Below are positions 1-64,000 of a DNA stretch of 64,000 nt, one piece after another. The position numbers and the translations under genes were made by a program. The DNA comes from an uncultured Pseudanabaenaceae cyanobacterium (lineage in GTDB: Bacteria > Cyanobacteriota > Cyanobacteriia > PCC-9006 > JAAUQQ01): assembly GCA_937949725.1 (NCBI GenBank), contig CALECT010000054.1, positions 19,213 to 83,212 on the forward strand. The letters run 5' to 3'. The notes beneath the pieces were generated by a model. The model was given only the letters and a program-made list of their open reading frames with translations. It did no database searches and was not told the origin of the DNA. Numbering within the stretch: the stretch's first letter is position 1; each line of letters opens with the position of its first letter.

Positions 1-172
1 CGCCGTCTCTTTCCCCCGAGACCAGCCCAACAATGACTCGCCAGGTTGAAAGTAGCAATCCAGCAGCCAGCAATCCAACCGACATTGCTCCCTCCTCCCT
101 GGACTTGCCTAACTTTCCCCATGGCAATGTCTAAAGGTCTAAGCTGAGGCCATAGGCAGATAGAACGACTCC

Positions 173-1159
173 ATGAACGCGATTGACTACCTACGCATTA
201 GCCTGATTGATCGCTGTAACTTCCGCTGCCAGTACTGCATGCCCGAAGGGGCAGCGCTAGATTATCTGCTCAAGTCAGCCCTGCTCCAAGACGATGAGTT
301 ACTGCTTCTGCTTAGGGAAGTCTTCACTCCACTCGGCTTCACTCGCTTTCGCCTCACGGGGGGAGAGCCCTTACTGCGCCCCAACCTAGCAGAGCTGATT
401 GCCCACATCGCAGCCCTGCCCCAAACCCAGGATATTTCCCTCACCACCAACGGCTTTCTCCTCGCCGAACAAGCTGCTGATCTCTACGCTGCGGGACTGC
501 GTCGCATCAACATCAGCCTCGACTCCCTTGATGCCGACACCTTCGACAGCCTCGCCGGAACCAAGGGCCGTTCCCGCTGGCAGCAGGTCTGGAACGGCAT
601 CCAAACTGCCTATGAGATTGGCTTTGATCCGCTCAAGCTCAATGTGGTCGTCATTCCTGGGGTGAATGACAGCGAACTCATGGACTTAGCAGCTCTCAGT
701 ATCGAGCGGGCTTGGCATGTGCGTTTTATTGAGTTTATGCCCATTGGCAATGATGACCTGTTTAGCGATCGCGGCTGGATCCCCTCGGAAGATATCCGTC
801 AGCAGGTGCGCGATCGCTGGGGCCTCGACGAAGGCTTCGTCCTGGGCAATGGCCCTGCTGATGTCTTCAAGATTCCTGGCGCTAAGGGGACTCTCGGTTT
901 TATTAGCCAGATGTCTGAATGTTTTTGCGATCGCTGCAACCGCATGCGTCTCTCCGCTGATGGCTGGCTGCGCCCCTGCCTGCTCAACGAGACCGGCCAG
1001 ATCGACCTCAAAACAGCGCTCCGTCAAGGCAGAGAGCCAGCAGAGTTACGCCAGCAAGTGCAACAGCTTCTACAGCTCAAACCAGAAATCAATTACAAAG
1101 AACGAGATGCGGGCACTACAGGCCGTTACGCCAAAACCATGTCTCAAATTGGCGGTTAA
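173..1159 (+). CDS. moaA: GTP 3',8-cyclase MoaA (radical-SAM molybdenum cofactor biosynthesis protein A)
   Basis: 328 aa. N-terminal radical-SAM CxxxCxxC (CNFRCQYC), GGEPLLR motif, and a C-terminal second-cluster motif [18 protein letters not shown] at 173. Confidence 0.92.
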
Positions 1160-1184
1160 GAGCCGACCTTTCAACTCAATCCCC

Positions 1185-1236
1185 AAACAAAAAATTAGCC
1201 TGTCGGGTATAGCCGCTTAAGCGACCCCGGCAGGCT
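1185..1236 (-). terminator. Intrinsic-terminator-like hairpin read on the minus strand
   Basis: 11-bp stem, 1197-1207 with 1226-1236, including one G-U pair. On the minus strand it is followed by AAUUUUUUGUUU (plus-strand A-run 1185-1196). There is no U-run on the plus strand, so it is a poor moaA terminator. Confidence 0.5.
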
Positions 1237-1623
1237 TATAAAGCATAACCAATAGAACGATTCGATTAAGTGCCATTCCGTGCGTCTACTGCGCACCTGA
1301 CGTATAAATAGTATCTACTAAAGGCAGGGTTTTGCCGCGATCCAGTAAACTTTATCGCCCTCCAGATAGTTTTCCCTAGGAAAATAAACTTTGCTGGGAA
1401 AACGCCAGAATTTGCGAAATCTCGGAACCTTGACAGCCAAAGCACGTCTTTGCCCGTCAGCTCTTTGCACCACCAACTAACTGTATGCCCTCTCAACTCT
1501 TTCCGGGCGCATGGGTGGTGCTCCCCTACAGCAGACCATTGACAGGACTCGGGGGACTTTAATTGGATTTGGTGAACCTGAGGAGCGTTGCAAACACACC
1601 GTCTACTCGGAAGAGATTTTGGC

Positions 1624-1663
1624 ATAAAAAAATCCTCTGCTAGCAGCCGCGCAAGCAGAGGAT
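1624..1663 (-). terminator. Rho-independent terminator of rpsD
   Basis: Perfect 10-bp stem, ATCCTCTGCT (1632-1641) with AGCAGAGGAT (1654-1663), and a 12-nt loop. A plus-strand A7 run at 1626-1632 gives a U-run after the hairpin on the minus strand. It lies 31 nt downstream of the rpsD stop. Confidence 0.75.
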
Positions 1664-1694
1664 CGATATATTGACGGATTTGGGAAGATACGAG

Positions 1695-2303
1695 CTAGAC
1701 CTTACGGGAGTAATACTCGACCACGAGTAGCTCATTGATGTTGAGTGCAACCCACTCACGATCAATGGTGCCGTTGACCTTGGCTGTCAATTTAGCCTTG
1801 TCAAACTCCAAGTGGTTAGGCAAGTTAGCCAAACCGGGATACTCCAGGTTGGCTTCCACTAGCTTTTTAGAAGCATCGCGATCGCGCACAGCAATGACAT
1901 CACCAGGCTTAATTTGGTAGCTGGGAATATCCAGAACCTTGCCATTAATAGTGACGTGGCCATGATTCACCAACTGGCGAGCAGCGGGAATCGTGGGAGC
2001 CATGCCCAAACGAAAAACAGTATTGTCCAGGCGCATTTCCAACAGTTGCAGGATGACCTGACCGGTGGAGCCTTGAACGCGACGAGCCTTCTTCACGTAA
2101 CGGATGAGCTGACGCTCGGTTACGCCATAGTTGAAGCGAAGCTTTTGCTTCTCTTCCAGACGCACAGCGTATTCAGAACGCTTGCGACGACCTTGACCAT
2201 GCTGACCAGGTGGATAGGCCCGGCGAGCGCTTTTACGGGTCAGGCCAGGTAAGTCCCCGAGGCGACGGGTTACCTTGAGGCGTGGGCCTCTAAATCGTGA
2301 CAT
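1695..2303 (-). CDS. rpsD: 30S ribosomal protein S4
   Basis: 202 aa. [16 protein letters not shown]...PGQHGQ N-terminus and an S4 RNA-binding domain ([26 protein letters not shown]). Confidence 0.96.
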
Positions 2304-2396
2304 AGGTCATCCTCAATATAATCTTCCCAGTTGTCTAATATAGCAAAGAGTTCTGCGACTTCAACAACCTTTTTTACGCTATCTTTTCCAAGACAG

Positions 2397-2433
2397 CAAA
2401 AGCCCCTTGACTAGTGGAGTCATGGGGCTTTTG
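2397..2433 (-). terminator. Hairpin terminator downstream of the response-regulator gene
   Basis: 10-bp stem, CAAAAGCCCC (2397-2406) with GGGGCTTTTG (2424-2433), and a 17-nt loop. It lies between the regulator stop (2462) and the rpsD start (2303). Confidence 0.55.
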
Positions 2434-2461
2434 AACAGCTTAACGATCTGAGGAAGGCAGC

Positions 2462-3055
2462 CTAAGCGTGGGTCAGATTCTGCTTCACGACCTTCGTGAT
2501 TTGGGCCATCTGCTGCTTCATTTGCTTCATCTCTGCCCGCATATTGGCATTTTGCTGGCGCAGGTCCTGAACCTCGCTTTGCAGCTTTTGCAGCAGCGTG
2601 GTGGCATCCAAGGCCACATTAGCCGCCATGGTTGCAGTTTCCGTCGGCGCTGGCTCAGCAGCCACTGCAGGAGCACGACGGTTCTTCGCTTTGGCCAGGG
2701 CAGCCTTGATCGCTGTAATCAGTTTGGTCTTATCGAAGGGCTTCGCGAGAAATTCGAAATGGTCAAAGAGTTCACCAGCATTTTCTTGAACATCTTCTTC
2801 CCGGCCCGACATCAGAACTACGGGAACCTTGTGCAGTTCAGGGTAAGACAGCATTTTGTTCACCACCTGCCAGCCGTTCATCTTGGGCATGAAGCAGTCC
2901 ATGATGATCAAGCTAGGCTTTTCTTGATGGATTTTCTCAAAGCCATCGGCACCATCAACCGCTTCGACGATCTCCATATTGCCGGGGAGCATTTCTCTCA
3001 CCTGCAAGCGCATTAGCTTACTATCGTCGATGATTAAAACTTTTTGAGCGGCCAT
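2462..3055 (-). CDS. Single-domain CheY-like response regulator with a C-terminal Ala/Pro linker and coiled-coil tail
   Basis: 197 aa. Receiver motifs VLIIDDS, IIMDCFMPKMNGW and a conserved KP. The C-terminus is heptad-like (LQSEVQDLRQQNANMRAEMKQMKQQM). Confidence 0.82.
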   Translation of the reverse strand: MAAQKVLIIDDSKLMRLQVREMLPGNMEIVEAVDGADGFEKIHQEKPSLIIMDCFMPKMNGWQVVNKMLSYPELHKVPVVLMSGREEDVQENAGELFDHFEFLAKPFDKTKLITAIKAALAKAKNRRAPAVAAEPAPTETATMAANVALDATTLLQKLQSEVQDLRQQNANMRAEMKQMKQQMAQITKVVKQNLTHA

Positions 3056-3189
3056 GATTTTTCTCTCTGGTGCAGCGCTAAACGATGGCCCCTCGGGGCG
3101 TCGTGGAATTTATGCTCCTATGGAGTATTGTGCCCATCTTGAGCAAATTCATTACTACGGCAGTCAACGGAGCTGAACGAGAGACATTG

Positions 3190-3447
3190 ATGCAGTTAAT
3201 CCTCTATAGCAAACCGGGTTGCCACCTCTGTGAAGGTCTTCTGGAGAAGTTGGCGGCAGTCACCAACCTTCAGTTTGAGCTGGAAGTCCGCGATATTACG
3301 ACTCAGGAGGCTTGGTTTGAAGCCTACCAATATGAAATTCCGGTGCTCTGCTGGGTCTCTCCCACTGGCCCCCAAGAGCTGCCTCGGTTGTCCCCCCGAG
3401 CACCAGTGGCTCGTTTAGAACAATTATTGGCAACCCATTGCCAGTAA
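3190..3447 (+). CDS. Glutaredoxin-like / thioredoxin-fold protein (DUF836-type)
   Basis: The CxxC motif sits in LILYSKPGCHLCEGLLEKL, with EIPVL downstream. I prefer the internal ATG at 3190, because the ORF-track start at 3085 adds a non-conserved-looking 35 aa. Confidence 0.65.
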   Translation: MQLILYSKPGCHLCEGLLEKLAAVTNLQFELEVRDITTQEAWFEAYQYEIPVLCWVSPTGPQELPRLSPRAPVARLEQLLATHCQ

Positions 3448-3529
3448 ATTATCACTAGGATTTTTCCCAAACTCCGATCAGAAAAACCCGTTCGAACGTC
3501 CCATCCACCTGCACTCAAGGCTCTTGGTT

Positions 3530-5035
3530 ATGAAATTGCGATCGCTGCTGACCCAGGTTCCCAATCTAAAATTTGACGCCGACCATGCTGCCCTGGAGCA
3601 AACGGTCACCGGCATCAGCACCAACTCCAAGGCCATCCAGCCCGGCGAACTCTTTATTGGTATGCCGGGCACCCGCGTGGATGGTGGGACGTTTTGGCCT
3701 GGGGCAGTGGAACAGGGTGCGATCGCAGCGGTCATTTCCCCCCAAGCCCTAGCGGACAAACCCGCCACTGCTGGTGACAGTCCTTGCTTAATTACCGCTA
3801 CAGATATTGTCGAAGTCTGTGCCCAGCTGGCTGAAGCCTTCTACGACCATCCCGTCCAAAAAATGAAGCTGGTAGGCCTCACTGGCACCAACGGCAAAAC
3901 CACCACCACTCACCTGGTTGAGTTTTGGCTCAACCAGGCCCAGCGCAAAACCGCCATGCTGGGCACCCTCTACGCCCGCTGGCCCGGCTATCACCACACC
4001 GCTTCCCACACCACGCCTTTCGCGGCGGATCTGCAAAAGACGCTGGCAGCAGCGGCGGCAGATAACTGCGTTCATACGGTCATGGAAGTCAGCTCCCACG
4101 CCCTGGAACAGCGCCGTGCCTTGGGCTGTCGGTTCGAAGTGGCGGTGTTCACCAACCTGACCCAGGACCACCTGGATTATCACCCCACCATGGAGGACTA
4201 CTTCGAGGCCAAAGCGCTGATGTTCAGCGACCTTTATCTCGATGGCAGGGCTGTATTGAATAAAGACGATGCCTATGGCCGCAAGTTAATTGAGCGGCTG
4301 CCTGATGAACGTGTTTGGACCTACAGTGTCGAGTCTGAAGCGGATCTCTACACCAGCGGTCTCAACTATGGCGCAGCCGGGGTTGAGGGCACGGTTCATA
4401 CTCCCAAAGGAGAAGCCAAGTTCAGCTTGCCCCTGGTCGGTCAATTTAACCTGGCGAATTTCTTAGGAGCTCTGGGCGCTGGCTTGCATCTGGGTCTGGA
4501 GCTGGAGCAGATGATGGAAGTTCTGCCGAAGTTCACGGGCGTTCCCGGCCGCATGGAGCGAGTCCTCGCGGAGCAAAATGCTGAGAAGCAAGATATTAGC
4601 GTGATCGTGGACTACGCCCACACGCCGGATAGCTTGGAGAATTTGCTCAAGGCAGCGCGACCTTTTATTCCAGGGGAGGTCATTTGTGTATTTGGTTGCG
4701 GGGGCGATCGCGATCGCACCAAGCGCCCCCTGATGGGCGGCATCGCAGCCCGCCTAGCCGACAAGGTCTATGCCACCTCCGACAATCCCCGCACCGAAGA
4801 CCCTGACGCCATTCTTAAGGACGTCGTCGCAGGCATCCCCGATGACGTCAACCCCGTCGTCACCGCCGATCGCGGTGAGGCCATCCGCCAAGCGATCACC
4901 CAAGCCAAACCTGGCGACGGCGTCCTGATCGCGGGCAAAGGCCACGAAGACTACCAAATCCTCGGTACTGAGAAAATCCACTTCGATGATCGCGAACAGG
5001 CCCGCGAAGCCCTAAACCTCCGCGTCAACGCCTGA
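3530..5035 (+). CDS. murE: UDP-N-acetylmuramoyl-L-alanyl-D-glutamate--2,6-diaminopimelate ligase
   Basis: Mur ligase P-loop GLTGTNGKTTTTHL, DYAHTPDSLENLL, GCGGDRDRTKRP, and the DAP-specifying DNPRTEDP motif. ATG at 3530; the ORF-track start at 3524 is TTG. Confidence 0.93.
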   Translation: MKLRSLLTQVPNLKFDADHAALEQTVTGISTNSKAIQPGELFIGMPGTRVDGGTFWPGAVEQGAIAAVISPQALADKPATAGDSPCLITATDIVEVCAQLAEAFYDHPVQKMKLVGLTGTNGKTTTTHLVEFWLNQAQRKTAMLGTLYARWPGYHHTASHTTPFAADLQKTLAAAAADNCVHTVMEVSSHALEQRRALGCRFEVAVFTNLTQDHLDYHPTMEDYFEAKALMFSDLYLDGRAVLNKDDAYGRKLIERLPDERVWTYSVESEADLYTSGLNYGAAGVEGTVHTPKGEAKFSLPLVGQFNLANFLGALGAGLHLGLELEQMMEVLPKFTGVPGRMERVLAEQNAEKQDISVIVDYAHTPDSLENLLKAARPFIPGEVICVFGCGGDRDRTKRPLMGGIAARLADKVYATSDNPRTEDPDAILKDVVAGIPDDVNPVVTADRGEAIRQAITQAKPGDGVLIAGKGHEDYQILGTEKIHFDDREQAREALNLRVNA

Positions 5036-5060
5036 TCCTCCTCAATCAATCCATCACCAC

Positions 5061-5133
5061 GTAGGGGCAGGGTTCCCCTGTCCAGCCCGGCATTGCCTTG
5101 CCGAAGCCGAGGGCAGGGGGACCCTGCCCCTAC
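5061..5133. repeat. Long palindromic element or bidirectional terminator between convergent genes
   Basis: 20-bp stem, GTAGGGGCAGGGTTCCCCTG (5061-5080) with CAGGGGGACCCTGCCCCTAC (5114-5133), including one G-U pair, and a 33-nt loop. It lies between the murE stop and the transporter stop. Confidence 0.7.
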
Positions 5134-5177
5134 CGTACATGGGGGCAAATCTATTGAATGCGCATGAATTCGCGTTC

Positions 5178-7421
5178 CTAACTCGCGTTCAAAATCTCCC
5201 GCGAATCAAAATCAGGTGCCGCCAAAATAAACATCGACGTCGGCAACCCCTGGGTCATCGCCTGAACCCCTTGATAGGACTTCTTCAGCATCTCCAAACC
5301 CTCCTCTCCTTCAGGACTCGCCAAGCCCAGCAAAATCAAATCAGCATACTTAGAAGACTTACTCAAAACCTCCGGGAACGGCTTGCCATCCGTCACAATC
5401 ACCTCCGGCTTCGCACTCAAGCGAAACCGCTGCACCAAAGCATTCAAATTCGCCAATGCCGCCTGCTCCGCCTGGGCACTGGGCACCGCCAGCTTGAGAT
5501 TAATATCTGCATCCCGCCACACCCGGCTGGTCTGCAAAATATAGGCCACGATTAGCTTAAAACCGCCGTTGCGCTGCAACTCACTCACCCAAATATCAAT
5601 GCGCCTCGTCTTGCCAAAGCCCACATCAGCATTGTCCTGAAGGATCATCACATTGCGACCCTGACGATAAAAGGTCTGCACCATCTGGCAATAGCGGTCT
5701 AGGCGCTCTTCATCCTGGGAACTTCCCAACAGCACCGTATTAGGAACCACAGGACCCAAGCCATAGGTCTGAACCAGCTGCTCTGCCCCCTCAAAGGTAT
5801 CCTTTGCCATCATCACCCGCACAAGTCCAGCAACACCACGCTGCTCCATATAGCTGCGAATCGTCGATTCAGACTTTTGTTGTTTCCCCGGTTCCCGCGA
5901 ACCGCTAGGCAGGATACTCGCCACCGTAATCAAGCCGCTGTTATGAGTCAGGGCTCGACCCATCTCAATCAGAGGCCAGCGTCGGGTCGGAATTCCCGAG
6001 AGGATCAAAAAATGGGGACGCCAATTGCGAGCATCAGTATGGGGCTCCGGTCCCAACTTGAGCAGGCTTTGGCGAAGTAGCGCCAGCCATAGACCGCGAC
6101 CCACATCTCCCCAAGCACTCTGAATCTGCTGCTGCTTCAGCCAAACAAACACACCGATGACAATCAATGCGGCAAGAATCGTTGCCACCGAGTTAATCAA
6201 GAACATCACCGCCATGCAACCCACAGCCCCCAGCATGGAAAGGGACCAATGGACCCGGAAGGTGGGTCGAAAAGAGGGGCTCTTGAGGAAATTCTCTAAC
6301 CCAGCCGCCACGTTCAGCACCATGTAAGTGGTGAGGAAGAACATGGTCAGAATGGGGGCCAACAGGTTTAGATCCCCTAGGGAAACCGCTAGCAAAACAA
6401 TAGCTAGGGTGACAATTGTTCCAGTGCGAGGCTCGTTATCAGAGCCGTGTCCATTGCCTAGCCATCGTAAGGAGCGGGGGAGGACGCGATCGCGCGCCAA
6501 AGCTTGCAAGACCCTCGGAGCTCCCAAAATGCTGCCCAAGGCACTAGACAACGTCGCTCCCCAAACCCCCAGAGAAATCGCCGGTCCCCACAGGGCCATC
6601 TTCTCCATCACAAAAGAATCTGCCCGCAGGGTCTCGCTATCCGCCCAGTTCGCTAGGAAAAACGGAATGATCATATAGACCAAGTAACCGCTACCCACCG
6701 CCAGGAGCGTGCCCTTAGGAATGGAGCGGCTGGGATCTTTGAGATCGCCGGACATGCCCACGCCGGACATAATTCCGGTCACAGCGGGGAAAAACACGGC
6801 AAACACGACCCAAAAGGATTCTTGGGTGATATTGGCACCCTCGGGGATCTCCGTAACTGAAGGGATCGCCCCCCCCGCGAAAAATGACAGCAGAGAGAGA
6901 ATAATCGCCGCCATAATCACGTACTGAATACGGATAGCAAAGGCAGCAGACTGAATTGCCACCCCCGCAACCAAAACGGCTGTGACAATGCCCACAATCG
7001 TCGGGTCCAGCATGGGGAAAGCCCCCACAAGGCTCTCGCTAAAGCCAATGACGTAAAGCGCAATAGATAGGGTCTGGGCAATGTATAGCGGAATGCCCAC
7101 CGCCCCACCCACCTCAAAGCCGAGGGAGCGACTAATCATGTTGTAGGCTCCCCCTGTGCCCACTAGCCGGTCCGTTGCAATCTCCGCAATGGAAAGGGCT
7201 GTGAGAAATGTAATCGCTGTGGAGAGGGTGACGATCGCCAAGGTTCCCACCAGTCCCACCTGGCCAACAACCCAACCAAAGCGTAGATACATGATCACGC
7301 CGAGGATTGTCAGGATGGAAGGTGTATAGACCCCTCCAAATGTCCCTAAGCCATTACTGGCTTGACTTTCTGTGTCTTTGGAAAGCGTGGCTTCAGAGGA
7401 AGCTTTTCCGAGCTTTTTCAT
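5178..7421 (-). CDS. APC-superfamily permease of the cation-chloride cotransporter (SLC12-like) type with a large cytoplasmic C-terminal domain
   Basis: About 747 aa. The N-terminal ~480 aa are multi-pass hydrophobic with amino-acid-permease-like motifs (GTFGGVYTPSILTILGVIMYLRFGWVVG). The soluble C-terminal domain is ~270 aa. ATG at 7421 (MKKLGK) is preferred over TTG at 7445. Confidence 0.8.
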   Translation of the reverse strand: MKKLGKASSEATLSKDTESQASNGLGTFGGVYTPSILTILGVIMYLRFGWVVGQVGLVGTLAIVTLSTAITFLTALSIAEIATDRLVGTGGAYNMISRSLGFEVGGAVGIPLYIAQTLSIALYVIGFSESLVGAFPMLDPTIVGIVTAVLVAGVAIQSAAFAIRIQYVIMAAIILSLLSFFAGGAIPSVTEIPEGANITQESFWVVFAVFFPAVTGIMSGVGMSGDLKDPSRSIPKGTLLAVGSGYLVYMIIPFFLANWADSETLRADSFVMEKMALWGPAISLGVWGATLSSALGSILGAPRVLQALARDRVLPRSLRWLGNGHGSDNEPRTGTIVTLAIVLLAVSLGDLNLLAPILTMFFLTTYMVLNVAAGLENFLKSPSFRPTFRVHWSLSMLGAVGCMAVMFLINSVATILAALIVIGVFVWLKQQQIQSAWGDVGRGLWLALLRQSLLKLGPEPHTDARNWRPHFLILSGIPTRRWPLIEMGRALTHNSGLITVASILPSGSREPGKQQKSESTIRSYMEQRGVAGLVRVMMAKDTFEGAEQLVQTYGLGPVVPNTVLLGSSQDEERLDRYCQMVQTFYRQGRNVMILQDNADVGFGKTRRIDIWVSELQRNGGFKLIVAYILQTSRVWRDADINLKLAVPSAQAEQAALANLNALVQRFRLSAKPEVIVTDGKPFPEVLSKSSKYADLILLGLASPEGEEGLEMLKKSYQGVQAMTQGLPTSMFILAAPDFDSREILNAS

Positions 7422-8200
7422 AGTGAAACCTAAACGCTGACGCAAATAAGCGTGAAGAATAAAACGGAAGAGGCAAGGCAGATATCTGGGTTCATATCAC
7501 TGGGACCTTAGCCCTCAGCCAATCTTGCGAATAAGGGCCCATGGCTCCGAAGAAGGCCTAACAGGCGACGAACATTCCCAAACGTTCAAATAGATAATTA
7601 GTAGACCCTAACCCCGATACCGCCCCAAGAACCTCAACGGGAAGCCGAGGCCAAGCCAAAAGCCATAGGAGTAAATTAAGTGACTCTGATACAGGAGAAA
7701 ATCCGCGAAACCAGCGGAAAGCCTATTCGCTCGCCATTAGCTAGGGACTCCAGCCCCTTAACTTATCGCAAAAGTGGCTTTTATACCCTCTATAAGCTGG
7801 TAAAACCACAGTCCTATGAGTCTTTAAGAGCAGGAGACCAACTTCCACAGCTTCACAATATTGATTGTTAGCCAACAATCTCAAGAATCCCCCTCAAGAC
7901 CACATCGCAATACGAAGTCGAAACCATAACGTCTTACCCACTATCACCTAAGATTTCCCAGACTTGGAGTTCTTGCAGATGGAGCAACGTAATAACACGG
8001 GAATCTCGATTTTGCTTGACCAGGGCGCATCTCGGGGTTCCGTGGAACAGCCATGGTTGTAACAAAATTGCCCAGTTAGATTGGGTAACATTGGAGATGC
8101 TAATGATTGGGTTATTTAACCCCTGCGTTTTCTCCACTGCTAGGTGTTAACTTTTAATTAGTGAAACCTTGAGCGAGCTTAATTCAATCCGCTAGCTTCC

Positions 8201-8917
8201 ATGGAAATTTCCTCCGTGTCTTCCCTCGAATCTCAGGTTTCTCCCCAGATATCCGCTGAGCTGGCCGAAAACCAGTTACAAAATGTGGATAAGCCTGGAA
8301 CAGAGTTGATCCATAGCCTTGAAGCTCAGATGCAACCCAACGCCCACAGCGGCAAATCTGTGACTGAGTTTCGCAGCACCTTTACTGACTGCATGGAAAT
8401 GTATGCCAATGCAGATAAGGTTGCCGAGTATTTAGACGAACACCATTCTTGGTTTCGCCGTTGTGCTGCGCCAATGGAAGCAGAATCCATTGGTGAAACG
8501 GGCTATGCCCTTAGCTTGGGGCGATTTGGCTCCTTGGGTTACCACATTGAACCCAAGATTGGCTTAAATCTTTTACCCCAAGATGCAGGTGTTTATCGCA
8601 TTCGCACCATTGAAGTGCCCGACTATGAGGCCGTGGGCTATGACGTAGATTTCCAAGCATCCTTGGAACTCAATGAGCATGAGCCTAACGATGAGAAGCT
8701 TCAGGTTGATTGCTTGACTCGTGTGGAATGGACCTTAGATCTAGGCGTTTCCATTGAGTTTCCACGCTTTATCAGCGCTTTGCCGAAGAAGATGGTTAAG
8801 GGGACTGGCGATCGCCTCCTCAACCAAATCGTCCGCCAAATCTCCCGTCGCCTGACCCACAAAGTTCAAGAAGACTTCCATACCTCCATGAACTTACCCA
8901 TGCCCAACACTAAGTAG
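8201..8917 (+). CDS. Conserved hypothetical protein (possibly DUF1997 family)
   Basis: 238-aa ORF with host-like composition and HIP1 sites. The family assignment is from memory of the general pattern only. Confidence 0.6.
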   Translation: MEISSVSSLESQVSPQISAELAENQLQNVDKPGTELIHSLEAQMQPNAHSGKSVTEFRSTFTDCMEMYANADKVAEYLDEHHSWFRRCAAPMEAESIGETGYALSLGRFGSLGYHIEPKIGLNLLPQDAGVYRIRTIEVPDYEAVGYDVDFQASLELNEHEPNDEKLQVDCLTRVEWTLDLGVSIEFPRFISALPKKMVKGTGDRLLNQIVRQISRRLTHKVQEDFHTSMNLPMPNTK

Positions 8918-8938
8918 GCAGGTAGATAGAAATTTCTT

Positions 8939-8979
8939 CAGCCCCCCCTGAGAGCAAATTATTGCTTCCAGGGGGGCTG
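8939..8979. terminator. GC-rich hairpin between convergent genes
   Basis: CAGCCCCCCCTG (8939-8950) pairs with CAGGGGGGCTG (8969-8979), giving an ~11-bp stem with one bulged C and an 18-nt loop. Confidence 0.5.
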
Positions 8980-9063
8980 CATTTGGGGATAAGCAAGAGC
9001 AAGCTGAACAAAGGTGACTTCTCCCCAGCATTCCCCCTTTAGCTTGCTTCCCTGGACGGCGCT

Positions 9064-9795
9064 TTACTGACCAATAATTGCCTTCCAGGCAAAGAGCGGC
9101 AGCGCTAACATTCGCTTCCAGCGCCAGGGCTCCTGGTACAAGCGATAGACCCACTCCAAGTTGTTGTCGCAGAAAAACTTGGGAGCCCGAATTTTATTGC
9201 CTGACCAAATATCGAAGCTACCGCCGCAGCCAATCCAGATGGCGTTAGGGCAGACTTGGCGATGCTGTTGAATCCATTGCTCCTGACGGGGAACCCCTAG
9301 ACCAACGAGGATGAGCTTGGGTTGCTCTTGCTCCAGCTTTGCGAGTAGCTCCGCTTCGCCCTCCGCTTGGATGTAGCCGTCGCTGATTCCCGTGAAATTA
9401 ATGCCGGGGGCTCGTCGCTGCCATTCCACTGCTGCGGCATCGGCCACACCGGGTTTTCCGCCGTAGAAGTAAACGGGCCAGCCTTGGGAGCCCGCTCGGC
9501 GCAGCATTTCTTCGGATAGTTCAATACCAGGGCAGCGCTCGACGGGCTTGCCACGGAGTTTGAGGTAGAGGACAACCCCCGCACCATCGGGGATTACGAG
9601 GTCAGCTTTGTTGATGACATCGGCTAGGATGGGGTCCTTTTCGGCAGCGATCGCCATTTCGGCATTGAGCGTCACCACGTGGATACTGTCGCCTGCATTG
9701 AGGCGATCGCTCAGCCAGTCGGGATAACTTTGAAGAAGTTGGATGGGCAAACCCAACACTGTAGTCGTTTCGGGGCGATTGCTCAGGGCAGTCAT
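9064..9795 (-). CDS. WecB/TagA/CpsF-family glycosyltransferase
   Basis: 243 aa. Family-typical VVTLNAEMAIAAEKDP...ADLVIPDGAGVV and LILVGLGVPRQEQWI. Confidence 0.85.
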   Translation of the reverse strand: MTALSNRPETTTVLGLPIQLLQSYPDWLSDRLNAGDSIHVVTLNAEMAIAAEKDPILADVINKADLVIPDGAGVVLYLKLRGKPVERCPGIELSEEMLRRAGSQGWPVYFYGGKPGVADAAAVEWQRRAPGINFTGISDGYIQAEGEAELLAKLEQEQPKLILVGLGVPRQEQWIQQHRQVCPNAIWIGCGGSFDIWSGNKIRAPKFFCDNNLEWVYRLYQEPWRWKRMLALPLFAWKAIIGQ

Positions 9796-10044
9796 CAGTC
9801 TCTCCGGCAGCAGCAGACTCTGGGTTAAGCAACCGATTTGAGCCGGGACTATTGTGACTTAAATTGCCAGAATTGCAGGGGCTTTTTCTCGGGTTCCACC
9901 GAATTTTCAGTCTTACCAAGCCTGAGCATTTCCCCCAAGAGTTTCAGGAATGCGGGTGGCAGAGATGAAAAAGACTTGTTAGACTGCCATCAACAAGCGG
10001 CCCAGCTGCACAAGATTTATCGGGCGCAATTCGCCCAATCATCA

Positions 10045-10101
10045 ATGACTAGCACCCAGCGCTACAACTTTTTTTGGTTTATGGAGGTTCACCGGAAGTG
10101 A
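10045..10101 (+). CDS. Candidate 18-codon leader peptide MTSTQRYNFFWFMEVHRK (aromatic-codon cluster)
   Basis: ATG at 10045 and TGA at 10099-10101. Five of six consecutive codons (10063-10080) encode Tyr, Phe, Phe, Trp and Phe. The ORF ends inside the antiterminator arm and lies upstream of the DAHP synthase. Confidence 0.45.
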   Translation: MTSTQRYNFFWFMEVHRK

Positions 10102-10138
10102 GGCTCTAGTTAGCCTGTCACAAACTTCTCGGTGAACC
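10086..10138 (+). promoter_or_regulatory. Candidate antiterminator helix overlapping the leader ORF end and the terminator left arm
   Basis: 10086-10098 (GGTTCACCGGAAG) pairs with 10125-10138 (CTTCTCGGTGAACC): 13 Watson-Crick pairs and one bulged T at 10129. It shares nt 10135-10138 with the terminator stem. Confidence 0.5.
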
Positions 10139-10163
10139 GCAGTCCAAGGGCTGCGGTTTTTTT
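10135..10163 (+). terminator. Intrinsic terminator 70 nt upstream of the DAHP synthase start codon
   Basis: AACCGCAG (10135-10142), 8-nt loop, CTGCGGTT (10151-10158), running into a T7 tract (10157-10163). Confidence 0.7.
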
Positions 10164-10232
10164 ATGGTCTAAAAGCCTCCCAATCCTCATTACTCCTTCT
10201 CTTTCAACCCGCTTCAATCCAGGATTATTTCC

Positions 10233-11105
10233 ATGAAACCCGCTCCCCTTGTTGGCCGCAATAGCTCCAAAATTCAAGATGCCTCCCCAACCACTGTTCA
10301 AGTCGGCAACGCCACCATTGGCGGAACAAACATTTTCATCGCTGGAGGTCCCTGTGCTGTGGAAAGTGCAGCGCAGCTAGAAGCGATCGCCAATCACCTC
10401 GGCCCCAATCGCGGCAACGGTCATATCCAAGCCCTACGCGGCGGCATCTACAAACCCCGAACTTCGCCCTACGATTACCAGGGCATGGGCCAAGACGGCC
10501 TATCACTAATTCTCAATGTTAGCCAGCGCCATCACTTGCCCTTCGTTACCGAAGTTATGGCCATTGACCAAATTGAATCCCTCAGCGCCCATGCCGATAT
10601 GCTTCAGGTCGGCAGCCGCAATATGCAGAATTTCGACCTGCTCAAGGCCTTGGGCAAGGTCAATAAGCCTGTGCTGTTGAAGCGTGGCCTGGCCGCGACG
10701 ATTGAGGAATTCGTTATGGCGGCAGAATATATCGCCAGCCATGGTAATTCCAATATTGTGCTCTGCGAGCGGGGCATTCGTAGCTTCGACAGCTACACCC
10801 GCAATGTCTTGGATATTGGCGCGGTTGTGGCACTCAAGCAGCTCACTCACTTGCCAGTGATTGTGGATCCGAGCCATGCGGCGGGTCGGCGGGAGCTGGT
10901 GGCCAGCTTGAGCCGCGCTGCGATCGCTGCCGGAGCCGATGGCCTGATCATCGAATGTCACCCCAACCCTGACCAAGCTATTTCTGATGCCCAGCAAACG
11001 CTGTCATTGGAAGCCATGGCTGAGCTGGTGGAAAGCCTCAAGCCCATTGCCACTGCTGTAGGCCGCAGAGTTGCTGAGCCTCAGCGGCAATTGGTTGCAG
11101 CCTAG
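10233..11105 (+). CDS. 3-deoxy-7-phosphoheptulonate (DAHP) synthase, class I-beta (KDOPS-like)
   Basis: 290 aa. IAGGPCAVES, KPRTSPYDYQGMG, LLKRG and IVDPSHAAGRRELV motifs typical of the short bacterial DAHPS/KDOPS fold. Confidence 0.85.
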   Translation: MKPAPLVGRNSSKIQDASPTTVQVGNATIGGTNIFIAGGPCAVESAAQLEAIANHLGPNRGNGHIQALRGGIYKPRTSPYDYQGMGQDGLSLILNVSQRHHLPFVTEVMAIDQIESLSAHADMLQVGSRNMQNFDLLKALGKVNKPVLLKRGLAATIEEFVMAAEYIASHGNSNIVLCERGIRSFDSYTRNVLDIGAVVALKQLTHLPVIVDPSHAAGRRELVASLSRAAIAAGADGLIIECHPNPDQAISDAQQTLSLEAMAELVESLKPIATAVGRRVAEPQRQLVAA

Positions 11106-11116
11106 GCCCAAAAACA

Positions 11117-11148
11117 AGACACCGGATGCTTTAAAGCACCCGGTGTCT
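11117..11148. terminator. Hairpin between convergent genes
   Basis: AGACACCGG (11117-11125) pairs with CCGGTGTCT (11140-11148), plus an inner TGCT/AGCA pairing. Confidence 0.5.
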
Positions 11149-11190
11149 GACGCAAAACTTAGTTGCCTAGGCAGCTAGTAATAAAGTGTC

Positions 11191-11856
11191 CTATTTCAGC
11201 AATTCAATGTTGGTGAACAGAAACTCAGCCGTAGGTGCACTGCCATCTTTGGGAGTGATAGCACGACGGTTGAGGACGGAATAGCCTTCGACCTTTTCGT
11301 ACTCGTCTTCAAACAGGCTGACACCGCTGGTTGGCTCGCCGGTTTTGGGGTCGGAATAGACCGAGTCGTACTTATGGGAGAGATAGCCTTCGCCGGTTTG
11401 GTGGCTGCTCTGGGTGTGGATGGTGACGACGGTGCCATGCATGTGGCGATGGACCAAGGTGACTTCGTTGCCGTTGCCCTTGTCGGTGACTTCGTAGCGA
11501 TCGCCCTCGGCCCCGTTGGTAATCATCAGCTCAACAGCACCATTCTCTTTGGTTTCGCCATATTCAAAGCTGTTCTTAGCGTGGGTCTTGTCAAAGGGAC
11601 GGCGCACCCGGTGGATTGCAGTTTCCCACAGTTGGTTTTTAACCGCCTTAAAGACTTCCTCATCTTCAATGCCGGTGATTTCACCCGAAAAGCCCATGCG
11701 AGGATCGGGAGAAACCTTGGCCTTGCCGTGGAATTCAGCATCACCACATTTATAGGTCACATCTGCGGTGTAGCCAGGAAACTTCTCATCCCAGGTGTAG
11801 CGGTTGTCGTAGGCGGTACGGAAAAAGTCTTTGGCAGCAGTTTTTACAGCAGTCAT
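11191..11856 (-). CDS. Conserved cyanobacterial/plastid-lineage hypothetical protein (probably DUF3386)
   Basis: The ATG at 11856 gives MTAVKTAAKDFFRTAYDNRYTWDEKFPGYTADV, which matches my recollection of the DUF3386 N-terminus. Confidence 0.7.
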   Translation of the reverse strand: MTAVKTAAKDFFRTAYDNRYTWDEKFPGYTADVTYKCGDAEFHGKAKVSPDPRMGFSGEITGIEDEEVFKAVKNQLWETAIHRVRRPFDKTHAKNSFEYGETKENGAVELMITNGAEGDRYEVTDKGNGNEVTLVHRHMHGTVVTIHTQSSHQTGEGYLSHKYDSVYSDPKTGEPTSGVSLFEDEYEKVEGYSVLNRRAITPKDGSAPTAEFLFTNIELLK

Positions 11857-11964
11857 ATATCTTCTTTCGTCGGTGGCTTTCCCATTAGTGTAGCGCTTGG
11901 GCCTATCCAAGGAAGTACGGGCAGTTCTACAAAACAGGGAGGATGTGACTGAGCCAGAAGCCTC

Positions 11965-12348
11965 TCAAGTCTCTTGGGGTTGCATGACATTTAAGGGCTC
12001 ACAAAAAGCGACTAAGCCTTGCTGAAAAGCCGCGATCGCAACAGGCAGGAGCAATGGCTTTGGACAGCTCGAACTCTCGCTCAAATGGCGCACCAGATCG
12101 GGCACCTCAGGCGATTTCTCGGCCTGGGCCAACAGTTGGCAAATGGCCACGCGGTAGCGTTTGGTGTAGCTCACCAGCCACTGGTTGCTGCTGTCAGGGG
12201 TTAGCCCTGCATGGAGTGCCAGGTTGATGGCGGCATCTTCCACATCGCCATCACAGTCTTCGATTTCGTTGAGCGATTTTGTCATGCCAGGGTAGTCAGC
12301 CAGCTCAGCCCGCCAACGATCCAACTGCTCCAAATCAACGTTCAGCAT
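11965..12348 (-). CDS. Hypothetical protein
   Basis: 127-aa ORF with host-like composition and no recognisable motif. Confidence 0.5.
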   Translation of the reverse strand: MLNVDLEQLDRWRAELADYPGMTKSLNEIEDCDGDVEDAAINLALHAGLTPDSSNQWLVSYTKRYRVAICQLLAQAEKSPEVPDLVRHLSESSSCPKPLLLPVAIAAFQQGLVAFCEPLNVMQPQET

Positions 12349-12541
12349 GGTCTAGGGAAGGAAAAAAATTAATCAATCGGAACCAAATTGCCAGGCCAAT
12401 TGCCCAGCCTATCTGCTCGATTATTGACCACCTTAGCGTCACTCCTCAGGCCCGCGCTGCTGACCGTTACAAGCTGTTCACAACCTGCGACGGCGATTTA
12501 ATCACAACGAACACCTAACCCCAAATCGCGTTCAGCCCCAA

Positions 12542-13498
12542 TCACAACCGATACTGACGAAAGACATCGCTGGCGGCACGGTGCAGGAGCGAGTGGCGAT
12601 GGACTAGCTCCATCAAATCCTCGCCATAGCCCCCGCCAATGACGCAGGCCACGGGATAGCCCTGGCTGACGCAGGTGCTGAGGACTTGCATTTCCCGGCG
12701 GAAGAGGCCAGTGTCAGTGAGGGCCAGCTTGCCGAGGCGATCGCCCACATGGGGATCAACCCCAGCGTTATAAAAAACGATATCCGGCTTCACCTGCTCC
12801 AGCAGCCCTGGCAGATGCTCGCCAAGAATGCGCAGATACTCATCATCTTCAGTCCCTTCATCCAAGGGCACATCCAAATCGCTATCCTTTTTGCGCAGCG
12901 GAAAGTTGATGCCGCAGTGCATCGAGAAGGTAAAAACCTCGGGCTGATCACGAAATATAAAAGCCGTGCCATCGCCCTGATGAACATCCAGATCCACAAT
13001 CAAAATCTGCTTGACTCGCCCCGTCGTTAGCAAGTGACGAGCCGCCACGGCAAAGTCATTGAAAATGCAAAAGCCCGAACCGAAGTCTGGATAAGCATGG
13101 TGAGTTCCCCCCGCAGTATTGCAAGCTAGGCCTCGCTCCAGCGCTAACTCAGCAGTCAGTACCGTTCCAGAAACAGCACGGCAGGTGCGCTGAGCTAACT
13201 CCGCCGTCCAGGGCAAGCCAATGCGGCGCTGAGCCTTAGGGTCAAGTTTGCCATTGCAATAGGCATCAATGTAATCAGCCGTATGCACCAGTGGAAGTAG
13301 TTCTTGAGGAGATTGGTCCGGGCTATGTAATTGACTTTCGTTGACGACTTGATCTTTGACTAGGAGGTTTCGCAGGAGGCGAAACTTGTCCATGGGAAAG
13401 CGGTGACTGCTGGGCAGTGGGGCAACGTATTCGCGGTGATAGATGACGGGGAAGTCAGGGCGAGAACTTGAAGAAACGGGCGTTGCCATACGGAGCAT
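12542..13498 (-). CDS. Histone deacetylase-family (class II HDAC / acetoin-utilisation AcuC-like) zinc hydrolase
   Basis: GGTHHAYPDFGSGFCIFND, IVDLDVHQGDG, and a GGGY-like GGGYGED motif. The start is uncertain: ATGs at 13573, 13498 and 13489. The one at 13573 abuts the cta terminator. Confidence 0.85.
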   Translation of the reverse strand: MLRMATPVSSSSRPDFPVIYHREYVAPLPSSHRFPMDKFRLLRNLLVKDQVVNESQLHSPDQSPQELLPLVHTADYIDAYCNGKLDPKAQRRIGLPWTAELAQRTCRAVSGTVLTAELALERGLACNTAGGTHHAYPDFGSGFCIFNDFAVAARHLLTTGRVKQILIVDLDVHQGDGTAFIFRDQPEVFTFSMHCGINFPLRKKDSDLDVPLDEGTEDDEYLRILGEHLPGLLEQVKPDIVFYNAGVDPHVGDRLGKLALTDTGLFRREMQVLSTCVSQGYPVACVIGGGYGEDLMELVHRHSLLHRAASDVFRQYRL

Positions 13499-13573
13499 CG
13501 AACAGATGGATTTGCATTCAATGTAGCTTGCAGTCTGGGTCAGCGTGACCGAGAACTTGATTCTCAGTCCCAT

Positions 13574-13607
13574 AAAAAAGCGCTCTAGCCCAGTAGGCTA
13601 AAGCGCT
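13574..13607 (-). terminator. Rho-independent terminator of the ctaCDE operon
   Basis: Stem AGCGCTCTAGCC (13579-13590) with GGCTAAAGCGCT (13596-13607), one mismatch. A plus-strand A6 run (13574-13579) gives a U-run on the minus strand, 27 nt after the ctaE stop. Confidence 0.7.
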
Positions 13608-13633
13608 TCTCCACAGCAGTAAACCAAGAACCG

Positions 13634-14260
13634 CTATAGCAAATACAGCAGCAAGAACAGCACAATCCAAACCACATCAACAAAGTGCCAGTACAACTCA
13701 GCCGCAGCGATGCCAAAGTGGCTTTCAGCGCTGTAGTGGCCAGGCTCTCTAGAACGCCACAGCACTGCAAAAATCGCACCTAAACCCAGCATCACGTGCA
13801 AACCGTGGAAGCCAGTCAGGATATAGAACGTGCTGGCAAACAAGCTATCGCGTAAACCAAAAGTCAACTGGCTGTACTCATAGCCCTGGCCAAAGATGAA
13901 AATCACCCCCAGCACCGCTGCCAAGCCAAACCACTTGCGTACTGCCTTCACATCGTTTTCCTTAATCGCATCCTCAGCGGGATGGATCAAGAAGCTACTG
14001 GCCACCAGTAAAATCGTGTTGATCCCCGGCAGCAGCAGCTCCCGCTCTGGAATCTGATCCGCTGGAATCGCATTAACAGAGCGGAAGGTCAGATAGGCCG
14101 CAAACAAACCCAGGAAGATCATCCCCTCAGCAATCAAGAAGAGAATCATGCCAAAGATTCGAAAATCTGGATGCTCCTCATGGTCATCATGACCGTGAGC
14201 CTGGGACTCAGCCGTCACCAGCACCTGGGATTCAGAGGTATCAACCGTGGAGCCTTGCAT
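13634..14260 (-). CDS. ctaE: Cytochrome c oxidase subunit III
   Basis: 208 aa, multi-pass, with the C-terminal [15 protein letters not shown] signature. Confidence 0.92.
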
Positions 14261-14360
14261 AGGTCAAAAATCAAGAAACAGAGCAAAAGAGCAATCAAAT
14301 ACCAACCGTTACCAGCCCTAGGGACATGTTAAGCCATGCCCCGACTGCCAAGGACTCAGC

Positions 14361-16043
14361 CTAAACAGGCGTTTTCCAAAGATCAGAGCCTTTCAGCGCC
14401 GTCACTGATTTCTTACCGGGCTTCGAGCCGTAGGCGTAGGAATCTTCGATCAAAGGGGGATCGCCTTCCCAGTTCTCGATAGGGGGAGGAGAAGTGGTCT
14501 GCCATTCCAGGCCCAGCGCATTCCAAGGGTTACCCGATGCCTTCGGCCCCGCAATCCAGGCATGGATGGCATTGTAGAGGAAGGGCAAGGTCGAAATTGC
14601 CAGCAAGAACGAACCAATGGAACAAACCAAGTTCACCGTTGCAAACTGAGGGTCATACTCAGCCACACGACGGGGCATGCCCTGCAAGCCCAGCCAGTGC
14701 ATGGGCATAAAGCAGAGGTTGAAGCCCACCAAGGTCAGCACAAAGTGCAGGCGGCCCCAGGTCTCATTCATCATCCGGCCGGTCATCTTAGGGAACCAGT
14801 GGTAAATGCCTGCATAGAGGCCAAACACGGAGCCACCGAAGAGGACGTAGTGTAAGTGGGCAACGATGAAGTAGGTGTCGTGGACGTGGATATCGAAGGG
14901 CACCGAAGCCACCATGACGCCACTCAAGCCACCAATCACAAACATGGACAGGAAGCCCATGGCAAACAGCATGGCGCTGTTGAGGCTAATCTTTCCGCCC
15001 CAGAGCGTTGCCACCCAGCTAAAGACTTTGATCCCCGTAGGCACGGCGATAATCATCGTCGCCACCATGAAGAACATGCGCAGCCAGGAGGGGGTACCAC
15101 TAGTGAACATGTGGTGAGCCCAAACGATTAGGCCCAGGAAGCTGATGGTGAGGGAGGAGTAGGCGATCGCCAAGTACCCAAAAATCGGCTTCCGCGCGTG
15201 AACTGGCAAAATCTCCGAAATCATGCCGAACACCGGCAGGATCATGATGTACACCGCCGGGTGAGAGTAGAACCAGAACATATGCTGGTAAACCACCGGC
15301 TCACCGCCCCCTGCAGGGTTAAAGAAGTTTGTGCCCACAATCAGGTCAAAGCTGAGCAGAATCAACGCCCCGGCCAAAACCGGCGTGGAGATTAGCACCA
15401 GCGCCGAAGCCGCCAACATGGACCAGCAGAACAGCGGCATCTGGTTGAACTTCAACCCCGGCATCCGCATCTTGATGATGGTCGTGCCAAAGTTCACGGC
15501 ACCCAGGATTGAAGAGGTTCCCAGGAGCAAGACGCTCAAAATCCAGATCAGCTCGCCGGTCTGGTTATTGGTCAAGCTCAACGGCGGGTAAGAGGTCCAG
15601 CCCGAGCCCGGCGCTTCAATCAAGAAGCTGCCAATCAGCATCAGTCCCGCCGGGGGCACCATCCAGAAGGCGACAGCATTTAGCTTCGGAAAAGCCATGT
15701 CCCGCGCGCCCAACTGAAGGGGCAGCAGGAAGTTCGCAAAAGCGCCGGTTCCCGCAGGCACAATCCAGAGGAAGATCATCACCGTCGCATGGACAGTGAA
15801 CAGTTGGTTATACAGCTCGCGACTGACGAGGTCAGAAGCTGGGGTGGCTAGCTCAGCGCGCACCGCTGTGGCCAGGGCACCGCCAATCAAGTAAAAGATG
15901 AACGTCGTCACCAAGTACTGAATGCCGATGACCTTATGGTCCGTACAAAAGGTGAAGTAGATCCACCAGGGGTGATGGCCTTTGTGCTGCGGACCGGATG
16001 GCGGTTTTGCAGCCCCTGGATTTTCCGTGATAGCTGAGGTCAT
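14361..16043 (-). CDS. ctaD: Cytochrome c oxidase subunit I
   Basis: 560 aa. TDHKVIGIQYL, WFYSHPAVYIMILP, WAHHMFT and VAHLHYVLFGG heme/CuB ligand motifs. Confidence 0.97.
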   Translation of the reverse strand: MTSAITENPGAAKPPSGPQHKGHHPWWIYFTFCTDHKVIGIQYLVTTFIFYLIGGALATAVRAELATPASDLVSRELYNQLFTVHATVMIFLWIVPAGTGAFANFLLPLQLGARDMAFPKLNAVAFWMVPPAGLMLIGSFLIEAPGSGWTSYPPLSLTNNQTGELIWILSVLLLGTSSILGAVNFGTTIIKMRMPGLKFNQMPLFCWSMLAASALVLISTPVLAGALILLSFDLIVGTNFFNPAGGGEPVVYQHMFWFYSHPAVYIMILPVFGMISEILPVHARKPIFGYLAIAYSSLTISFLGLIVWAHHMFTSGTPSWLRMFFMVATMIIAVPTGIKVFSWVATLWGGKISLNSAMLFAMGFLSMFVIGGLSGVMVASVPFDIHVHDTYFIVAHLHYVLFGGSVFGLYAGIYHWFPKMTGRMMNETWGRLHFVLTLVGFNLCFMPMHWLGLQGMPRRVAEYDPQFATVNLVCSIGSFLLAISTLPFLYNAIHAWIAGPKASGNPWNALGLEWQTTSPPPIENWEGDPPLIEDSYAYGSKPGKKSVTALKGSDLWKTPV

Positions 16044-16129
16044 GGGGATTGGGAAACGTGGTAGTAACAGAAGAATCGGACAAAACTGAAGTCAGGGGAT
16101 AAATTCAAAGCACTGATGAATTCAAAGCG

Positions 16130-17200
16130 CTAATTCAGGGCCATAGCGGGGTCATGGTTCATGAGGCTGTGGTCCATCGAGCCATGGTCCATGAGACTGT
16201 GATCCATCTGCTCATGACCTGAAGCCTGAAGTTGGGCTAGCTCCTCGGCGCGAATGTCCATGTCCATGGCTTGGACGATGGGATCGAGGAGGTTGCCGTT
16301 GGATGTGGGGAGAGCCATGGCGATCGCCTTACCTTCCACATTTGCCGCTGCAATCTGGGTCTGCATCCAGGCGTCATAGTCCGCCTCATCATGGACAATC
16401 ACCTGGGAGCGCATGGCCCCGTGATAAGGCCCACAAAGCTCTGCACAAACAATGGGATAAGTTCCAGCTTTATTGGGCGTAAATCGCAACTGAGTATTCT
16501 TGCCAGGGATCACATCCTGCTTCAAACGAAACTCAGGCACCCAGAAGGCATGAAGCACATCCTGACCTTCCATATCGAGCTGAACGTCCTTATTCACCGG
16601 CACATGGAGTTCACCGCTAATAAAGCCTTCGGGATAGTTAAAAAGCCAAGCGTATTGAAGCCCCTTCACATTGACGGTGACATCTGGAGCCGCAGCACCT
16701 GGAGCCGCACCGACCCCCGCCGCATACTTCTTGTATTCGGGATTCACCGTGCCATCAGCCAGCAGCATTGGCCCTTCAAAGGAACCACTTGCCATGGCAA
16801 CTTGGGCTTGGGGTTCCATAGAATGCCCCCCATGATTCATGGGATCAAGGCCCCCCATCTGGTTGTAAATATCAAAGCTATAAACCGAGATACCCATTAC
16901 CAAGACAGCAGGGATCGCAGTCCAGAGAATTTCTAACGGAATATTTCCATGGATGGGAGGACCATCAGATTCATCACCGGGCTGGCGACGGAATTTAATG
17001 GCCGAGATGACAATCAAGCCCTGAACCAAAAGGAACAGGCCAATTGAGATGGTCAGCATCACGTTAAACAACGTATCTACATCTGCTGCGGTATTTGTCG
17101 CAGCGAGGGGTAACAAGTTGTTGTTGAGACCAAACCACAAGCTCACCAAGGTAATAGCAATACCGGCGAGCAAAGTGAGAATTGTGACGGGAATATCCAC
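16130..17200 (-). CDS. ctaC: Cytochrome c oxidase subunit II with a His/Met-rich C-terminal extension
   Basis: CuA motifs HAFWVPEFRLKQD and CAELCGPYHGAM, two N-terminal TM helices, GTG start. The C-terminal tail is HEQMDHSLMDHGSMDHSLMNHD. Confidence 0.93.
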   Translation of the reverse strand: MDIPVTILTLLAGIAITLVSLWFGLNNNLLPLAATNTAADVDTLFNVMLTISIGLFLLVQGLIVISAIKFRRQPGDESDGPPIHGNIPLEILWTAIPAVLVMGISVYSFDIYNQMGGLDPMNHGGHSMEPQAQVAMASGSFEGPMLLADGTVNPEYKKYAAGVGAAPGAAAPDVTVNVKGLQYAWLFNYPEGFISGELHVPVNKDVQLDMEGQDVLHAFWVPEFRLKQDVIPGKNTQLRFTPNKAGTYPIVCAELCGPYHGAMRSQVIVHDEADYDAWMQTQIAAANVEGKAIAMALPTSNGNLLDPIVQAMDMDIRAEELAQLQASGHEQMDHSLMDHGSMDHSLMNHDPAMALN

Positions 17201-17900
17201 AGGAGCGACCGAAAATGAAGGGTTGAAAAGCGTGAAAACCCTATTGGGTAAAGCAAGGGGTGAAGAGGGAGCAAAGCTCTAGACCATATCAATCAAGCTG
17301 ATGCCTTCAGTTTGCCTAGCATCCATCGCCCTTAGCGGTTAAGCCCTATGAAAGGATGACGAGGGATGATACAGACTTAAATAACCGACTCTAGCCTAAT
17401 GCAGTCCTTGGCTTGGCGGCATTAGCGCGCAAGATGCTTAACGATTTGTTTGGAATTGCAGCGTCATGAAGAAGTTGCCGTTGAGGCAACTAAATCGCTT
17501 ATCTCTATTGAGCCCTAGTGAGATTTTTTGGGGCGGGATCATCCACTTTTGTAAACAACTTACAGGCAATATTTCAAAGCTTTAACGAGCAATCCCGATT
17601 GCATCACACCTCGGAAGGATAAAACATCAGATTCACGGTCTTTAATGACTTTTGAATCTATAGAAAACCCTAAAAAACGCTACAGCCCGTAAATATTGAA
17701 AATCTAATCGTTACAGTTATGGGGAGCTGTAATTCTAGAATTCAATATCGTGCGGTTTACATAAGGCTACAGAGTCATTCTTTAAGCCAGGCTGGTAAGG
17801 CAAGCTGCCCAGTCGAAAGCAGCATGGCTCCTTAAGCCGCCCCACGCAGCAATAATCTAGTCAAAGTCCAGCTCAATGACCTAGTAGGACAAGCGCCTCA

Positions 17901-18902
17901 ATGATTGAGTCTCTGCAATCAATCTCATCTGCCCAACGGGCTGACCGCTCTGGGATTCAATGCCCATCAGAAAAAGCGATGTCCCAAGTTCACTGGTTAG
18001 CCAGTCGGCTAGCGGGTGCGACCTTGGTACTGATGGCCATTGGCAGTGCAACGAGGGTCATGAATGCTGGCCTAGCCTGCCCCGATTGGCCGCTGTGCTA
18101 TGGCCAGTTGGTGCCTAGCCAGCAGATGAATTTGCAGGTTTTTCTGGAGTGGTTCCACCGCTTGGATGCTTCCCTCGTGGGGTTCGGCACGATTGGCTTG
18201 GCAACTCTAAGTCTCTGGAAGCGGCGCTTACTGCCGAGCTGGCTTCCCTGGGCGGCGATCGCCGCCTTCTTCCTAGTGGTATTCCAAGGTGTCCTTGGGG
18301 CCTTCACCGTCACAGAGCTATTGCGCTTTGACATTGTCACAGCTCACCTGGGCACGGCCCTGCTGTTCTTCAGCGTTCTGCTGACCATTGCGATTAGCCT
18401 TAAGCCTTACCAAGCCGTGGGCTCTGCTGGGTATTTGCGCTGGATAGGTTTAGCAGCTGCCCTACTGGTCTATGGCCAAAGCATCTTGGGCGGTTTAGTC
18501 GCTTCCCAGTGGGCCCTGCACCAATGCTTAGCAGGCTCTCAGTTGTGCAAAATCATGAACAGCCACATCTGGGGTGTCTTGCCAGCCACGATTGCTGTCT
18601 TAACACTGATATGTCTCACCCTCCGTAAGCCAGCAGTCTCCCCCCTCCTCAAACGCTTAGCCCTGGGAGCGGGATTGGCATTAGTTGCCCAAGCCAGTCT
18701 AGGCGTCGCCGCATTCAAACTCCGCCTTCAGGTCGAGCCCCTCACGGTGAGTCACCAGCTCGTCGGTGCCACGCTACTGGGGTTGCTCATTAGCTTCACC
18801 GTCATCGCTTGGCGGGATCAGTTCGAAGCTCAAAGCCTGCCCCAATCCAGTCCATCTCCCGCTATCACGACTGAAGCATTGGCTCCCCAAAGGTTGGCTT
18901 AA
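17901..18902 (+). CDS. ctaA: Heme A synthase (COX15/CtaA family)
   Basis: Multi-pass membrane protein with CPDWPLCYG and EWFHRLDA motifs. It is divergent from ctaCDE and upstream of ctaB. An alternative start is at 17979 (MSQVHW). Confidence 0.85.
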   Translation: MIESLQSISSAQRADRSGIQCPSEKAMSQVHWLASRLAGATLVLMAIGSATRVMNAGLACPDWPLCYGQLVPSQQMNLQVFLEWFHRLDASLVGFGTIGLATLSLWKRRLLPSWLPWAAIAAFFLVVFQGVLGAFTVTELLRFDIVTAHLGTALLFFSVLLTIAISLKPYQAVGSAGYLRWIGLAAALLVYGQSILGGLVASQWALHQCLAGSQLCKIMNSHIWGVLPATIAVLTLICLTLRKPAVSPLLKRLALGAGLALVAQASLGVAAFKLRLQVEPLTVSHQLVGATLLGLLISFTVIAWRDQFEAQSLPQSSPSPAITTEALAPQRLA

Positions 18903-19036
18903 CCACAGCTTCTCAGTCTTAGCTCACTCCCCGCATCTTCAACCTCTACTTCCAGGGCGATTACCTCACCGTTTTCATCAACATCGCACCTGACTCAAAT
19001 TTCTCTAGACCTCGTTTTATTAGGTGTGACCTCGCA

Positions 19037-20029
19037 ATGCAAGAAACCTTCAACAGCCCAGCTCCACGCCTCCATGCCAACGGTCTTGAGGTGATCAAGA
19101 GCTATTACCAGCTCACGAAGCCACGCATCATTTTGCTGCTGCTGATCACCACAGCAGCGGGTGCCCTCGTGGCCGGTCGGGGACAGGTTGATGGATTATT
19201 ACTCCTCGCAACCCTAGTCGGTGGAGCTTTAGCATCTGGTGCGGCCAACACCATTAACTGCCTCTATGACCGCGACATTGATTACATCATGGAGCGCACG
19301 CGCTGGCGGCCGCTGCCTTCCGGGCGAATTCAGCCCAGGGATGCCCTGATTTTTGCGATCGCCCTCACGGCAATCTCCTTCACCCTCCTGGCCACCGTCG
19401 CCAACCTCCTGGCTGCAAGTCTAGCCATGGCGGGGATCGTCTTCTACGTCTTGATCTACACCCACTGGCTCAAGCGCCACACCACCCAGAACATCGTCAT
19501 CGGCGGTGCTGCTGGGGCTATCCCTCCGTTAGTCGGTTGGGCAGCAGTGACCGGGGATTTGAGCCTGGCTCCCTGGCTGATGTTCCTGATTATTTGCCTT
19601 TGGACCCCCCCTCACTTCTGGGCCTTGGCATTGATGATTCGCGATGACTACAAGAACGTGGGCGTGCCCATGTTGCCCGTGGTAGAAGGCAGTGGCGAAA
19701 CCACTCGCCAGATTCTGCTCTACTCCTTCCTACTGGTGCCCGTTACCTTGGTCCTGAGCCTTCCTGGCCAGAGCAATGGCTTGCTCTATGGTTTTATGGC
19801 TCTAGTGCTGGGGATTGAGTTGCTGAGACGGGCGATCGCCCTCTGGATGCAACCCGAAGAGAAATCTGTGGCTAAATCCCTGTTCACCTACTCCATCTTT
19901 TATTTGATGCTGTTGAGTGCAGCCATGGTGGTGGACGTCCTTCCCATTTTGCAAGGTATCAACAACGGTTTGATGTGCGAGGCCCAAGCGGTCCTCCATG
20001 CCATTCCAATGCTTCAAGCCCTGGGCTAG
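19037..20029 (+). CDS. ctaB: Protoheme IX farnesyltransferase (heme O synthase)
   Basis: UbiA-type motifs [23 protein letters not shown] and [10 protein letters not shown]. Confidence 0.93.
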
Positions 20030-20066
20030 ATACACCACCGCCAAGTCAATGTTCTATCGGCATATC

Positions 20067-20107
20067 AAAAGCGGCTCCTCAGGAAACTGAGGAGCCGCTT
20101 TTGCTTT
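20067..20107 (+). terminator. Rho-independent terminator of ctaAB (bidirectional architecture)
   Basis: Perfect 12-bp stem, GCGGCTCCTCAG (20071-20082), GAAA loop, CTGAGGAGCCGC (20087-20098), then TTTTGCTTT. An A4 run lies upstream. Confidence 0.88.
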
Positions 20108-20158
20108 AACTGAGATTGAGCCATCGTCCCCGATCCATGATCGGGGACATCAATTCAA

Positions 20159-20686
20159 CTAGTCGCGAACCCAGGTGAAAGTGACCCGACGACCACTCAA
20201 CTTTTCTAGTGTGTCCTGGGTCAGAGGCATTTCATACATCTCTCGACGAACACCAAACATGCGGCCTTTCACAAATACCAGCTTGGCACCTTCCAGGTCG
20301 CTCGCCTTAATCGTGGTGCGGCGCAAGCGGCTGTCCTTGTCTTCAGCTTCCATTTTCACCAGTTGGCGACCATCCGCGTTAATCACGCGTACTTCCTTGG
20401 CCCAGTCCAAAATGGAACGGAAGCCTAGCTCCACCTCATCGTTGGCAAGCTCAGAATTATTACTCACCTGGTACTGAATCTCATCATAGAGACCCAAGCC
20501 AGTGCTGTCACGGTCAATATAATGGCGGTTACAATTCACCGATTGACCGACACAAACACTGAGGTTCGTGAGATCTTCGAAGCTGATTGCCTCAAGAGCC
20601 ATGGCCGACATCCCAGCCATACCGAGGGCGACAACCGCCCCACCCAAAGCTGAACCTAAGCGAGAGATAGAAAAGCGCTGACGCAT
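20159..20686 (-). CDS. Hypothetical secreted or membrane-anchored protein
   Basis: The ATG at 20686 gives MRQRFSISRLGSALGGAVVALGMAGMSAMA, which looks like a signal peptide. No family was recognised. Confidence 0.55.
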   Translation of the reverse strand: MRQRFSISRLGSALGGAVVALGMAGMSAMALEAISFEDLTNLSVCVGQSVNCNRHYIDRDSTGLGLYDEIQYQVSNNSELANDEVELGFRSILDWAKEVRVINADGRQLVKMEAEDKDSRLRRTTIKASDLEGAKLVFVKGRMFGVRREMYEMPLTQDTLEKLSGRRVTFTWVRD

Positions 20687-21031
20687 AACAGTTAATTTGT
20701 GTGGACTTTTATGTAACCGAAGCCTATGGCATTCCGCTGGGGGCAAGGGATAGATACGGGGCAATCGCCAGAGTTGTTGAGTCTGTCTTCAAAAGAATGA
20801 GACACATCCACCTCTGGGCCTGCGCCCTTCGATTGCCATAGCCCATAATAAACGACTAGATTTTAGACGTTTTGTTCAGATTTTGACCGAGTTCATACAA
20901 ACTCAGGCAGGCTAAAGGACAAGTGCGAGCTTCCCCTCTTTCAAGAGTTCCCTTCCGTAAACAGCGTAAAACCTTGGCTGGCTGGGGAAATTCCTCTTCA
21001 TTTTGGTCAGAGCAATTTTCCTTAGCGGTAG

Positions 21032-22201
<1,170 letters not shown>

Positions 22202-22206
22202 CCGCT

Positions 22207-23244
22207 TCAGCCGGTCAAAATCAGCTTGACGTTGCGGCGCAGGCCATCGCTCCTCAGCTTCGGTATGACGGCTAGACGAATTAGCTTGGACTGGCCCCAG
22301 GTCAATAGCGCAGCACAGCTATAGGTCAGAAAAAACTTCACGCCAATGTTGCTGTAATCCAACGCACGAAACACCTCCACAAAAGGAATATGCCAGAGGT
22401 AGAGCCACATACTGTTGCGCGAGCAGAACAGGATGAAGGTCTCTACTCGCTTGAAGCGTTTAAGAGTTCCGAGGATGGGGTTGATGGCGAGCCAGAGCAG
22501 GGAAGACACTGCTACGGCATAGGCCAAATAGTAAGCCGTAGGTGGATATTTGAATGCCTGTAAATCTGGGAATGCTTGTCCCACTGCTCCAGCACCTAGT
22601 CCCAAAGCCAGGAAAATTCCCAGCGCTGTTCCAAATACAGCCCGTACTTGTCGCTGACTTAATCGAGGCAAACGCACACCTAGGGCAAAGATCAGGCCAT
22701 AGGCGATCGCGTAGTAAACCACCAGGGATAAAAGTTTCCCCACCGCCGAATCTCGACTAGCCTCCAAGCTCACAATGAGCAGCAGCTCGTACAGACCATA
22801 AATCCCAGCGAGCAAGACTAAGTAAGTGCGATTGTCCTTAATGCGTCTATTTAAGCTCGCAATACCAGGTGCGATCGCCGCCACCAGCAAAAACACTCGG
22901 ATAATCCAAACATAGGGAACCCCCATGATCCCCAAGAGCGCATAGCTACCCACCACATGCTTCAGCTCTAGCCATTCATGGCTAGGCCATACCCCATTGA
23001 GCACCACAAAATAAACGCAGAGGAATAGCCACATGGGAAGTAGCAAACGCCTTACCCGCTTCCAGATATATCCCCAATAGGATTCAATCTTGCTTGCCTT
23101 AGAAAAGGAAAGGCCTGCAACGACCACCATTAAAGGAACATCAAAATTCCTCAGCTGAAAGAGCCAATTAGGTGGATCAACATGGGCAAAGATAATTAAA
23201 GACAACCCCAAAAATCTGAGGAAGTCGATGCGTGAGTCTCTCAC
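22207..23244 (-). CDS. Acyltransferase family 3 integral membrane O-acyltransferase
   Basis: 345 aa with about 10 hydrophobic helices. N-terminal RIDFLRFLGLSLIIFAHV motif. GTG start. GC appears slightly lower than in the neighbours. Confidence 0.8.
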   Translation of the reverse strand: MRDSRIDFLRFLGLSLIIFAHVDPPNWLFQLRNFDVPLMVVVAGLSFSKASKIESYWGYIWKRVRRLLLPMWLFLCVYFVVLNGVWPSHEWLELKHVVGSYALLGIMGVPYVWIIRVFLLVAAIAPGIASLNRRIKDNRTYLVLLAGIYGLYELLLIVSLEASRDSAVGKLLSLVVYYAIAYGLIFALGVRLPRLSQRQVRAVFGTALGIFLALGLGAGAVGQAFPDLQAFKYPPTAYYLAYAVAVSSLLWLAINPILGTLKRFKRVETFILFCSRNSMWLYLWHIPFVEVFRALDYSNIGVKFFLTYSCAALLTWGQSKLIRLAVIPKLRSDGLRRNVKLILTG

Positions 23245-23781
23245 AATTCACCTGAGCTTAAGTGGAACAACTTCACAATGGAAATTGAGCAAGGTCGATC
23301 TAGATTTTGATGCAAGTTCATCATAAAGTTTGTGATCGAAAAAGCCTCTACCTACACCACATCAACATCTCAAAAGAGCTTTTATTAAAGCCTTGTTGAA
23401 TATCTAAAAACTATGCCTGGAGAGACCTTCGCAGAATAAAAGTGTAAAAAAATACATCCCCTTCGACAGCCATTTGTAGAGACACAGATGTATCTATTAC
23501 CTTCACAAACTGGTGAATTGATGTCACTATCTAAGACTCAATTTAGAAAGAATAATCGGAAATAACGTTGTGAGTTGCTTTCGCCCCATTCTTGCCTAAG
23601 AAGCAATTCTCTCTTGAGGGAGCTTCAAACAATGTGGCGAAACAAATAATACAGTTAAAATATAAGTGTAATTGCAGGATAGGTGTGGTTATTCCAGGGA
23701 GCTAATTCTCAGTAGTCTAATCTCCCCAATGACCCACGAATAACACTGCTTTACATTCAGTTCTTCCCCCAGCTCAACACC

Positions 23782-24648
23782 ATGACAGATGCCTCAGTTC
23801 GTAGTCATGCTCCCCAGCTTCTATCCCAAACCCATTGTTTTGGGGGGGAGGTCCAGTTTTACAGTCACGTCTCGACAGCCTGCCAGGGGGAGATGGTCTT
23901 CTCGGTCTTTCTTCCTCCCCAAGCAGCGCAAGGTTCGGTTCCTGTGCTCTATTACCTCTCCGGCCTGACCTGCACCGCCGACAACTTCACGACCAAGGCC
24001 GGTGCCCAACGTTATGCTGCTCACCATGGCCTCATGTTGGTGGCACCAGATACAAGCCCTCGGGGGGATGAGGTGCCCGATGAGGATGGCAGCTGGGATT
24101 TTGGTAAAGGTGCTGGCTTCTATGTAGATGCAACGGAGGTCCCCTGGGCGGAACATTACCGCATGTACAGCTATGTCACTGAGGAGCTACCCCAACTCAT
24201 GGCAGAGCATTTTCCAGCGGATACCCGCCGCCAAGGCATTATGGGTCATTCCATGGGGGGCCATGGGGCGTTGGTTTGTGCGCTGCGCAATCCCGAGCGT
24301 TACCGCTCCGTATCTGCCCTGGCTCCCATCGTGGCTCCCATGCGATGTCCCTGGGGAGAGAAGGCGTTTTCTAATTATTTGGGGGGCGATCGCGAAACCT
24401 GGAAGGCTTACGATGCCAGTGAGCTCGTCAAGTCAGCCAACTTTGGTGGCCATATCTTAATTGACCAGGGTGACGCCGATTCCTTTCTCAAGGAACAGCT
24501 CAAGCCCGAGCTATTTGAAGCGGCTTGCAAAGAAGCGGAGCAGCTCCTCACTCTACGTCTCCAACCGGGCTACGACCACAGCTATTACTTCATTGCTTCG
24601 TTCATTGAGGACCACATCCAGCACCATGCCATGGCGCTGATCGATTGA
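23782..24648 (+). CDS. frmB: S-formylglutathione hydrolase (esterase D family)
   Basis: 288 aa. LSGLTCT, nucleophile elbow [10 protein letters not shown], and C-terminal GYDHSYYFI. Confidence 0.92.
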
Positions 24649-24751
24649 CCACTCAATGGAATATCAACTCAAGCCTTGATCCGTCTGGCAGCGAATCCCA
24701 AACGCGGTCTTCTTGGGGTATAAATTCTCTGCCCAGAGAATTCTGGACAAG

Positions 24752-24775
24752 AAAAAACCCGGAATGACTTCCGGG
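24752..24775 (-). terminator. Intrinsic terminator on the minus strand
   Basis: CCCGGAA (24758-24764), TGAC loop, TTCCGGG (24769-24775). A plus-strand A6 run (24752-24757) gives the U-run on the minus strand. It lies ~180 nt downstream of the 24956 gene. Confidence 0.55.
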
Positions 24776-24955
24776 CTCACAAGCAGCTTCTCATGTGTTT
24801 AATCCTAAGGCAGATCACTAGGAGAACAATGAGGCAGTCATCAAGTCTCCGAGCAAATCCTTAAAGAAGAAGCAAAGTTTAATACTCTCTAAAAAATCAA
24901 TTGGGTCAGCCTAGGAAAAACAGCTTAAGTGAATTCTCTAAGCCCAAAATTTTAC

Positions 24956-25372
24956 TTAGCGGCGGCGATCTCGCTCATAGCGAGGCCGTGAGGAACTGCG
25001 CCAAGCCAACCAACCCTTCATCATCTGTTGTCGTCCATCTCGGTCATAGGGACGATTGGAAACATATTGAGCTCGGCGACGCAGCACCCCCTCTGCCCGG
25101 TCATAGGTGTCAGACTCAGATTCATCCAGCTCAAGCAGTCGTTGAGCATCAATCGTGACAAACACATCTGAATAGCCATTTTGCCCAGGCATCAGTGCCA
25201 TCTCAAGCCACCAACCCAAAGCAAAGCCCCCAGCGATGCCGCCCACAGCACCAAAAACTACGGCATAGGGAAAAGGAAAGCCCAGCAGCCGAAGCACGAT
25301 GAGGAAAATGAGCCAGAACTTTAGACCCGATGTAAAGCCATCTTCTCTTTTGTTGAAGTTATTCTGCTGCAC
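24956..25372 (-). CDS. Hypothetical membrane protein with an Arg-rich C-terminal tail
   Basis: 138 aa. Two hydrophobic segments (FWLIFLIVLRLLGFPFPYAVVFGAVGGIAGGFALGWWL) are followed by a basic tail. Confidence 0.5.
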   Translation of the reverse strand: MQQNNFNKREDGFTSGLKFWLIFLIVLRLLGFPFPYAVVFGAVGGIAGGFALGWWLEMALMPGQNGYSDVFVTIDAQRLLELDESESDTYDRAEGVLRRRAQYVSNRPYDRDGRQQMMKGWLAWRSSSRPRYERDRRR

Positions 25373-25690
25373 AGGATGTTCCTCAATGACGTCGCAGTTG
25401 AGCTAGATCGCAAAACCCTTTAAATGAATCGCAAATCTTGCTGGGGCAGCGGCGGGGTAGATGATGCCAGTACTTCCTCGATATCGAGCGCTATGGTGTC
25501 TTTACTATCTCAGCGCATCGCACCGCATTGTCACCAAAACAAGCGGGCTAGGAAGCATGTGCATTCTAAGCCATTGTTCCAAGCTTGGCCTGTTTTTTTG
25601 TGGCGAGACTTTGCTTTTGGGTTAGAGTCGCTAGCCTTGTCAATGCTAGCCCGCCCTAAGTAAGGTTCACGCTGCAATATAGAAACAATT

Positions 25691-25724
25691 GAGCCCCTTG
25701 GAAGATTTGTCTCCCAAGGGGCTC
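25691..25724 (-). terminator. Hairpin terminator of the EF-G-like gene
   Basis: 11-bp stem, GAGCCCCTTGG (25691-25701) with CCAAGGGGCTC (25714-25724), 22 nt after the stop. A moderately U-rich tract follows on the minus strand. Confidence 0.55.
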
Positions 25725-25746
25725 ACTTTATACCGTTAAAACAGCT

Positions 25747-27795
25747 TTAGCGCTGAGTTGTATCCATCTTGGCGAGCAACCGCTCAGCCAATTTATCCGG
25801 CACCTCTTGGAGATGGTCAGGCTGCCAGTCGAAGAAGCCAACGCCCAGGGTGAGCGATCTCAGTTCCACGATCAGATCCTGCATTTCTGCCTGGGGTAGA
25901 TAGGCCGTCACCTCATCCCAGCCCCCCCAATTATCCTTGCCGTCATAGCCCAAGATTTGGCCACGGCGACCGCTGAGTAAGCGCAGAACTCCCGAGGTAA
26001 ATTCCATCGGCACGGAAATCACAACGGACAGGATCGGTTCCAGCAAGGTGGGCTGACAGCCGGGCATGCCCTGCTGCATGGCAATGCGCGCGGCCTGCTT
26101 GAAAGCTTGCTCCGAACTATCGACAGAATGGTAAGAGCCATTGGTCAACGTCACCGCCACATCCACCACGGGGAAGCCCAGGGGACCGTGGCCCAGATAT
26201 TCCCGCACGCCGGTTTCCACGCCAGGAATATATTGCTTGGGTACTACGCCGCCGACAATGCGCTGGTCAAAGTTGAAGCCACTGCCTCGGGGTAGCGGTT
26301 GAATGTCGATGAAGACATCACCGAACTGACCATGGCCGCCAGTTTGGTGTTTGTAGCGACCATGGACGTTGTCGCCGCGCTTACGAATCGTCTCCTTGTA
26401 AGGCACCCGAGGAATGTGGGTGACCATGGGCAGCTTGTATTTGTTCGCCAGTCGAGCCAGGTTCACCTTGAGATGAATTTCCCCTTGCCCCCACAGGATC
26501 ACTTCATGGGTATCGCCATGTTGTTCCCAGTGCAGAGAGGGATCTTCCTCTTGGAGGCGCTTGAGGGCGGTGCTCATTTTCACTTCGTCATCGCGGCGTT
26601 CCGGGGCGATCGCTAGGGCATAGACCGGATGCATCGGCTCAATGCCTGGCAGCGACAGCTCTGCATTCTCTTCCAAAGTCAGCGTATCCCCCGTCTTCGC
26701 CCCCTCCAAGCGAGCCACCGCAACGATGTCTCCCGCTTGGGCTCGCACCACGCCCATATGCTGCTGGCCCATCAGGCGATAGAGACCACTGGAGCGATCG
26801 CCATTCAGGGTCATGCCATCGCTCAATTCCCCCTGCCAAATGCGTACGAGGGACAGCTTGCCCGCCTGGGGCAAATAGAAGGTCTTCAGCACCTGGGCCA
26901 CAGGTTGATCAGCCTTGCCCTTAGATTGACTGACTCCCCGTCGCTCTGCAGTTTCCTCTGGGCTGGGTGTCTCTAGCACCAGAGCATCTAGCAGGGGACG
27001 AACGCCTAGGTCCTGATCCGCCTGGCCAAAGAACACTGGCACAATCAGATCTGCCCCCAGCTCCCACTTCAAATCCTTTTGAATCTCTTCGGGCTTGGGC
27101 TCTCGCTCTTCCATCAGCGTTTCTAATAGCTGATCGTCAAAGCTAGACAAGGCATCCAGCATTTCTTCCCGCGCCAGCAGCTCCTCTTCTCGCAGGGCTT
27201 CGGGTAAGGCCATGGGGGTCGCTGGGCTGTGGTCTTCGTAATGGAAGGCCTTTTCGCTGACGAGGTCAATAAAGCCCACCAAGTCTTCGCCCTGGTGAAC
27301 GGGATATTGATGGGGGACGAGGGGACGACTGGAAACGGACTGCAAGGTATGCAGCACATCCATGAAGCGGTTCTGGTTGGCCCGGTCCATCTTATTGACA
27401 AAGACGAAATGGGGGATCTCCCAGTCATCCAAAAACTTAAATAGGGGGGAGAGGGTGAGGACCCGTTCGATGTCGGGTTCACAAACAACGATCGCCGCAT
27501 CCACACCAATCAGGGCATTCCAGGTTTCCTGGGCAAACTCAATCGAACCGGGACAATCGACAAAATTAAAGCGCAGCTCACCGAAGTCGGTAAAAGCTGC
27601 GCTTATTTCTACGCTAGTTTGGCGATCGCGGGCCTCTGCACAGCCATCTCCAACAGTATTTCTATCTTGAATCGAACCTTTGCGGTTAATGGCCTCAGTC
27701 ACAAACAACAGGCTTTCGAGGAGCGTTGTTTTACCACTGGAATAGGGACCCACGATCGCCAGATTCCGGATGCCAGACGCAGCTTTACTTTGCAT
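25747..27795 (-). CDS. Elongation factor G paralogue (EF-G-like translational GTPase)
   Basis: 682 aa. Divergent G1 GPYSSGKTT, G3 DCPGSIEF and G4 NKMD, followed by EF-G domains II-V (HGRYKHQTGGHGQFG). Confidence 0.9.
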   Translation of the reverse strand: MQSKAASGIRNLAIVGPYSSGKTTLLESLLFVTEAINRKGSIQDRNTVGDGCAEARDRQTSVEISAAFTDFGELRFNFVDCPGSIEFAQETWNALIGVDAAIVVCEPDIERVLTLSPLFKFLDDWEIPHFVFVNKMDRANQNRFMDVLHTLQSVSSRPLVPHQYPVHQGEDLVGFIDLVSEKAFHYEDHSPATPMALPEALREEELLAREEMLDALSSFDDQLLETLMEEREPKPEEIQKDLKWELGADLIVPVFFGQADQDLGVRPLLDALVLETPSPEETAERRGVSQSKGKADQPVAQVLKTFYLPQAGKLSLVRIWQGELSDGMTLNGDRSSGLYRLMGQQHMGVVRAQAGDIVAVARLEGAKTGDTLTLEENAELSLPGIEPMHPVYALAIAPERRDDEVKMSTALKRLQEEDPSLHWEQHGDTHEVILWGQGEIHLKVNLARLANKYKLPMVTHIPRVPYKETIRKRGDNVHGRYKHQTGGHGQFGDVFIDIQPLPRGSGFNFDQRIVGGVVPKQYIPGVETGVREYLGHGPLGFPVVDVAVTLTNGSYHSVDSSEQAFKQAARIAMQQGMPGCQPTLLEPILSVVISVPMEFTSGVLRLLSGRRGQILGYDGKDNWGGWDEVTAYLPQAEMQDLIVELRSLTLGVGFFDWQPDHLQEVPDKLAERLLAKMDTTQR

Positions 27796-28629
27796 GCATG
27801 CCTCCTTGGGGTGCGGCCCGATCGCCGTTCACCATCCATATGGGTTGATGGCAGAGCAGCAAGTAGGACTGGGCCAGGTCTGATGCAAAAAGTCCACCAG
27901 AAGTGGTGCAAGAGCCTCTGCTGCGGTGCCTATTCGGACCCTAACGCAGCAGGGATCAGCCCAGATCCAGTTCGACATGGTTTTTAAGCAAATCGTTTTG
28001 GCCCGTAAACCTAGGTGAGGCTTTGGATCTTTTAGTAAAGCAGTTGTAACAACACCCAGTGATGAATCTTCCAGGGCTAAGCATCCTGGGGACTTGGATT
28101 CAAGTCCTGTTAGAGCAGGATAGTAGCTGCCTTTAATTTCCATCATTCAGCAATCTTGTTGGAATGGAATGTTGCGATATCACGTCCGAACTGATGTAAC
28201 GATTTGAGCAGCCAATCTGATGGATTTCGACATAGCGTTCTACATTCTAAAGGTGTTCTGTCGAACGAAAATCAATAGAATGCTCCAGCCTGCGTGGATG
28301 AAAATTGGATTCGTTCCGCTTGATAGACCTCTTGCATAAATTCTGCCCCGCTCTATCGTTTTCCTTTGACTCTCTATGGAGTTTCGGAGAGGAAAATTGA
28401 AGCTTCTTTTTCCCATCGTTGGGGACAAGGGACCGGAGGATGGTGGGGATTTGCCTTCGCGCAAGAAGCCTAATTAACAGTTGCTGCTGCGTTGAATCCC
28501 TGAATGCCATGGTTTTAATTCCATGTCATGGCTCTGAAGCAAACTATAACTGCCTTGAAAGCCCACAAAGGTCATTCGCCGGAGTTGCATTTAAATCCAA
28601 ATGTTTGGTGCAAGGAAGAATATATAGAC

Positions 28630-29640
28630 ATGTTGGAGCTTAACGGGAAGATCGTGTTTATAACCGGAGGTAGCGGTTATGTTGGCCGCAATCTTATTCG
28701 TATGCTTGTGAAACAAGGTGCTTCAGTCCGCGCCTTGGCAAGGAGTTCAAAATCTGAACGGGTCGTGAAAGAGCTTGGAGCTCATCCGATCTCCGGCGAT
28801 ATGCTTGATGAGAATGGTCTATCAACTGGACTAGAGGGGGCAGAATACCTCATTCATGCTGCTGCAAATACCAGTCATTCGGGCTACAGTGCCGAACAAA
28901 ACAGGGCTAACATCGAGGGCACATCCCTGATATATCGGATAGCTCGGGAAAAAAACGTCGCAAAAGTACTGCAGATCAGCACAGAAGCTGTACTCCTCAA
29001 TGGTAAGCCCCTGGTTAATGCTGATGAAACGACTCCGATGCCAACAAGCTGGGGTGGAGGATATTCACAAACGAAGGCTAAAGCTGAACAAATTGCCCTT
29101 GCGGCATCTGATGATGTGATGTCAGTGGTCGTGATTCGGCCTCGATTTGTTTGGGGCCGTGACGATACAAGCGCCTTGCCCCAACTCAAATCTGCAGCTG
29201 AGACGGGGCGGCTGGCTTGGATCGGGGGTGGGAGGTATCTCACTTCCACCACCCATGTTGATAATCTCTGTCATGGTGCCTTATTGGCATTGCAGAAAGG
29301 TCGTGCTGGCGAAGTCTATTTCCTGAGTGATGGTTCACCAGTGGTCTTTCGGGAATTTATTTCTGCATTGCTTGAAACCCAAGGCATCAAGCCGCCCCAG
29401 CGATCTATTCCACGTTTTCTAATCAGGCTTTTGCTCCTTCTTGGAGGGGGGCTTTCTCGCCTGACTGGCGGTCGCATTAATTCCCCTATCAGCCTGCAGG
29501 AGTACGCCACCATAGGCGTTGAAGTGACTCTGAATATTGCTAAAGCACAGAGCAAACTGGGCTATGAACCGCAAATTAGCCGAGATGAGGGATTGGCGGA
29601 CTTGAGAACGTACCGAGATTATTTAGCTCGATTGGAATGA
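28630..29640 (+). CDS. Extended SDR: NAD-dependent epimerase/dehydratase or 3-beta-hydroxysteroid-dehydrogenase-like protein
   Basis: Rossmann IVFITGGSGYVGRNL directly follows the ATG at 28630. Catalytic YSQTKAKAE (YxxxK). The ORF-track start at 28528 adds 34 aa upstream. Confidence 0.8.
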   Translation: MLELNGKIVFITGGSGYVGRNLIRMLVKQGASVRALARSSKSERVVKELGAHPISGDMLDENGLSTGLEGAEYLIHAAANTSHSGYSAEQNRANIEGTSLIYRIAREKNVAKVLQISTEAVLLNGKPLVNADETTPMPTSWGGGYSQTKAKAEQIALAASDDVMSVVVIRPRFVWGRDDTSALPQLKSAAETGRLAWIGGGRYLTSTTHVDNLCHGALLALQKGRAGEVYFLSDGSPVVFREFISALLETQGIKPPQRSIPRFLIRLLLLLGGGLSRLTGGRINSPISLQEYATIGVEVTLNIAKAQSKLGYEPQISRDEGLADLRTYRDYLARLE

Positions 29641-29680
29641 TGGTCATTCAGTGATGGTCATTCAGGGATGGTCATGCAGC
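29639..29680. repeat. 14-bp direct repeat, three tandem copies
   Basis: GATGGTCATTCAGT / GATGGTCATTCAGG / GATGGTCATGCAGC. It starts on the SDR stop codon, ~160 bp upstream of the GMC gene. Confidence 0.9.
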
Positions 29681-29837
29681 CTAGTCTCGAGGGGTTGATC
29701 AGAGTCGTTCTTAACCTGATTTTTTGACAGTCCATTTTTAGAAAACCTGAGCGTATTCCAGTTTTAGGAATCACTGATTTCTGTTTTCATCTCAATTGAT
29801 TGAATCAATCGTAGATATTTTTTAGGGGAGCAAACTT

Positions 29838-32800
29838 ATGGCGCGCCTGTCTTTATCCATTGAGCAGATAAAAAGCCATTACACCGTTGTGGTCATTGGC
29901 TCGGGATATGGAGGCGCGATCGCGGCTTCGCGGATGGCTCGGGCTGGACAAAGCGTTTGTTTGCTGGAGCGCGGTGCCGAAAAACAGCCGGGCGAATACC
30001 CCAATACCTTAGAAACCGCAGCTAAGGAAGTTCAAATCGATCTGCCAGGCAAGCATATCGGCTCCGACATCGGCATGTTTGACTTTCATGTCAACGACGA
30101 TATCAACGTCTTAGTGGGCTGTGGTTTGGGGGGGACCTCTCTGATTAACGCCAATGTCTCCCTAGAAGCGGAAAGGCGAGTCCTGGAGCAGGAGGCATGG
30201 CCGAGTCAGTTTCGCGCCGATATCGATACCCATTTAAAGCAGGGCTACGAACTCGCCCGCGAGATGTTGAAGGCTGTCCCCTATCCCGAAGATGAGCCGA
30301 CATTACCGAAACTTGAAGCCCTAGAGGAATCCAAGTCCAATCTACCGGAGGGGACTTTCTATCGCCCCCCTATAAACGTTAACTTCGAGAAATTTGAGAA
30401 TAATCGCAACCATGTTGGCGTCTATCAGCAGCCCTGCGATGGCTGTGGTGACTGCGTGACTGGCTGCAATAATCACTCCAAAAATACGACTTTAATGAAC
30501 TATCTGCCCGATGCTAAAAACTTCGGGGCGGAGATTTTTACGGAAACGGAGGTGCAGTATCTTGAGCGCCAGGGCGATCGCTGGCTGGTGCATTATCAAA
30601 TTCAAGGTGCAGGTCGGGATAAATTCAATGCTCCGACGCTATTCGTCAGTGCCGATATCGTGATTTTGGGTGCGGGCGCCTTAGGCTCCACCGAAATTCT
30701 TCTGCGATCGCGCAATCAAGGACTGGCACTCTCCGAGCGCCTCGGTCAGCGCTTCTCCGGTAATGGCGATGTCTTGGCCTTTGGCTACAACTGCGATCGC
30801 GAAATCGACGGCATTGGCTGTGGCCCCAAATCACCTCCTGGCCGATCCCTCGCCGGTCCCTGCATCACAGGCATTATCGATCAGCGAGCAGGCTCCCCCA
30901 TTCAAGAAGCCATGGTGATTGAAGAAGGCTGTATGCCCGGTTCAATCAACTCTCTCTTGCCCAGTACCTTTGCCCTGGCCGAAAAAGTGCTGGGTCAAGA
31001 TACTGATAGTGGCGTCAAAGACGAACTCAAAGAGACCCAGCGAGAGATTAAAAGTCTGCTCCAGGGAGCCTACACCGGAGCCGTTCACAATACCCAAACC
31101 TATCTGGTCATGTCCCACGATGAGGGCGTTGGTGAAATGTCCCTGGATAATAATGGTCGCCTGCGGATTAACTGGCCAGAAGCTGGCTCCTATCCCCTGT
31201 TACAAACCATCAACGAGCGCCTGATCGCTGCGACCCAACCCCTAGGGGGCAGCTTTATCCGCAATCCCATTTGGACCGAACTCTTTGATCATGACCTGGT
31301 TTCGGTCCATCCCCTGGGCGGCTGCATTATGGGGGAAACCGCAGACAGCGGTGTCGTCAATCACAAAGGCCAGGTGTTCTCTAATACATCTGGGACAGAT
31401 CTCTATGAAGGGCTTTATGTTAGCGACGGCTCCGTGATTCCGACCGCCTTGGCTGTTAACCCCCTGCTTACCATTTCGGCCATCACCGAACGAGCCTGCG
31501 CCCTCATCGCTGAGGATCGCGGCTGGAACATCAATTATTCACTGCCCTCTGCTCCCCAAGGACCCGCCTCCAGCCAGCCCCAACTCGGTTTGCAGTTCAC
31601 TGAAACCATGGGAGGACATTTTTCCACCCAAGAAACGAAGGATTATCGCAAGGGGGCAGACCTGGGCAAAGCCAGCGGTTCTCCCTTTAGATTTACCCTG
31701 ACGGTTTCCTCCAATGATTTAGACGACCTGTTGACCAACCCTCAGCATCAAGCCGAAATGGTGGGTACGGTCACGGCACCGGCATTGTCGAGCGATCCGC
31801 TGACTGTGAGTCAGGGCATTTTCAATCTACTGACGGTTGCTCCCGGCAATTCAAAAGCCCGTCAAATGATTTATCGTGCCCGGCTCAAGGCTGAGTCTGG
31901 CAAACAGTATTTTATGCAAGGTTTTAAGGAGATTGAAGACCAACCGGGCCTGGATCTATGGTCTGACACCACGACGCTGTTTATCACGATCTACGACGGC
32001 GATAGTGAGCAAAACCCCATTTTTGGCAAAGGGATATTGCATATCAAGCCCCTCGACTTTGTCAGACAAATGACGACCATCAAGGTAGAAAACGCCAGTT
32101 CTACCCCTGAAAAGCTAGAGGCAATAGCCCGCTTTGGTCAGTTCTTTGCTGGGCAGCTATTTGAGGTTTATTCCCCCAGCCGGGTCACCCCCTGGGAGCG
32201 GGAAATTCCCCTGTACACCCTTGAAGGTGTGCCCGATGCAGAAGCGACCACCCACTACTTCAGTACTGAAGATAAGCTGGGCCTCAGCTTAATGCGCTTT
32301 AAGAAGCAGGAATGTGACGATGTTGTACTGATTATCCACGGCTTAACTACATCGACCGACATGTTTATCATGCCGGAGCATTACAACCTGGTCCGATACC
32401 TCCACGATCGCGGCTTGACGGATGTTTGGTGTCTTGACTACCGCATGAGCAACCGCCACTCCTACAATCTGCTGCCTAATCGCTACAACATGGACGATAT
32501 CGCCCTCTTTGATCATCCAGCCGCGATCGCCAAAATGCGCGAGTCAATCGGCAATCGTCGTATTCACGTGATCTCCCATTGCTTGGGAGCTAACTCCTTT
32601 AGCATGGCTCTGTTTGGCAAGACGGTAAACAACATTGCCAGCGCTATTTTCAATAGCGTTTCCCTGACGCCACGGGTACCCAAATGGTCGAACGTCAAAC
32701 TCCACGTCGCTCCCTTTGCCACTGAATATTTGCTGGGCTATCCCTACCTCAACCCCGCTTGGGCGAGAGATCCAGGGTTAACAAGAGGCAAAATTTTCTC

Positions 32801-33284
32801 CTGGTTTGTTGATCGCTTCCATTCAGAATGCAACTCGCCGGAATGTCATATGCTCAGCCTGCTGTGGGGCGCTGGCTGGCCTGCCCTCTACAGTCACCAA
32901 AATCTCTTAGATGTGACCCACGATCGCGGTGGTGATCTCTACGGCTCGGTCACGGTTAACTACTATCGCCACGTCCGCAAGATGGTCAGAGCGGGTCATG
33001 CCGTTAAGTATCGCCAAGATCCCAAATACGATCGCCTGCCCGATAACTACATGACTCATGTCCCGGAGATTAAAACTCCCGTCCTGTTTATGACTGGCGA
33101 GGACAACCACGTCTTCACCAACTCCAATATTGTTGCCTACGAAACCATCAATAAAATTGTCCCTGGTCGCCACCAGCTCGCCACCTTCCCCAACTACGGC
33201 CACCAGGACGTGTTTATGGGGAAGGACGTTGCCGTCGATATCTTCCCAAGGCTGGTGGAGTTTATTAACGAGCACCGTTCCTAG
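29838..33284 (+). CDS. Fusion protein: ChoD-like GMC flavin oxidoreductase, a middle domain, and a C-terminal alpha/beta hydrolase with a Cys nucleophile elbow
   Basis: 1148 aa. FAD-binding VVVIGSGYGGAIAASRMA, GCGLGGTSLINANV, CDGCGDCVTGCNNHSKNT, and GMC C-terminal HPLGGCIMG...YVSDGSVIP. From ~aa 830 there is an alpha/beta fold: VLIIHGLTTS, elbow IHVISHCLGANS (Cys915, nt 32580-32582), GEDNHVF and NYGHQD. Confidence 0.85.
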   Translation: MARLSLSIEQIKSHYTVVVIGSGYGGAIAASRMARAGQSVCLLERGAEKQPGEYPNTLETAAKEVQIDLPGKHIGSDIGMFDFHVNDDINVLVGCGLGGTSLINANVSLEAERRVLEQEAWPSQFRADIDTHLKQGYELAREMLKAVPYPEDEPTLPKLEALEESKSNLPEGTFYRPPINVNFEKFENNRNHVGVYQQPCDGCGDCVTGCNNHSKNTTLMNYLPDAKNFGAEIFTETEVQYLERQGDRWLVHYQIQGAGRDKFNAPTLFVSADIVILGAGALGSTEILLRSRNQGLALSERLGQRFSGNGDVLAFGYNCDREIDGIGCGPKSPPGRSLAGPCITGIIDQRAGSPIQEAMVIEEGCMPGSINSLLPSTFALAEKVLGQDTDSGVKDELKETQREIKSLLQGAYTGAVHNTQTYLVMSHDEGVGEMSLDNNGRLRINWPEAGSYPLLQTINERLIAATQPLGGSFIRNPIWTELFDHDLVSVHPLGGCIMGETADSGVVNHKGQVFSNTSGTDLYEGLYVSDGSVIPTALAVNPLLTISAITERACALIAEDRGWNINYSLPSAPQGPASSQPQLGLQFTETMGGHFSTQETKDYRKGADLGKASGSPFRFTLTVSSNDLDDLLTNPQHQAEMVGTVTAPALSSDPLTVSQGIFNLLTVAPGNSKARQMIYRARLKAESGKQYFMQGFKEIEDQPGLDLWSDTTTLFITIYDGDSEQNPIFGKGILHIKPLDFVRQMTTIKVENASSTPEKLEAIARFGQFFAGQLFEVYSPSRVTPWEREIPLYTLEGVPDAEATTHYFSTEDKLGLSLMRFKKQECDDVVLIIHGLTTSTDMFIMPEHYNLVRYLHDRGLTDVWCLDYRMSNRHSYNLLPNRYNMDDIALFDHPAAIAKMRESIGNRRIHVISHCLGANSFSMALFGKTVNNIASAIFNSVSLTPRVPKWSNVKLHVAPFATEYLLGYPYLNPAWARDPGLTRGKIFSWFVDRFHSECNSPECHMLSLLWGAGWPALYSHQNLLDVTHDRGGDLYGSVTVNYYRHVRKMVRAGHAVKYRQDPKYDRLPDNYMTHVPEIKTPVLFMTGEDNHVFTNSNIVAYETINKIVPGRHQLATFPNYGHQDVFMGKDVAVDIFPRLVEFINEHRS

Positions 33285-33444
33285 CTGAGCCATTTTGTCT
33301 CTGCCGAGGTCACAGCTACCTTAGGGCGATCGTTGACCCATCGCCATTATCCAGTTTTCATCGGTTACTTGCATTGGACTGCGGAGTGGAGGAGAGCTGG
33401 ATCTCCAGGAGCAGGAAGCGGGGCATTTTCCGGCTAATGGCGAA

Positions 33445-35871
33445 ATGGTGCGCCAGTTTTTTCGTCAGTATTCGTTGTTTATTCGAAACCTCACGAGAAT
33501 CTTTCCCCACATGAGTAACCCATTTGAAACGCTCCCCTGGCCCGCCTTAGCTCCCCCCATTTATCCCCAATACATCGTCAAAGCGGGCTGGCAGCGAAGG
33601 CAATTACTCAAATTGTTATGCAAGCCGTTCTCGACGATCAATCGCAAGGTGGTCGTCAAACCGGGGAGCCTTAGCAGCCAAGTGGTCTCCCAAACCTATG
33701 CGGTGGGGAATTTCACAATTATCTGGACGGCTGATCCTGCGAACTCGATGGGTCTTGAAGTTCGCCATCGCAGCAATCCAGACAAAACCTTGTGGGCTTC
33801 GATTCCAGGGCGCAGCTTTGTGGAGGGAGCGGCGCTGAAGCTGCGTATTTTGGAAGAGCGCGGTTCAGTCGAAATAGACGAGTTGTTCGATGCCATTTAT
33901 AGCAACCAGACCGTAGACAAGATCGAACAGAAGGGTGACTTACTGCTGCTCAGCGGTCAGCTTCAGCGTGACAAGAATGCAGGCCAGAACACGATCAGGC
34001 CAAGCTATAGCCTCTCTTTCTATCCCTCTTCTATCACAGACAAAGCGATCGCGTTTAAGGTGCAAATCACCGATGGTGCCAACAGCATCTCCCAAGCTCG
34101 ATTGCTATTCCAAACAAATGCAGACGAGCATTTCTACGGATTTGGCGAGCAATTTTCCCGCGTTGACTGCAAAGGCTACGAAATTCCTGTGGTGGCTGAG
34201 GAGGGTGGGATCGGTCGTGGGGATGCCGGTCCAAGGACGCTGAGACTTTTGGGGGTGACGGGGGAGCAGTTTTCCAGTTATGCGCCATCTCCGCAGTTTA
34301 TGACCAACACAGGGCGAGGGCTCTTTCTGACTAATTCAGAACCGTCAATTTTCGATTTGCGGGATGACACTTTTGTCAGCATTCGGGTTGAAGTCAATGA
34401 ACTAGAAGGCTATATCCTTGCCGGGGAAACGCCACTGGAAGGGATCGAACTGTTGACTCGTTTTGTCGGTCGCATGCCTGTTTTGCCAGATTGGGTCCAT
34501 CAAGGAGCAATTATCGGAATGCAGGGGGGAACCCAACGGGTGCGTGAAGTCTGGCAAGAATTACAAAAGCACGATACGCCCCTTGCTGGGTTCTGGTTGC
34601 AAGATTGGGTGGGCCAGCGAAAAACGGCTATTGGCAAGCAATTGTGGTGGAACTGGACCCTCGATGAAAGTCGCTATCCCCAGTGGCCTCAATTAGTGGA
34701 TGACCTGGCGGCGGCGGATATTGCGCTCGGCGCTTACATTAATCCCTTTTTGGTGGAGTTACCGAAGAAAGAAAAGAAGAAAAGACCCAAACGACGTGAT
34801 CTATATCGCGAAGCAGCGACCCGAGGATTTTTGGTGCGAGACCATGAGGGTGACGTTTATCCAGTCAAAAATACAGACTTTTCGGCGGGATTGGTGGATC
34901 TGAGCAATCCGGAAATGCGTCAGTGGCTGAAACAGGTGATCGCGGATGAGATGTTGGCCATTGGCTGTAAATTTTGGATGGCAGACTTTGCCGAGGCCGC
35001 TCAGTTTGATGGGGGTTTTACGTCTGGCCGCAATGGACTTGATTATCATAATGACTATCCGGTGGATTGGGCCGAACTGAACCGCGAGGCGATCGCCAAT
35101 CATGACAATGCCGCTGATTGTTGGTTCTTTACGCGAGCCGGCTTTCTTAAGTCACCGGGGTCCACAACCGCCATGTGGCTGGGCGATCAAAATGTCACCT
35201 GGGGAGAGAATGACGGTCTCCCCAGCGCCCTTGACGGCCTGCTCAGTAGTGGCTTTTCAGGCTTTAGTGTGAGCCATAGTGATATTGGCGGCTATACCAG
35301 TATTTCAAATATTATTCTGCGACTGATTGGTCGGGGATTTGTGCGATCGCGAGAATTGCTGTATCGCTGGATGGAAATGAATGCATTTACAGCCATCTTC
35401 CGCACCCACGAGGGAAACGAACCTGACCAAAATGTTCAGTTTTATCAGGATGACGACACCTATCAGACTTTTGCTCGCTGGGCGAAAGTCTACGCTGTGC
35501 TAGCCGACTATCGAAAAGTCTTAATTCAAGAGGCAGCGAGCAAGGGATATCCGGTGGTGCGGCATCCAATTTTGCACTATCCCGATGATCGTTATCTCTA
35601 CCGGTTGGAGGAAAAGGAGCGGAGCTTTATGTTGGGATCTGAGTTCTGGATTTCGCCCGTGCTTAAACCTGGGTTAACCGAGAAGGTGGTTTACCTCCCC
35701 CTTGGAGACTGGGTGCATCTTTGGACAGGCCAAGCGTTTTCTCATGTCAGTTGTGGAGCTAAAGTCACAGTAGCTGCACCTTTGGGTCAGCCTCCCGTTT
35801 TCTACCGCAAGAACTCCCCATACGGAGATGCGTTGAAGTCTGATCTTCAACAACTGGGCATCTTGGAGTGA
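33445..35871 (+). CDS. Glycoside hydrolase family 31, YihQ-like subfamily
   Basis: YGFGEQFS, LPDWVHQGAIIGMQGGT, LQDWVGQRKTAIGKQLWWNW, nucleophile WMADFAE, acid/base WLGDQNVTW, HSDIGGYT, RTHEGN and PPVFYR. An alternative ATG at 33511 (MSNPFETL) is possible. Confidence 0.88.
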   Translation: MVRQFFRQYSLFIRNLTRIFPHMSNPFETLPWPALAPPIYPQYIVKAGWQRRQLLKLLCKPFSTINRKVVVKPGSLSSQVVSQTYAVGNFTIIWTADPANSMGLEVRHRSNPDKTLWASIPGRSFVEGAALKLRILEERGSVEIDELFDAIYSNQTVDKIEQKGDLLLLSGQLQRDKNAGQNTIRPSYSLSFYPSSITDKAIAFKVQITDGANSISQARLLFQTNADEHFYGFGEQFSRVDCKGYEIPVVAEEGGIGRGDAGPRTLRLLGVTGEQFSSYAPSPQFMTNTGRGLFLTNSEPSIFDLRDDTFVSIRVEVNELEGYILAGETPLEGIELLTRFVGRMPVLPDWVHQGAIIGMQGGTQRVREVWQELQKHDTPLAGFWLQDWVGQRKTAIGKQLWWNWTLDESRYPQWPQLVDDLAAADIALGAYINPFLVELPKKEKKKRPKRRDLYREAATRGFLVRDHEGDVYPVKNTDFSAGLVDLSNPEMRQWLKQVIADEMLAIGCKFWMADFAEAAQFDGGFTSGRNGLDYHNDYPVDWAELNREAIANHDNAADCWFFTRAGFLKSPGSTTAMWLGDQNVTWGENDGLPSALDGLLSSGFSGFSVSHSDIGGYTSISNIILRLIGRGFVRSRELLYRWMEMNAFTAIFRTHEGNEPDQNVQFYQDDDTYQTFARWAKVYAVLADYRKVLIQEAASKGYPVVRHPILHYPDDRYLYRLEEKERSFMLGSEFWISPVLKPGLTEKVVYLPLGDWVHLWTGQAFSHVSCGAKVTVAAPLGQPPVFYRKNSPYGDALKSDLQQLGILE

Positions 35872-35940
35872 GTAATGCGGAGGTGGAGGCCAGGCTCAAG
35901 AGATGATGACCCCTGCTTCCCCTCGTTGACGATGTCACCG

Positions 35941-36315
35941 TTATCGATTTTCAGGTCGTCGAAACGTCAGGGTAATGGCCCCCCGCCCGCCTGCCTTAGC
36001 GCCACCCATGCCCATCAGCCGCACCTCACCTTCAGCGCCAACCTCCACACATAGCTCGATTTCATCCAAACGCAGCCCCTCTTTCTTCTGCGCTTGCGCT
36101 TCAGCTTGGTCAAAGACCCGACCCATGGCATTGATGAACTGGCCCATGCGCTGCTCCAGTTGCTTAGCGCTAACGGGGTGAGGCTTAGGCTCTACAAAAC
36201 GTTGGTGAGAGGAATGGACGCCTTTCCCTGTGCGGAGGGTACCTTCGGGTAGGTTGGGGCCAGGAGTCGGAGGCTGGCCGTTGCTGGTGACGACCCAAAT
36301 CTTTTCGTCGGTCAT
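35941..36315 (-). CDS. Small protein resembling Pepco/trypco2-type domains of conflict systems
   Basis: 124 aa. N-terminal MTDEKIWVVT and C-terminal LDEIELCVEVGAEGEVRLMGMGGAKAGGRGAITLTFRR. This matches my recollection of Pepco-domain proteins, so family confidence is low. Confidence 0.5.
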   Translation of the reverse strand: MTDEKIWVVTSNGQPPTPGPNLPEGTLRTGKGVHSSHQRFVEPKPHPVSAKQLEQRMGQFINAMGRVFDQAEAQAQKKEGLRLDEIELCVEVGAEGEVRLMGMGGAKAGGRGAITLTFRRPENR

Positions 36316-36532
36316 GGCGGGTTGAGGAATTGGAGGATTGCGCTGACCATTGTGGCGATCGCCCCACGGTATCGCCAGGGGGCCAGAACCACAGTTCCAC
36401 TCGGCAGATCAATCACATCTGCTAATTGGCACCGTCAGAAGTAAAAAATAGAACAGCACCTGCGGATGATGGGACTCTGAACCTGCCAGTAATATGAACA
36501 GTCTGACTATTCTCGTGAAATCCTCCTAAACC

Positions 36533-37495
36533 ATGCGAAATCGCTTTTTCTACCAGGCCCTAACCGCTGTAATTATTGGTTCTTTAACGCTGACAGCCTG
36601 CAGTTCTTCTTCAGATGTGGCAAGCGAAGGCCAGGGTGCGGAGAGCAGCGAGCAGGCTAGCAATAGCGATCGCACCGGCAAGAACGTCCTCGTTGTGGGG
36701 GCCATTCCGGACCAAGATCCCGAGAAGCTCAACCGCCTCTACGGCAAGCTCACCAGCTATCTCGCGGAGGAGCTAGATGTGGAAGTGCAGTACAAGCAGG
36801 TCACGGATTATCCTGCCGCAGTGAGTGCTTTCAAGGTGGGAGATTTGGATCTGGTTTGGTTTGGCGCTTTGACTGGCGTCCAGGCACGGCTTCAGGTGGA
36901 AGGGGCCAACGCGATCGCCCAACGAGACATTGATGACGAATTCACCAGCATTTTTATTGCCAACACTGACAGCGGCATTGAGCCCTTTGACAGCGTGGAC
37001 GGCCTCGCTGCGCTCAAGGGCCGTCGCCTAACCTTCGGTAGCGAGTCTTCCACTTCGGGTCGCCTCATGCCCCAGTATTTCATGGAGCAGGCGGGCGTCA
37101 CCTTGGCAGATCTCCAGGGGCAGCCTGGTTTTTCTGGCTCCCATGACACGATCCTAGAAGTGGTCCAAGCCGGCAGTTATGAAGTGGGTGCAATGAACTC
37201 TCAGGTTTGGACCAGCCGCCTAGAAGAGGGCAAGGTGGACGAGAGCAAAGTTCAGTTGATTTTCGAAACTCCCAACTACTACAACTACCACTGGATTTTG
37301 CAGCCCAGCGTGGACGAACGCTTTGGTGAAGGCTTCAGCGATAAAGTCCAGCAGGCATTTCTAGAGCTGGATTCTAGCGATGAAGACCAGGCCGATATTC
37401 TCGACCTATTTGGTGCTGAGAAATTCATCGCCACCGAAAACGGGAACTACGACAATATTGAGGCCGTGGGTCGGGCGATCGGCAAAATCAAGTAA
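36533..37495 (+). CDS. phnD: Phosphonate/phosphite-type ABC transporter periplasmic binding lipoprotein (PhnD family)
   Basis: Lipobox LTLTAC. PhnD-like GAIPDQDPEKL...DLVWFGALTGVQA...TFGSESSTSG. Confidence 0.8.
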   Translation: MRNRFFYQALTAVIIGSLTLTACSSSSDVASEGQGAESSEQASNSDRTGKNVLVVGAIPDQDPEKLNRLYGKLTSYLAEELDVEVQYKQVTDYPAAVSAFKVGDLDLVWFGALTGVQARLQVEGANAIAQRDIDDEFTSIFIANTDSGIEPFDSVDGLAALKGRRLTFGSESSTSGRLMPQYFMEQAGVTLADLQGQPGFSGSHDTILEVVQAGSYEVGAMNSQVWTSRLEEGKVDESKVQLIFETPNYYNYHWILQPSVDERFGEGFSDKVQQAFLELDSSDEDQADILDLFGAEKFIATENGNYDNIEAVGRAIGKIK

Positions 37496-37646
37496 GTCAT
37501 TCGTCCTTGAACCAACAAGCCATTCGCCCCTGATTTGGTCAAACGCCAAATGAACTTGGGTGAAGCACCCCAGTCTGTTAGCGAGGGTGACCCGTCAGGG
37601 ACGGCCTTCCGTCACTACGGCTGGGGTGTGGGGACTGGTCCCCACG

Positions 37647-37691
37647 GATTTGCGGCTCGAAGATTTGCGGCTCGAAGATTTGTGGCTCGGT
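37647..37691. repeat. 15-bp direct repeat, three tandem copies
   Basis: GATTTGCGGCTCGAA x2, then the degenerate GATTTGTGGCTCGGT. It lies in the gap between the phnD and LRR gene 3' ends and is preceded by the palindrome TGGGGACTGGTCCCCA. Confidence 0.9.
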
Positions 37692-37858
37692 CAAACTAAC
37701 CCCAAACTCCAGCCCCTGATAACAGACGACATAACGTCATCGCTAATACCAAATCCTAATAACTGTCCCCCTAAACTCTCTGTGGGCGAACAGCGGTTCG
37801 CCTCTACAGCTCAACTGATGGGAATCGGGGGTCACCGAACCGGATTTGGTATAGGTCG

Positions 37859-39223
37859 TTAATAGATCCCACCCGGCACCGTAAATTGGCAGACCGAAGA
37901 ACTGGTCTGATCTTCCCGACGCACCGGACATTGGGGCCGCACCAAGGGATTATCCCAAGCCATCAGCTCCCGCAATCGCGACATGCCCGAAATCGGCTGC
38001 AAGCTACGAATCTCGTTATCCCGCACATACAGCGCTTCCAACGTAAACGCATGGCCAATGGGCTGCAAATCCTTGATTTGGTTATGGTCCAAGCTCAACC
38101 AACGCAAACCGTGGAGCTGGCGTAGCGGGGTCAGATCCTCAATCTTATTCATCGACAGGTCCAGCATTTCCAAGCCTTTAAGCCGCTTCACAATGCGAGC
38201 ATCATCAATGCCGTTATTGGCCAGGTTCAAGCGCCGCAGATTGCGCAGCTTCGTCACGGGCCAGAGGTTTTGAGAATGGACCGAGTTCAGATCTAGCGAT
38301 CGCAACTGGGGCATATGCTCCAAGCTATCCAAATACTTCAGCGGATTGCTGTGAATGGACAGCACTTCCAAATTCTTGAGGTTTCGCAGGGGGCGAATGC
38401 TGGTGATCTGGTTGCCGCCTAAATGCAATTCCCGCAGCAGCGTCAGTTTCGACAGAGGCGTGAGATCGCTGATTTGATTGGTCTTAGCAGGCTGAATTAG
38501 ATTGCCCCAGACAAAGGGCTGCGCTGGATCAACGTTAGCTTCAGCTTCAACGCCAGCCCCCTCAGCTACAAGTTTTCCGGGCTTCACATTGAGCTGTTTG
38601 GTTTGCTCAAGCTGCGCTGGATCAGCCTTGCCCGATTTAGCCTGACTCGCCTTCGCCAGATTTGCCTTGATCGAAGCCTGGTGGGCATGGGTGCGGCGAT
38701 CGCTGGTCAGCAGTCCAAAGGCCACCTCCGGCACCCCAGACAAATCCAAAATCTCCAGCTGAGTTAAATTCTCCAGCGGTGTCAAATCGGTAATCGTACT
38801 TTCCCGAATCACTAGCCGTCGCAGTTGGGGATACCAGCTGATCGGCTCCAGCGTCGCCAAACCTCTCCCCGGAATAATGAGCTGAGTCGAACGGCTCAGC
38901 AGCATATGGGCTTCGCGGCAGTCCTGGGTCTCCACAGCCTGGAGCATCAAGTCCAGGGTGATCTGCATGTCTGTGGGAGCCGTGATGCGGCGATCGCACC
39001 AGTAAATAAAGCCCCGAGAGTCCGCAGTCACCTTCGCCTGGGCATCGGCGGGTAAAGCGCTGCTGGACTGAGCATCATCAGCACTTTGAGTTGGCGCAGC
39101 TTCGAGGCTGGCTGCGACGGGCTGGGGCAATGCTTGGACAGAGGGCGCGATCGCGGTGGCGCTGGCGATCGCCAACGCAACTGATGCCCAAACAGACTTG
39201 CCAGGCAGGGAAAAAATATTCAT
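37859..39223 (-). CDS. Secreted leucine-rich-repeat (internalin-like) protein
   Basis: Signal peptide MNIFSLPGKSVWASVALAIASATAIAPSVQA. About 12 repeats of ~22 aa, LxxLxxLxLxxNxIxDLxPL, interrupted by a ~90-aa Ala/Lys-rich insert. Confidence 0.85.
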   Translation of the reverse strand: MNIFSLPGKSVWASVALAIASATAIAPSVQALPQPVAASLEAAPTQSADDAQSSSALPADAQAKVTADSRGFIYWCDRRITAPTDMQITLDLMLQAVETQDCREAHMLLSRSTQLIIPGRGLATLEPISWYPQLRRLVIRESTITDLTPLENLTQLEILDLSGVPEVAFGLLTSDRRTHAHQASIKANLAKASQAKSGKADPAQLEQTKQLNVKPGKLVAEGAGVEAEANVDPAQPFVWGNLIQPAKTNQISDLTPLSKLTLLRELHLGGNQITSIRPLRNLKNLEVLSIHSNPLKYLDSLEHMPQLRSLDLNSVHSQNLWPVTKLRNLRRLNLANNGIDDARIVKRLKGLEMLDLSMNKIEDLTPLRQLHGLRWLSLDHNQIKDLQPIGHAFTLEALYVRDNEIRSLQPISGMSRLRELMAWDNPLVRPQCPVRREDQTSSSVCQFTVPGGIY

Positions 39224-39564
39224 CTTGATGCCACTGAGTTGACCGAAACGGAACGTTGGCCCAGTAAGTTGGCCCAGTAATTCGGCAGTTGAAGGGATGC
39301 AACTTCAACGACGGCAGTTCGTTAGATACGATTTGGGCCGCTGTTAAAGCCTTCTATGCCTAGGCTTACAAACCGGATTCGATGCAACTCATGACTCAGG
39401 ATGTTTGGAGATCTGGCCCTTAGCTCGACTGATCCTGGCGAAGCGTTGTCCCCCAGATCAGCTCCACGCTTCTAGCGAGCTGCTGTTGTGAGGACAATTG
39501 CCAGTGAACGCCCAGCCCCGATAATAGGAAAGCTTGACCTGATTGCTCCCACCTAGCTTGCCCG

Positions 39565-40386
39565 ATGTCCTTGTCAGAACCGCAATTATCCGTTGGTCAA
39601 ATCTCTAATCGGCTTTCCTCAGAGCCCCTGCTTTCGTTTCAGCAGGTCAGCCATCAGTTCCAGGGGCAAACGGCCCTAAGTGGGATCAATTTGCAGGTGT
39701 ATCCTGGCGATCGCCTCGCCCTCGTCGGCCCCAGCGGTGCAGGCAAAAGCACGCTGCTGCGCCTACTCAACGGCAGCCTTTCACCCAGCCAGGGCAGTAT
39801 CCAAGTCCTGGGTCGCGACTTTAACCAAATCTCCAATCGCCAGCGCCGCAAACTCCAGCGCCAAATCGGCACCATCTACCAACAGTTCAACCTGATCAAC
39901 TCCCTGCGCGTCATCCACAACGTCAATGCAGGCAACCTGGGTCGTTGGTCCCTACCCAAGGCCATCCTCTCTCTGGCAATTCCCCAAGAAGTCGCCGCTG
40001 CCCAAGCGGTCCTCACCCAAGTGGGAATCCCTGAAAAAATATTTGAGCGGACGGACCAGCTTTCCGGCGGCCAACAGCAGCGCGTCGCCATTGCCCGCGT
40101 CCTCACCCAAAATCCCCAAGTCATCCTCGCCGACGAACCCATCGCCAGCCTCGATCCCGAGCGCAGCCGAGAAATCATGGAGTTGTTAACTCAACTTTGC
40201 GCTAGCCCCAATACCGGGAAAGGTCGAGCCTTGGTAGTCAGCCTGCATGATTTGGAGATGGCGAGGGACTGGTGCGATCGCATCATCGGCCTTCGCAATG
40301 GACAAATCTGCTTCGATTGCGCCACCGCAGAACTAGAGAATCATCAGCTTGAATCGCTCTATCAAATTGGCAGCAGCTCAATTTAG
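39565..40386 (+). CDS. phnC: Phosphonate-type ABC transporter ATP-binding protein
   Basis: Walker [17 protein letters not shown], signature [15 protein letters not shown], Walker [12 protein letters not shown]. Confidence 0.85.
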
Positions 40387-40435
40387 ATAAATCATTCGGG
40401 AAAGCTAAAGCTGATCCCGTCAGGAATGAGCAGCT

Positions 40436-41257
40436 ATGGCCCGTGCCGCAAAATCGTGGAAACAAATCCAAGGGAAACGAAACAAGCGGAAACAGCCGGA
40501 GCGATCGCCACTCAAAGACAATCCCCTCAATAACCCTGGTGAATCCCTCGCCCAAAACATTGAAAACTACTTCTATGACCAGGTTTTAGTTTGGTGCCTC
40601 AGTGCTGCATTCGTACTGATATACATCGTACTGGAATGGTATTACTACCTGACGAATACGCCTCGCCAGCCTTTGCTCCTTAGCATCATGTCAATTCCTT
40701 TCATTGGCTATTGCTCATGGCGAGTCTGGCGTGGACGCAGACAAGTCAAACGAATGCGCCTCGGCCTAGACGGCGAAAAGGCTGTGGGCCAATACCTCGA
40801 ACGCCTCCGCACCGATGGCTACCAAGTCTTCCATGACATCGCAGGTCAAAGTTTCAACCTAGACCACGTCATCATCGGCCCTGGCGGCATCTTCACCATC
40901 GAGACCAAAACCTACAGCAAACCCAAGCGAGGCAATCCTCGAATTAACTTCGACGGTCAAACGCTAACCATTGGCAGCTACCCGCCCGATCGCGATCCCG
41001 TCACCCAAGCCAAAGCCCAAGCCCATTGGCTCAAGGAGCTTCTGAAAGAAAGCACGGGCCAAACCTACAACGCCAAACCCGTGATCGTTTTTCCCGGCTG
41101 GTTCGTCGAACCCCTCTCAGCCCAGCAACAAGAAAAGCTCTGGATTCTCAATCCTAAAGCGCTCCCAGCATTCCTAAAACACACTCCCGTCCAGCTCAGC
41201 TCGGAGCAAATTCACCTAGCGGCCTATCATCTCTCTCGCCATTGCCGAACCAGCTAA
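40436..41257 (+). CDS. Membrane-anchored NERD (nuclease-related) domain protein
   Basis: Basic N-terminus and two hydrophobic helices, then NERD-like GEKAVGQYLERL...YQVFHDI...LDHVIIGPGGIFTIETKTY. Confidence 0.8.
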   Translation: MARAAKSWKQIQGKRNKRKQPERSPLKDNPLNNPGESLAQNIENYFYDQVLVWCLSAAFVLIYIVLEWYYYLTNTPRQPLLLSIMSIPFIGYCSWRVWRGRRQVKRMRLGLDGEKAVGQYLERLRTDGYQVFHDIAGQSFNLDHVIIGPGGIFTIETKTYSKPKRGNPRINFDGQTLTIGSYPPDRDPVTQAKAQAHWLKELLKESTGQTYNAKPVIVFPGWFVEPLSAQQQEKLWILNPKALPAFLKHTPVQLSSEQIHLAAYHLSRHCRTS

Positions 41258-41293
41258 TCACGTCATCCAGCCATCAGATCTGAAAGACAAACA

Positions 41294-41339
41294 AACGCGA
41301 TCGCCCTGGACATAGAGAAATGCCTGGGGCGATCGCGTT
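41294..41339. terminator. HIP1-containing hairpin between convergent genes
   Basis: 13-bp stem, AACGCGATCGCCC (41294-41306) with GGGCGATCGCGTT (41327-41339), and a 20-nt loop. Confidence 0.5.
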
Positions 41340-41361
41340 CTTAATCTCAATAGATCTAGCT

Positions 41362-41721
41362 TTAGCCCATACGGCGCGACAGCAACTGCTCTTCCAACGC
41401 CGCAATGCGACTATAGGCAGCCGTCAACTGAGCCGTTAGGCGTTGCACCTGCATCTCAGGCGGCATAATCAACTGCCCTTCACTATTGGAAGGAAGCGCA
41501 GAATCATCACTATCATCCAGCACATCCTTATGACTCATCGTCTTGGAATAGGTCTGGGAATGCTGGATAACCGAAGCATCTGGTTGAGCTGAACTGGAGC
41601 TATGCAAGGAATTCATGCTCCCCAGAACCTGCCCAACGGAATTATTTAACTGACTAATGGAATCAACAATACTGCCAAGTGTTGCTTCGACAGCTTCAAT
41701 TCTTTGATCTGTGGAACTCAT
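41362..41721 (-). CDS. Hypothetical coiled-coil protein
   Basis: 119-aa ORF, Ser/Gln-rich, with heptad-like ends. No family was recognised. Confidence 0.45.
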   Translation of the reverse strand: MSSTDQRIEAVEATLGSIVDSISQLNNSVGQVLGSMNSLHSSSSAQPDASVIQHSQTYSKTMSHKDVLDDSDDSALPSNSEGQLIMPPEMQVQRLTAQLTAAYSRIAALEEQLLSRRMG

Positions 41722-42510
41722 CGCATCGTACCTAAATAGAAAGAATCACCCACAAAAGACAAGTACTCGGTATTTTCAAATGATGAAGGAATACTTGTAA
41801 TGCCATCACTTAACAGTCAGTGAGTCGAAATCGAAATTGAGCAGCTGTCCTGGACGAGGAGGTTGCAATAGAACCAAAACTACACTGCAATAACGACAAA
41901 ATGAGCTGACAGCAACGAGAAGACCCGGAGATGAGCCGTTTTCAAGAAGCTCCTAACCTTGCGAGATCACAAATGGGTTCACAAGCAAGACACTCAAGGG
42001 AAATTGAGTAAAACATCTTCAATTGACATTGACTCAGCTCAGCCTTCTTAGGGACAGTGGAAGGCCATAGGCCCAGCTATCACAGTGGCTAAAGGGGAGT
42101 GACACCAGTTCTAAGGAATTAGAGCATGTGTCTGACAAATATCAAGGAAGAGTCTCCGAGTAAAACTGAGATCTCAAAGCAAATTAGCTTTGGGATAAAA
42201 GACCTTTTCGTCATCATCAAAATCAGAGAACGAATTGCCTTATTACAGCTCAGCTCCAGTGATAAAGGGGGAAAGACTTTCCTAACCTATAGCGTAAGGC
42301 TCATCACCGAAGAGATTCCAAATGAATGAAATCTAAAGATGATAAGTAGTAATGGGAGTTACCAAACGTCCTAAACAAGTTAGGTCGTCGCTACAACATT
42401 AGGCAGTCGATCAGCCTTGACTTCACTTATGTTATGCATTGGCTATAACAATTGCTGAATCCCTACGAATTACTTAACCTTCTCGCTGTAATGGCTCACT
42501 TTGAAGCAGT

Positions 42511-42530
42511 AGTTTCTTCATGAAGAAACT
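42511..42530. repeat. Perfect 20-bp palindrome
   Basis: AGTTTCTTCA|TGAAGAAACT, embedded in a ~40-bp imperfect palindrome (TTGAAG at 42501 ... CTTCAA ending ~42540). Confidence 0.9.
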
Positions 42531-42585
42531 CCCTTCAATCCAGTGGGATCTACCGTCAATCCTTGGTTTCCAGTGATCCCCAACG

Positions 42586-42624
42586 AAAAACCGCATGTTC
42601 CCAAGGGGGAGCGTGCGGTTTTTC
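42586..42624 (-). terminator. Bidirectional-type intrinsic terminator downstream of ilvB
   Basis: AAAAACCGCA (42586-42595) ... TGCGGTTTTT (42614-42623). A U-run follows the stem on both strands. It lies ~135 nt after the ilvB stop. Confidence 0.65.
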
Positions 42625-42759
42625 AATATTCGGAATTGAATTGGCAAAAACTAAAAAGTAACGAGAAATAAATGCTTAGAAATCTTCCGCAGCATTATTC
42701 CAATTTCTAGCTTTGCTGATCACCATCATCAAACTCGACTAGGAGGCTTGGTGATGTCC

Positions 42760-44517
42760 TTAATCTTCGCTATCTGGAAGACCTAGCATTTGGTCCGTTG
42801 AGCAGCCCGGCTTAACCATGGGGTAGCAGTTTTCATCCTGCTTGACCCTGACATCCATGAACACAGGGCCATCATGGGCCAACATTTCGGCGATCGCCCC
42901 TTCTAGCTCTCCACGCTCCTTCACCAAGATGCCCTTGACTCCAAAGGCCTCAGCCAGCTTCACGAAGTCAGGCATGCCCGTCTCCATGTTGGAAGAAGAA
43001 TACCGCTGACCGTAGAAGTTTTGCTGCCACTGGCGCACCATGCCCTGCCAGCCATTGTTCAAGACCACCGTTTTAGCCTTGATTTTGTACTGGGCTAGAG
43101 TGCCTAGCTCTTGGATGTTCATCAGGATGCTGGCATCACCGGCAATGCAAATTACCGTTTCATCAGGCAGTGCCACCTGAGCCCCGATCGCTGCTGGCAT
43201 GCCAAAGCCCATGGTGCCTAGGCCCGCACTGGAAATCCATTGGCGAGGACCGTTCTTGAGGAACTGAGCCGCCCACATCTGGTGTTGACCCACATCAGTG
43301 GTGAAGTAGGCATTGGGAGCTGCCTTGTCCAATGCAACAACAACTTCCTGGGGTGAAATGCAATCGGGGTAGCTGGGAGCAATAAGGGGATATTTGGCTT
43401 TCCAGGCATCCACGCGATCGCGCCAGGGCTGGGTCACCTGAGTATCAATCTGACCATTGAGCGCCCCCATTTGGCGCAGCATTTCCTTCAATACATGGCG
43501 CACATCTCCCACGATGGGAATATCGGGTTGACGGTTCTTGCCCACCTCGGCGGGGTCAATGTCGATGTGGATGACCTTGGCATAGCGGGCAAACTCATCC
43601 AGCTTGCCCGTGACGCGATCGTCAAAGCGCGCTCCCACTGCAATTAAAAGGTCACATTCACTAATGGCATAGTTGGCATAGGCTGTGCCATGCATGCCCA
43701 ACATGCCCACGGCGAGGGGATGTTTCTCATCGAAGACTCCCTTACCCATCAGTGTCGTGGTCACGGGAATTTGGAAGGCCTCTGCCACAGCTTTGACTTC
43801 GCTGTGAGCACCGGAAGAAATGGCACCGCCGCCCACATAGAGCAGCGGTTGTTTGGCGGACTTAATCAGCTGTAGGGCAGCCTCAACTTGGCGAGCACTC
43901 CCTTCTAGGGTTGGCTTATAGCCCTCTAAGCTAACCGCGCCCGGTTCCACCGGCACATAGTCAAACTCTTCCAAGCCCACGTCCTTGGGCACGTCAATCA
44001 ATACTGGAGCAGGACGTCCCGTGCGGGCAATGTAAAACGCCTCAGCCACAATTCGAGCCATATCGCGGGGATCGCGCACCACATAGGAATGCTTCACCAC
44101 CGGCAGGGTAATACCAAAAATATCGGTTTCCTGGAAGGCATCGGTACCAATATTTGGACGAGCAACCTGGCCCGTAATCACCACCATGGGAATGGAGTCC
44201 ATCTGGGCTGTGGCAATTCCCGTTACCAGGTTTGTTGCACCGGGACCAGAGGTACCAAAGCAAACGCCCACTTCTCCTGTTGCTCGGGAATAGGCATCGG
44301 CAGCATGGGAGGCACCTTGCTCATGGCGGACGAGGAAATGTTCCATTTCCCCCCGCTCTTCTGCCAGGTATAGCTCATCGTAAATGGGCAGAATTGCCCC
44401 ACCGGGATAACCGAAGATATGCTTCACCCCATGGCGTCGCAAACTGTCAATCAAAGCAAAAGCACCAGTAACCCGTTGACTGGCAACGGCGGTGGGCTGG
44501 GCAACAGTAGACCTCAT
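42760..44517 (-). CDS. ilvB: Acetolactate synthase (acetohydroxyacid synthase) large catalytic subunit
   Basis: ThDP enzyme. [12 protein letters not shown], the TPP-binding [15 protein letters not shown]...[12 protein letters not shown], and [15 protein letters not shown] at 44517; the ORF-track start at 44547 is TTG. Confidence 0.94.
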
Positions 44518-44673
44518 GGCAGCTCGCTCTCGTACGGAAGAAAACAAAAGTCATTCCCAAATGAATGATCTGGTTTGAGAATGCACTCTGGAATACAAAA
44601 TATTCTGCCACCAAAGATCTAGCCATAGGGGGTTTCGAGAATAAAACCTCATCTACTGGCTGAAATTGGCGCA

Positions 44674-45288
44674 TTAACGGCGGAATGTTGCAGGTGAGTC
44701 CAGCACCAACAACAGCTGAGCTAATAATTGAACAGCATCTATAGATTGATCCCTGTCCAATCGTCCCAAATTTAATTTGAAGGAGGATTTTTGATTGGGC
44801 TGCCAATGTCCCCAGGACTGTTGAGGCGATCGCCACAGGTCCAAATGCCCCACCGCCGGGTCGCAGTAAAAGTAGCCATCGCTGGCCCCCAGCCATTCGC
44901 AGCTCTGGGCCGTGAAGCGATCGTGTCCCAGGCGGAACCGAGGGAAACTATCCCCTAACGGCAAGCCCCAGCCGTCCAATGCGATCAATCCTTTGACCGT
45001 TCCTCCCTGTCTTTGCCAATGTCGTGCCGCCGCTACAGCCCCGACCACGCCAGCACTAAATCCAATCCAAGTTGTGGGAGTGTTGGGTAGAAGCTCCGCT
45101 TGCTGCCAACGCTTTGAGATATACGAGCCAATCAAATCAGGCGCATAGGGAGCAATCTCGAAGGGTAGCACCCAGAGTTGCAGAGCCTGGGCAATATCAA
45201 ACTGGGTTGCGATCGCCCGTTCGAGCGCTGCAACAAACTCATCTGTCAGCCCAGGCGGATGAATCCCAGGACAAATCACAACAATCAT
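44674..45288 (-). CDS. Conserved hypothetical protein, alpha/beta-hydrolase-like
   Basis: 204 aa. MIVVICPGIHPP and a possible nucleophile elbow IGFSAGVVGA. Confidence 0.6.
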   Translation of the reverse strand: MIVVICPGIHPPGLTDEFVAALERAIATQFDIAQALQLWVLPFEIAPYAPDLIGSYISKRWQQAELLPNTPTTWIGFSAGVVGAVAAARHWQRQGGTVKGLIALDGWGLPLGDSFPRFRLGHDRFTAQSCEWLGASDGYFYCDPAVGHLDLWRSPQQSWGHWQPNQKSSFKLNLGRLDRDQSIDAVQLLAQLLLVLDSPATFRR

Positions 45289-45411
45289 CCACCTATCCTA
45301 AAGGTCGCCATAGCAACAATGGCCAGAATCGCAATGCGATAATGCGACTCTAGCCATCAAAACAAAATGAGGTTGATTGTGTCTCTGCCCAAACCCGAAT
45401 TAGCCCATACC

Positions 45412-46284
45412 CTAAGACACTGGTTGGGCCGACTGCATCGCCCTCAGAACTAGACCGGGATCTACCCAGCTACCCCGATGCTTCAGCCCCCAATGTAGAT
45501 GGGGACCTGTTGTCCGTCCCGTCATGCCTACCCGACCAATGCGAGCGCCAGTCTGGACAGCTTGCCCCTCTCGAATTTGAATACTGCCGCCACGATCCAC
45601 CAAATAACGCTGACCGCCAATTTTTTCGACCTTGCCCTTCATATGACAGTAGATGTGCTCCCATTCCCCGGATTGGACCACAATCGAGGTGCCGCACCGA
45701 GTGTTATCCGTCACCTCTACAACTTGGCCGCCCCACCAACTGCGGATGAAGCTTCCCTGGGGCGCAGCTAAATCTAAGCCGTAATGAAATTCACTGCTAC
45801 GTCCCCCCGTAGCCGATCGCCGATAACCAAAGGCCGAGGTATAAGCCTGAAACCCCTCCACGGGGAAAGAAGCATTGCGCCAAATCTGCACCGCCGTTTT
45901 ATTTCCGCCCCACCCCGTTAGCTGAGCCTGGGCAACCGGAGAAAAGCTCGCTAAGCCTGCACAGATAAAGCCTAGGCTAACCAACAGTCCCAAGGCTTTA
46001 AATCGGTTATTGCTGCGCAGAGGCAACCGACGTCCCGCAAGCTGTCGAAAGCCCCGAGCCGTCGTCGCCCAATGCCAAAAACGCCGGGCTCCAATATTCA
46101 GTCCAGAGACAATAGAACGATTCCAACTACTCACAGTCTGTCCTTTCTCCCGTTGCCACAACCTTTGCAAGCGCCAAACCGGCTGTATCATACCCCAGTG
46201 GCTCCCAAGCAAGCCTCTTCCAGTCTGCCTTAGGACATTCCCTTCAGGCATCAGCCAAGACATTGACTGAAACAGCGAAGCCAT
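45412..46284 (-). CDS. M23-family (LytM-type) metallopeptidase
   Basis: C-terminal HYGLDLAAPQGSFIR ... GMTGRTTGPHLHWGL, and a signal-anchor FKALGLLVSLGFICAGLASFSPVAQA. The start is uncertain; the ORF-track start at 46434 would overlap the divergent permease ORF. Confidence 0.75.
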   Translation of the reverse strand: MASLFQSMSWLMPEGNVLRQTGRGLLGSHWGMIQPVWRLQRLWQREKGQTVSSWNRSIVSGLNIGARRFWHWATTARGFRQLAGRRLPLRSNNRFKALGLLVSLGFICAGLASFSPVAQAQLTGWGGNKTAVQIWRNASFPVEGFQAYTSAFGYRRSATGGRSSEFHYGLDLAAPQGSFIRSWWGGQVVEVTDNTRCGTSIVVQSGEWEHIYCHMKGKVEKIGGQRYLVDRGGSIQIREGQAVQTGARIGRVGMTGRTTGPHLHWGLKHRGSWVDPGLVLRAMQSAQPVS

Positions 46285-46333
46285 TGTTGCTGCCCTGATT
46301 AATATCCCACCAATTCCCCGTAGATATAGCCCT

Positions 46334-47488
46334 ATGGACGGTAACTTTTTATCCAAGCTTAAACCTAACCGTCCGGGGAAAGGCGGCAAGTCAGGCTCTG
46401 AAAACAGCAATTCAGGGACAGGATTGGTTCTCAATCAAACCCTGGCATTCATCATCAAGCGGCTTCTTCAGGCGCTGCTCACGCTGGTGATTGCTTCCCT
46501 GCTCAGCTATGTCATCGTTCAGCTGGCCCCAGGTAACTACGTCGATAGTTTGCGGGAGAACCTCCAAAACGACCCTGAATTGATTGACCGTCTTGAACAA
46601 CAATTTGGCTTAGCTGGAGAACCCGCCTCTCCCATTGAGTCAATTGATAATCTGAAATCTTTCCTCGGCAGCATTGGTCCCTGGCTTGGTTGGGTGATCC
46701 CCAGCTATTTCAAATGGCTCGGCCAAGTGCTCCATGGCAATTTGGGCGAGAGCTTTGTGTTTAAGCGCCCCGTCGCTGGGCTACTGACGGAGCGGGTGGG
46801 TGCAACGCTACTGCTAGCTTTATCTTCTTTAGTTCTGACCTGGGCGATCGCCGTTCCCATGGGGGTCACCGCAGCGGTTAATCAAAATAGATGGAGCGAT
46901 CGTCTCCTGCGCAGCCTCAGCTACCTGGGCCAAGGTTTTCCTAGCTTCATCACTGCCCTGCTCCTGCTCATCCTGGCCCAGCGAGTCACGCCCTGGCTCC
47001 CTGTCGGCGACATGACCAGCATTGACTATGCCGACATGTCCTGGCTCGGCAAAATCCTAGACGTGGCCTGGCATATGATTTTGCCCACCATTGCCCTCAG
47101 CGTCGCCAGCTTCGCCGGGCTCCAACGCATCACCCGAGGTGAACTCCTCGAAGTTTTACGCCAGGACTACGTTCGCACCGCCCGCGCCAAAGGACTCCCT
47201 GAAAACCGCGTCATCTATCGCCACGCTCTACGCAATGCCATTAATCCTTTAATCACGCTCTTAGGTTTTGAATTTGCCAGCCTACTTAGCGGTGCCTTTA
47301 TTGCAGAGTACTTTTTTAATTGGCCTGGATTAGGCCGCCTTATCCTTAAAGCAGTCTTTGCCCAGGATCTCTATCTCGTCATGGCCAGTCTCATGATGGG
47401 AGCCGTCATGCTCATCATCGGGAATCTACTGGCAGATTTACTGCTCTCCGTGATAGATCCACGGATTCAATTAGGGCAAGCGGAGTAG
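46334..47488 (+). CDS. ABC transporter permease, DppB/OppB (peptide/nickel) family
   Basis: IIKRLLQALLTLVIASLLSYVIVQLAPGN N-terminal helix and the EAA-loop region DYVRTARAKGLPENRVIYRHALRNAINP. The true start may be the in-frame TTG at 46424. Confidence 0.8.
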   Translation: MDGNFLSKLKPNRPGKGGKSGSENSNSGTGLVLNQTLAFIIKRLLQALLTLVIASLLSYVIVQLAPGNYVDSLRENLQNDPELIDRLEQQFGLAGEPASPIESIDNLKSFLGSIGPWLGWVIPSYFKWLGQVLHGNLGESFVFKRPVAGLLTERVGATLLLALSSLVLTWAIAVPMGVTAAVNQNRWSDRLLRSLSYLGQGFPSFITALLLLILAQRVTPWLPVGDMTSIDYADMSWLGKILDVAWHMILPTIALSVASFAGLQRITRGELLEVLRQDYVRTARAKGLPENRVIYRHALRNAINPLITLLGFEFASLLSGAFIAEYFFNWPGLGRLILKAVFAQDLYLVMASLMMGAVMLIIGNLLADLLLSVIDPRIQLGQAE

Positions 47489-47707
47489 TTAACCTCTCCA
47501 TAGGAAGTTTGCCTGAGCAACCATGAAACGGAATTCACACTCTAACGAAACTCCGTTCAGCTTGGCAGCGTTCTTCAAGTCATCCTGCGACAGCTAGAGG
47601 CCTTGAGCAAACATTAAATAACCTCTAGTGGAAACTACTGAAGAGACCTTTCGCACATCTGCGGAGAGCGAGTCAATAGCTTGTTCATCAACAATAGAGA
47701 CTGCGAC
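47489..47707 (-). pseudogene. Possible gene remnant (interrupted reading frame, no start codon)
   Basis: My minus-strand translation is ...VAVSIVDEQAIDSLSADVRKVSSVVSTRGYLMFAQGL*LSQDDLKNAAKLNGVSLECEFRFMVAQANFLWRG*. The in-frame TAG is at 47594-47596. There is no ATG/GTG/TTG start after the upstream TAA. Confidence 0.2.
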
Positions 47708-48399
47708 TATTTGATTCCCTGGCCAATCAATTGTCGTAGAGACTGTTTTACATCCAGAAGAATAGTGGAAACTCCATTAAAACCAAGCGCAATCAATAGC
47801 AAAAAGGAAAGGGCAGTAGCAAGAAACTGATTTTACTTCTTCCTTTCTGCAAACTGCATCATTAGAGTTGTGTTGAATTCAACTAATGAGCTGAGGGGCT
47901 AAGCATATCAATTATGAATAATTTCACCATCGGATAACAGAGCTAAGGGAAAGCATCGAGCCTCCCAAATGCTCCTCAGTAGGAGCATGCCTCGACTGAA
48001 GAAAGACATCACTCAAACCACATCTAAGGAGTTTCTCTGAAAATCGCACTGGCCAAAGCCGGTAATTTCCGTAACAGCACTTAAGAGCTAGAAGAAGACT
48101 TTGGGCCTTGCCAAAAAACAAGCCAGAACTAGCTCTGAATCAACCTGTTTCTATCTCAATGGAAAACTATAGAATCATATTTTCCTAAGGGAAATTCTAA
48201 CAACTCGTCTTTAGCAAAACTGCAATGAGATCAAGGAAAGAATTAGCCAAGAAACAATAAAGCCCAAATGCAAAAAACTTTGTGGCACTTGCGTTGTAGC
48301 TGGGCACTATACAGCTATAAGCACCTCGATTCCTAGAAATTTCAGATTGGCTTGCCACTGAATGAAGGGACTTGACGCAATCGTCCAACTTTTAGGCCT

Positions 48400-49623
48400 A
48401 TGAGTATCGTTGCGGGCACCTACGAAGTTTCAGAAGCGCTTTCGGTCGAGCAATTGCTAGACCGTTTGCAAGAGGTTTTGAGATCTCCTGCTAGCGGAAC
48501 AATTACAGTGAGCAGTGCCAATGGTGCTCCCATCGGCAGCCTGAGATTTAAGCTAGGTCGCCTATTCTGGGCGACTGGCGGCCAACACCGCTGGCGCCGC
48601 TGGAGTCGTTTGACCAAGCAACTGGGTCTTCAGTTGGAGGGGGTCAATCCTCCCACGGTTACTAGCGAGGGCGATTGGGAATACCAAGTCCTTGCGGCGG
48701 GTCTCAATCAGCGCAAGATTTCCCAGGAGCAAGCCGTTGCCCTACTAGAGCAAACGATCCTGGAATCACTGTTCGATATTATTCAGGGCTCCCAAGGGGG
48801 ATGTAAGTTTAGCAGCACCATGGTGTCGGATTCCATGACCGAACTTCTCGCGGTGCAAAACGGTCTTGCCTTGCTAAATCAAGCCCAGGAACAATGGCAA
48901 GCCTGGCAGGCTGCAGGGCTCAGCGACAGCTCTCCCGACGCAGCACCCGTTGTCCGCAACGCCGCTGCCCTCCAACAACGCACATCTCCCCAGACTTACC
49001 AAACCCTGACGAATCTGCTCAATGGGGAATCAACCCTGCGAGAACTGGCCGTCGTGATGCGCCAAGACCTGAAGATGCTGACTCAGACGCTTCTGGCTTA
49101 CGCCCAGTGGGAGCTCATCGGACTAGAGACTCTAGCGGACATTGAACGACCCGGTCGTCAGGGTGCGACTGCTTCCCAGGCTGAACGAGGCATTGCAGCT
49201 CCCCCGAACTCAGGGACTTCTCCCCCCGGTGCCAGTGATTCTCCATTGATCATGTGCATCGACGACAACCCAAAAGTCTGCGAAATGTTGGAGAAAATTC
49301 TCACCAGCGCAGGCTATCAATACGTCGGTGTTCAAGACTCGCTCCAGGCTCTGCCGGTGCTTCTGGAGCGCAAGCCAGACTTTATCTTCCTGGATTTGGT
49401 CATGCCTGTTGCCAGCGGCTACGAGGTCTGCTCCCAAATCCGGCGGATTTCCAGTTTCAAAGATATCCCTGTGGTGATTCTCACTGGCAACGACGGCATC
49501 ATTGACCGGATTCGCTCCAAGGCATCGGGTTCTACCGACTTCATTTCTAAACCCTTAGATGTCGCTAAGGTTCTGGCTACCATCCGGCATTACATCCCGG
49601 ACCGCGTTCCCAATGCAGCCTAA
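48400..49623 (+). CDS. PatA-type response regulator (N-terminal PATAN/DUF4388-like domain plus C-terminal receiver), PixG/PilG class
   Basis: 407 aa. The C-terminal receiver has IMCIDDNPKVCEMLE, FIFLDLVMPVASGYEV and SKP. The N-terminal ~270-aa non-receiver domain is typical of PatA-like regulators. It is the first gene of the Tax-type operon. Confidence 0.85.
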   Translation: MSIVAGTYEVSEALSVEQLLDRLQEVLRSPASGTITVSSANGAPIGSLRFKLGRLFWATGGQHRWRRWSRLTKQLGLQLEGVNPPTVTSEGDWEYQVLAAGLNQRKISQEQAVALLEQTILESLFDIIQGSQGGCKFSSTMVSDSMTELLAVQNGLALLNQAQEQWQAWQAAGLSDSSPDAAPVVRNAAALQQRTSPQTYQTLTNLLNGESTLRELAVVMRQDLKMLTQTLLAYAQWELIGLETLADIERPGRQGATASQAERGIAAPPNSGTSPPGASDSPLIMCIDDNPKVCEMLEKILTSAGYQYVGVQDSLQALPVLLERKPDFIFLDLVMPVASGYEVCSQIRRISSFKDIPVVILTGNDGIIDRIRSKASGSTDFISKPLDVAKVLATIRHYIPDRVPNAA

Positions 49624-49676
49624 AGCCTGCTCATCTACTCAATCTCTTCTTTTTCAATCGTTTCTCCCTTCTGACC

Positions 49677-50042
49677 ATGAGCACCGCATTACTCGTTGAA
49701 GACAGTCTGACTGAAGTCGAAGTCATCACACGTTACCTCAAGGGCTTGGGCCTCCAGGTGCTTTGGGCTAATAGCTGTGAAGAAGCCAAGGAGCATCTCA
49801 GCAAGGGCACACCAGACTTAATTGTTTTGGATGTGATTCTCCCCGGCCAAAGTGGCTTTGAGCTTTGTCGTGAACTCAAGAGCGACCCCACCACGGACAG
49901 CATTCCTGTGATGATTTGCTCCACCAAGAATACTGAGACTGACAAGCTTTGGGGCGACATGCTTGGGGCCGATGCCTACTGTGCCAAGCCGGTGGATCCT
50001 CAAGAATTTGAAACCATCGTCCGCAAGCTCGTAAAGGCCTAA
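49677..50042 (+). CDS. CheY-like single-domain response regulator (PixH/PilH class)
   Basis: 121 aa. ALLVEDS, LIVLDVILPGQSGFELC and AKP. Confidence 0.9.
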   Translation: MSTALLVEDSLTEVEVITRYLKGLGLQVLWANSCEEAKEHLSKGTPDLIVLDVILPGQSGFELCRELKSDPTTDSIPVMICSTKNTETDKLWGDMLGADAYCAKPVDPQEFETIVRKLVKA

Positions 50043-50046
50043 AGCT

Positions 50047-50688
50047 ATGACGACCTCCTCTAACTTGGCCCCAGAAGGCCCCATTGCCCTGGAGGATAGC
50101 CCCGCTGAGCTGACCTCCGAAGCCACTGCTGGCCTAAAAAATTGGCTGAATCAAGGTAATGATACCGGCCAAAATCCCAGCGCCAACGCAGCGGTTCCCA
50201 CTGTTGAAGAACAGCGCCTCCTTCGCTTTTCCCTCCAAGGAAACGAGAGTGCTCTATTGCCTCTAGACAGTATTCAGGAAGTTTTGCAGGTGCCTAAGCG
50301 AGGCCTATTGCGGGTTCCCGGCATGCCTCGTTCCATCCTGGGAGTTTCGAATTGTAGAGGCTCCATTCTCTGGATGGTAGACCTGGCATTGCTCCTAGGC
50401 TTGGAGACAGCGCCCACTGCCTCCGCCGCCCAGCCCTGGCAGGCTCTCAATCGCGCCCAGCAATCCCTGAACACCATCACGATTCAAGCCGCAGGTGAGT
50501 CCCTCGGTCTGGTCGTTCCCAAGGTTATGGACATTGAAACCCATGCCACTAACCAAATCCAACCGCCATCTGCCGATTTGTTCTCCTCCCAACTGCTGCC
50601 TTTCCTCGCAGGCTATCTGACGCGTTCCTGTAGCCCTGTTTTTAGTGCCAGCGCCCTAATTGAACATCTCCAACTACAACGCTCATAA
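50047..50688 (+). CDS. CheW-like coupling protein (PixI/PilI class)
   Basis: CheW signature LLRFSL...[15 protein letters not shown]...[24 protein letters not shown]. The N-terminal ~55 aa look disordered. Confidence 0.8.
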
Positions 50689-50717
50689 CGCCTAGCTTCT
50701 TGCGAAGTTCCACAGCC

Positions 50718-53700
50718 ATGAAAATTTTCCAACGCCGTTCCCAGTCTGAGTCCCCCGCCAATGCAAGCGGCCCTAAGAAAATCGACGATCGCCTCCAGGA
50801 GGTTTTTGTCTACGACGAAGGCGAGCTACCCAATGCGGCTAGCGTTCAGAAGCGACCCCAACTCGCCGCTAGCAAGACTCAACCCAACGCAGCGCAGGCA
50901 TTGGAGGTGAGCCCCAACGGCAATTACGTCCAGAACTTACGCAAAAACGGCGGTGACCGCACCTATTCACCCAACTCATCAGCTCCAAACAGTCAAGGAT
51001 CTTCAGCAATGGCAGGCGACAACAGCAAATTCATCACAGTTCCCTACTCCCTCATGCCCGCCCAGGGCACTGGTCAGCCTCAAGAAAGTGCAGCGGATAA
51101 TATTCCCAATCGGCAGCAGATTGAAGAGGCTGTGATGACCGCTGTGCAGCAGCATGTGCGCACTGATGCGATGAATCAAGAAGGACTCAAACAGCTCCGA
51201 GCCCAGGTTCAAACCGTGGCTCTGGATATTCGCAGTGCCAAAGATCGCGAAGCAGTGATGAAAGCTGCGGTCTTTAAAACGCTGGAAGCCCTTGGGGCCG
51301 ATCGCGTTACGTTCTACCGCTGTACCTCCCCTGAACAGGGATTGGTAGAAGCCGAGGCTGTGGTTCAAGGCTGGACGCCAGCGCTGGGAGAGTATTTGCC
51401 CCTTGTCTTCCTGGGTAGCGGAGATATAGAGGACTATCAGAAGAATCAAGTCCTGGCCTTTAGTCGCGATCAGGAAATTGAGTTGTCGCCTTATCAGCAC
51501 CAGCTGATGGATAAGTATCAGGTCAAGGCCAGTCTGTCTTTACCTGTAGTACTCAATGAAAAACCCTGGGGTTTCCTAGTGGTTCATCAGTGCAAGCAGG
51601 AGCGCCAATGGCATGATTTTGAAATTGATCTGCTCTATCAGATCGTCACTGAAATTCGCCTGAAGCTGCAAGCGCTGGAATTTGAATTTGAATTTCAACA
51701 ACAGGTTGACCATGGCGCGGCCTTGGTTAAAGTCATTGAGCAGATTCAACGAGCTGAAGGAGTAGAGGGCATTTTCCGCACTGCCACCTCTGCCATTCGC
51801 AAAGCCCTGAATTGCGATCGCGCTGTCATCTATCAGTGCAACGAAGACTGGAGTGGAAAGGTAGTTGCCGAAGCCGTCGGCAAAGGCTGGGTTTCCATCC
51901 TCAAAGAACAGGAACGGGATCAAGCCTTTTGCAGCTACATCCTGCCGGACAATTGCTCCTTCGTAAACCTCTATCCCGATGATGAGCAAGTCATCACTTT
52001 CGAAAAGGACAATGCACTCTTCCGGGCCACCAATGGCGGTCAATTCAACCATGGCGTTCCCTACCGCAAGGTTGATGATGTCTATGCTATGGGCTTCTCG
52101 GATTGCTACATCGAGACCCTAGAGAAGTTCCAATGCCGGGCCTATATCCACGCCCCCATTTTCCAAGATGGCAAGTTCTGGGGCATTCTCTGCGCTTACC
52201 AAAACAGCGGTCCTCGCAAATGGACCATGGGTGAAGCCAGCTTGATGGTCAACTTGGCGACCCCGCTCAACACTGCCTTGCAAATGTCCCGCACGGTCCA
52301 GCAAGTCAAAGACCAAACGAACGAACTCTTTGAAGCCGCTAAGCGTGAACAACTGGCCAGCAGCATCATTGATCGCATTCGCGGCAGCTTTGACACGGAC
52401 CAGGTCTTCAAGGTGACGACGAAGGAAATTCGTCGCTTTATGAACTGCGATCGCGCCGTGATCTACAAATTCCATCAGGATTGGAGCGGTACTTTCGTGG
52501 CCGAGTCCGTGGGCTCTCGCCTCAACTCCATCCTGGGCAAAGGCTTCAGCGCTGACATGGGCAACTGCCACAGCCTCACCAGCCTACGTCCCGAGGGAAT
52601 GCCGCTGGATAGCCGGGATGTGAAAATTGCGGAAATCAGCATTAAGGAAGGCCGGGATTACAACCGCAGCGGTTTCTTCCTTGATGACATTGAGGCCCAT
52701 GACCTACCCGGCGACTTCATGGAAGCCATGGATGGCATTGGTGCCCGTGCCTATATGATGACCGGCATCTTCGTAGGGGACAAGCTGTGGGGAATGCTGG
52801 CGGTCTACCACGGTGAGATTCGTGCTTGGCAAGAAGGAGACCGTAAGCTGATTGCTCAAATTGCAACCCAGTGTGGTGTCGCCCTACAACAAGCCGAATT
52901 CGTCACAGAAATTCAACAGAAATCCGCCGAACTCAGCAGCGTTGTTTCCCGCGAGAAGGCAGCCAAGGAAGAATTCCAGCGGGAAGTTGTGGAACTGCTC
53001 CGCGCCGTCGCTCCCGCCCTGCGCGGTGACCTCACCGTTCGCGCCCCCGTCACCGAAGACGAAGTCGGCACCGTGGCCGACGCTTACAACAACACCATCC
53101 ACGCCCTGCGCAGCATCGTGGTCCAGGTGAAGGAAGCAGCGACCCAGGTTAGCTCCACTTCTAAGACCAGTGGTGAGGCGATCGCCCACCTCTCGAACAA
53201 GGCTCAAAAAGAAGTTCATGTGGTCCAGAAAGCTCTGACCGAAATTCAGAGCATGCAAGGCGCAACCGAAGAAGTGGTCACCACCGCCCAAGGGGTTGAA
53301 GCTGCGGTTCAGCAGGCCAACCAAGTGGTCAAGCGCGGTGACAACGCCATGGACCGTACTGTGGACGGCATCATGGCCATTCGCTCCACTGTGTCCGAGA
53401 CCAGCAAGAAGATTAAGCGCTTGAGCGAATCTTCTCAAAAGATTTCCCGCGTGGTCAGCCTGATTGGTGACTTCACCACCCAGACTCAGCTGCTGGCGCT
53501 GAATGCGGCAATTGAGGCGACCCGTGCTGGTGAATACGGCCGAGGTTTCGCAGTGGTGGCTGACGAAGTCCGCTCCCTGGCTCGCCAGTCCGCTGAAGCG
53601 ACGACGGAAATCGAGAAGTTGGTCCAGGAAATTCAGGCTGAAACCAGCGCGGTAACCCAGGCCATGGACACGGGCATTGACCAGGTGGTCAGCGGTACCA

Positions 53701-53957
53701 ACTTGGTGAACGAGACTCGCGATAGCCTGACGGAAATCGTCGAAGCCACCGCTCAAATCAGTAGCTTCGTCGAGGGCATCACCCTGTCTGCCAACAGTCA
53801 GTCCAAGCAGTTCAAGTCCGTTGCCGAGACCATGAACGGTGTGACTGAGCTGGCCTCCGAAACTTCTAAGGAATCCTTGGATATCTCCGATTCCTTTAAG
53901 GAACTGTTGACCACCGCTGAAGATCTCCAGGCCACCGTGGGCAAGTTCAAGGTCTAA
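50718..53957 (+). CDS. Soluble methyl-accepting chemotaxis protein with three GAF domains (PixJ/PilJ class)
   Basis: The C-terminal MCP signalling domain has [31 protein letters not shown]. There are three GAF-like modules ([46 protein letters not shown] and an upstream one) and a HAMP-like segment. I could not see a hydrophobic TM helix. ATG at 50718; the ORF-track start at 50700 is TTG. Confidence 0.9.
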
Positions 53958-53979
53958 CCAAACCCCGCAATCGGCAACT

Positions 53980-54074
53980 CGTAGGTTGGGTTGAAGCATG
54001 AAACCCAACAGGCCCAAGCCCAAGCTACCAAAGCCCAAGTTTGTTGGGGTTCGGAAGCCTCAACCCAACCTACG
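53980..54074. repeat. Compound imperfect hairpin / palindromic element in the MCP-CheA intergenic spacer
   Basis: Outer stem CGTAGGTTGGGTTGA (53980-53994) with TCAACCCAACCTACG (54060-54074). Inner stem AACCCAACA (54002-54010) with TGTTGGGGTT (54042-54051). The loop contains GCCCAAG three times. Confidence 0.7.
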
Positions 54075-54129
54075 TTAAGACTCTCTCTTCCACGCCCCGA
54101 CTCTTCCCGCCCTCTCCTCTCCTGCCGCT

Positions 54130-57100
54130 ATGTCCACCGATTCCTCCCTCCGCGAAGAAGCTTTTCCCTATTTCGTCAATGAGGCGACTGACCTGCTGCA
54201 AAACATTGAGCAGGATCTGTTGAGCTTGCGGGAAGACCGCACCTCCGCCCGTGTCCATAGCCTGATGCGCTATGCCCACACCCTTAAGGGTGCCGCGGCA
54301 ACTGTGGGTCTGGAAACGGTGAAGCATGTGGCCCACGTCCTAGAGGATGTCTTCCGCGCCCTCTACAATCCCGATATTGAAATCGACGACGAGGTCGAGG
54401 CCCTGCTGTTTGAGGGCTATGACTGCTTGCGCACGCCGCTGATGGCTGAGATCAACGGTAGCCCTGTTGATGAATCGGACATCTTCAATCGGGCAGCGGC
54501 GATCATTTCTCGGTTGCAGGACAAACTGGGCGATCTGTTTGACCGCGAAACCCCCATTCCCACAGCGGAAGAACTGGGCTTCGACGTGGTCAAGTCCATG
54601 TTTGAGGTGGGTGTGGAGCAGCGTCTCAATGCGTTGCAAACTGCCTTGGCGGATGGCACAGCTCCCGGTGAAATTGCCACAACGCTACAAACAACCTGCG
54701 AAGTTTTTTTGGGCCTCGCCGAATCTTTGCAACTGCCGGGCTTTGGTAGCATCGCTCAGCTCACCCTGGATGGCCTAGCCAGTCAACCCGGTAACTTGGT
54801 GCTATTACAACAGGCCTATGAGGACTTGCGAGCCGGTCAGCAGTTGGTGTTGGGGGGCGATCGCGAGCAAGGTGGGCAAGCCTCCGAAGCCCTGATGGCC
54901 CTAGCTTCTGGAACGGGCAATAGCGCAGCGAATAGTCCTGAAGCCAACATTACCGACGCGGGTGCTGCTGCAACTAAAATTCCTGACAACTTGCCCGACA
55001 ATCTCGACATTGGCGGATTGGAAGGTCTCTTTGGTGGACTTGGGGAAGCTCCTCCAGTCATTGCCTCCCAGGAACCCGTTGCCGAAGGTTTGGTTGCCAG
55101 TGCCGATGGGACTGACGTCGGTCCCGACATGCTGGACGGTCAACTTGAATCGCTGTTTGGTGATATCGAGGATGAAGACCCAGATGTCACCGTGCCAGAT
55201 TTATCGGCCATGGGTGCAGCCGCGATGGCTCCTAGGCCAATGGGCATGCCCAGTCCCGACGGGGAAGCCAGTATTCCCCCTATAGAGGCTCCCCTCGCTA
55301 GCCTGGATGATCTCTTTGGTGGCGTCGAATCTGCGGCCATTGCAGATACTTTCACTTCCCATGAAGAAGCAGAGGCTGCGACGGACCCCGCTGAAGCGGA
55401 AACGACAACGGAGGCGATTCAGCCAGCCGTCCCAGAACCCAGCCTAGCTAGCACCGCTGCTGCCGTAGCGCTTTCCCAAGCCCAGCCCGTCGCGAGCGAG
55501 TCCGCAGCCCAGCCCGAAAGCAATGCTGCTCCAGAAGCCCCCATAGCGCCTCAAAACCGTCGCAGCTCCAAAGCAGCAACTCTGATTTCTTCGGGGTCTA
55601 CAAAGGTGAGTCGGAACCGGGAATCTAAGGTAACCATGCGCGTGGGCTTAGACCAGGTGCTGCGCCTCGACCACCTTGTGGGTGAATTGCTCACCAACCA
55701 GATCCAGTCTTCGGAGCAAGACGATCAACTGCGCCAGGGCATTCTTGAACTGCTCTCCCAGTTACGCACCCACCGCCGCACCCTCAGCGACTTACAAACC
55801 GCTGCCCAGCAAATTGGCACAGACGAGTGGGGCTTTTCCAAAGCTCAGCGCGATGCCGATGCCCTAGCAAGCATTTCCCTCAACCCGAAAAAGGCGAAGG
55901 CCAAGCCCGCCCTAGCCATTCCTCAACTTCCCCCCCAGCGATCGCTCAGCGAGCAGTTTGATGCTTTGGAAATGGATCGCTACGGCGACCTCCATATCGT
56001 CACGCAAAAAGCACTCAACGAGTCTGTTCAGCTCGAGATCGTCATTGAGGCCCTTGCCCAACAAACGAAGCAGAATCGCCAAATTTGTGATGGCCGCCAA
56101 CGCCTCTTCCGCCAGTTGCGCGATGATTTAGCCTCTGTCCGTCTCAAGGCCGTCGGCGAACTCTTCAAGCGCTTCCCTCGGGTGCTACAGCAACTGAGTA
56201 CGACCTACGGTAAGCAAGTCGAACTGGGACTGTTTGGCCAGCATGTGTTGATCGACAAGGTCACCTTAGATTCTCTTTACGACTCCCTGCTGCATCTCAT
56301 TCGTAATGCCTTCGACCATGGCATTGAAACGGCTGAAGAACGTCAAGCTGCAGGCAAGTCTCCCAAGGGCAGAATTGAGCTTTCTGCTTACCAGCAGGGC
56401 AACCGCACGGTGATTGAGATTCGCGATGACGGTAAGGGGGTGAATTTGGAGCGCATTGCTGAGAAAGCGATCGCCCAGGACCTCCTCAGTGCCACCGAAG
56501 TGGAAGACGTCACCGAAGGGCAACTGCTGGAGCTGATGTTCCACCCCGGTTTCTCCACCGCCGCCTCCGTCAGCGACCTCTCCGGTCGGGGTGTGGGCCT
56601 GGATGTGGTGCGTTCCCAAATCGAATCTCTGGACGGCAGCCTCGCCATTCGCTCAGAAGCTGGAAAGGGGACCAGCTTTATCCTCCAGTTCCCCCTCGCC
56701 GTCACGATCACTAAGCAGTTGATTTGCCGCAGTGAAGGTACCACCTATGCAATTGCTGCCGATGCGATCGAGCAAGTGCTCTTGCCTCGCGGTGAGCAAC
56801 TGCGCACCCTCAACGATGGTCGCCAGATCTTGACCTTGCGCCAGGGTGACCAGGATTCGATTATTCCGGTGCTGAACCTGTCTGAGCTGGTGGACTATGT
56901 CCATCCCCCCACGGCGAACAATGACGGTGAAGCCGTGGTCATGCAGCCCGTACTCTTGGTTGCCTGTAGTGACGGCCTGCGAGGCATCCAAGTGGATCAA
57001 GTGCTGGGCGAGCAGGAGCTATCGATTCGTGCCATGGGCTCCACCGTCGAACCGCCAGCCTACATTCAGGGCTGTACCGTTTTGGGCGATGCCCACTTGG

Positions 57101-57606
57101 CCCTGGCCATTGAACCCAGCCTGTTGCTGGAGCAAGTTTGTGGCACAGGCAGCCAAACCAGCAGCATCTCCCTCAAGCGTCGTGAGACCAGCGAACTCAA
57201 AGACAGTGTTAGCCGTGCTCCCCGCGTCTTGATTATCGATGACTCCCTCACCCAGCGTCGCACTCTGGAACGCACTTTAACGAGTGTGGGTTATGACGTC
57301 ATCCAGGCAGAAGATGGCCTCGATGCCATGGTCAGTCTGCAAAAGAATGCCGATGTGGACTTGATCTTCTGCGACTTGGAAATGCCGCGCATGAATGGCT
57401 TTGAATTCCTCAGCCAGAGCCGCACCATTGAGGGTCTTACCGGTGTTCCCATCGCTATCCTCACCTCCCGCAGTGGCGGCAAATACCGACAGCTTGCCAT
57501 GGAGCTGGGTGCTTCGGAGTTCCTCAGCAAGCCCTATACGGACTATGAGTTGCTCAAGACAGCGACTCAATTGCTGGAGAAGAAAATGGCAGTTCCCCAA
57601 TCCTAA
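54130..57606 (+). CDS. Hybrid CheA-type histidine kinase (Hpt, long acidic linker, dimerisation/HATPase, CheW-like, receiver), PixL/PilL class
   Basis: Hpt YAHTLKGAAATVGL; HATPase N/G boxes HLIRNAFDHGIE, DDGKGV and GRGVGLDVV; CheW-like region; C-terminal receiver VLIIDDSLTQRR...LIFCDLEMPRMNGFEF...SKP. Confidence 0.93.
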   Translation: MSTDSSLREEAFPYFVNEATDLLQNIEQDLLSLREDRTSARVHSLMRYAHTLKGAAATVGLETVKHVAHVLEDVFRALYNPDIEIDDEVEALLFEGYDCLRTPLMAEINGSPVDESDIFNRAAAIISRLQDKLGDLFDRETPIPTAEELGFDVVKSMFEVGVEQRLNALQTALADGTAPGEIATTLQTTCEVFLGLAESLQLPGFGSIAQLTLDGLASQPGNLVLLQQAYEDLRAGQQLVLGGDREQGGQASEALMALASGTGNSAANSPEANITDAGAAATKIPDNLPDNLDIGGLEGLFGGLGEAPPVIASQEPVAEGLVASADGTDVGPDMLDGQLESLFGDIEDEDPDVTVPDLSAMGAAAMAPRPMGMPSPDGEASIPPIEAPLASLDDLFGGVESAAIADTFTSHEEAEAATDPAEAETTTEAIQPAVPEPSLASTAAAVALSQAQPVASESAAQPESNAAPEAPIAPQNRRSSKAATLISSGSTKVSRNRESKVTMRVGLDQVLRLDHLVGELLTNQIQSSEQDDQLRQGILELLSQLRTHRRTLSDLQTAAQQIGTDEWGFSKAQRDADALASISLNPKKAKAKPALAIPQLPPQRSLSEQFDALEMDRYGDLHIVTQKALNESVQLEIVIEALAQQTKQNRQICDGRQRLFRQLRDDLASVRLKAVGELFKRFPRVLQQLSTTYGKQVELGLFGQHVLIDKVTLDSLYDSLLHLIRNAFDHGIETAEERQAAGKSPKGRIELSAYQQGNRTVIEIRDDGKGVNLERIAEKAIAQDLLSATEVEDVTEGQLLELMFHPGFSTAASVSDLSGRGVGLDVVRSQIESLDGSLAIRSEAGKGTSFILQFPLAVTITKQLICRSEGTTYAIAADAIEQVLLPRGEQLRTLNDGRQILTLRQGDQDSIIPVLNLSELVDYVHPPTANNDGEAVVMQPVLLVACSDGLRGIQVDQVLGEQELSIRAMGSTVEPPAYIQGCTVLGDAHLALAIEPSLLLEQVCGTGSQTSSISLKRRETSELKDSVSRAPRVLIIDDSLTQRRTLERTLTSVGYDVIQAEDGLDAMVSLQKNADVDLIFCDLEMPRMNGFEFLSQSRTIEGLTGVPIAILTSRSGGKYRQLAMELGASEFLSKPYTDYELLKTATQLLEKKMAVPQS

Positions 57607-57730
57607 AGACGAAGCTTTAACTTGACCCCAAGGCATTCAATCCAACGGGGGATCAGGTCTGATTGGTTTTTTATTCCCTAGTCACATCCCGCTTAGGCAA
57701 GTCCGTTACCTATTCTCCTTCCCACAGACC

Positions 57731-58177
57731 ATGACCCATATTGACGCCAATTCCACCTGCAAAGCCGTGGTTTTCGATGCCGCTGGTTTTCGTTTTGCCC
57801 TGCCGCTCAATAGCATCGGTCGTATTGTTCACCGTGGGCTGCTCCAGGAAGATCCCAAAGTAAAGGATCTGCTGTATTTCGAAAATGAGCCCCTGGAGGT
57901 CGTGGATTTGGTGCAGTTACTGGCACCTGGGACTACAGCAAGTCAATCAGATTTCTTTGTGATGACCGAGGTGGGACGACGCTTGGCGATCGCGGCTGAA
58001 GCGCCCCCCATGATGATGGAGTTACCTCTGAATGGGGTTCACAATGTGCCTTCGGTTTATCAGCAGAGCCTTCATGGCCTGGCCCAGCAAATGATTATGG
58101 TGGGGGAAGCTGATGCTACCAGCAGTGTTTTTCTCTTGGATCTGCAACAGCTTGGGCAATTGGCGATCGCTGCGTAA
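57731..58177 (+). CDS. Second, divergent CheW-like protein
   Basis: 148 aa. VVFDAAGFRFALPLNSIGRIV ... EPLEVVDLVQLL resembles a CheW fold, but the match is weaker than for the first CheW. Confidence 0.6.
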   Translation: MTHIDANSTCKAVVFDAAGFRFALPLNSIGRIVHRGLLQEDPKVKDLLYFENEPLEVVDLVQLLAPGTTASQSDFFVMTEVGRRLAIAAEAPPMMMELPLNGVHNVPSVYQQSLHGLAQQMIMVGEADATSSVFLLDLQQLGQLAIAA

Positions 58178-58382
58178 CCTCCACCAGACCCTAGCAGTCA
58201 AGGTTATTTGGCGTGAACTTATTCGCCCATCGCATCGTCAAATTTACAGAGCTTTCAGGAATTTCCCTCCCAGAATGGGTTGTTTATCCTGGGGACGTTC
58301 CCACGACTGGCTTGCAGTCTAGGGCGAACAGGCATTACCGCGATTCCCGAGACCAACAGCTAATCCTATTCACAGCTAACCC

Positions 58383-60035
58383 ATGAGTTTTATTCGTAAG
58401 AGCGCGATCGCCCTGGTTGGAGCTACCGCGATCGCGGGTGGTGCCGGAGCCTATGTTTATTTCAACGGTCTACCCGGTGGCGGTGGCGGCGAAGGACTCT
58501 ATGGCAGTGCCGAGATTATTCCCGATGACGCCATGGCGGCTGTGGCCCTGACCAATAATGCTGAGGCCTGGAAGAACCTCGGTAACTTTGGCAGTGCGGC
58601 GACCCAAGCCCAGGCAGATGAGACTCTGCAAGACTTCAAACAATCTTTTTTAGATGACACGGGCCTGTCCCTGGACGATGACATTCTGCCCTTGCTAGAT
58701 GGCGTGGTTGTGGCGCTGTTGCCTCCCACCAGCGTTGAATCTGCTGATGCGCCGGAAATGCTGGCGGTGATTAGCACTAACAATCCCCTCAAGGCGTTGC
58801 AGCTACTGACTAAGGCTAGGGATGGCGGTGAAGTCCAGATTGAAACCAGCGAGCACCAGGGCGTAACGCTGTCTGAAATTACGCCTCCCGAAGGTGGCAA
58901 GCTTTACAGCGCCGTGCTCAAGCAGCGCCTGGTCATTGCCCCGACCCGCCGACCTGTGGAAATGGCGATTGAAACCAGCAGGGGCGACGACTCCTTGGCA
59001 GATCTTCCCCAGGCAGCCCAGGCTCTTAAAGGCAGCGATGATTCGGTGGTGCGTCTCTACATCCCTGACTACGGCGATCTGCTCACCAATGTCATCGCTC
59101 TCTCTCCCGATGCACCTCCACTCCCTCCAGAAACCCTGGAGCAGTTGGGCAAGATCGACAGCATCGTCGCAGGCCTGAGCATCGAAGCGGAAGGTCTACG
59201 CCTTAAAGCGACCAGCGAACTTGACCCCTCCCTGCGCCCCGCAGATTACAAAGCAGGCCAAGGTGATGCAGTGGATCGTTTCCCTGCCAACACTGTTGCC
59301 TTCTTCAACGGCCAAGGCATCAGTCAGTCCTGGGACAAGATGCTGGAGCAATCCGAAGCTATACCCGAAAGCGCGCAGGTTTTTGAGCTGATGCGTAATG
59401 CTTCCCAGCAGATTGATGTGGACTTGGATGAGGATGTCTTTAGCTGGATGACGGGCGAGTTTGCCTTTGGGATCGTGCCGGTTGAGGAAGGTCTTGTTGG
59501 TCAGTTGGGCATGGGCGCGGTGTTTGTGATGGACAGCGGCGATCGCCCCGCCACGGAAGCGCTGTTTACCAAGCTGGACAAGCTGGCCGCAGGCAATCAG
59601 GTCAAAGTGGATGAAAAGAGCGTGGGCAAGCAATCCATCACTGCTTGGGGTGCCCCCATTCCCGGTAACGATGAAACCGTTGTCGGTCGTGGTTGGCTGG
59701 ATGAGGATTCCATGTTCCTCGCCACGGGCGATAGTTTGGTGGCCAACATGAGTGAGCCCCCTGCTGAGAATCTGCCCAGCAATCCCGTTTTCCAGAACAT
59801 CATGGCGGAGTTGCCTAAGAATGGAATGGGCTATGGGTTTGTCAATGTAGAGCAGGCGTTAGCATTGGCATTGAACTCTCCCATGCGTAGCCAAGTGGAC
59901 CCTCAAGTTACGGAGTTGTTGCGCATGGTGGAAGGCGTGGGCATGACCTCTAGCTGGGAGAAGGCGGAGACTTCTGAGGTGGAGTTCTTTGTTTCGCTCA
60001 AGTCTGAAGAGGAGCTAGAAGCCGCTGCAAAGTAA
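58383..60035 (+). CDS. Conserved cyanobacterial membrane-anchored protein (probably DUF3352)
   Basis: 550 aa. N-terminal anchor AIALVGATAIAGGAGAYVYF followed by a large acidic soluble domain. The family call is from memory. Confidence 0.7.
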   Translation: MSFIRKSAIALVGATAIAGGAGAYVYFNGLPGGGGGEGLYGSAEIIPDDAMAAVALTNNAEAWKNLGNFGSAATQAQADETLQDFKQSFLDDTGLSLDDDILPLLDGVVVALLPPTSVESADAPEMLAVISTNNPLKALQLLTKARDGGEVQIETSEHQGVTLSEITPPEGGKLYSAVLKQRLVIAPTRRPVEMAIETSRGDDSLADLPQAAQALKGSDDSVVRLYIPDYGDLLTNVIALSPDAPPLPPETLEQLGKIDSIVAGLSIEAEGLRLKATSELDPSLRPADYKAGQGDAVDRFPANTVAFFNGQGISQSWDKMLEQSEAIPESAQVFELMRNASQQIDVDLDEDVFSWMTGEFAFGIVPVEEGLVGQLGMGAVFVMDSGDRPATEALFTKLDKLAAGNQVKVDEKSVGKQSITAWGAPIPGNDETVVGRGWLDEDSMFLATGDSLVANMSEPPAENLPSNPVFQNIMAELPKNGMGYGFVNVEQALALALNSPMRSQVDPQVTELLRMVEGVGMTSSWEKAETSEVEFFVSLKSEEELEAAAK

Positions 60036-60052
60036 ATCGGGCAAAAGACGCC

Positions 60053-60099
60053 TAGACCAAGACACCCAGTGTTTTAGAAACACTGGGTGTCTTGGTCTA
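60053..60099. repeat. Perfect 21-bp inverted repeat (very stable hairpin)
   Basis: TAGACCAAGACACCCAGTGTT (60053-60073), 5-nt loop, AACACTGGGTGTCTTGGTCTA (60079-60099). It lies 18 nt after the preceding stop, and no U-run follows. Confidence 0.9.
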
Positions 60100-60185
60100 A
60101 TTAGAGTGAATCTCAGACCATGAAGGCATAAGTGCTATCGGTCGAACTCAGGTGATTCGCAATTTCTACTTGAGTAATATTTTCG

Positions 60186-60366
60186 TCACTTGCTCGCGTT
60201 GACAGCATTGGCTCTGATGCCCTTTAGCTGCTTTTGTTTGGGGGCAATGACGGTGTAGCTAACGTTGAGGGTGTCGCCTTCTTTTACATCGATGTTGACG
60301 TGGAAGGGGACTAAGGCTGGCGCAGGCGGTTAGCAGGCTGAGCTGGCGAAAGGAGAGGCGTGGCAT
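60186..60366 (-). pseudogene. Possible frameshifted small lipoprotein gene
   Basis: The minus-strand ATG at 60366 gives MPRLSFRQLSLLTACASL (lipobox-like LTAC). The plausible continuation ...PFHVNIDVKEGDTLNVSYTVIAPKQKQLKGIRANAVNASK* is in the +1 frame. The total span is 181 nt, which is not a multiple of 3. Confidence 0.25.
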
Positions 60367-60777
60367 GGTTCGCTGGTTTACCCGGAGTGTTTAGATTTAG
60401 GGTGTCCTAGTTAGCCTTAGGAAAAATTCTCTGAAGGAAGTTCTAGGAATGCTGCTTTAGTTCCGGCTTTGTTGGGTCTACATTCGTTTGAAGCCAATTT
60501 CTAAAGCAGTTGAAAATATTGATACTTCAGGATTTTTCACGTATTTCTGATGATTGTTCCAATTTTGATCGTATTAAATAACACGGTGGTTTAGCTCTGG
60601 ATAATCAGATTTATTCCTGTTGACTACTATTTTTCTGGCAATAGTACGGGGTAGCTGATGTTTAGAACAATAGTTGTTAAATGGTCTCCTAAGAAACTCT
60701 TTTAGTTAGACATATTGGACTAAGCTTTTTAGCAAAGATTCAGGCATTAGCCTTCCACTTCGGCGTGAAGCATCATA

Positions 60778-63042
60778 ATGAATACAGTCTCCAAAGGGCA
60801 GGAGAAGCAAGTACTTTCATCGGATGGTGAAGTATCCTTTTTACCCCTTTCCTTGCTGTCCACAAGTCGTAGAGAGTTCTACGATGGTAAGCATAGAAAG
60901 CCTGGTGAGCGATCGCTTCAGCTCACGGTAAAAGCCGGCCTAAGTGATGAATTGACAGAACTACCAGCTGACCTGATTGGTTCAATGTTTATGATTGCAC
61001 CAGCGGGCTTAGTAGACTCTCCCAAAGTGGAGGGAACTGATACTATTTTGCCCACTCAAGATGGTTGGACGCATCTATTAAACGGTGATGGGATGGTGTA
61101 TAGAGTTGACTTTGGACAGCCAAAGCCAAAGTTTTCATGTCGACTGATGAGCAATGTTTCTTACTATGCCGATAAAATTACTCATCAAAAATACCCAGTC
61201 CTGAAATTTGTTACCTTTGGGATTGCGCGCTTGTCAAACTATATTGGAGCAAGCAATCAGTCAAATACTGCTTTTCTAAAATTTTCTGATGAGTCAAATA
61301 ATTCAAATCGACTATTGGTTACTTCTGATGTGGAGAGGCCTATTGAAATTAATCCAAGTTCACTACGCATAATTGCTCCTGTTGGTTTAAATCGAGAATG
61401 GGAAGCCCCGCTAAAAATTGCTTCTAAAAACAAACCAATTCAAAGTATTCTGACCACTGCTCATTTAGTGACTGAACCTGATTCCAATAATATTATTACC
61501 ATTAACGTTGTGAAATCTTTATGGAAATTAGTCACAACATCATTACTGAAAGCATTGTCTTCTAATGGATCTCGAATGAGGTCCTTGAAGTTCTTTTCTA
61601 AAATCTTGTTTTTGTTATTCAAAATTGCTGATCCATTTGTTTCATGGCTACTTAAAGTACTAGATATAGATTCATCTGAAAAACTTTACCTATTACGATG
61701 GAATAGTGAGACTGATGATGTGGAACGATGGGAGGTCTTACTATCAAATGGTTGTTCAATTCCTATTGAACAAACAGTGCATCAAATGGGGATTACAGAA
61801 GACTATATAGTCTTTGCGGATACAGCTTTTAAAGTCGCATTTTCATCGACTTTACCTGGTCCAGATGCTTCTCAGGAAATGGAAGAATCTCAACAAAATT
61901 TTTTCTCTTGGCTGCGTTTGCATCGAAAATACCTGAATTTTCCACTTCGGCAAGATACTGCTTTATATATTGTTAGTAGAAAACAGTTTGACGAAATTAA
62001 ACCTGGTGGCACTTTAGTAGCTCAGAAAGTGCTCTTATTAGATGCAGCTATAGTTCATTATCAAGTAGATTATCGAAACCCAGATGGGAATATACATCTT
62101 CATGCTGCCTTAAATCAAGCAACAGATTTCTCTGAATTTTTGCATTCAAAGGATTCTTGTGTATTTAAAGACTCTGAGACTTTAACTCGTGCTTCTAGGA
62201 TGGCAGGTATGTTCTCTGGTGGAATGAAAGTCAATCGACCTAAAACATATGTTATTGATGTTGATTTGGGAAAAGTAATTCATGAGACAAGCATCTCGCT
62301 TGATGATGCTTACAAATATACATTCTCTCTGGGAGCCGCTGCATTTAAAGACGATACCCCAACTCAGCAGTATAAGGATATTTATTGGAGTAACGTTGGG
62401 GCTTGGCCTGAAATCATACTAGAAGATCTGGCTGATCTATATAAATCTCCAAAAGAAAAAGAGACAAGAGAATTTAAGAGATTCTTAACCCAGATGCAAT
62501 CCGGAGTACCAACCTCTATTTGCCGTATACATATTGATCAATCTCAAGAGTATCCCGCTATATCAGTAGCTGATTCTTATCAATTTCCTGTTGCAAACAA
62601 AATCGCTTACTACGGTAATTCACCCCAGTTTGTCCCTAGACCTAATACAACTCAATCCACTGATGGTTATATTGTTTGCTCTGTAAACTATTCTGATCAA
62701 GCTTGTTCTGCCTCTGAAGACCATGAGAATTTTAGAAATTCATGGTCTAGAAATAGTGAGATTTGGATTTTTGATGCTGAAAAACTAAATCAGGGACCTC
62801 TCTATCGTTTAAGCCATGCCCAATTAAATTTTGGTATGACTATACATACTACTTGGCTTAAGAAGATTGTGTCTCCAATTAAACAACGAAAATATGATGT
62901 GAGTAAAGACTTTGAACATCTCGTAGCTTCTGCTATGGAATCTCACTCTACAAATAATCCCTATGAAGCTAAGCTAATTAGTCAGCTATTTCAGGAGATT
63001 TATGCCGAGATAGAAAAAGAACAGGGTGAAGCTAATTCTTGA
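60778..63042 (+). CDS. Oversized divergent carotenoid-oxygenase (RPE65/CCD) superfamily protein, paralogue 1
   Basis: 754 aa. CCD-like landmarks LNGDGMVYRVDF, NTAFLKF...RLLVTSDVERPIEINPSSLRIIAPVG, TAH229LVTEPD, VH335QMGITEDYIVFAD, IVH427YQVDY, DGYIVCSV...EIWIFDAEKLNQGPLYRL...GMTIH690TTW. Confidence 0.8.
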   Translation: MNTVSKGQEKQVLSSDGEVSFLPLSLLSTSRREFYDGKHRKPGERSLQLTVKAGLSDELTELPADLIGSMFMIAPAGLVDSPKVEGTDTILPTQDGWTHLLNGDGMVYRVDFGQPKPKFSCRLMSNVSYYADKITHQKYPVLKFVTFGIARLSNYIGASNQSNTAFLKFSDESNNSNRLLVTSDVERPIEINPSSLRIIAPVGLNREWEAPLKIASKNKPIQSILTTAHLVTEPDSNNIITINVVKSLWKLVTTSLLKALSSNGSRMRSLKFFSKILFLLFKIADPFVSWLLKVLDIDSSEKLYLLRWNSETDDVERWEVLLSNGCSIPIEQTVHQMGITEDYIVFADTAFKVAFSSTLPGPDASQEMEESQQNFFSWLRLHRKYLNFPLRQDTALYIVSRKQFDEIKPGGTLVAQKVLLLDAAIVHYQVDYRNPDGNIHLHAALNQATDFSEFLHSKDSCVFKDSETLTRASRMAGMFSGGMKVNRPKTYVIDVDLGKVIHETSISLDDAYKYTFSLGAAAFKDDTPTQQYKDIYWSNVGAWPEIILEDLADLYKSPKEKETREFKRFLTQMQSGVPTSICRIHIDQSQEYPAISVADSYQFPVANKIAYYGNSPQFVPRPNTTQSTDGYIVCSVNYSDQACSASEDHENFRNSWSRNSEIWIFDAEKLNQGPLYRLSHAQLNFGMTIHTTWLKKIVSPIKQRKYDVSKDFEHLVASAMESHSTNNPYEAKLISQLFQEIYAEIEKEQGEANS

Positions 63043-63117
63043 TATCTCATATTGTTTGAGTAAGGTAGATAAAGGAATAGCTCAGTGACGGATGTATTTG
63101 AATTTTTCGATGTTGAT

Positions 63118-64000
63118 ATGAAGCCTATACAGCAACTTGAAATGGCCTCATTGCCTCAGTCACTTTTGTCCAATAGTCGCATCGAATATTATGATGAGCC
63201 TTCGAGAGATAGAGATCAATGCTCACTAATACTGACAATTAAATCTGGCTTGTCAGACAACTTGACGGTTCTTCCCGATGACTTACAAGGGCATTTTTTT
63301 GTTGTCGGACCTTCAGGAGCTATAGACTCAAATGTAATGACTAATTCAGATAGCATCTTGCCTGCTCAAAATGGTTGGACCTCTGTTCTAAATGGAGATG
63401 GGATGGTTTATAGAATTGACTTTTCTTCAGGTCAAGCTAGACTTTCTTCTCGACTTCTCAAGACAGTCTCATCTTATGCTGACAGCATATCCCATCAAAA
63501 GTATCCTTTACTGAAATTTTTGAGTTATGGAATAACTCGAATATCTGAATATATTGGGATCTGCGATCAGTCAAATACTGCTTTTTTACCTCTTGGACAA
63601 AAGCAAAATACTGCTGATAGCTTGTTAGTGACATGGGATATGGGAAGACCTCTGGAAATTGATCCTGTTTCCTTAAAAACAATTGGTCCTGTTGGTTCTA
63701 ATCAGCATTGGCGAGAAGTTGCAAAATTTATGTTTACTTTTCAGCCTCTTGTTCTCAAATTTATTATGTCTTCTGCTCACCCCATTTACATACCTGAAAG
63801 TGGTGACGTTTTTGCGGTAAACGTAGTTAAGTCGATTCGTGAGATTGTTGGGTTATCTCAGCTATGGGAACGAGGCTATCAGTTAGCAGTAGCAAAATTT
63901 AAGCGAATCAGGTTTTCTAAAAGAATGCTGAGGCTTGCTTTTACCTTAAGTCATTCTGTTATTGATCTTGGAATTAGATGCCTTAAAATGCTCAAATTCC
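63118..64000 (+). CDS. Carotenoid-oxygenase superfamily protein, paralogue 2 (truncated by the window end)
   Basis: This ORF is not in the track because it is open-ended. My translation from the ATG at 63118 runs without a stop to 64000: MKPIQQLEMASLPQSLLSNSRIEYYDE...LNGDGMVYRIDF...NTAFLPL...LLVTWDMGRPLEIDPVSLKTIGPVG...SSAHPIYIPESG... It is about half identical by eye to paralogue 1. An in-frame GTG at 63085 is an alternative start. Confidence 0.75.
   Translation, partial: MKPIQQLEMASLPQSLLSNSRIEYYDEPSRDRDQCSLILTIKSGLSDNLTVLPDDLQGHFFVVGPSGAIDSNVMTNSDSILPAQNGWTSVLNGDGMVYRIDFSSGQARLSSRLLKTVSSYADSISHQKYPLLKFLSYGITRISEYIGICDQSNTAFLPLGQKQNTADSLLVTWDMGRPLEIDPVSLKTIGPVGSNQHWREVAKFMFTFQPLVLKFIMSSAHPIYIPESGDVFAVNVVKSIREIVGLSQLWERGYQLAVAKFKRIRFSKRMLRLAFTLSHSVIDLGIRCLKMLKF

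What the first reader, a model, noticed from the sequence alone, without database searches (positions are those of the whole stretch)
10045..10232. Candidate ribosome-mediated attenuator: aromatic-rich leader peptide plus antiterminator/terminator switch upstream of DAHP synthase
An 18-codon ORF (10045-10101, MTSTQRYNFFWFMEVHRK*) has Tyr, Phe, Phe, Trp and Phe among six consecutive codons (10063-10080). Its last codons (10086-10098, GGTTCACCGGAAG) can form 13 Watson-Crick pairs, with one bulged T at 10129, with 10125-10138 (CTTCTCGGTGAACC). That helix shares nt 10135-10138 with the left arm of a canonical intrinsic terminator: AACCGCAG at 10135-10142, an 8-nt loop, CTGCGGTT at 10151-10158, and a T7 tract to 10163. 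The two structures are therefore mutually exclusive. The terminator sits 70 nt before the ATG of a class I-beta DAHP synthase, the first committed step toward Phe, Tyr and Trp. This matches classical leader-peptide attenuation (enterobacterial trp/pheA type). A ribosome that reaches the stop codon covers the antiterminator arm, so the terminator forms. A ribosome stalled at the early aromatic codons leaves the arm free, so transcription reads through. To my knowledge, leader-peptide attenuation of aromatic biosynthesis is not an established mechanism in cyanobacteria.
Basis: partly seen in the sequence, partly recalled or inferred. Interest (0 to 1): 0.8.

Follow-up and report, generated by a model that had tools for sequence, protein, structure and literature searches.

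The report
Aromatic leader-peptide attenuator before DAHP synthase
A tiny upstream gene packed with Tyr/Phe/Trp codons, followed by a switchable transcription stop signal, sits in front of the first enzyme of aromatic amino-acid synthesis; it is conserved across the cyanobacterial phylum, where this kind of control had not been established.

Summary

- **The element.** The 18-codon leader ORF (10045-10101) carries the run Y-N-F-F-W-F. Helix A (10086-98 with 10125-38) and the intrinsic terminator (10135-10163) lie 69 nt before a class I-beta DAHP synthase (10233-11105).
- **Family size.** 73 of 79 usable cyanobacterial DAHP synthase loci carry the same element. This includes Gloeobacterales and non-photosynthetic Obscuribacterales. 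76 metagenome copies were also found. Every copy with enough flank precedes DAHP synthase.
- **Evidence for translation.** Aromatic codons interchange among Y, F and W, and indels are in-frame. The Val-His codons inside helix A are fixed at synonymous sites, so the constraint there is on the RNA.
- **Evidence for the switch.** Both helices covary. The shared AACC covaries with both partners.
The overlap is only 4 nt and the two states are nearly isoenergetic, so switching must be largely kinetic.
- **Relatives.** Most relatives carry a second, different aromatic attenuator in tandem. The window's clade lacks it.
- **Prior description.** There is no Rfam or NCBIfam model, and I found no cyanobacterial report.

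I rate it a new member of a known kind.

The parts
9956..9985 (+). Candidate promoter of the leader transcript: -35 GTGGCA (9956-61), an 18-nt spacer, TG (9977-78) and -10 TAGACT (9980-85). The predicted transcription start is near 9990-9993. Confidence is low.
   Evidence: It aligns with TTGACA...TGTTACCTT in L078 and TTGACG...TGTTAGGGT in L006 at the same distance from the leader. The generic promoter scan did not call it. This is inference only.
10045..10101 (+). Leader ORF of 18 codons plus a UGA stop, encoding MTSTQRYNFFWFMEVHRK.
   Evidence: Homologous ORFs of 16-20 codons were found upstream of DAHP synthase in 69 of 80 genome loci by peptide search, and in 73 of 79 with non-ATG starts allowed. 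Indels inside the ORF come in multiples of three.
10063..10080 (+). Regulatory codon cluster Tyr-Asn-Phe-Phe-Trp-Phe (TAC AAC TTT TTT TGG TTT).
   Evidence: In 125 distinct family cores the six positions are: Y78/F27, F95/Y22, Y96/F25, F101/Y11/W9, W115, F91/Y15. Residues interchange within the aromatic class and TAC/TAT synonyms occur.
10086..10098 (+). Antiterminator (helix A) 5' arm, GGTTCACCGGAAG. It covers the last codons of the leader and is immediately followed by the stop codon.
   Evidence: Pairs with 10125-10138. On 65 sequences 90.7% of cells are paired, 7 of 13 pairs show double changes, and 0 of 500 shuffles reach the observed score. GTT and CAC are fixed at synonymous sites (123 and 118 of 125), while Val-to-Ala and His-to-Arg changes occur with compensation.
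10101..10116 (+). Inner hairpin inside helix A: 5 bp with a 6-nt loop.
   Evidence: Present in the minimum-energy fold. An inner hairpin of variable sequence sits at the same place across the family, for example TCCA...TGGA and GTTTCC...GGAAAC.
10125..10138 (+). Antiterminator (helix A) 3' arm, CTTCTCGGTGAACC. T10129 is bulged. The last four bases, AACC, are shared with the terminator.
   Evidence: L006 has the same helix without the bulge.
10135..10163 (+). Intrinsic terminator. The stem is AACCGCAG(TC)/(GG)CTGCGGTT, and the run of seven T ends at 10163.
   Evidence: Found by the terminator scan. The terminator alone folds at -16.7 kcal/mol. On 65 sequences 99.4% of cells are paired and 3 pairs show double changes.
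10060..10161 (+). Extent of the match to the family covariance model R1, which was built without the window's clade.
   Evidence: 71.4 bits, E = 1.7e-16, full-length match. It is the only significant hit in the 64-kb window.
10233..11105 (+). Regulated gene: class I-beta 3-deoxy-7-phosphoheptulonate (DAHP) synthase, 290 aa, catalytic core only.
   Evidence: NF006421 at 385 bits (cut-off 335), matching profile positions 73-336 of 338. TIGR01361 at 349 bits.

Best explanation
This is a ribosome-mediated, leader-peptide transcription attenuator. It sets how often transcripts that start upstream of 10045 read through into the DAHP synthase gene, according to the supply of charged Tyr, Phe and Trp tRNAs.

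Proposed mechanism (inferred; only the sequence features are shown directly):

1. RNA polymerase transcribes the leader while a ribosome translates the 18-codon ORF.
2. When aromatic aminoacyl-tRNAs are plentiful, the ribosome runs to the UGA at 10099-10101. There it covers and unwinds the 5' arm of helix A (10086-98).
3. The 3' arm is then free, and AACC (10135-38) pairs with GGTT (10155-58). The full 10-11 bp terminator forms directly against the U tract and transcription stops near 10163.
4. When any one aromatic tRNA is scarce, the ribosome stalls within 10063-10080. This is just short of helix A, which begins 5 nt after the last aromatic codon.
5. Helix A then forms first and holds AACC. 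The terminator is reduced to a 6-bp hairpin separated from the U tract by GG. Polymerase reads through and DAHP synthase is made.

Because Tyr, Phe and Trp codons are mixed in one run, the sensor is multivalent. That suits the enzyme that feeds all three branches. Unlike the trp and pheA attenuators there is no upstream 1:2 hairpin, so an untranslated leader should default towards read-through.
For: **Conserved, translated leader.**
- Homologous short ORFs precede DAHP synthase in 73 of 79 usable genome loci, from Gloeobacterales to Nostocales and Obscuribacterales.
- The same holds in 76 metagenome loci. 69 of these have DAHP synthase within 2 kb. The other 7 have under 600 nt of downstream sequence and show no DAHP synthase match.
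- The six aromatic positions interchange among Y, F and W with synonymous TAC/TAT variation. Trp is kept in 115 of 125 cores. Indels are multiples of 3. The stop lies at a fixed position in 119 of 125.

**RNA switch.**
- Helix A: 90.7% of cells paired, 7 pairs with double changes.
- Terminator: 99.4% of cells paired, 3 pairs with double changes.
- The shared A10136 column is UA59/CG4/UG2 with its helix A partner and AU59/GU4/GC2 with its terminator partner.
- The shared A10135 column is UA59/UG6 with helix A and AU59/GC6 with the terminator. Both pairings are therefore maintained.
- Val-His (GTT CAC) is invariant at synonymous sites but tolerates compensated non-synonymous changes. The constraint there is on RNA, not on the peptide.

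**Geometry (Boltzmann modelling with the ribosome as a mask).**

| Modelled state | P(overlap pairs in helix A) | P(overlap pairs in terminator) |
|---|---|---|
| No ribosome | 0.61 | 0.37 |
| Stalled, A site 6 codons before the Val codon | 0.58 | 0.41 |
| Stalled, A site 4 codons before the Val codon | 0.67 | 0.32 |
| Ribosome at the stop codon | 0.00 | 0.96 |

**Energies.** The antiterminator state is favoured in 56 of 65 sequences, by a mean of 1.2 kcal/mol.

**Independent analogue.** The second (type 2) leader in relatives uses the same logic with complete overlap. The leader end GUUCCGGGU is a copy of the terminator 3' arm, and both helices covary.

**Membership.** The leave-clade-out covariance model hits the window at E = 1.7e-16.

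**Termination route.** Cyanobacteria lack Rho homologues (PMC13613805), so an intrinsic terminator is the expected route.
Against: - No transcript, ribosome or physiological data exist for this element.
- The overlap is only 4 nt. The unconstrained minimum-energy fold contains both hairpins.
- The two states are within about 1 kcal/mol of each other. Equilibrium thermodynamics alone gives only partial antitermination, so the model needs kinetic trapping by the earlier-made helix A. That was not tested.
- A ribosome stalled with the last Phe codon in the A site is predicted to open the GGTT end of helix A. This favours the terminator (0.28 against 0.69), so not every regulatory codon works equally.
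- No Shine-Dalgarno sequence precedes the leader ATG.
- The promoter is inferred only from a 5-sequence alignment.
- The near-invariance of the CCGCAG/CUGCGG stem and of G-UGA is not explained by this model.
- About 93-95% of family Phe codons are TTT, against 51% in the window's long ORFs. Part of the 'codon' conservation could therefore be U-richness at the RNA level.
Confidence: 0.85

Rival explanations
1. A ligand- or protein-binding RNA switch (riboswitch or RNA-binding regulator) controls the terminator. On this view the short ORF is incidental or secondary.
For: GGUUCAC, GUGAACCGCAG and CUGCGGUU are nucleotide-invariant rather than freely covarying. The two conformers are nearly isoenergetic and could be tipped by a bound factor. 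The strong TTT bias suggests some nucleotide-level constraint in the 'codon' run.
Against: No Rfam family matches even at E up to 10. The start codon, frame, stop position and three-base indels are conserved. The aromatic positions swap between TAY, TTY and TGG, which preserves amino-acid class and not sequence. There is no conserved unpaired pocket: the internal loop, inner hairpin and terminator loop all vary freely. A second, sequence-unrelated element in relatives keeps the same ORF-plus-switch logic.
Confidence: 0.05
2. A nascent-peptide arrest mechanism of the TnaC kind. The leader peptide, together with free aromatic amino acid, holds the ribosome at the UGA stop. That keeps helix A open and enhances termination when aromatics are abundant. 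It could act alone or on top of codon-level sensing.
For: UGA is the stop in 119 of 125 cores and the preceding G is also kept. Trp is almost invariant, and the C-terminal x-E/V-V-H-R/L-x looks conserved as a peptide. A long-lived ribosome at the stop is exactly what the terminator state needs.
Against: The V-H conservation is at the nucleotide level. Synonymous sites are fixed, and Val-to-Ala and His-to-Arg changes occur with RNA compensation. The residues between the aromatic run and V-H, and those after it, are variable. The type 2 leaders use UAA, UAG and UGA interchangeably.
Confidence: 0.07
3. The roughly 170-nt terminated leader transcript is mainly a small RNA or micro-protein gene with its own function in trans. 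Its position before DAHP synthase would not then reflect cis-regulation.
For: Terminated leader transcripts can be stable and can act in trans in other bacteria (general statements in PMC12612679 and PMC7298713, seen only as titles and abstracts). The element has its own candidate promoter and a strong terminator.
Against: Linkage to DAHP synthase is strict: 69 of 69 metagenome copies with enough flank, and all genome copies. The orientation is the same as the gene, with no intervening promoter evident. The codon content matches the pathway's products. The N-terminal half of the peptide is not conserved.
Confidence: 0.03

Closest known systems
Enterobacterial leader-peptide attenuators: pheL-pheA and trpL-trpEDCBA (Rfam Phe_leader and Trp_leader)
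   Same: Both have a short leader ORF with clustered codons for the pathway's end product. Both place an intrinsic terminator before the structural gene. Both have an alternative helix that competes with the terminator, with ribosome position deciding the outcome. The distance from stop codon to terminator end is similar (about 60-70 nt; the E. coli figure is from my own knowledge).
   Different: There is no sequence or structure match to any Rfam leader family. The design has two helices instead of the 1:2, 2:3 and 3:4 helices. The leader's own 3' end is the antiterminator arm, so an untranslated leader should favour read-through rather than termination. The overlap with the terminator is 4 nt, not a whole arm. 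The codon run mixes Tyr, Phe and Trp rather than one amino acid. The target is DAHP synthase, not a terminal-branch operon. The host is a cyanobacterium.
Corynebacterium glutamicum aroF (cg1129) leader peptide, reported in PMC4046766
   Same: It is a putative attenuator leader peptide directly upstream of a DAHP synthase gene. It has mixed aromatic codons, Phe-Tyr-Phe.
   Different: It comes from Actinobacteria. It has three aromatic codons and no Trp is reported. It regulates one of two DAHP synthases in that organism.
uORFC-13-1 motif upstream of aroF in Acholeplasma, reported in PMC8632094
   Same: It is a conserved uORF with Phe codons next to an intrinsic terminator upstream of a 3-deoxy-7-phosphoheptulonate synthase gene. 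The authors interpret it as ribosome-mediated attenuation.
   Different: It is restricted to one Tenericutes genus with 24 representatives. It has a run of U coding for at least one Phe rather than a Y/F/W block. The RNA structure is different. It is not a match in the Rfam scan of this window.
Type 2 aromatic leader of other cyanobacteria (defined here; alignment A2), for example MTYFSNWFYGFYFWPRANSG
   Same: It has the same gene target and the same logic. Its aromatic block is W-F-Y-G-F-Y-F-W, the leader 3' end forms the antiterminator arm, and an intrinsic terminator follows. Both helices covary.
   Different: It is not present in the window. The sequence is different (GUUCCGGGU / ACCCGGAAC / GUUCCGGGU). 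The antiterminator covers the whole terminator 5' arm. The stop codon is not fixed. It always lies downstream of type 1 when both occur (40 of 40).

Membership tests
Ribosome-mediated (leader-peptide) transcription attenuators | A short leader ORF with conserved start, frame and stop upstream of a biosynthetic gene | tested here: met
   ORF at 10045-10101. Homologues are present in 73 of 79 genome loci and 76 metagenome loci. Indels come in threes, and the stop is at a fixed position in 119 of 125 cores.
Ribosome-mediated (leader-peptide) transcription attenuators | A cluster of codons for the amino acid(s) made by the regulated pathway | tested here: met
   5 of 6 codons at 10063-10080 are Tyr, Phe or Trp. 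Family positions -8 to -3 are at least 84% aromatic, and residues interchange within the class. The gene is DAHP synthase.
Ribosome-mediated (leader-peptide) transcription attenuators | An intrinsic terminator between the leader ORF and the structural gene | tested here: met
   Terminator at 10135-10163. It folds at -16.7 kcal/mol alone and is 99.4% paired across 65 sequences.
Ribosome-mediated (leader-peptide) transcription attenuators | An antiterminator helix mutually exclusive with the terminator | tested here: met
   Helix A and the terminator share AACC (10135-38). The shared columns covary with both partners. Caveat: the overlap is only 4 nt, both shortened helices coexist in the minimum-energy fold, and the energy difference is about 1 kcal/mol.
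Ribosome-mediated (leader-peptide) transcription attenuators | Geometry in which a ribosome stalled at the regulatory codons favours the antiterminator and a ribosome at the stop favours the terminator | tested here: met
   In-silico masking. At the stop, the terminator base pairs reach 0.96. When stalled at the earlier modelled aromatic-codon positions, helix A holds the overlap at 0.58-0.67. Stalling at the last Phe codon gives 0.28. Helix A starts 5 nt after the last aromatic codon throughout the family. This is a model, not a measurement.
Ribosome-mediated (leader-peptide) transcription attenuators | An upstream 1:2 (protector or pause) hairpin that gives termination when the leader is not translated (classical trp/pheA architecture) | tested here: not met
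   The consensus fold has only helix A, its inner hairpin and the terminator. With no ribosome, the antiterminator is favoured in 56 of 65 sequences. This is an architectural difference and does not exclude the class.
Ribosome-mediated (leader-peptide) transcription attenuators | Read-through responds to aminoacyl-tRNA supply and to leader translation | not testable with these tools
   Needs Term-seq, reporter fusions or in-vitro coupled transcription-translation.
Rfam amino-acid leader families (Trp_leader, Phe_leader, His_leader, Leu/phe leader and others) | A covariance-model match at or above the family's gathering score | tested here: not met
   A cmscan of 9500-10500 at E up to 10 gave only three unrelated chance hits of 12.6-15.2 bits. 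None overlaps the leader, and none is a leader family.
Cyanobacterial type 1 DAHP-synthase aromatic leader (family defined here; model R1) | A match to a covariance model built from 59 members outside the window's clade | tested here: met
   Window 10060-10161, 71.4 bits, E = 1.7e-16, full-length match.
Cyanobacterial type 1 DAHP-synthase aromatic leader (family defined here; model R1) | Located upstream of, and on the same strand as, a class I-beta DAHP synthase gene | tested here: met
   69 nt upstream of 10233-11105. The same holds in 69 of 69 metagenome copies with enough flank.
TnaC-type regulatory arrest peptides | Conservation of specific amino acids (not nucleotides) near the C terminus, with Rho-dependent termination downstream | tested here: not met
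   The conserved Val-His is fixed at synonymous sites and changes non-synonymously with RNA compensation. Flanking residues vary. Cyanobacteria lack Rho homologues (PMC13613805). The conserved UGA remains unexplained.
NCBIfam curated leader-peptide families | An HMM match to a named leader peptide model | tested here: not met
   No family matched at E up to 10 for the window peptide (extended to 22 aa) or three relatives. Six relatives' peptides are absent from the 15-billion-protein collection.

The most novel reading that the evidence does not exclude
The element may belong to an ancient, previously undescribed attenuation system that is the main transcriptional gate on carbon entry into the shikimate pathway across Cyanobacteriota. 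The family spans Gloeobacterales, crown cyanobacteria and non-photosynthetic Obscuribacterales. It is normally built as two different multivalent Tyr/Phe/Trp leader-peptide attenuators in series. The window's lineage carries a reduced one-stage version. If this is right, tight transcription-translation coupling operates in cyanobacteria. The sequence-invariant stem CCGCAG/CUGCGG and the fixed G-UGA stop would also point to an extra, still unknown constraint, such as release-factor kinetics or a bound factor.
Probability: 0.5. Interest if true: 0.78.

Novelty: new member of a known kind. Interest (0 to 1): 0.7.

Why it matters
- **A gap in known regulation.** Leader-peptide attenuation is a textbook mechanism in Proteobacteria and Actinobacteria. 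A 2016 survey states that there is no reliable data for it in cyanobacteria (PMC4833913).
- **What this finding adds.** It gives a concrete, phylum-wide and strictly gene-linked example, with covariation support.
- **Pathway control.** It would explain how cyanobacteria set flux into the shikimate pathway. The DAHP synthase here is a 290-aa catalytic core with no room for an added regulatory domain. From my own knowledge, not tested here, such unadorned class I-beta enzymes are often not feedback-inhibited.
- **Coupling.** The mechanism implies functional transcription-translation coupling in a phylum that lacks Rho.
- **Practical use.** The element is a compact, natural, aromatic-responsive part. 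It is also an obvious target to remove when engineering cyanobacteria to overproduce aromatic compounds.
- **Annotation.** It should be added to RNA and small-ORF annotation resources. No Rfam or NCBIfam model matches it.

Tried and rejected
1. **Rfam scan.** The scan of 9500-10500 at E up to 10 gave only noise.
2. **Other copies in the window.**
   - The pattern GTGRRCCGCRG gave one exact hit, the element itself, and 5 one-mismatch hits. That is within chance expectation.
   - The scan for aromatic-rich short ORFs found nothing comparable.
   - The covariance model gave one weak second hit at 51202-51275 (13 bits, E = 0.55), taken as chance.
3. **First metagenome pattern.** GGTTCACNNNNNNGTGAN{15,45}GTGAACCGCAG returned 0 hits, although loci found afterwards contain it. 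This is probably a limit of the pattern engine. The second pattern worked. 10 of its 86 hits were unrelated terminators without a leader.
4. **Protein-database searches with the peptide.** The search for homologous proteins needs at least 40 aa, and the listing of cluster members needs at least 20 aa. Six relatives' peptides of 20-22 aa are not in the collection. NCBIfam has no model.
5. **A classical third helix.** I looked for a different antiterminator, by pairing the inner region or the leader N-terminal codons with either terminator arm. I found nothing conserved. The consensus fold gives only helix A and the terminator.
6. **A possible mini-hairpin.** UUCAC-loop-GUGAR within the 5' arm could explain the conserved GUGA. 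It is weak and unsupported, so I left it as unexplained.
7. **The palindromic terminator stem as a DNA operator for a dimeric repressor.** I rejected this because the spacer between the half-sites varies from about 7 to 12 nt.
8. **Literature.** Ten full-text searches were run. One was poorly specified. None found a cyanobacterial aromatic leader peptide. Subscription-only papers are not covered.
Full report
**1. Observation.**

Reading 9700-10420 confirms every coordinate in the finding.

- The ORF runs from ATG 10045 to TGA 10099-10101 and encodes MTSTQRYNFFWFMEVHRK.
- Codons 10063-10080 are TAC AAC TTT TTT TGG TTT.
- GGTTCACCGGAAG (10086-98) is complementary to CTTCTCGGTGAACC (10125-38), with T10129 bulged.
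- AACCGCAG (10135-42) and CTGCGGTT (10151-58) form a hairpin that runs into seven T (10157-63).
- The generic terminator scan reports the same hairpin.
- The next gene (10233-11105, 290 aa) is a class I-beta DAHP synthase: NF006421 at 385 bits and TIGR01361 at 349 bits.
- The 131-nt region folds more stably than all 200 shuffles, z = -2.97.

One point needs correcting. The minimum-energy fold contains both helix A (11 bp) and the terminator (9 bp). Each is trimmed at their junction, so the two are not mutually exclusive in the strict sense.

**2. The element belongs to a large family.**

A search of one genome per species for relatives of the DAHP synthase returned 80 loci. Nearly all are cyanobacterial. 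They include Gloeobacterales (L062) and non-photosynthetic Obscuribacterales/Melainabacteria (L004, L017, L018, L028, L042, L059, L061). The closest is a Pseudanabaenaceae MAG at 97% protein identity.

- A scan of the 500 nt upstream of each gene for short ORFs rich in F, W and Y found a homologue of the window's leader in 69 loci. The consensus is x3-6-Y-F-Y-F-W-F-x-(E/V/A)-V-H-(R/L)-x-stop.
- With non-ATG starts allowed, this rises to 73 of 79 loci with usable flank.
- An exact-pattern scan of metagenome contigs with the terminator core gave 86 loci.
  - 76 carry the leader.
  - 69 of those have DAHP synthase within 2 kb downstream.
  - The other 7 have under 600 nt of downstream sequence and show no DAHP synthase match.
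  - 10 hits without a leader are unrelated terminators.
- The motif is therefore strictly linked to this one gene.
- A covariance model built from 59 members, excluding the window's clade, hits 10060-10161 at 71.4 bits, E = 1.7e-16.

**3. The leader is translated, and its aromatic codons are what selection preserves.**

I compared 125 distinct cores, numbering codons from the conserved Val codon as position 0.

| Codon position | Content (counts of 125) |
|---|---|
| -8 | Y78 / F27 |
| -7 | F95 / Y22 |
| -6 | Y96 / F25 |
| -5 | F101 / Y11 / W9 |
| -4 | W115 |
| -3 | F91 / Y15 |
| -2 | variable |
| 0 (Val) | GTT 123, GCT 2 |
| +1 (His) | CAC 118, CGC 7 |
| +4 (stop) | TGA 119 |

- Residues swap within the aromatic class, and TAC/TAT synonyms occur.
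- Insertions in the run are 3 nt long.
- The two conserved 'amino acids' Val and His are fixed at their synonymous third positions. Where they do change (GCT Ala, CGC Arg), the partner base in the 3' arm changes too. That part of the peptide is conserved because it is RNA helix, not because of the peptide.
- One nuance: Phe codons are about 93-95% TTT in the family, against 51% in the window's long ORFs. Either the wobble-read codon or U-richness itself is under selection.

**4. Both helices are real, and they compete for the same four bases.**

These counts are on the 65-sequence alignment A1.

- Helix A is 90.7% paired, with 7 of 13 pairs showing changes on both sides. No shuffle of 500 reaches the observed values, and slid registers fall to 33-53% paired.
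- The terminator is 99.4% paired, with 3 pairs changed on both sides.
- The decisive detail is at the shared AACC.
  - The A10136 column is UA59/CG4/UG2 with its helix A partner and AU59/GU4/GC2 with its terminator partner.
  - The A10135 column is UA59/UG6 with helix A and AU59/GC6 with the terminator.
  - Whenever these bases change, both alternative pairings stay possible.
- RNAalifold independently chooses the full helix A plus a truncated terminator.

**5. Energetics and ribosome geometry.**

I modelled the ribosome as a mask that unwinds RNA up to 11 nt past the first P-site base. That figure is an assumption from published ribosome helicase work, recalled from my own knowledge.

| Modelled state (family averages) | P(overlap pairs in helix A) | P(overlap pairs in terminator) |
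|---|---|---|
| No ribosome | 0.61 | 0.37 |
| Stalled, A site 6 codons before the Val codon | 0.58 | 0.41 |
| Stalled, A site 4 codons before the Val codon | 0.67 | 0.32 |
| Stalled, A site on the last aromatic codon | 0.28 | 0.69 |
| Ribosome at the stop codon | 0.00 | 0.96 |

- With constraints, the antiterminator state is more stable than the terminator state in 56 of 65 sequences, by a mean of 1.2 kcal/mol. In the window the values are -35.9 and -34.7 kcal/mol. The terminator alone is -16.7 kcal/mol.
- The thermodynamic bias is therefore modest. In the antiterminator state the terminator is cut to a 6-bp hairpin separated from the U tract by GG. Helix A is transcribed first. My inference is that kinetic trapping does most of the work.
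- Helix A begins 5 nt after the last aromatic codon in essentially all members. This places it just beyond the edge of a ribosome stalled in the run.

**6. Relatives show the same logic twice.**

About 74 of the 79 loci carry a second aromatic leader between the first terminator and the gene. A typical sequence is x-S-W-F-Y-G-F-Y-F-W-P-R-x-S-S-G-stop.

- Its 3' end, GUUCCGGGU, is a copy of the 3' arm of its own terminator, and both pair with ACCCGGAAC. Here the antiterminator covers the whole terminator arm.
- Both helices covary, at 93.1% and 93.8% paired, each with 4 pairs changed on both sides.
- Type 1 always lies upstream of type 2 (40 of 40).
- Only the window and its nearest relatives (L001, L002, L003, L006, L078) have type 1 alone.
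- Six loci have type 2 alone (L014, L019, L048, L051, L070, L077).

**7. Surroundings.**

- The upstream gene (9064-9795, minus strand) is a WecB/TagA/CpsF glycosyltransferase and is divergent.
- The leader therefore needs its own promoter within 9796-10044. An alignment with L006 and L078 points to GTGGCA, 18 nt, TG-T-TAGACT at 9956-9985, opposite TTGACA or TTGACG and TGTTACCTT or TGTTAGGGT in those two loci. This predicts a terminated transcript of about 170 nt. The assignment is tentative.
- No Shine-Dalgarno sequence precedes the leader ATG. AGGA precedes the DAHP synthase ATG.

**8. Comparison with what is known.**

- The kind of mechanism is the classical leader-peptide attenuation of trp, pheA and his.
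- The element is not a member of any curated family. There is no Rfam hit and no NCBIfam leader model. The peptides of 20-22 aa that could be looked up are absent from a 15-billion-protein collection.
- It differs in architecture from trp and pheA. It has two helices and no 1:2 hairpin, a 4-nt overlap, a default towards read-through, and a mixed Y/F/W codon run.
- Functional analogues exist upstream of DAHP synthase genes elsewhere:
  - a Phe-Tyr-Phe leader before aroF in Corynebacterium glutamicum (PMC4046766);
  - the uORFC-13-1 motif in Acholeplasma (PMC8632094).
- For cyanobacteria, a 2016 survey of leader genes states that there is no reliable data on attenuation (PMC4833913).
- My searches found no later description.
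- Cyanobacteria lack Rho homologues (PMC13613805), which fits the use of an intrinsic terminator.

**9. Rivals.**

- A riboswitch or protein-binding RNA would explain the unusual nucleotide invariance of GUGAACCGCAG...CUGCGGUU. It does not explain the conserved frame, start, stop, class-level codon conservation and three-base indels.
- A TnaC-like arrest at the conserved UGA is attractive as an add-on. However, the C-terminal 'peptide' conservation is at the RNA level, and the type 2 leaders use any stop codon.
- A trans-acting small RNA or micro-protein does not explain the strict linkage to DAHP synthase.
- I give these rivals a combined probability of about 0.15.

**10. Verdict.**

The element is a new member, in fact the founding example in this window, of a known kind of regulator. 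It belongs to a phylum-wide family that appears to be undescribed.

What remains unexplained:
- the invariant terminator stem;
- the fixed G-UGA;
- how a near-isoenergetic 4-nt overlap gives useful regulation.

No step of the mechanism has been shown experimentally.

Noticed in passing
L004-L080 (for example L054:2280-2410, L043, L071); absent from window 10164-10232: Most other cyanobacteria carry a second, sequence-unrelated aromatic leader between the first terminator and DAHP synthase. Its typical sequence is xSWFYGFYFWPRxSSG. Its 3' end, GUUCCGGGU, duplicates the terminator 3' arm, so the two form tandem attenuators. The window's clade (L001, L002, L003, L006, L078) has only the first one.
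   Followed up: yes
window 9956-9985: Candidate promoter for the leader transcript: GTGGCA, 18 nt, TG-T-TAGACT. It aligns with better -35 boxes (TTGACA, TTGACG) in L078 and L006. The generic promoter scan did not detect it.
   Followed up: partly
window 10022-10036: A GC-rich hairpin, GGGCG-CAATT-CGCCC, ends 8 nt before the leader ATG. It is present only in the window, L001 and L002 and is not conserved in the wider family. It might modulate leader translation initiation.
   Followed up: no
window 10098-10101 and alignments A1/A4: G-UGA at the leader stop is kept in 119 of 125 family members. It is kept even in L071, where an earlier TAG is the functional stop. The terminator stem CCGCAG/CUGCGG is almost invariant although it is not shared with helix A. 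The attenuation model explains neither.
   Followed up: partly
window 10069-10080; family cores: Phe codons in the leaders are about 93-95% TTT, whereas long ORFs of the window use TTT and TTC about equally (51%). This suggests selection for the wobble-decoded codon or for U-richness.
   Followed up: partly
window 11117-11148: A strong 14-bp hairpin with a T-run on the minus strand lies between the convergent DAHP synthase gene (ends 11105) and the minus-strand ORF 11191-11910, which has no NCBIfam match. It is probably that ORF's terminator and may act in both directions.
   Followed up: no
L042, L052, L059, L061, L089, L090: Obscuribacterales copies start the type 1 leader with GTG (VSNFGFYFWYLEVRQG). 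Their second leader is unusually long, at 41-43 aa, and ends in SSSYYWYFFFAVRESPGQV.
   Followed up: no
window 10233-11105: The DAHP synthase is a 290-aa catalytic core that matches only positions 73-336 of the 338-position NF006421 profile. It therefore lacks the N-terminal extension of that profile. Whether it is feedback-inhibited is unknown.
   Followed up: no
L023 (record titled Actinomycetota MAG), L037 and L052 (records titled 'bacterium'): L023 and L052 carry typical cyanobacterial or Obscuribacterales leaders. L037 was detected only by the nucleotide core pattern, not by a leader peptide. All three sit beside a DAHP synthase 64-70% identical to the window's, so the bins are probably mislabelled or contaminated.
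   Followed up: no

What the first reader, a model, noticed from the sequence alone, without database searches (positions are those of the whole stretch)
60420..64000. Low-GC island carrying tandem, highly divergent carotenoid-oxygenase-superfamily paralogues
From about 60.4 kb the composition drops sharply. My hand counts of sample lines give mid/high-30s to low-40s % GC, against 50-63% in the core lines I sampled. The otherwise recurrent HIP1 motif appears only once here. The island holds two adjacent same-strand genes (60778-63042 and 63118 to beyond 64000) that are about half identical to each other. Both carry the hallmark strand motifs of the RPE65/CCD seven-bladed propeller family. The second gene is missing from the ORF track because it runs off the window. 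No integrase or transposase is visible in the part I can see, and the right boundary is unknown. Tandem duplication, foreign composition and unusual size together suggest an acquired, diversifying enzyme pair whose substrate is unknown (apocarotenoid, stilbenoid or other).
Basis: partly seen in the sequence, partly recalled or inferred. Interest (0 to 1): 0.75.

Follow-up and report, generated by a model that had tools for sequence, protein, structure and literature searches.

The report
Low-GC cassette with paired long carotenoid-oxygenase homologues
A sharply bounded, AT-rich 6.5-kb gene cassette in a cyanobacterial genome carries two old, intact copies of an unusually long and uncharacterised branch of the carotenoid-cleavage oxygenase family; it was probably acquired from another cyanobacterium, and its substrate is unknown.

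Summary
GC falls from 0.53 to 0.37-0.39 at about 60.42 kb. GC3 is 0.28-0.37 against 0.61, and the tetranucleotide distance is 14-18 sd from the window background. Public contigs matching the window (identical, or 2 mismatches in 11.7 kb) show the block ends at window-equivalent 66.92 kb.

The block holds four same-strand genes: CCO1 (754 aa), CCO2 (756 aa, 46% identical), a DUF4345 membrane protein and a DUF4336 protein. Both CCOs pass the Pfam RPE65 cut-off and keep the four iron-binding histidines and three glutamates. CCO1 models confidently as a CCO propeller with about 270 extra residues.

They are not orthologues of ACO, RPE65 or lignostilbene dioxygenases. They belong to a small, almost purely cyanobacterial "long" branch. 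In that branch tandem pairs (16 of 79 loci) and natural two-unit fusions (8 of 79) recur. Conserved neighbours are giant kinase-AAA_16-GAF sensors or TPS/CHAT proteins.

The pair is old: orthologous CCO1-CCO2-DUF4345 occurs elsewhere at 59-71% identity. Three relatives share the upstream operon but lack the cassette. There are no mobility genes, tRNA or flanking repeats, and HIP1 is as enriched inside as outside once composition is allowed for.

Best reading: a cassette acquired from a low-GC cyanobacterium.

The parts
58383..60035 (+). DUF3352 gene. This is the last host gene syntenic with relatives and defines the left anchor of the variable junction.
   Evidence: PF11832, E 1.7e-120. blastn synteny with L084, L085, L086 and L087 ends at 60022-60039.
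60053..60099 (.). Perfect 22-nt inverted repeat with a 3-nt loop just after DUF3352. It is a likely terminator hairpin and is host side, not part of the island.
   Evidence: Inverted repeat I1 (L001 5466-5512 = window 60053-60099). It is terminator-like on the - strand.
60100..60419 (.). Spacer with host-like GC (0.45-0.535) that is not shared with any relative. It holds only short broken ORFs, including a 35-aa lipoprotein-signal-like ORF at 60259-60366 (-).
60420..60777 (+). AT-rich (GC 0.33-0.38) upstream leader of CCO1 and left edge of the low-GC block. No Rfam family matches and no significant promoter call was made.
   Evidence: Homology to the L082 cassette begins only at the CCO1 start codon.
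60778..63042 (+). CCO1: 754-aa 'long' carotenoid-cleavage-oxygenase homologue. It has the 4-His/3-Glu iron centre (H229, H335, H427, H690; E190, E453, E661). Extra elements are a hydrophobic helical hairpin at about 248-294, extra helices at 355-386 and 549-575, and a C-terminal helical extension at 708-753.
   Evidence: PF03055 84.8 bits. Residue conservation. AF2 pLDDT 86.3, pTM 0.89. Foldseek top hits are ACO, RPE65, LSD, CAO1 and NinaB at E 1e-20 to 1e-17.
63085..64000 (+). CCO2, N-terminal 305 codons; the gene continues to window-equivalent 65355 (756 aa). It is a paralogue of CCO1 (46% identity) with the same catalytic residues. It probably starts at GTG 63085, with ATG 63118 as the alternative.
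60420..64000 (+). In-window part of the 6.5-kb low-GC cassette. The remainder, from matching public contigs L001 and L002, holds three things: the rest of CCO2; DUF4345 (139 aa, window-equivalent 65452-65871); and DUF4336 (238 aa, 66190-66906). The block ends in the 42-bp spacer before a convergent, host-composition CHAT-TPR gene (66949-69501, - strand).

Best explanation
What it is. The block is a four-gene, same-strand accessory cassette: CCO1, CCO2, DUF4345 and DUF4336. It spans about 6.5 kb at GC 0.38-0.44 inside a cyanobacterial chromosome of about 53% GC. It lies between the end of a che-type operon/DUF3352 gene and a convergent CHAT-TPR gene.

The enzymes. CCO1 and CCO2 are both intact members of a deeply divergent 'long' branch of the carotenoid-cleavage-oxygenase (RPE65, PF03055) superfamily. 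Each has a seven-bladed propeller carrying a 4-His Fe(II) site backed by three glutamates. Each also has about 270 extra residues, including a hydrophobic helical hairpin and a C-terminal helical extension.

Inferred mechanism. Each unit binds Fe(II) and O2 and cleaves a C=C bond of a lipophilic substrate taken from the membrane, giving aldehyde or ketone products. The most likely substrate is a carotenoid or apocarotenoid. The two units probably act together, as a heterodimer or in consecutive cleavages, because pairs and end-to-end fusions of two units recur throughout the subfamily.

Inferred history. The cassette, with the paralogues already paired, was most likely acquired by horizontal transfer from a lower-GC cyanobacterium at a recombination-prone junction. 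No dedicated mobility machinery is present.

Shown: composition, boundaries, family, fold, catalytic residues, orthologous cassette elsewhere, absence at the syntenic site in relatives.

Inferred: enzymatic activity, substrate class, cooperation of the two units, direction and timing of transfer.
For: Composition and boundaries.

Both junctions are spanned by separate assemblies. L001 is a Logan contig with 2 mismatches in 11,676 nt. L002 is an ENA contig identical over its overlap with the window.

Family and fold:
- PF03055 scores 84.8 and 110.3 bits against a cut-off of 27.
- AF2 gives pLDDT 86.3 and pTM 0.89.
- Foldseek PDB hits are all CCOs: ACO, RPE65, LSD, CAO1, NinaB. E values are 1e-20 to 1e-17 and target TM about 0.65-0.70.
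- The His motifs align to NOV1 His167, His218 and His476.
- HHHH is kept in all 128 complete units. E190, E453 and E661 are kept in nearly all units, and in both window proteins.

Pairing:
- 16 tandem pairs and 8 fused double units (1,331-1,462 aa ORFs) occur in 79 genome loci.
- Three fused representatives of 1,431-1,540 aa occur in the 1.84-billion-protein library.
- Both halves of the fusions keep the catalytic residues.

Old orthologous cassette:
- L082 has a CCO1 orthologue followed by a CCO2 orthologue.
- L083 has the CCO1 orthologue, P0005 and DUF4345 (64% identity).
- Both are at GC 0.39-0.40, and L082 has an upstream flank at GC 0.53.

Acquisition:
- Relatives with DUF3352 at 87%, 83% and 79% identity share 74-82% nucleotide identity across the che operon.
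- They diverge immediately after the DUF3352 stop codon and have no CCO there.
- Across the family the gene normally matches host GC (mean difference -0.005). In the window's near clade it is 0.03-0.13 below its neighbours.
- HIP1 is as enriched inside as outside after correcting for composition, which indicates a cyanobacterial donor.
- A few family members are plasmid-borne.
Against: - There is no integrase, transposase, tRNA, att-like direct repeat or inverted repeat at either edge.
- The region after DUF3352 differs in every relative, so the comparison shows a variable junction rather than a clean empty site.
- The host genome's taxonomy is unknown, and its own species representative was not among the genomes scanned.
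- No donor could be named. The best composition-normalised tetranucleotide correlation was 0.46, against 0.59 for host chunks against the rest of the host.
- All near-clade genes are lower in GC than their hosts despite 40-55% amino-acid divergence. This could mean an old acquisition with poor amelioration, or some gene-specific constraint, rather than a recent event.
- Activity, substrate and heteromer formation are untested.
- Sequence identity to any characterised CCO is only 10-14%.
- The NJ tree has no support values.
Confidence: 0.68

Rival explanations
1. The cassette is a long-resident, vertically inherited part of the flexible genome. Its low GC is maintained (old acquisition with little amelioration, or selection on the genes or their expression), not a sign of recent transfer into this genome.
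For: Every near-clade CCO gene is lower in GC than its neighbours: L003 0.424 against CHAT 0.556; L008 0.427 between genes at 0.526 and 0.525; L092 0.437 against 0.543. This holds although these genes differ by 40-55% in protein sequence. HIP1 enrichment inside the island equals that of the host. No mobility signatures are present.
Against: Family members in high-GC hosts (L012, L013, L045, L049, L069) have host-like GC of 0.51-0.56, so there is no intrinsic need for AT-richness. Three relatives lack the cassette at the syntenic site. The window's cassette is the most AT-rich of its clade (0.378 and 0.390). Composition-normalised tetranucleotide usage also departs from the host (r 0.32 against 0.59 +/- 0.04).
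Confidence: 0.22
2. The two proteins are CCO-fold enzymes whose substrate is not a carotenoid. It could be a stilbenoid or phenylpropanoid, a polyene natural product or a lipid-derived alkene. Alternatively, they are not oxygenases at all but isomerases or binding proteins, as RPE65 is. In this reading their products or ligands serve the signalling or cell-surface systems that flank their relatives.
For: Relatives are immediately flanked by Pkinase-AAA_16-GAF giants (33 of 79 loci), cyclase-AAA_16-TPR proteins (6), TPS-domain proteins (21) and CHAT-TPR proteins (4), not by carotenoid genes. By profile the best sequence matches in the PDB are stilbene-cleaving enzymes (5v2d, NOV1; E about 1e-8) rather than ACO (about 1e-5). 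Weak NCBIfam hits go to lignostilbene dioxygenase models.
Against: Those hits are far below the family cut-offs (18 bits against 650-800). Foldseek ranks ACO and RPE65 first. An ABA4-like (PF14108) gene sits next to the CCO in six loci; in plants, by general knowledge, ABA4 is linked to neoxanthin synthesis. Cyanobacteria are rich in carotenoids, and the hydrophobic hairpin suits uptake of a membrane substrate. The full 4-His/3-Glu centre is that of the cleaving enzymes; however, RPE65 keeps it too.
Confidence: 0.3
3. The low-GC block is a metagenome assembly or binning chimera that joins DNA of a low-GC organism into a higher-GC contig.
For: The source is a metagenome-derived contig, and the compositional steps are abrupt.
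Against: The block is flanked on both sides by host-like, HIP1-rich DNA, so two independent mis-joins would be needed. The left junction is spanned by a Logan assembly of run ERR9287622 (L001; 2 mismatches in 11,676 nt) and the right junction by ENA assembly ERZ6864376 (L002). The edges coincide with intergenic spacers, and all genes are intact.
Confidence: 0.03

Closest known systems
Synechocystis sp. PCC 6803 apocarotenoid-15,15'-oxygenase (ACO/Diox1; PDB 2BIW, 4OU9)
   Same: It is the best structural match (Foldseek E 1e-20, target TM about 0.70). It is also cyanobacterial. It shares the seven-bladed propeller, the 4-His Fe(II) centre with three second-shell Glu, and a hydrophobic surface element for membrane substrates.
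   Different: Identity is only 13-14%, and phmmer finds no significant sequence match. ACO is about 490 aa against 754/756 aa. ACO has no C-terminal helical extension or long helical hairpin. It is not known (general knowledge) to occur as a paralogue pair or fusion. The gene context is different.
Stilbene/lignostilbene-cleaving oxygenases (NOV1 5J53, LsdA 6OJW, P. brassicacearum LSD 5V2D, CAO1 5U8X)
   Same: They give the best profile-to-sequence matches (E about 1e-8). The His motifs align (TAHP.., HDFGITEDY....LHGNW). The fold is the same.
   Different: NCBIfam LSD equivalog models score 16-18 bits against cut-offs of 650-800. Identity is 12-13%. No evidence was obtained here for the phenol-binding residues of stilbene cleavers.
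RPE65 and NinaB (animal retinoid isomerohydrolase / isomerooxygenase)
   Same: They share the fold and the iron centre. They associate with membranes through a hydrophobic or amphipathic element. RPE65 gives its name to the Pfam family that both proteins hit.
   Different: Identity is 10-12%. They are eukaryotic, about 530 aa, with a different inserted element, and nothing is shared in genomic context.
Uncharacterised 'carotenoid oxygenase family protein' entries of cyanobacteria (for example Acaryochloris marina 912 aa, Coleofasciculaceae MAG 749 aa) and of Parashewanella tropica and Sorangium
   Same: These are true homologues over the full length (29-41% identity, over 90% coverage). They have the same long architecture and the same catalytic residues.
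   Different: They are annotated by family name only, and no paper on them was found in the held library. Most sit next to Pkinase-AAA_16-GAF or TPS/CHAT genes. The window cassette lacks those neighbours and instead carries DUF4345 and DUF4336.

Membership tests
Carotenoid cleavage oxygenase / RPE65 superfamily (PF03055) | Significant full-length match to the family profile | tested here: met
   CCO1 scores 84.8 bits over profile positions 20-468 of 469. Full-length CCO2 scores 110.3 bits over 21-468. The cut-off is 27.
Carotenoid cleavage oxygenase / RPE65 superfamily (PF03055) | Four conserved histidines that ligate Fe(II) | tested here: met
   H229, H335 and H427 are invariant and H690 is at least 90% conserved in A1. 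HHHH is present in all 128 complete units. Three of the motifs align to NOV1 His167, His218 and His476.
Carotenoid cleavage oxygenase / RPE65 superfamily (PF03055) | Three second-shell glutamates that hold the histidines | tested here: inconclusive
   Three glutamates (E190, E453, E661) are conserved in nearly all units, in the expected order relative to the histidines.
Carotenoid cleavage oxygenase / RPE65 superfamily (PF03055) | Seven-bladed beta-propeller fold with a helical cap | tested here: met
   The AF2 model has pLDDT 86.3 and pTM 0.89. All 50 listed Foldseek PDB hits are CCOs, with E 1e-20 to 3e-17.
Carotenoid cleavage oxygenase / RPE65 superfamily (PF03055) | O2-dependent cleavage (or isomerisation) of a conjugated C=C substrate | not testable with these tools
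   This requires enzyme assays.
Characterised cyanobacterial CCOs (ACO/Diox1, Diox2, NSC1-3/NosCCD) - orthology | Close sequence relationship and comparable length (about 480-520 aa) | tested here: not met
   phmmer against PDB sequences finds no ACO hit (the best hit is RPE65, E 0.69). The profile gives ACO only E 1e-5 over 100 residues. Structural identity is 13-14%. Length is 754/756 aa. Only 435 clusters at 50% identity reach E <= 1e-3 among 1.84 billion representatives.
Lignostilbene-alpha,beta-dioxygenase (NCBIfam NF053778 / NF053780) | Score above the equivalog cut-off | tested here: not met
   Scores are 16.6-18 bits against cut-offs of 650-800.
Horizontally acquired genomic island | Composition and codon usage atypical for the host | tested here: met
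   GC is 0.37-0.40 against 0.529 +/- 0.021. GC3 is 0.28-0.37 against 0.609 +/- 0.051. Tetranucleotide z is 14-18. The TETRA correlation is 0.32 against 0.59 +/- 0.04.
Horizontally acquired genomic island | Absent from the syntenic position in related genomes | tested here: met
   L084, L086 and L087 (DUF3352 at 87%, 79% and 83% identity) share the upstream operon, and L085 (a short contig of the L084 lineage) confirms where synteny ends. None has a CCO downstream. Caveats: the downstream region differs in all of them, and the relatives are not very close.
Horizontally acquired genomic island | Mobility signatures (integrase or transposase, tRNA target, flanking direct repeats) | tested here: not met
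   None was found in 54.6-69.5 kb. There is no phage match, and only three distant megaplasmid homologues.
Horizontally acquired genomic island | Gene tree incongruent with the species tree | tested here: inconclusive
   The nearest homologues are in uncultured Pseudanabaenaceae MAGs and in short unassigned contigs. The host taxonomy is unknown and the NJ tree has no support values.

The most novel reading that the evidence does not exclude
The long CCO units may be obligate two-unit enzymes (heterodimers, or fused pseudo-dimers with two iron sites). Their cleavage product, an apocarotenoid-like aldehyde, would act as a dedicated small-molecule signal. In most cyanobacteria this signal would be read by the adjacent Pkinase-AAA_16-GAF or cyclase-AAA_16 STAND-type sensors, or would be coupled to CHAT protease/TPS-secreted protein systems. 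That would be a previously undescribed oxygenase-linked signalling or cell-cell conflict module. The window cassette would be a mobile, stand-alone 'producer' version of that module (CCO1-CCO2 with a membrane protein and a DUF4336 protein) that moves between cyanobacteria.
Probability: 0.12. Interest if true: 0.8.

Novelty: new variant of a known kind. Interest (0 to 1): 0.5.

Why it matters
Carotenoid-cleavage oxygenases make retinal, plant hormones (abscisic acid, strigolactones) and aroma compounds. In cyanobacteria only a few short (about 480-aa) enzymes have been studied.

This window belongs to a separate, cyanobacteria-wide branch for which no study was found in the held library. The branch has five unusual features:
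- The proteins are half again as long as typical family members.
- The catalytic centre is strictly conserved.
- Paralogue pairs and two-unit fusions occur repeatedly.
- The genes are tightly linked to giant signalling proteins or to CHAT/TPS genes.
- At least one clade is compositionally foreign to its hosts.

Finding the substrate and product could reveal a new apocarotenoid (or other alkene-derived) metabolite or signal in cyanobacteria. It could also give the first example of a two-unit CCO.

The island itself is an ordinary accessory cassette. Its main value is as a compact, expressible pair (CCO1+CCO2) on which to test these ideas.

Tried and rejected
- Scan of metagenome contigs with a near-clade alignment. 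It gave only three distant loci (27-33% identity) and no new cassette.
- Search for a tRNA, an Rfam element or riboswitch in the 360-bp AT-rich leader, and flanking direct or inverted repeats. None was found; the only repeats are the paralogous gene segments at about 2,310-2,331 nt spacing.
- Promoter and terminator scans. Counts were at chance level and are uninformative.
- PADLOC defence models for all cassette proteins, the CHAT gene and a TPS neighbour. No hit.
- Phage collection. No hit.
- Plasmids. Only three distant megaplasmid hits.
- Naming the host or donor. Cluster look-up returned no names. The TETRA comparison with flanks of 70-odd cyanobacterial loci gave no match at self level.
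- Structure prediction of DUF4336. A sequence search of the PDB for it was empty.
- Literature. No paper on this long CCO branch, its fusions or its neighbours was found. DUF4336 and DUF4345 appear only in gene lists.
- Considered and rejected: functional linkage to the adjacent CHAT-TPR gene in the window. That gene is convergent, has host composition, lacks the signal peptide seen on the CHAT proteins upstream of near-clade CCOs, and is only 31% identical to them over the CHAT domain.
- Considered and rejected: HIP1 depletion as evidence of a non-cyanobacterial origin.

Full report
OBSERVATION

The compositional drop is real and large. Per-kilobase GC is 0.44-0.585 over positions 1-60000 and 0.366-0.380 over 61001-64000. 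With 200-nt windows the step lies at about 60400-60450. In 3-kb windows the background is 0.529 +/- 0.021, against 0.372 at 61001-64000. The tetranucleotide distance from the window background is 14-18 sd above the mean.

The effect sits at synonymous positions. GC3 of the island genes is 0.28-0.37, against 0.609 +/- 0.051 in 35 background ORFs. A codon-adaptation index trained on the window's own genes gives z = -3.3 to -4.5. Composition-normalised tetranucleotide usage also departs from the host: the correlation is 0.32, against 0.59 +/- 0.04 for host chunks of the same size.

There is one site in the in-window part (60909) and a second at window-equivalent 65710. The inference drawn from it is not correct. 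Given base composition, 0.03 sites are expected in the island and 1.2 in the rest. The observed 2 and 70 are therefore 64-fold and 58-fold enrichments. The island DNA carries the cyanobacterial HIP1 signature to the same relative degree as the host.

EXTENT

The exact proteins occur on public contigs that extend past the window.
- L001 is a Logan assembly of run ERR9287622. It covers window-equivalent 54588-66263 with 2 mismatches in 11,676 nt.
- L002 is ENA assembly ERZ6864376. It covers 61024-69504 and is identical over its overlap with the window.

These contigs show that the low-GC block ends at about 66920. That point falls in the 42-nt spacer between the last cassette gene and a convergent CHAT-TPR gene of host composition (GC 0.570, GC3 0.679).

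The block is therefore about 6.5 kb and holds four same-strand genes:
- CCO1, 60778-63042, 754 aa.
- CCO2, 63085-65355, 756 aa.
- A DUF4345 membrane protein, 139 aa (PF14248, 49.9 bits).
- A DUF4336 protein, 238 aa (PF14234, 76.4 bits).

No tRNA, Rfam family, integrase or transposase is present. There is no flanking direct or inverted repeat. A perfect 22-nt hairpin at 60053-60099 closes the upstream DUF3352 gene.

WHAT THE TWO LARGE GENES ARE

Both pass the Pfam RPE65 gathering threshold over the whole profile: 84.8 and 110.3 bits against a cut-off of 27. They are 43% identical over the in-window part and 46% over the full length.

In a 26-sequence alignment H229, H335 and H427 are invariant and H690 is nearly so. 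In 128 complete units drawn from 79 genomes the four histidines are always present, and E190, E453 and E661 almost always. A profile of the family aligns three of the histidine motifs to His167, His218 and His476 of NOV1.

An AlphaFold2 model of CCO1 is confident, with pLDDT 86.3 and pTM 0.89. All 50 listed Foldseek hits in the PDB are carotenoid, apocarotenoid or stilbene oxygenases or RPE65/NinaB. E values run from 1e-20 to 3e-17, target TM is about 0.60-0.71 and identity only 10-14%.

The roughly 270 extra residues form three kinds of element:
- a hydrophobic helical hairpin at about 248-294, with lower confidence;
- additional helices at 355-386 and 549-575;
- a C-terminal helical extension at 708-753.

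Superfamily membership is therefore well supported. Orthology to any characterised enzyme is not.
- phmmer against PDB sequences gives nothing significant.
- The NCBIfam lignostilbene dioxygenase models score 16-18 bits against cut-offs of 650-800.
- Only 435 clusters at 50% identity, out of 1.84 billion representatives, reach E <= 1e-3.

THE SUBFAMILY

A scan of one genome per species found 234 relatives, almost all cyanobacterial. The best 79 loci were kept. The proteins are typically 690-800 aa.

Pairs are a recurring theme:
- 16 loci have two complete adjacent units.
- 3 have a second, partial or disrupted copy.
- 8 have a single ORF of 1,331-1,462 aa made of two complete units joined end to start. 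These are Scytonema NIES-4073, Aetokthonos hydrillicola, Brasilonema, Iphinoe, Stigonema and others.

Three further fused representatives of 1,431-1,540 aa exist in the protein library. Both halves keep the catalytic residues.

In an NJ tree without support values, the first and second units of the Nostocales and Oscillatoriales pairs and fusions fall into two old clades. Other pairs (L019, L030, L012/L013 and the window's) arose separately.

Neighbours are strongly conserved. Within 1 kb of the CCO:
- 33 of 79 loci have a roughly 1,800-aa Pkinase-AAA_16-GAF(-PAS-GGDEF or kinase) protein, almost always immediately downstream on the same strand.
- 6 have an adenylate/guanylate cyclase-AAA_16-TPR protein immediately upstream.
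- 21 have a roughly 860-aa TPS-domain (filamentous haemagglutinin N-terminal) protein.
- 4 have a CHAT-TPR protein.

Six loci carry an ABA4-like gene (PF14108). I found no paper describing this branch or these associations in the held library.

THE WINDOW'S CLADE AND THE AGE OF THE PAIR

CCO1 and CCO2 belong to a near clade of at least five subgroups that are about 45-53% identical to one another. Single-copy members of this clade sit in a CHAT -> CCO -> TPS arrangement (L003, L004, L091, L092). DUF4336 (64% identity) or DUF4345 (59%) lies nearby.

CCO1's nearest relative is P0002 (59%) and CCO2's is P0005 (71%). Cross-comparisons are 46-48%. On their contigs these relatives are arranged as in the window. 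L082 has the CCO1 orthologue followed by a CCO2 orthologue (60% over the 114 aligned residues). L083 has the C-terminus of a CCO1 orthologue, then P0005, then DUF4345 (64%).

The CCO1-CCO2-DUF4345 cassette is therefore an old, conserved unit, not a fresh duplication. CCO1 has diverged faster than CCO2. That is the only support for 'diversifying'.

ACQUIRED OR NOT

Across the family the CCO gene normally matches its host: the mean GC difference is -0.005, and genes in high-GC hosts have GC of 0.51-0.56. In the near clade it is always 0.03-0.13 below its neighbours. The window's cassette is the most AT-rich, at 0.378 and 0.390. L082's cassette is also at GC 0.40, with an upstream flank at 0.53.

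Homologues of the flanking DUF3352 protein at 87%, 83% and 79% identity lie on contigs L084, L087 and L086. These contigs share the whole upstream che-type operon with the window at 74-82% nucleotide identity. Similarity stops within a few bases of the DUF3352 stop codon (60022-60039). Downstream each genome carries different genes and no CCO.

This supports acquisition at a variable junction. It is not a clean empty site, because no relative joins DUF3352 to the CHAT-TPR gene. The 60100-60419 spacer (host-like GC, no homologue) is also unexplained.

No donor could be named. The HIP1 result points to another cyanobacterium. A chimeric assembly is unlikely. Host-like DNA flanks both sides, and separate assemblies span each junction.

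MECHANISM (INFERRED)

With an intact 4-His/3-Glu centre and a confident CCO fold, each protein most likely binds Fe(II) and O2 and cleaves a carbon-carbon double bond of a lipophilic substrate. The hydrophobic hairpin would serve membrane docking, as the hydrophobic patches of ACO and RPE65 do (general knowledge).

A carotenoid or apocarotenoid is the default substrate in a cyanobacterium. The ABA4-like neighbours of some relatives fit this weakly. Nothing here excludes a stilbenoid or other alkene.

The recurrence of pairs, the independent origins of several pairs and the end-to-start fusions suggest that two units work together. This is a Rosetta-stone style inference. It was not tested, because the pair exceeds the size limit of the structure tool.

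The roles of DUF4345 (a small membrane protein) and DUF4336 are unknown. The window's 69.5 kb contains none of the TPS, kinase, cyclase or ABA4-like partners seen elsewhere. The adjacent CHAT-TPR gene looks like a chance neighbour.

VERDICT

The island itself is an ordinary accessory cassette. The interesting part is the uncharacterised long-CCO branch to which it belongs. I rate it a new variant of a known kind, with interest 0.5.

Noticed in passing
L053 7631-11971 (Scytonema sp. NIES-4073), L055 843-5228 (Aetokthonos hydrillicola), L066, L068, L071, L075, L077, L078; proteins P0027, P0028, P0030: There are natural single-ORF fusions of two complete long-CCO units (1,331-1,540 aa), joined end to start with almost no linker. 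Both halves keep the 4-His/3-Glu residues. No description of double CCOs was found in the held literature.
   Followed up: partly
33 of 79 loci, e.g. L059 12188-17716, L065 2896-8604 (Microcystis wesenbergii), L072 12230-17761 (Calothrix sp. PCC 7716): A giant Pkinase-AAA_16-GAF(-PAS-GGDEF or other output) protein of about 1,750-2,100 aa lies 18-455 nt downstream of the long CCO on the same strand. This holds across Nostocales, Oscillatoriales and Microcystis. In six loci (L031, L033, L034, L043, L045, L049) a cyclase-AAA_16-TPR protein of about 1,300 aa lies 52-483 nt upstream; L038 has a contig-truncated AAA_16 protein in the same upstream position. The linkage is conserved and its meaning is unknown.
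   Followed up: partly
21 of 79 loci, e.g. L004 8378-10972, L005 12303-14894, L008 12259-14829, L012 12265-15042; also L091 4747-7395: A TPS-domain (filamentous-haemagglutinin N-terminal) protein of about 860 aa lies directly next to the CCO. It is either downstream on the same strand or upstream and divergent. In near-clade loci a signal-peptide-bearing CHAT-TPR protein sits on the other side, giving CHAT -> CCO -> TPS. No PADLOC model matches.
   Followed up: partly
L020, L024 9220-9696, L027, L032, L037, L039: An ABA4-like (PF14108) small membrane protein is encoded near the long CCO in six Pleurocapsa-like or related loci, and sits just upstream of it in L024. This is the only carotenoid-flavoured neighbour seen.
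   Followed up: no
window 60100-60419: A 320-nt stretch of host-like GC lies between the DUF3352 terminator hairpin and the island edge and has no counterpart in any relative. On the - strand a 35-aa ORF (60259-60366) begins like a lipoprotein signal (…LLTACAS…). Its continuation reads on in another frame, so it may be a gene remnant at the junction.
   Followed up: no
window 48400-60035 and loci L084, L086, L087: A conserved che/tax-type operon ends at the island's left flank. Its order is response regulators, CheW, GAF-HAMP-MCP, hybrid CheA (Hpt-HATPase-CheW-receiver, 54130-57606), a CheW-like protein (57731-58177) and DUF3352. What follows DUF3352 differs in every relative, so this is a synteny breakpoint.
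   Followed up: partly
L087 7911-11749: In the relative with DUF3352 at 83% identity, the variable region downstream holds an XisA/phage-integrase-like gene and a DUF3854/DUF3987 (primase-helicase-like) gene. Mobile DNA therefore does target this neighbourhood in the lineage, although the window has none.
   Followed up: no
window 41722-42759 and 23245-23781: Two other AT-rich dips (GC about 0.44 per kb) are gene-poor intergenic stretches with only short ORFs, not further islands.
   Followed up: partly
L057 6946-8337 and 10049-10630 (Microseira wollei NIES-4236); L028 12241-13613: Second CCO copies are split or truncated. In L057 the two halves of one unit are separated by about 1.7 kb. This suggests that some pairs are decaying.
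   Followed up: no
L008 9929-12217 versus its neighbours at 7005-9245 and 12259-14829: A single near-clade CCO gene at GC 0.427 sits between genes at 0.526 and 0.525. The compositional anomaly can therefore be confined to the CCO gene alone, which hints at gene-sized replacement or a gene-specific bias.
   Followed up: no
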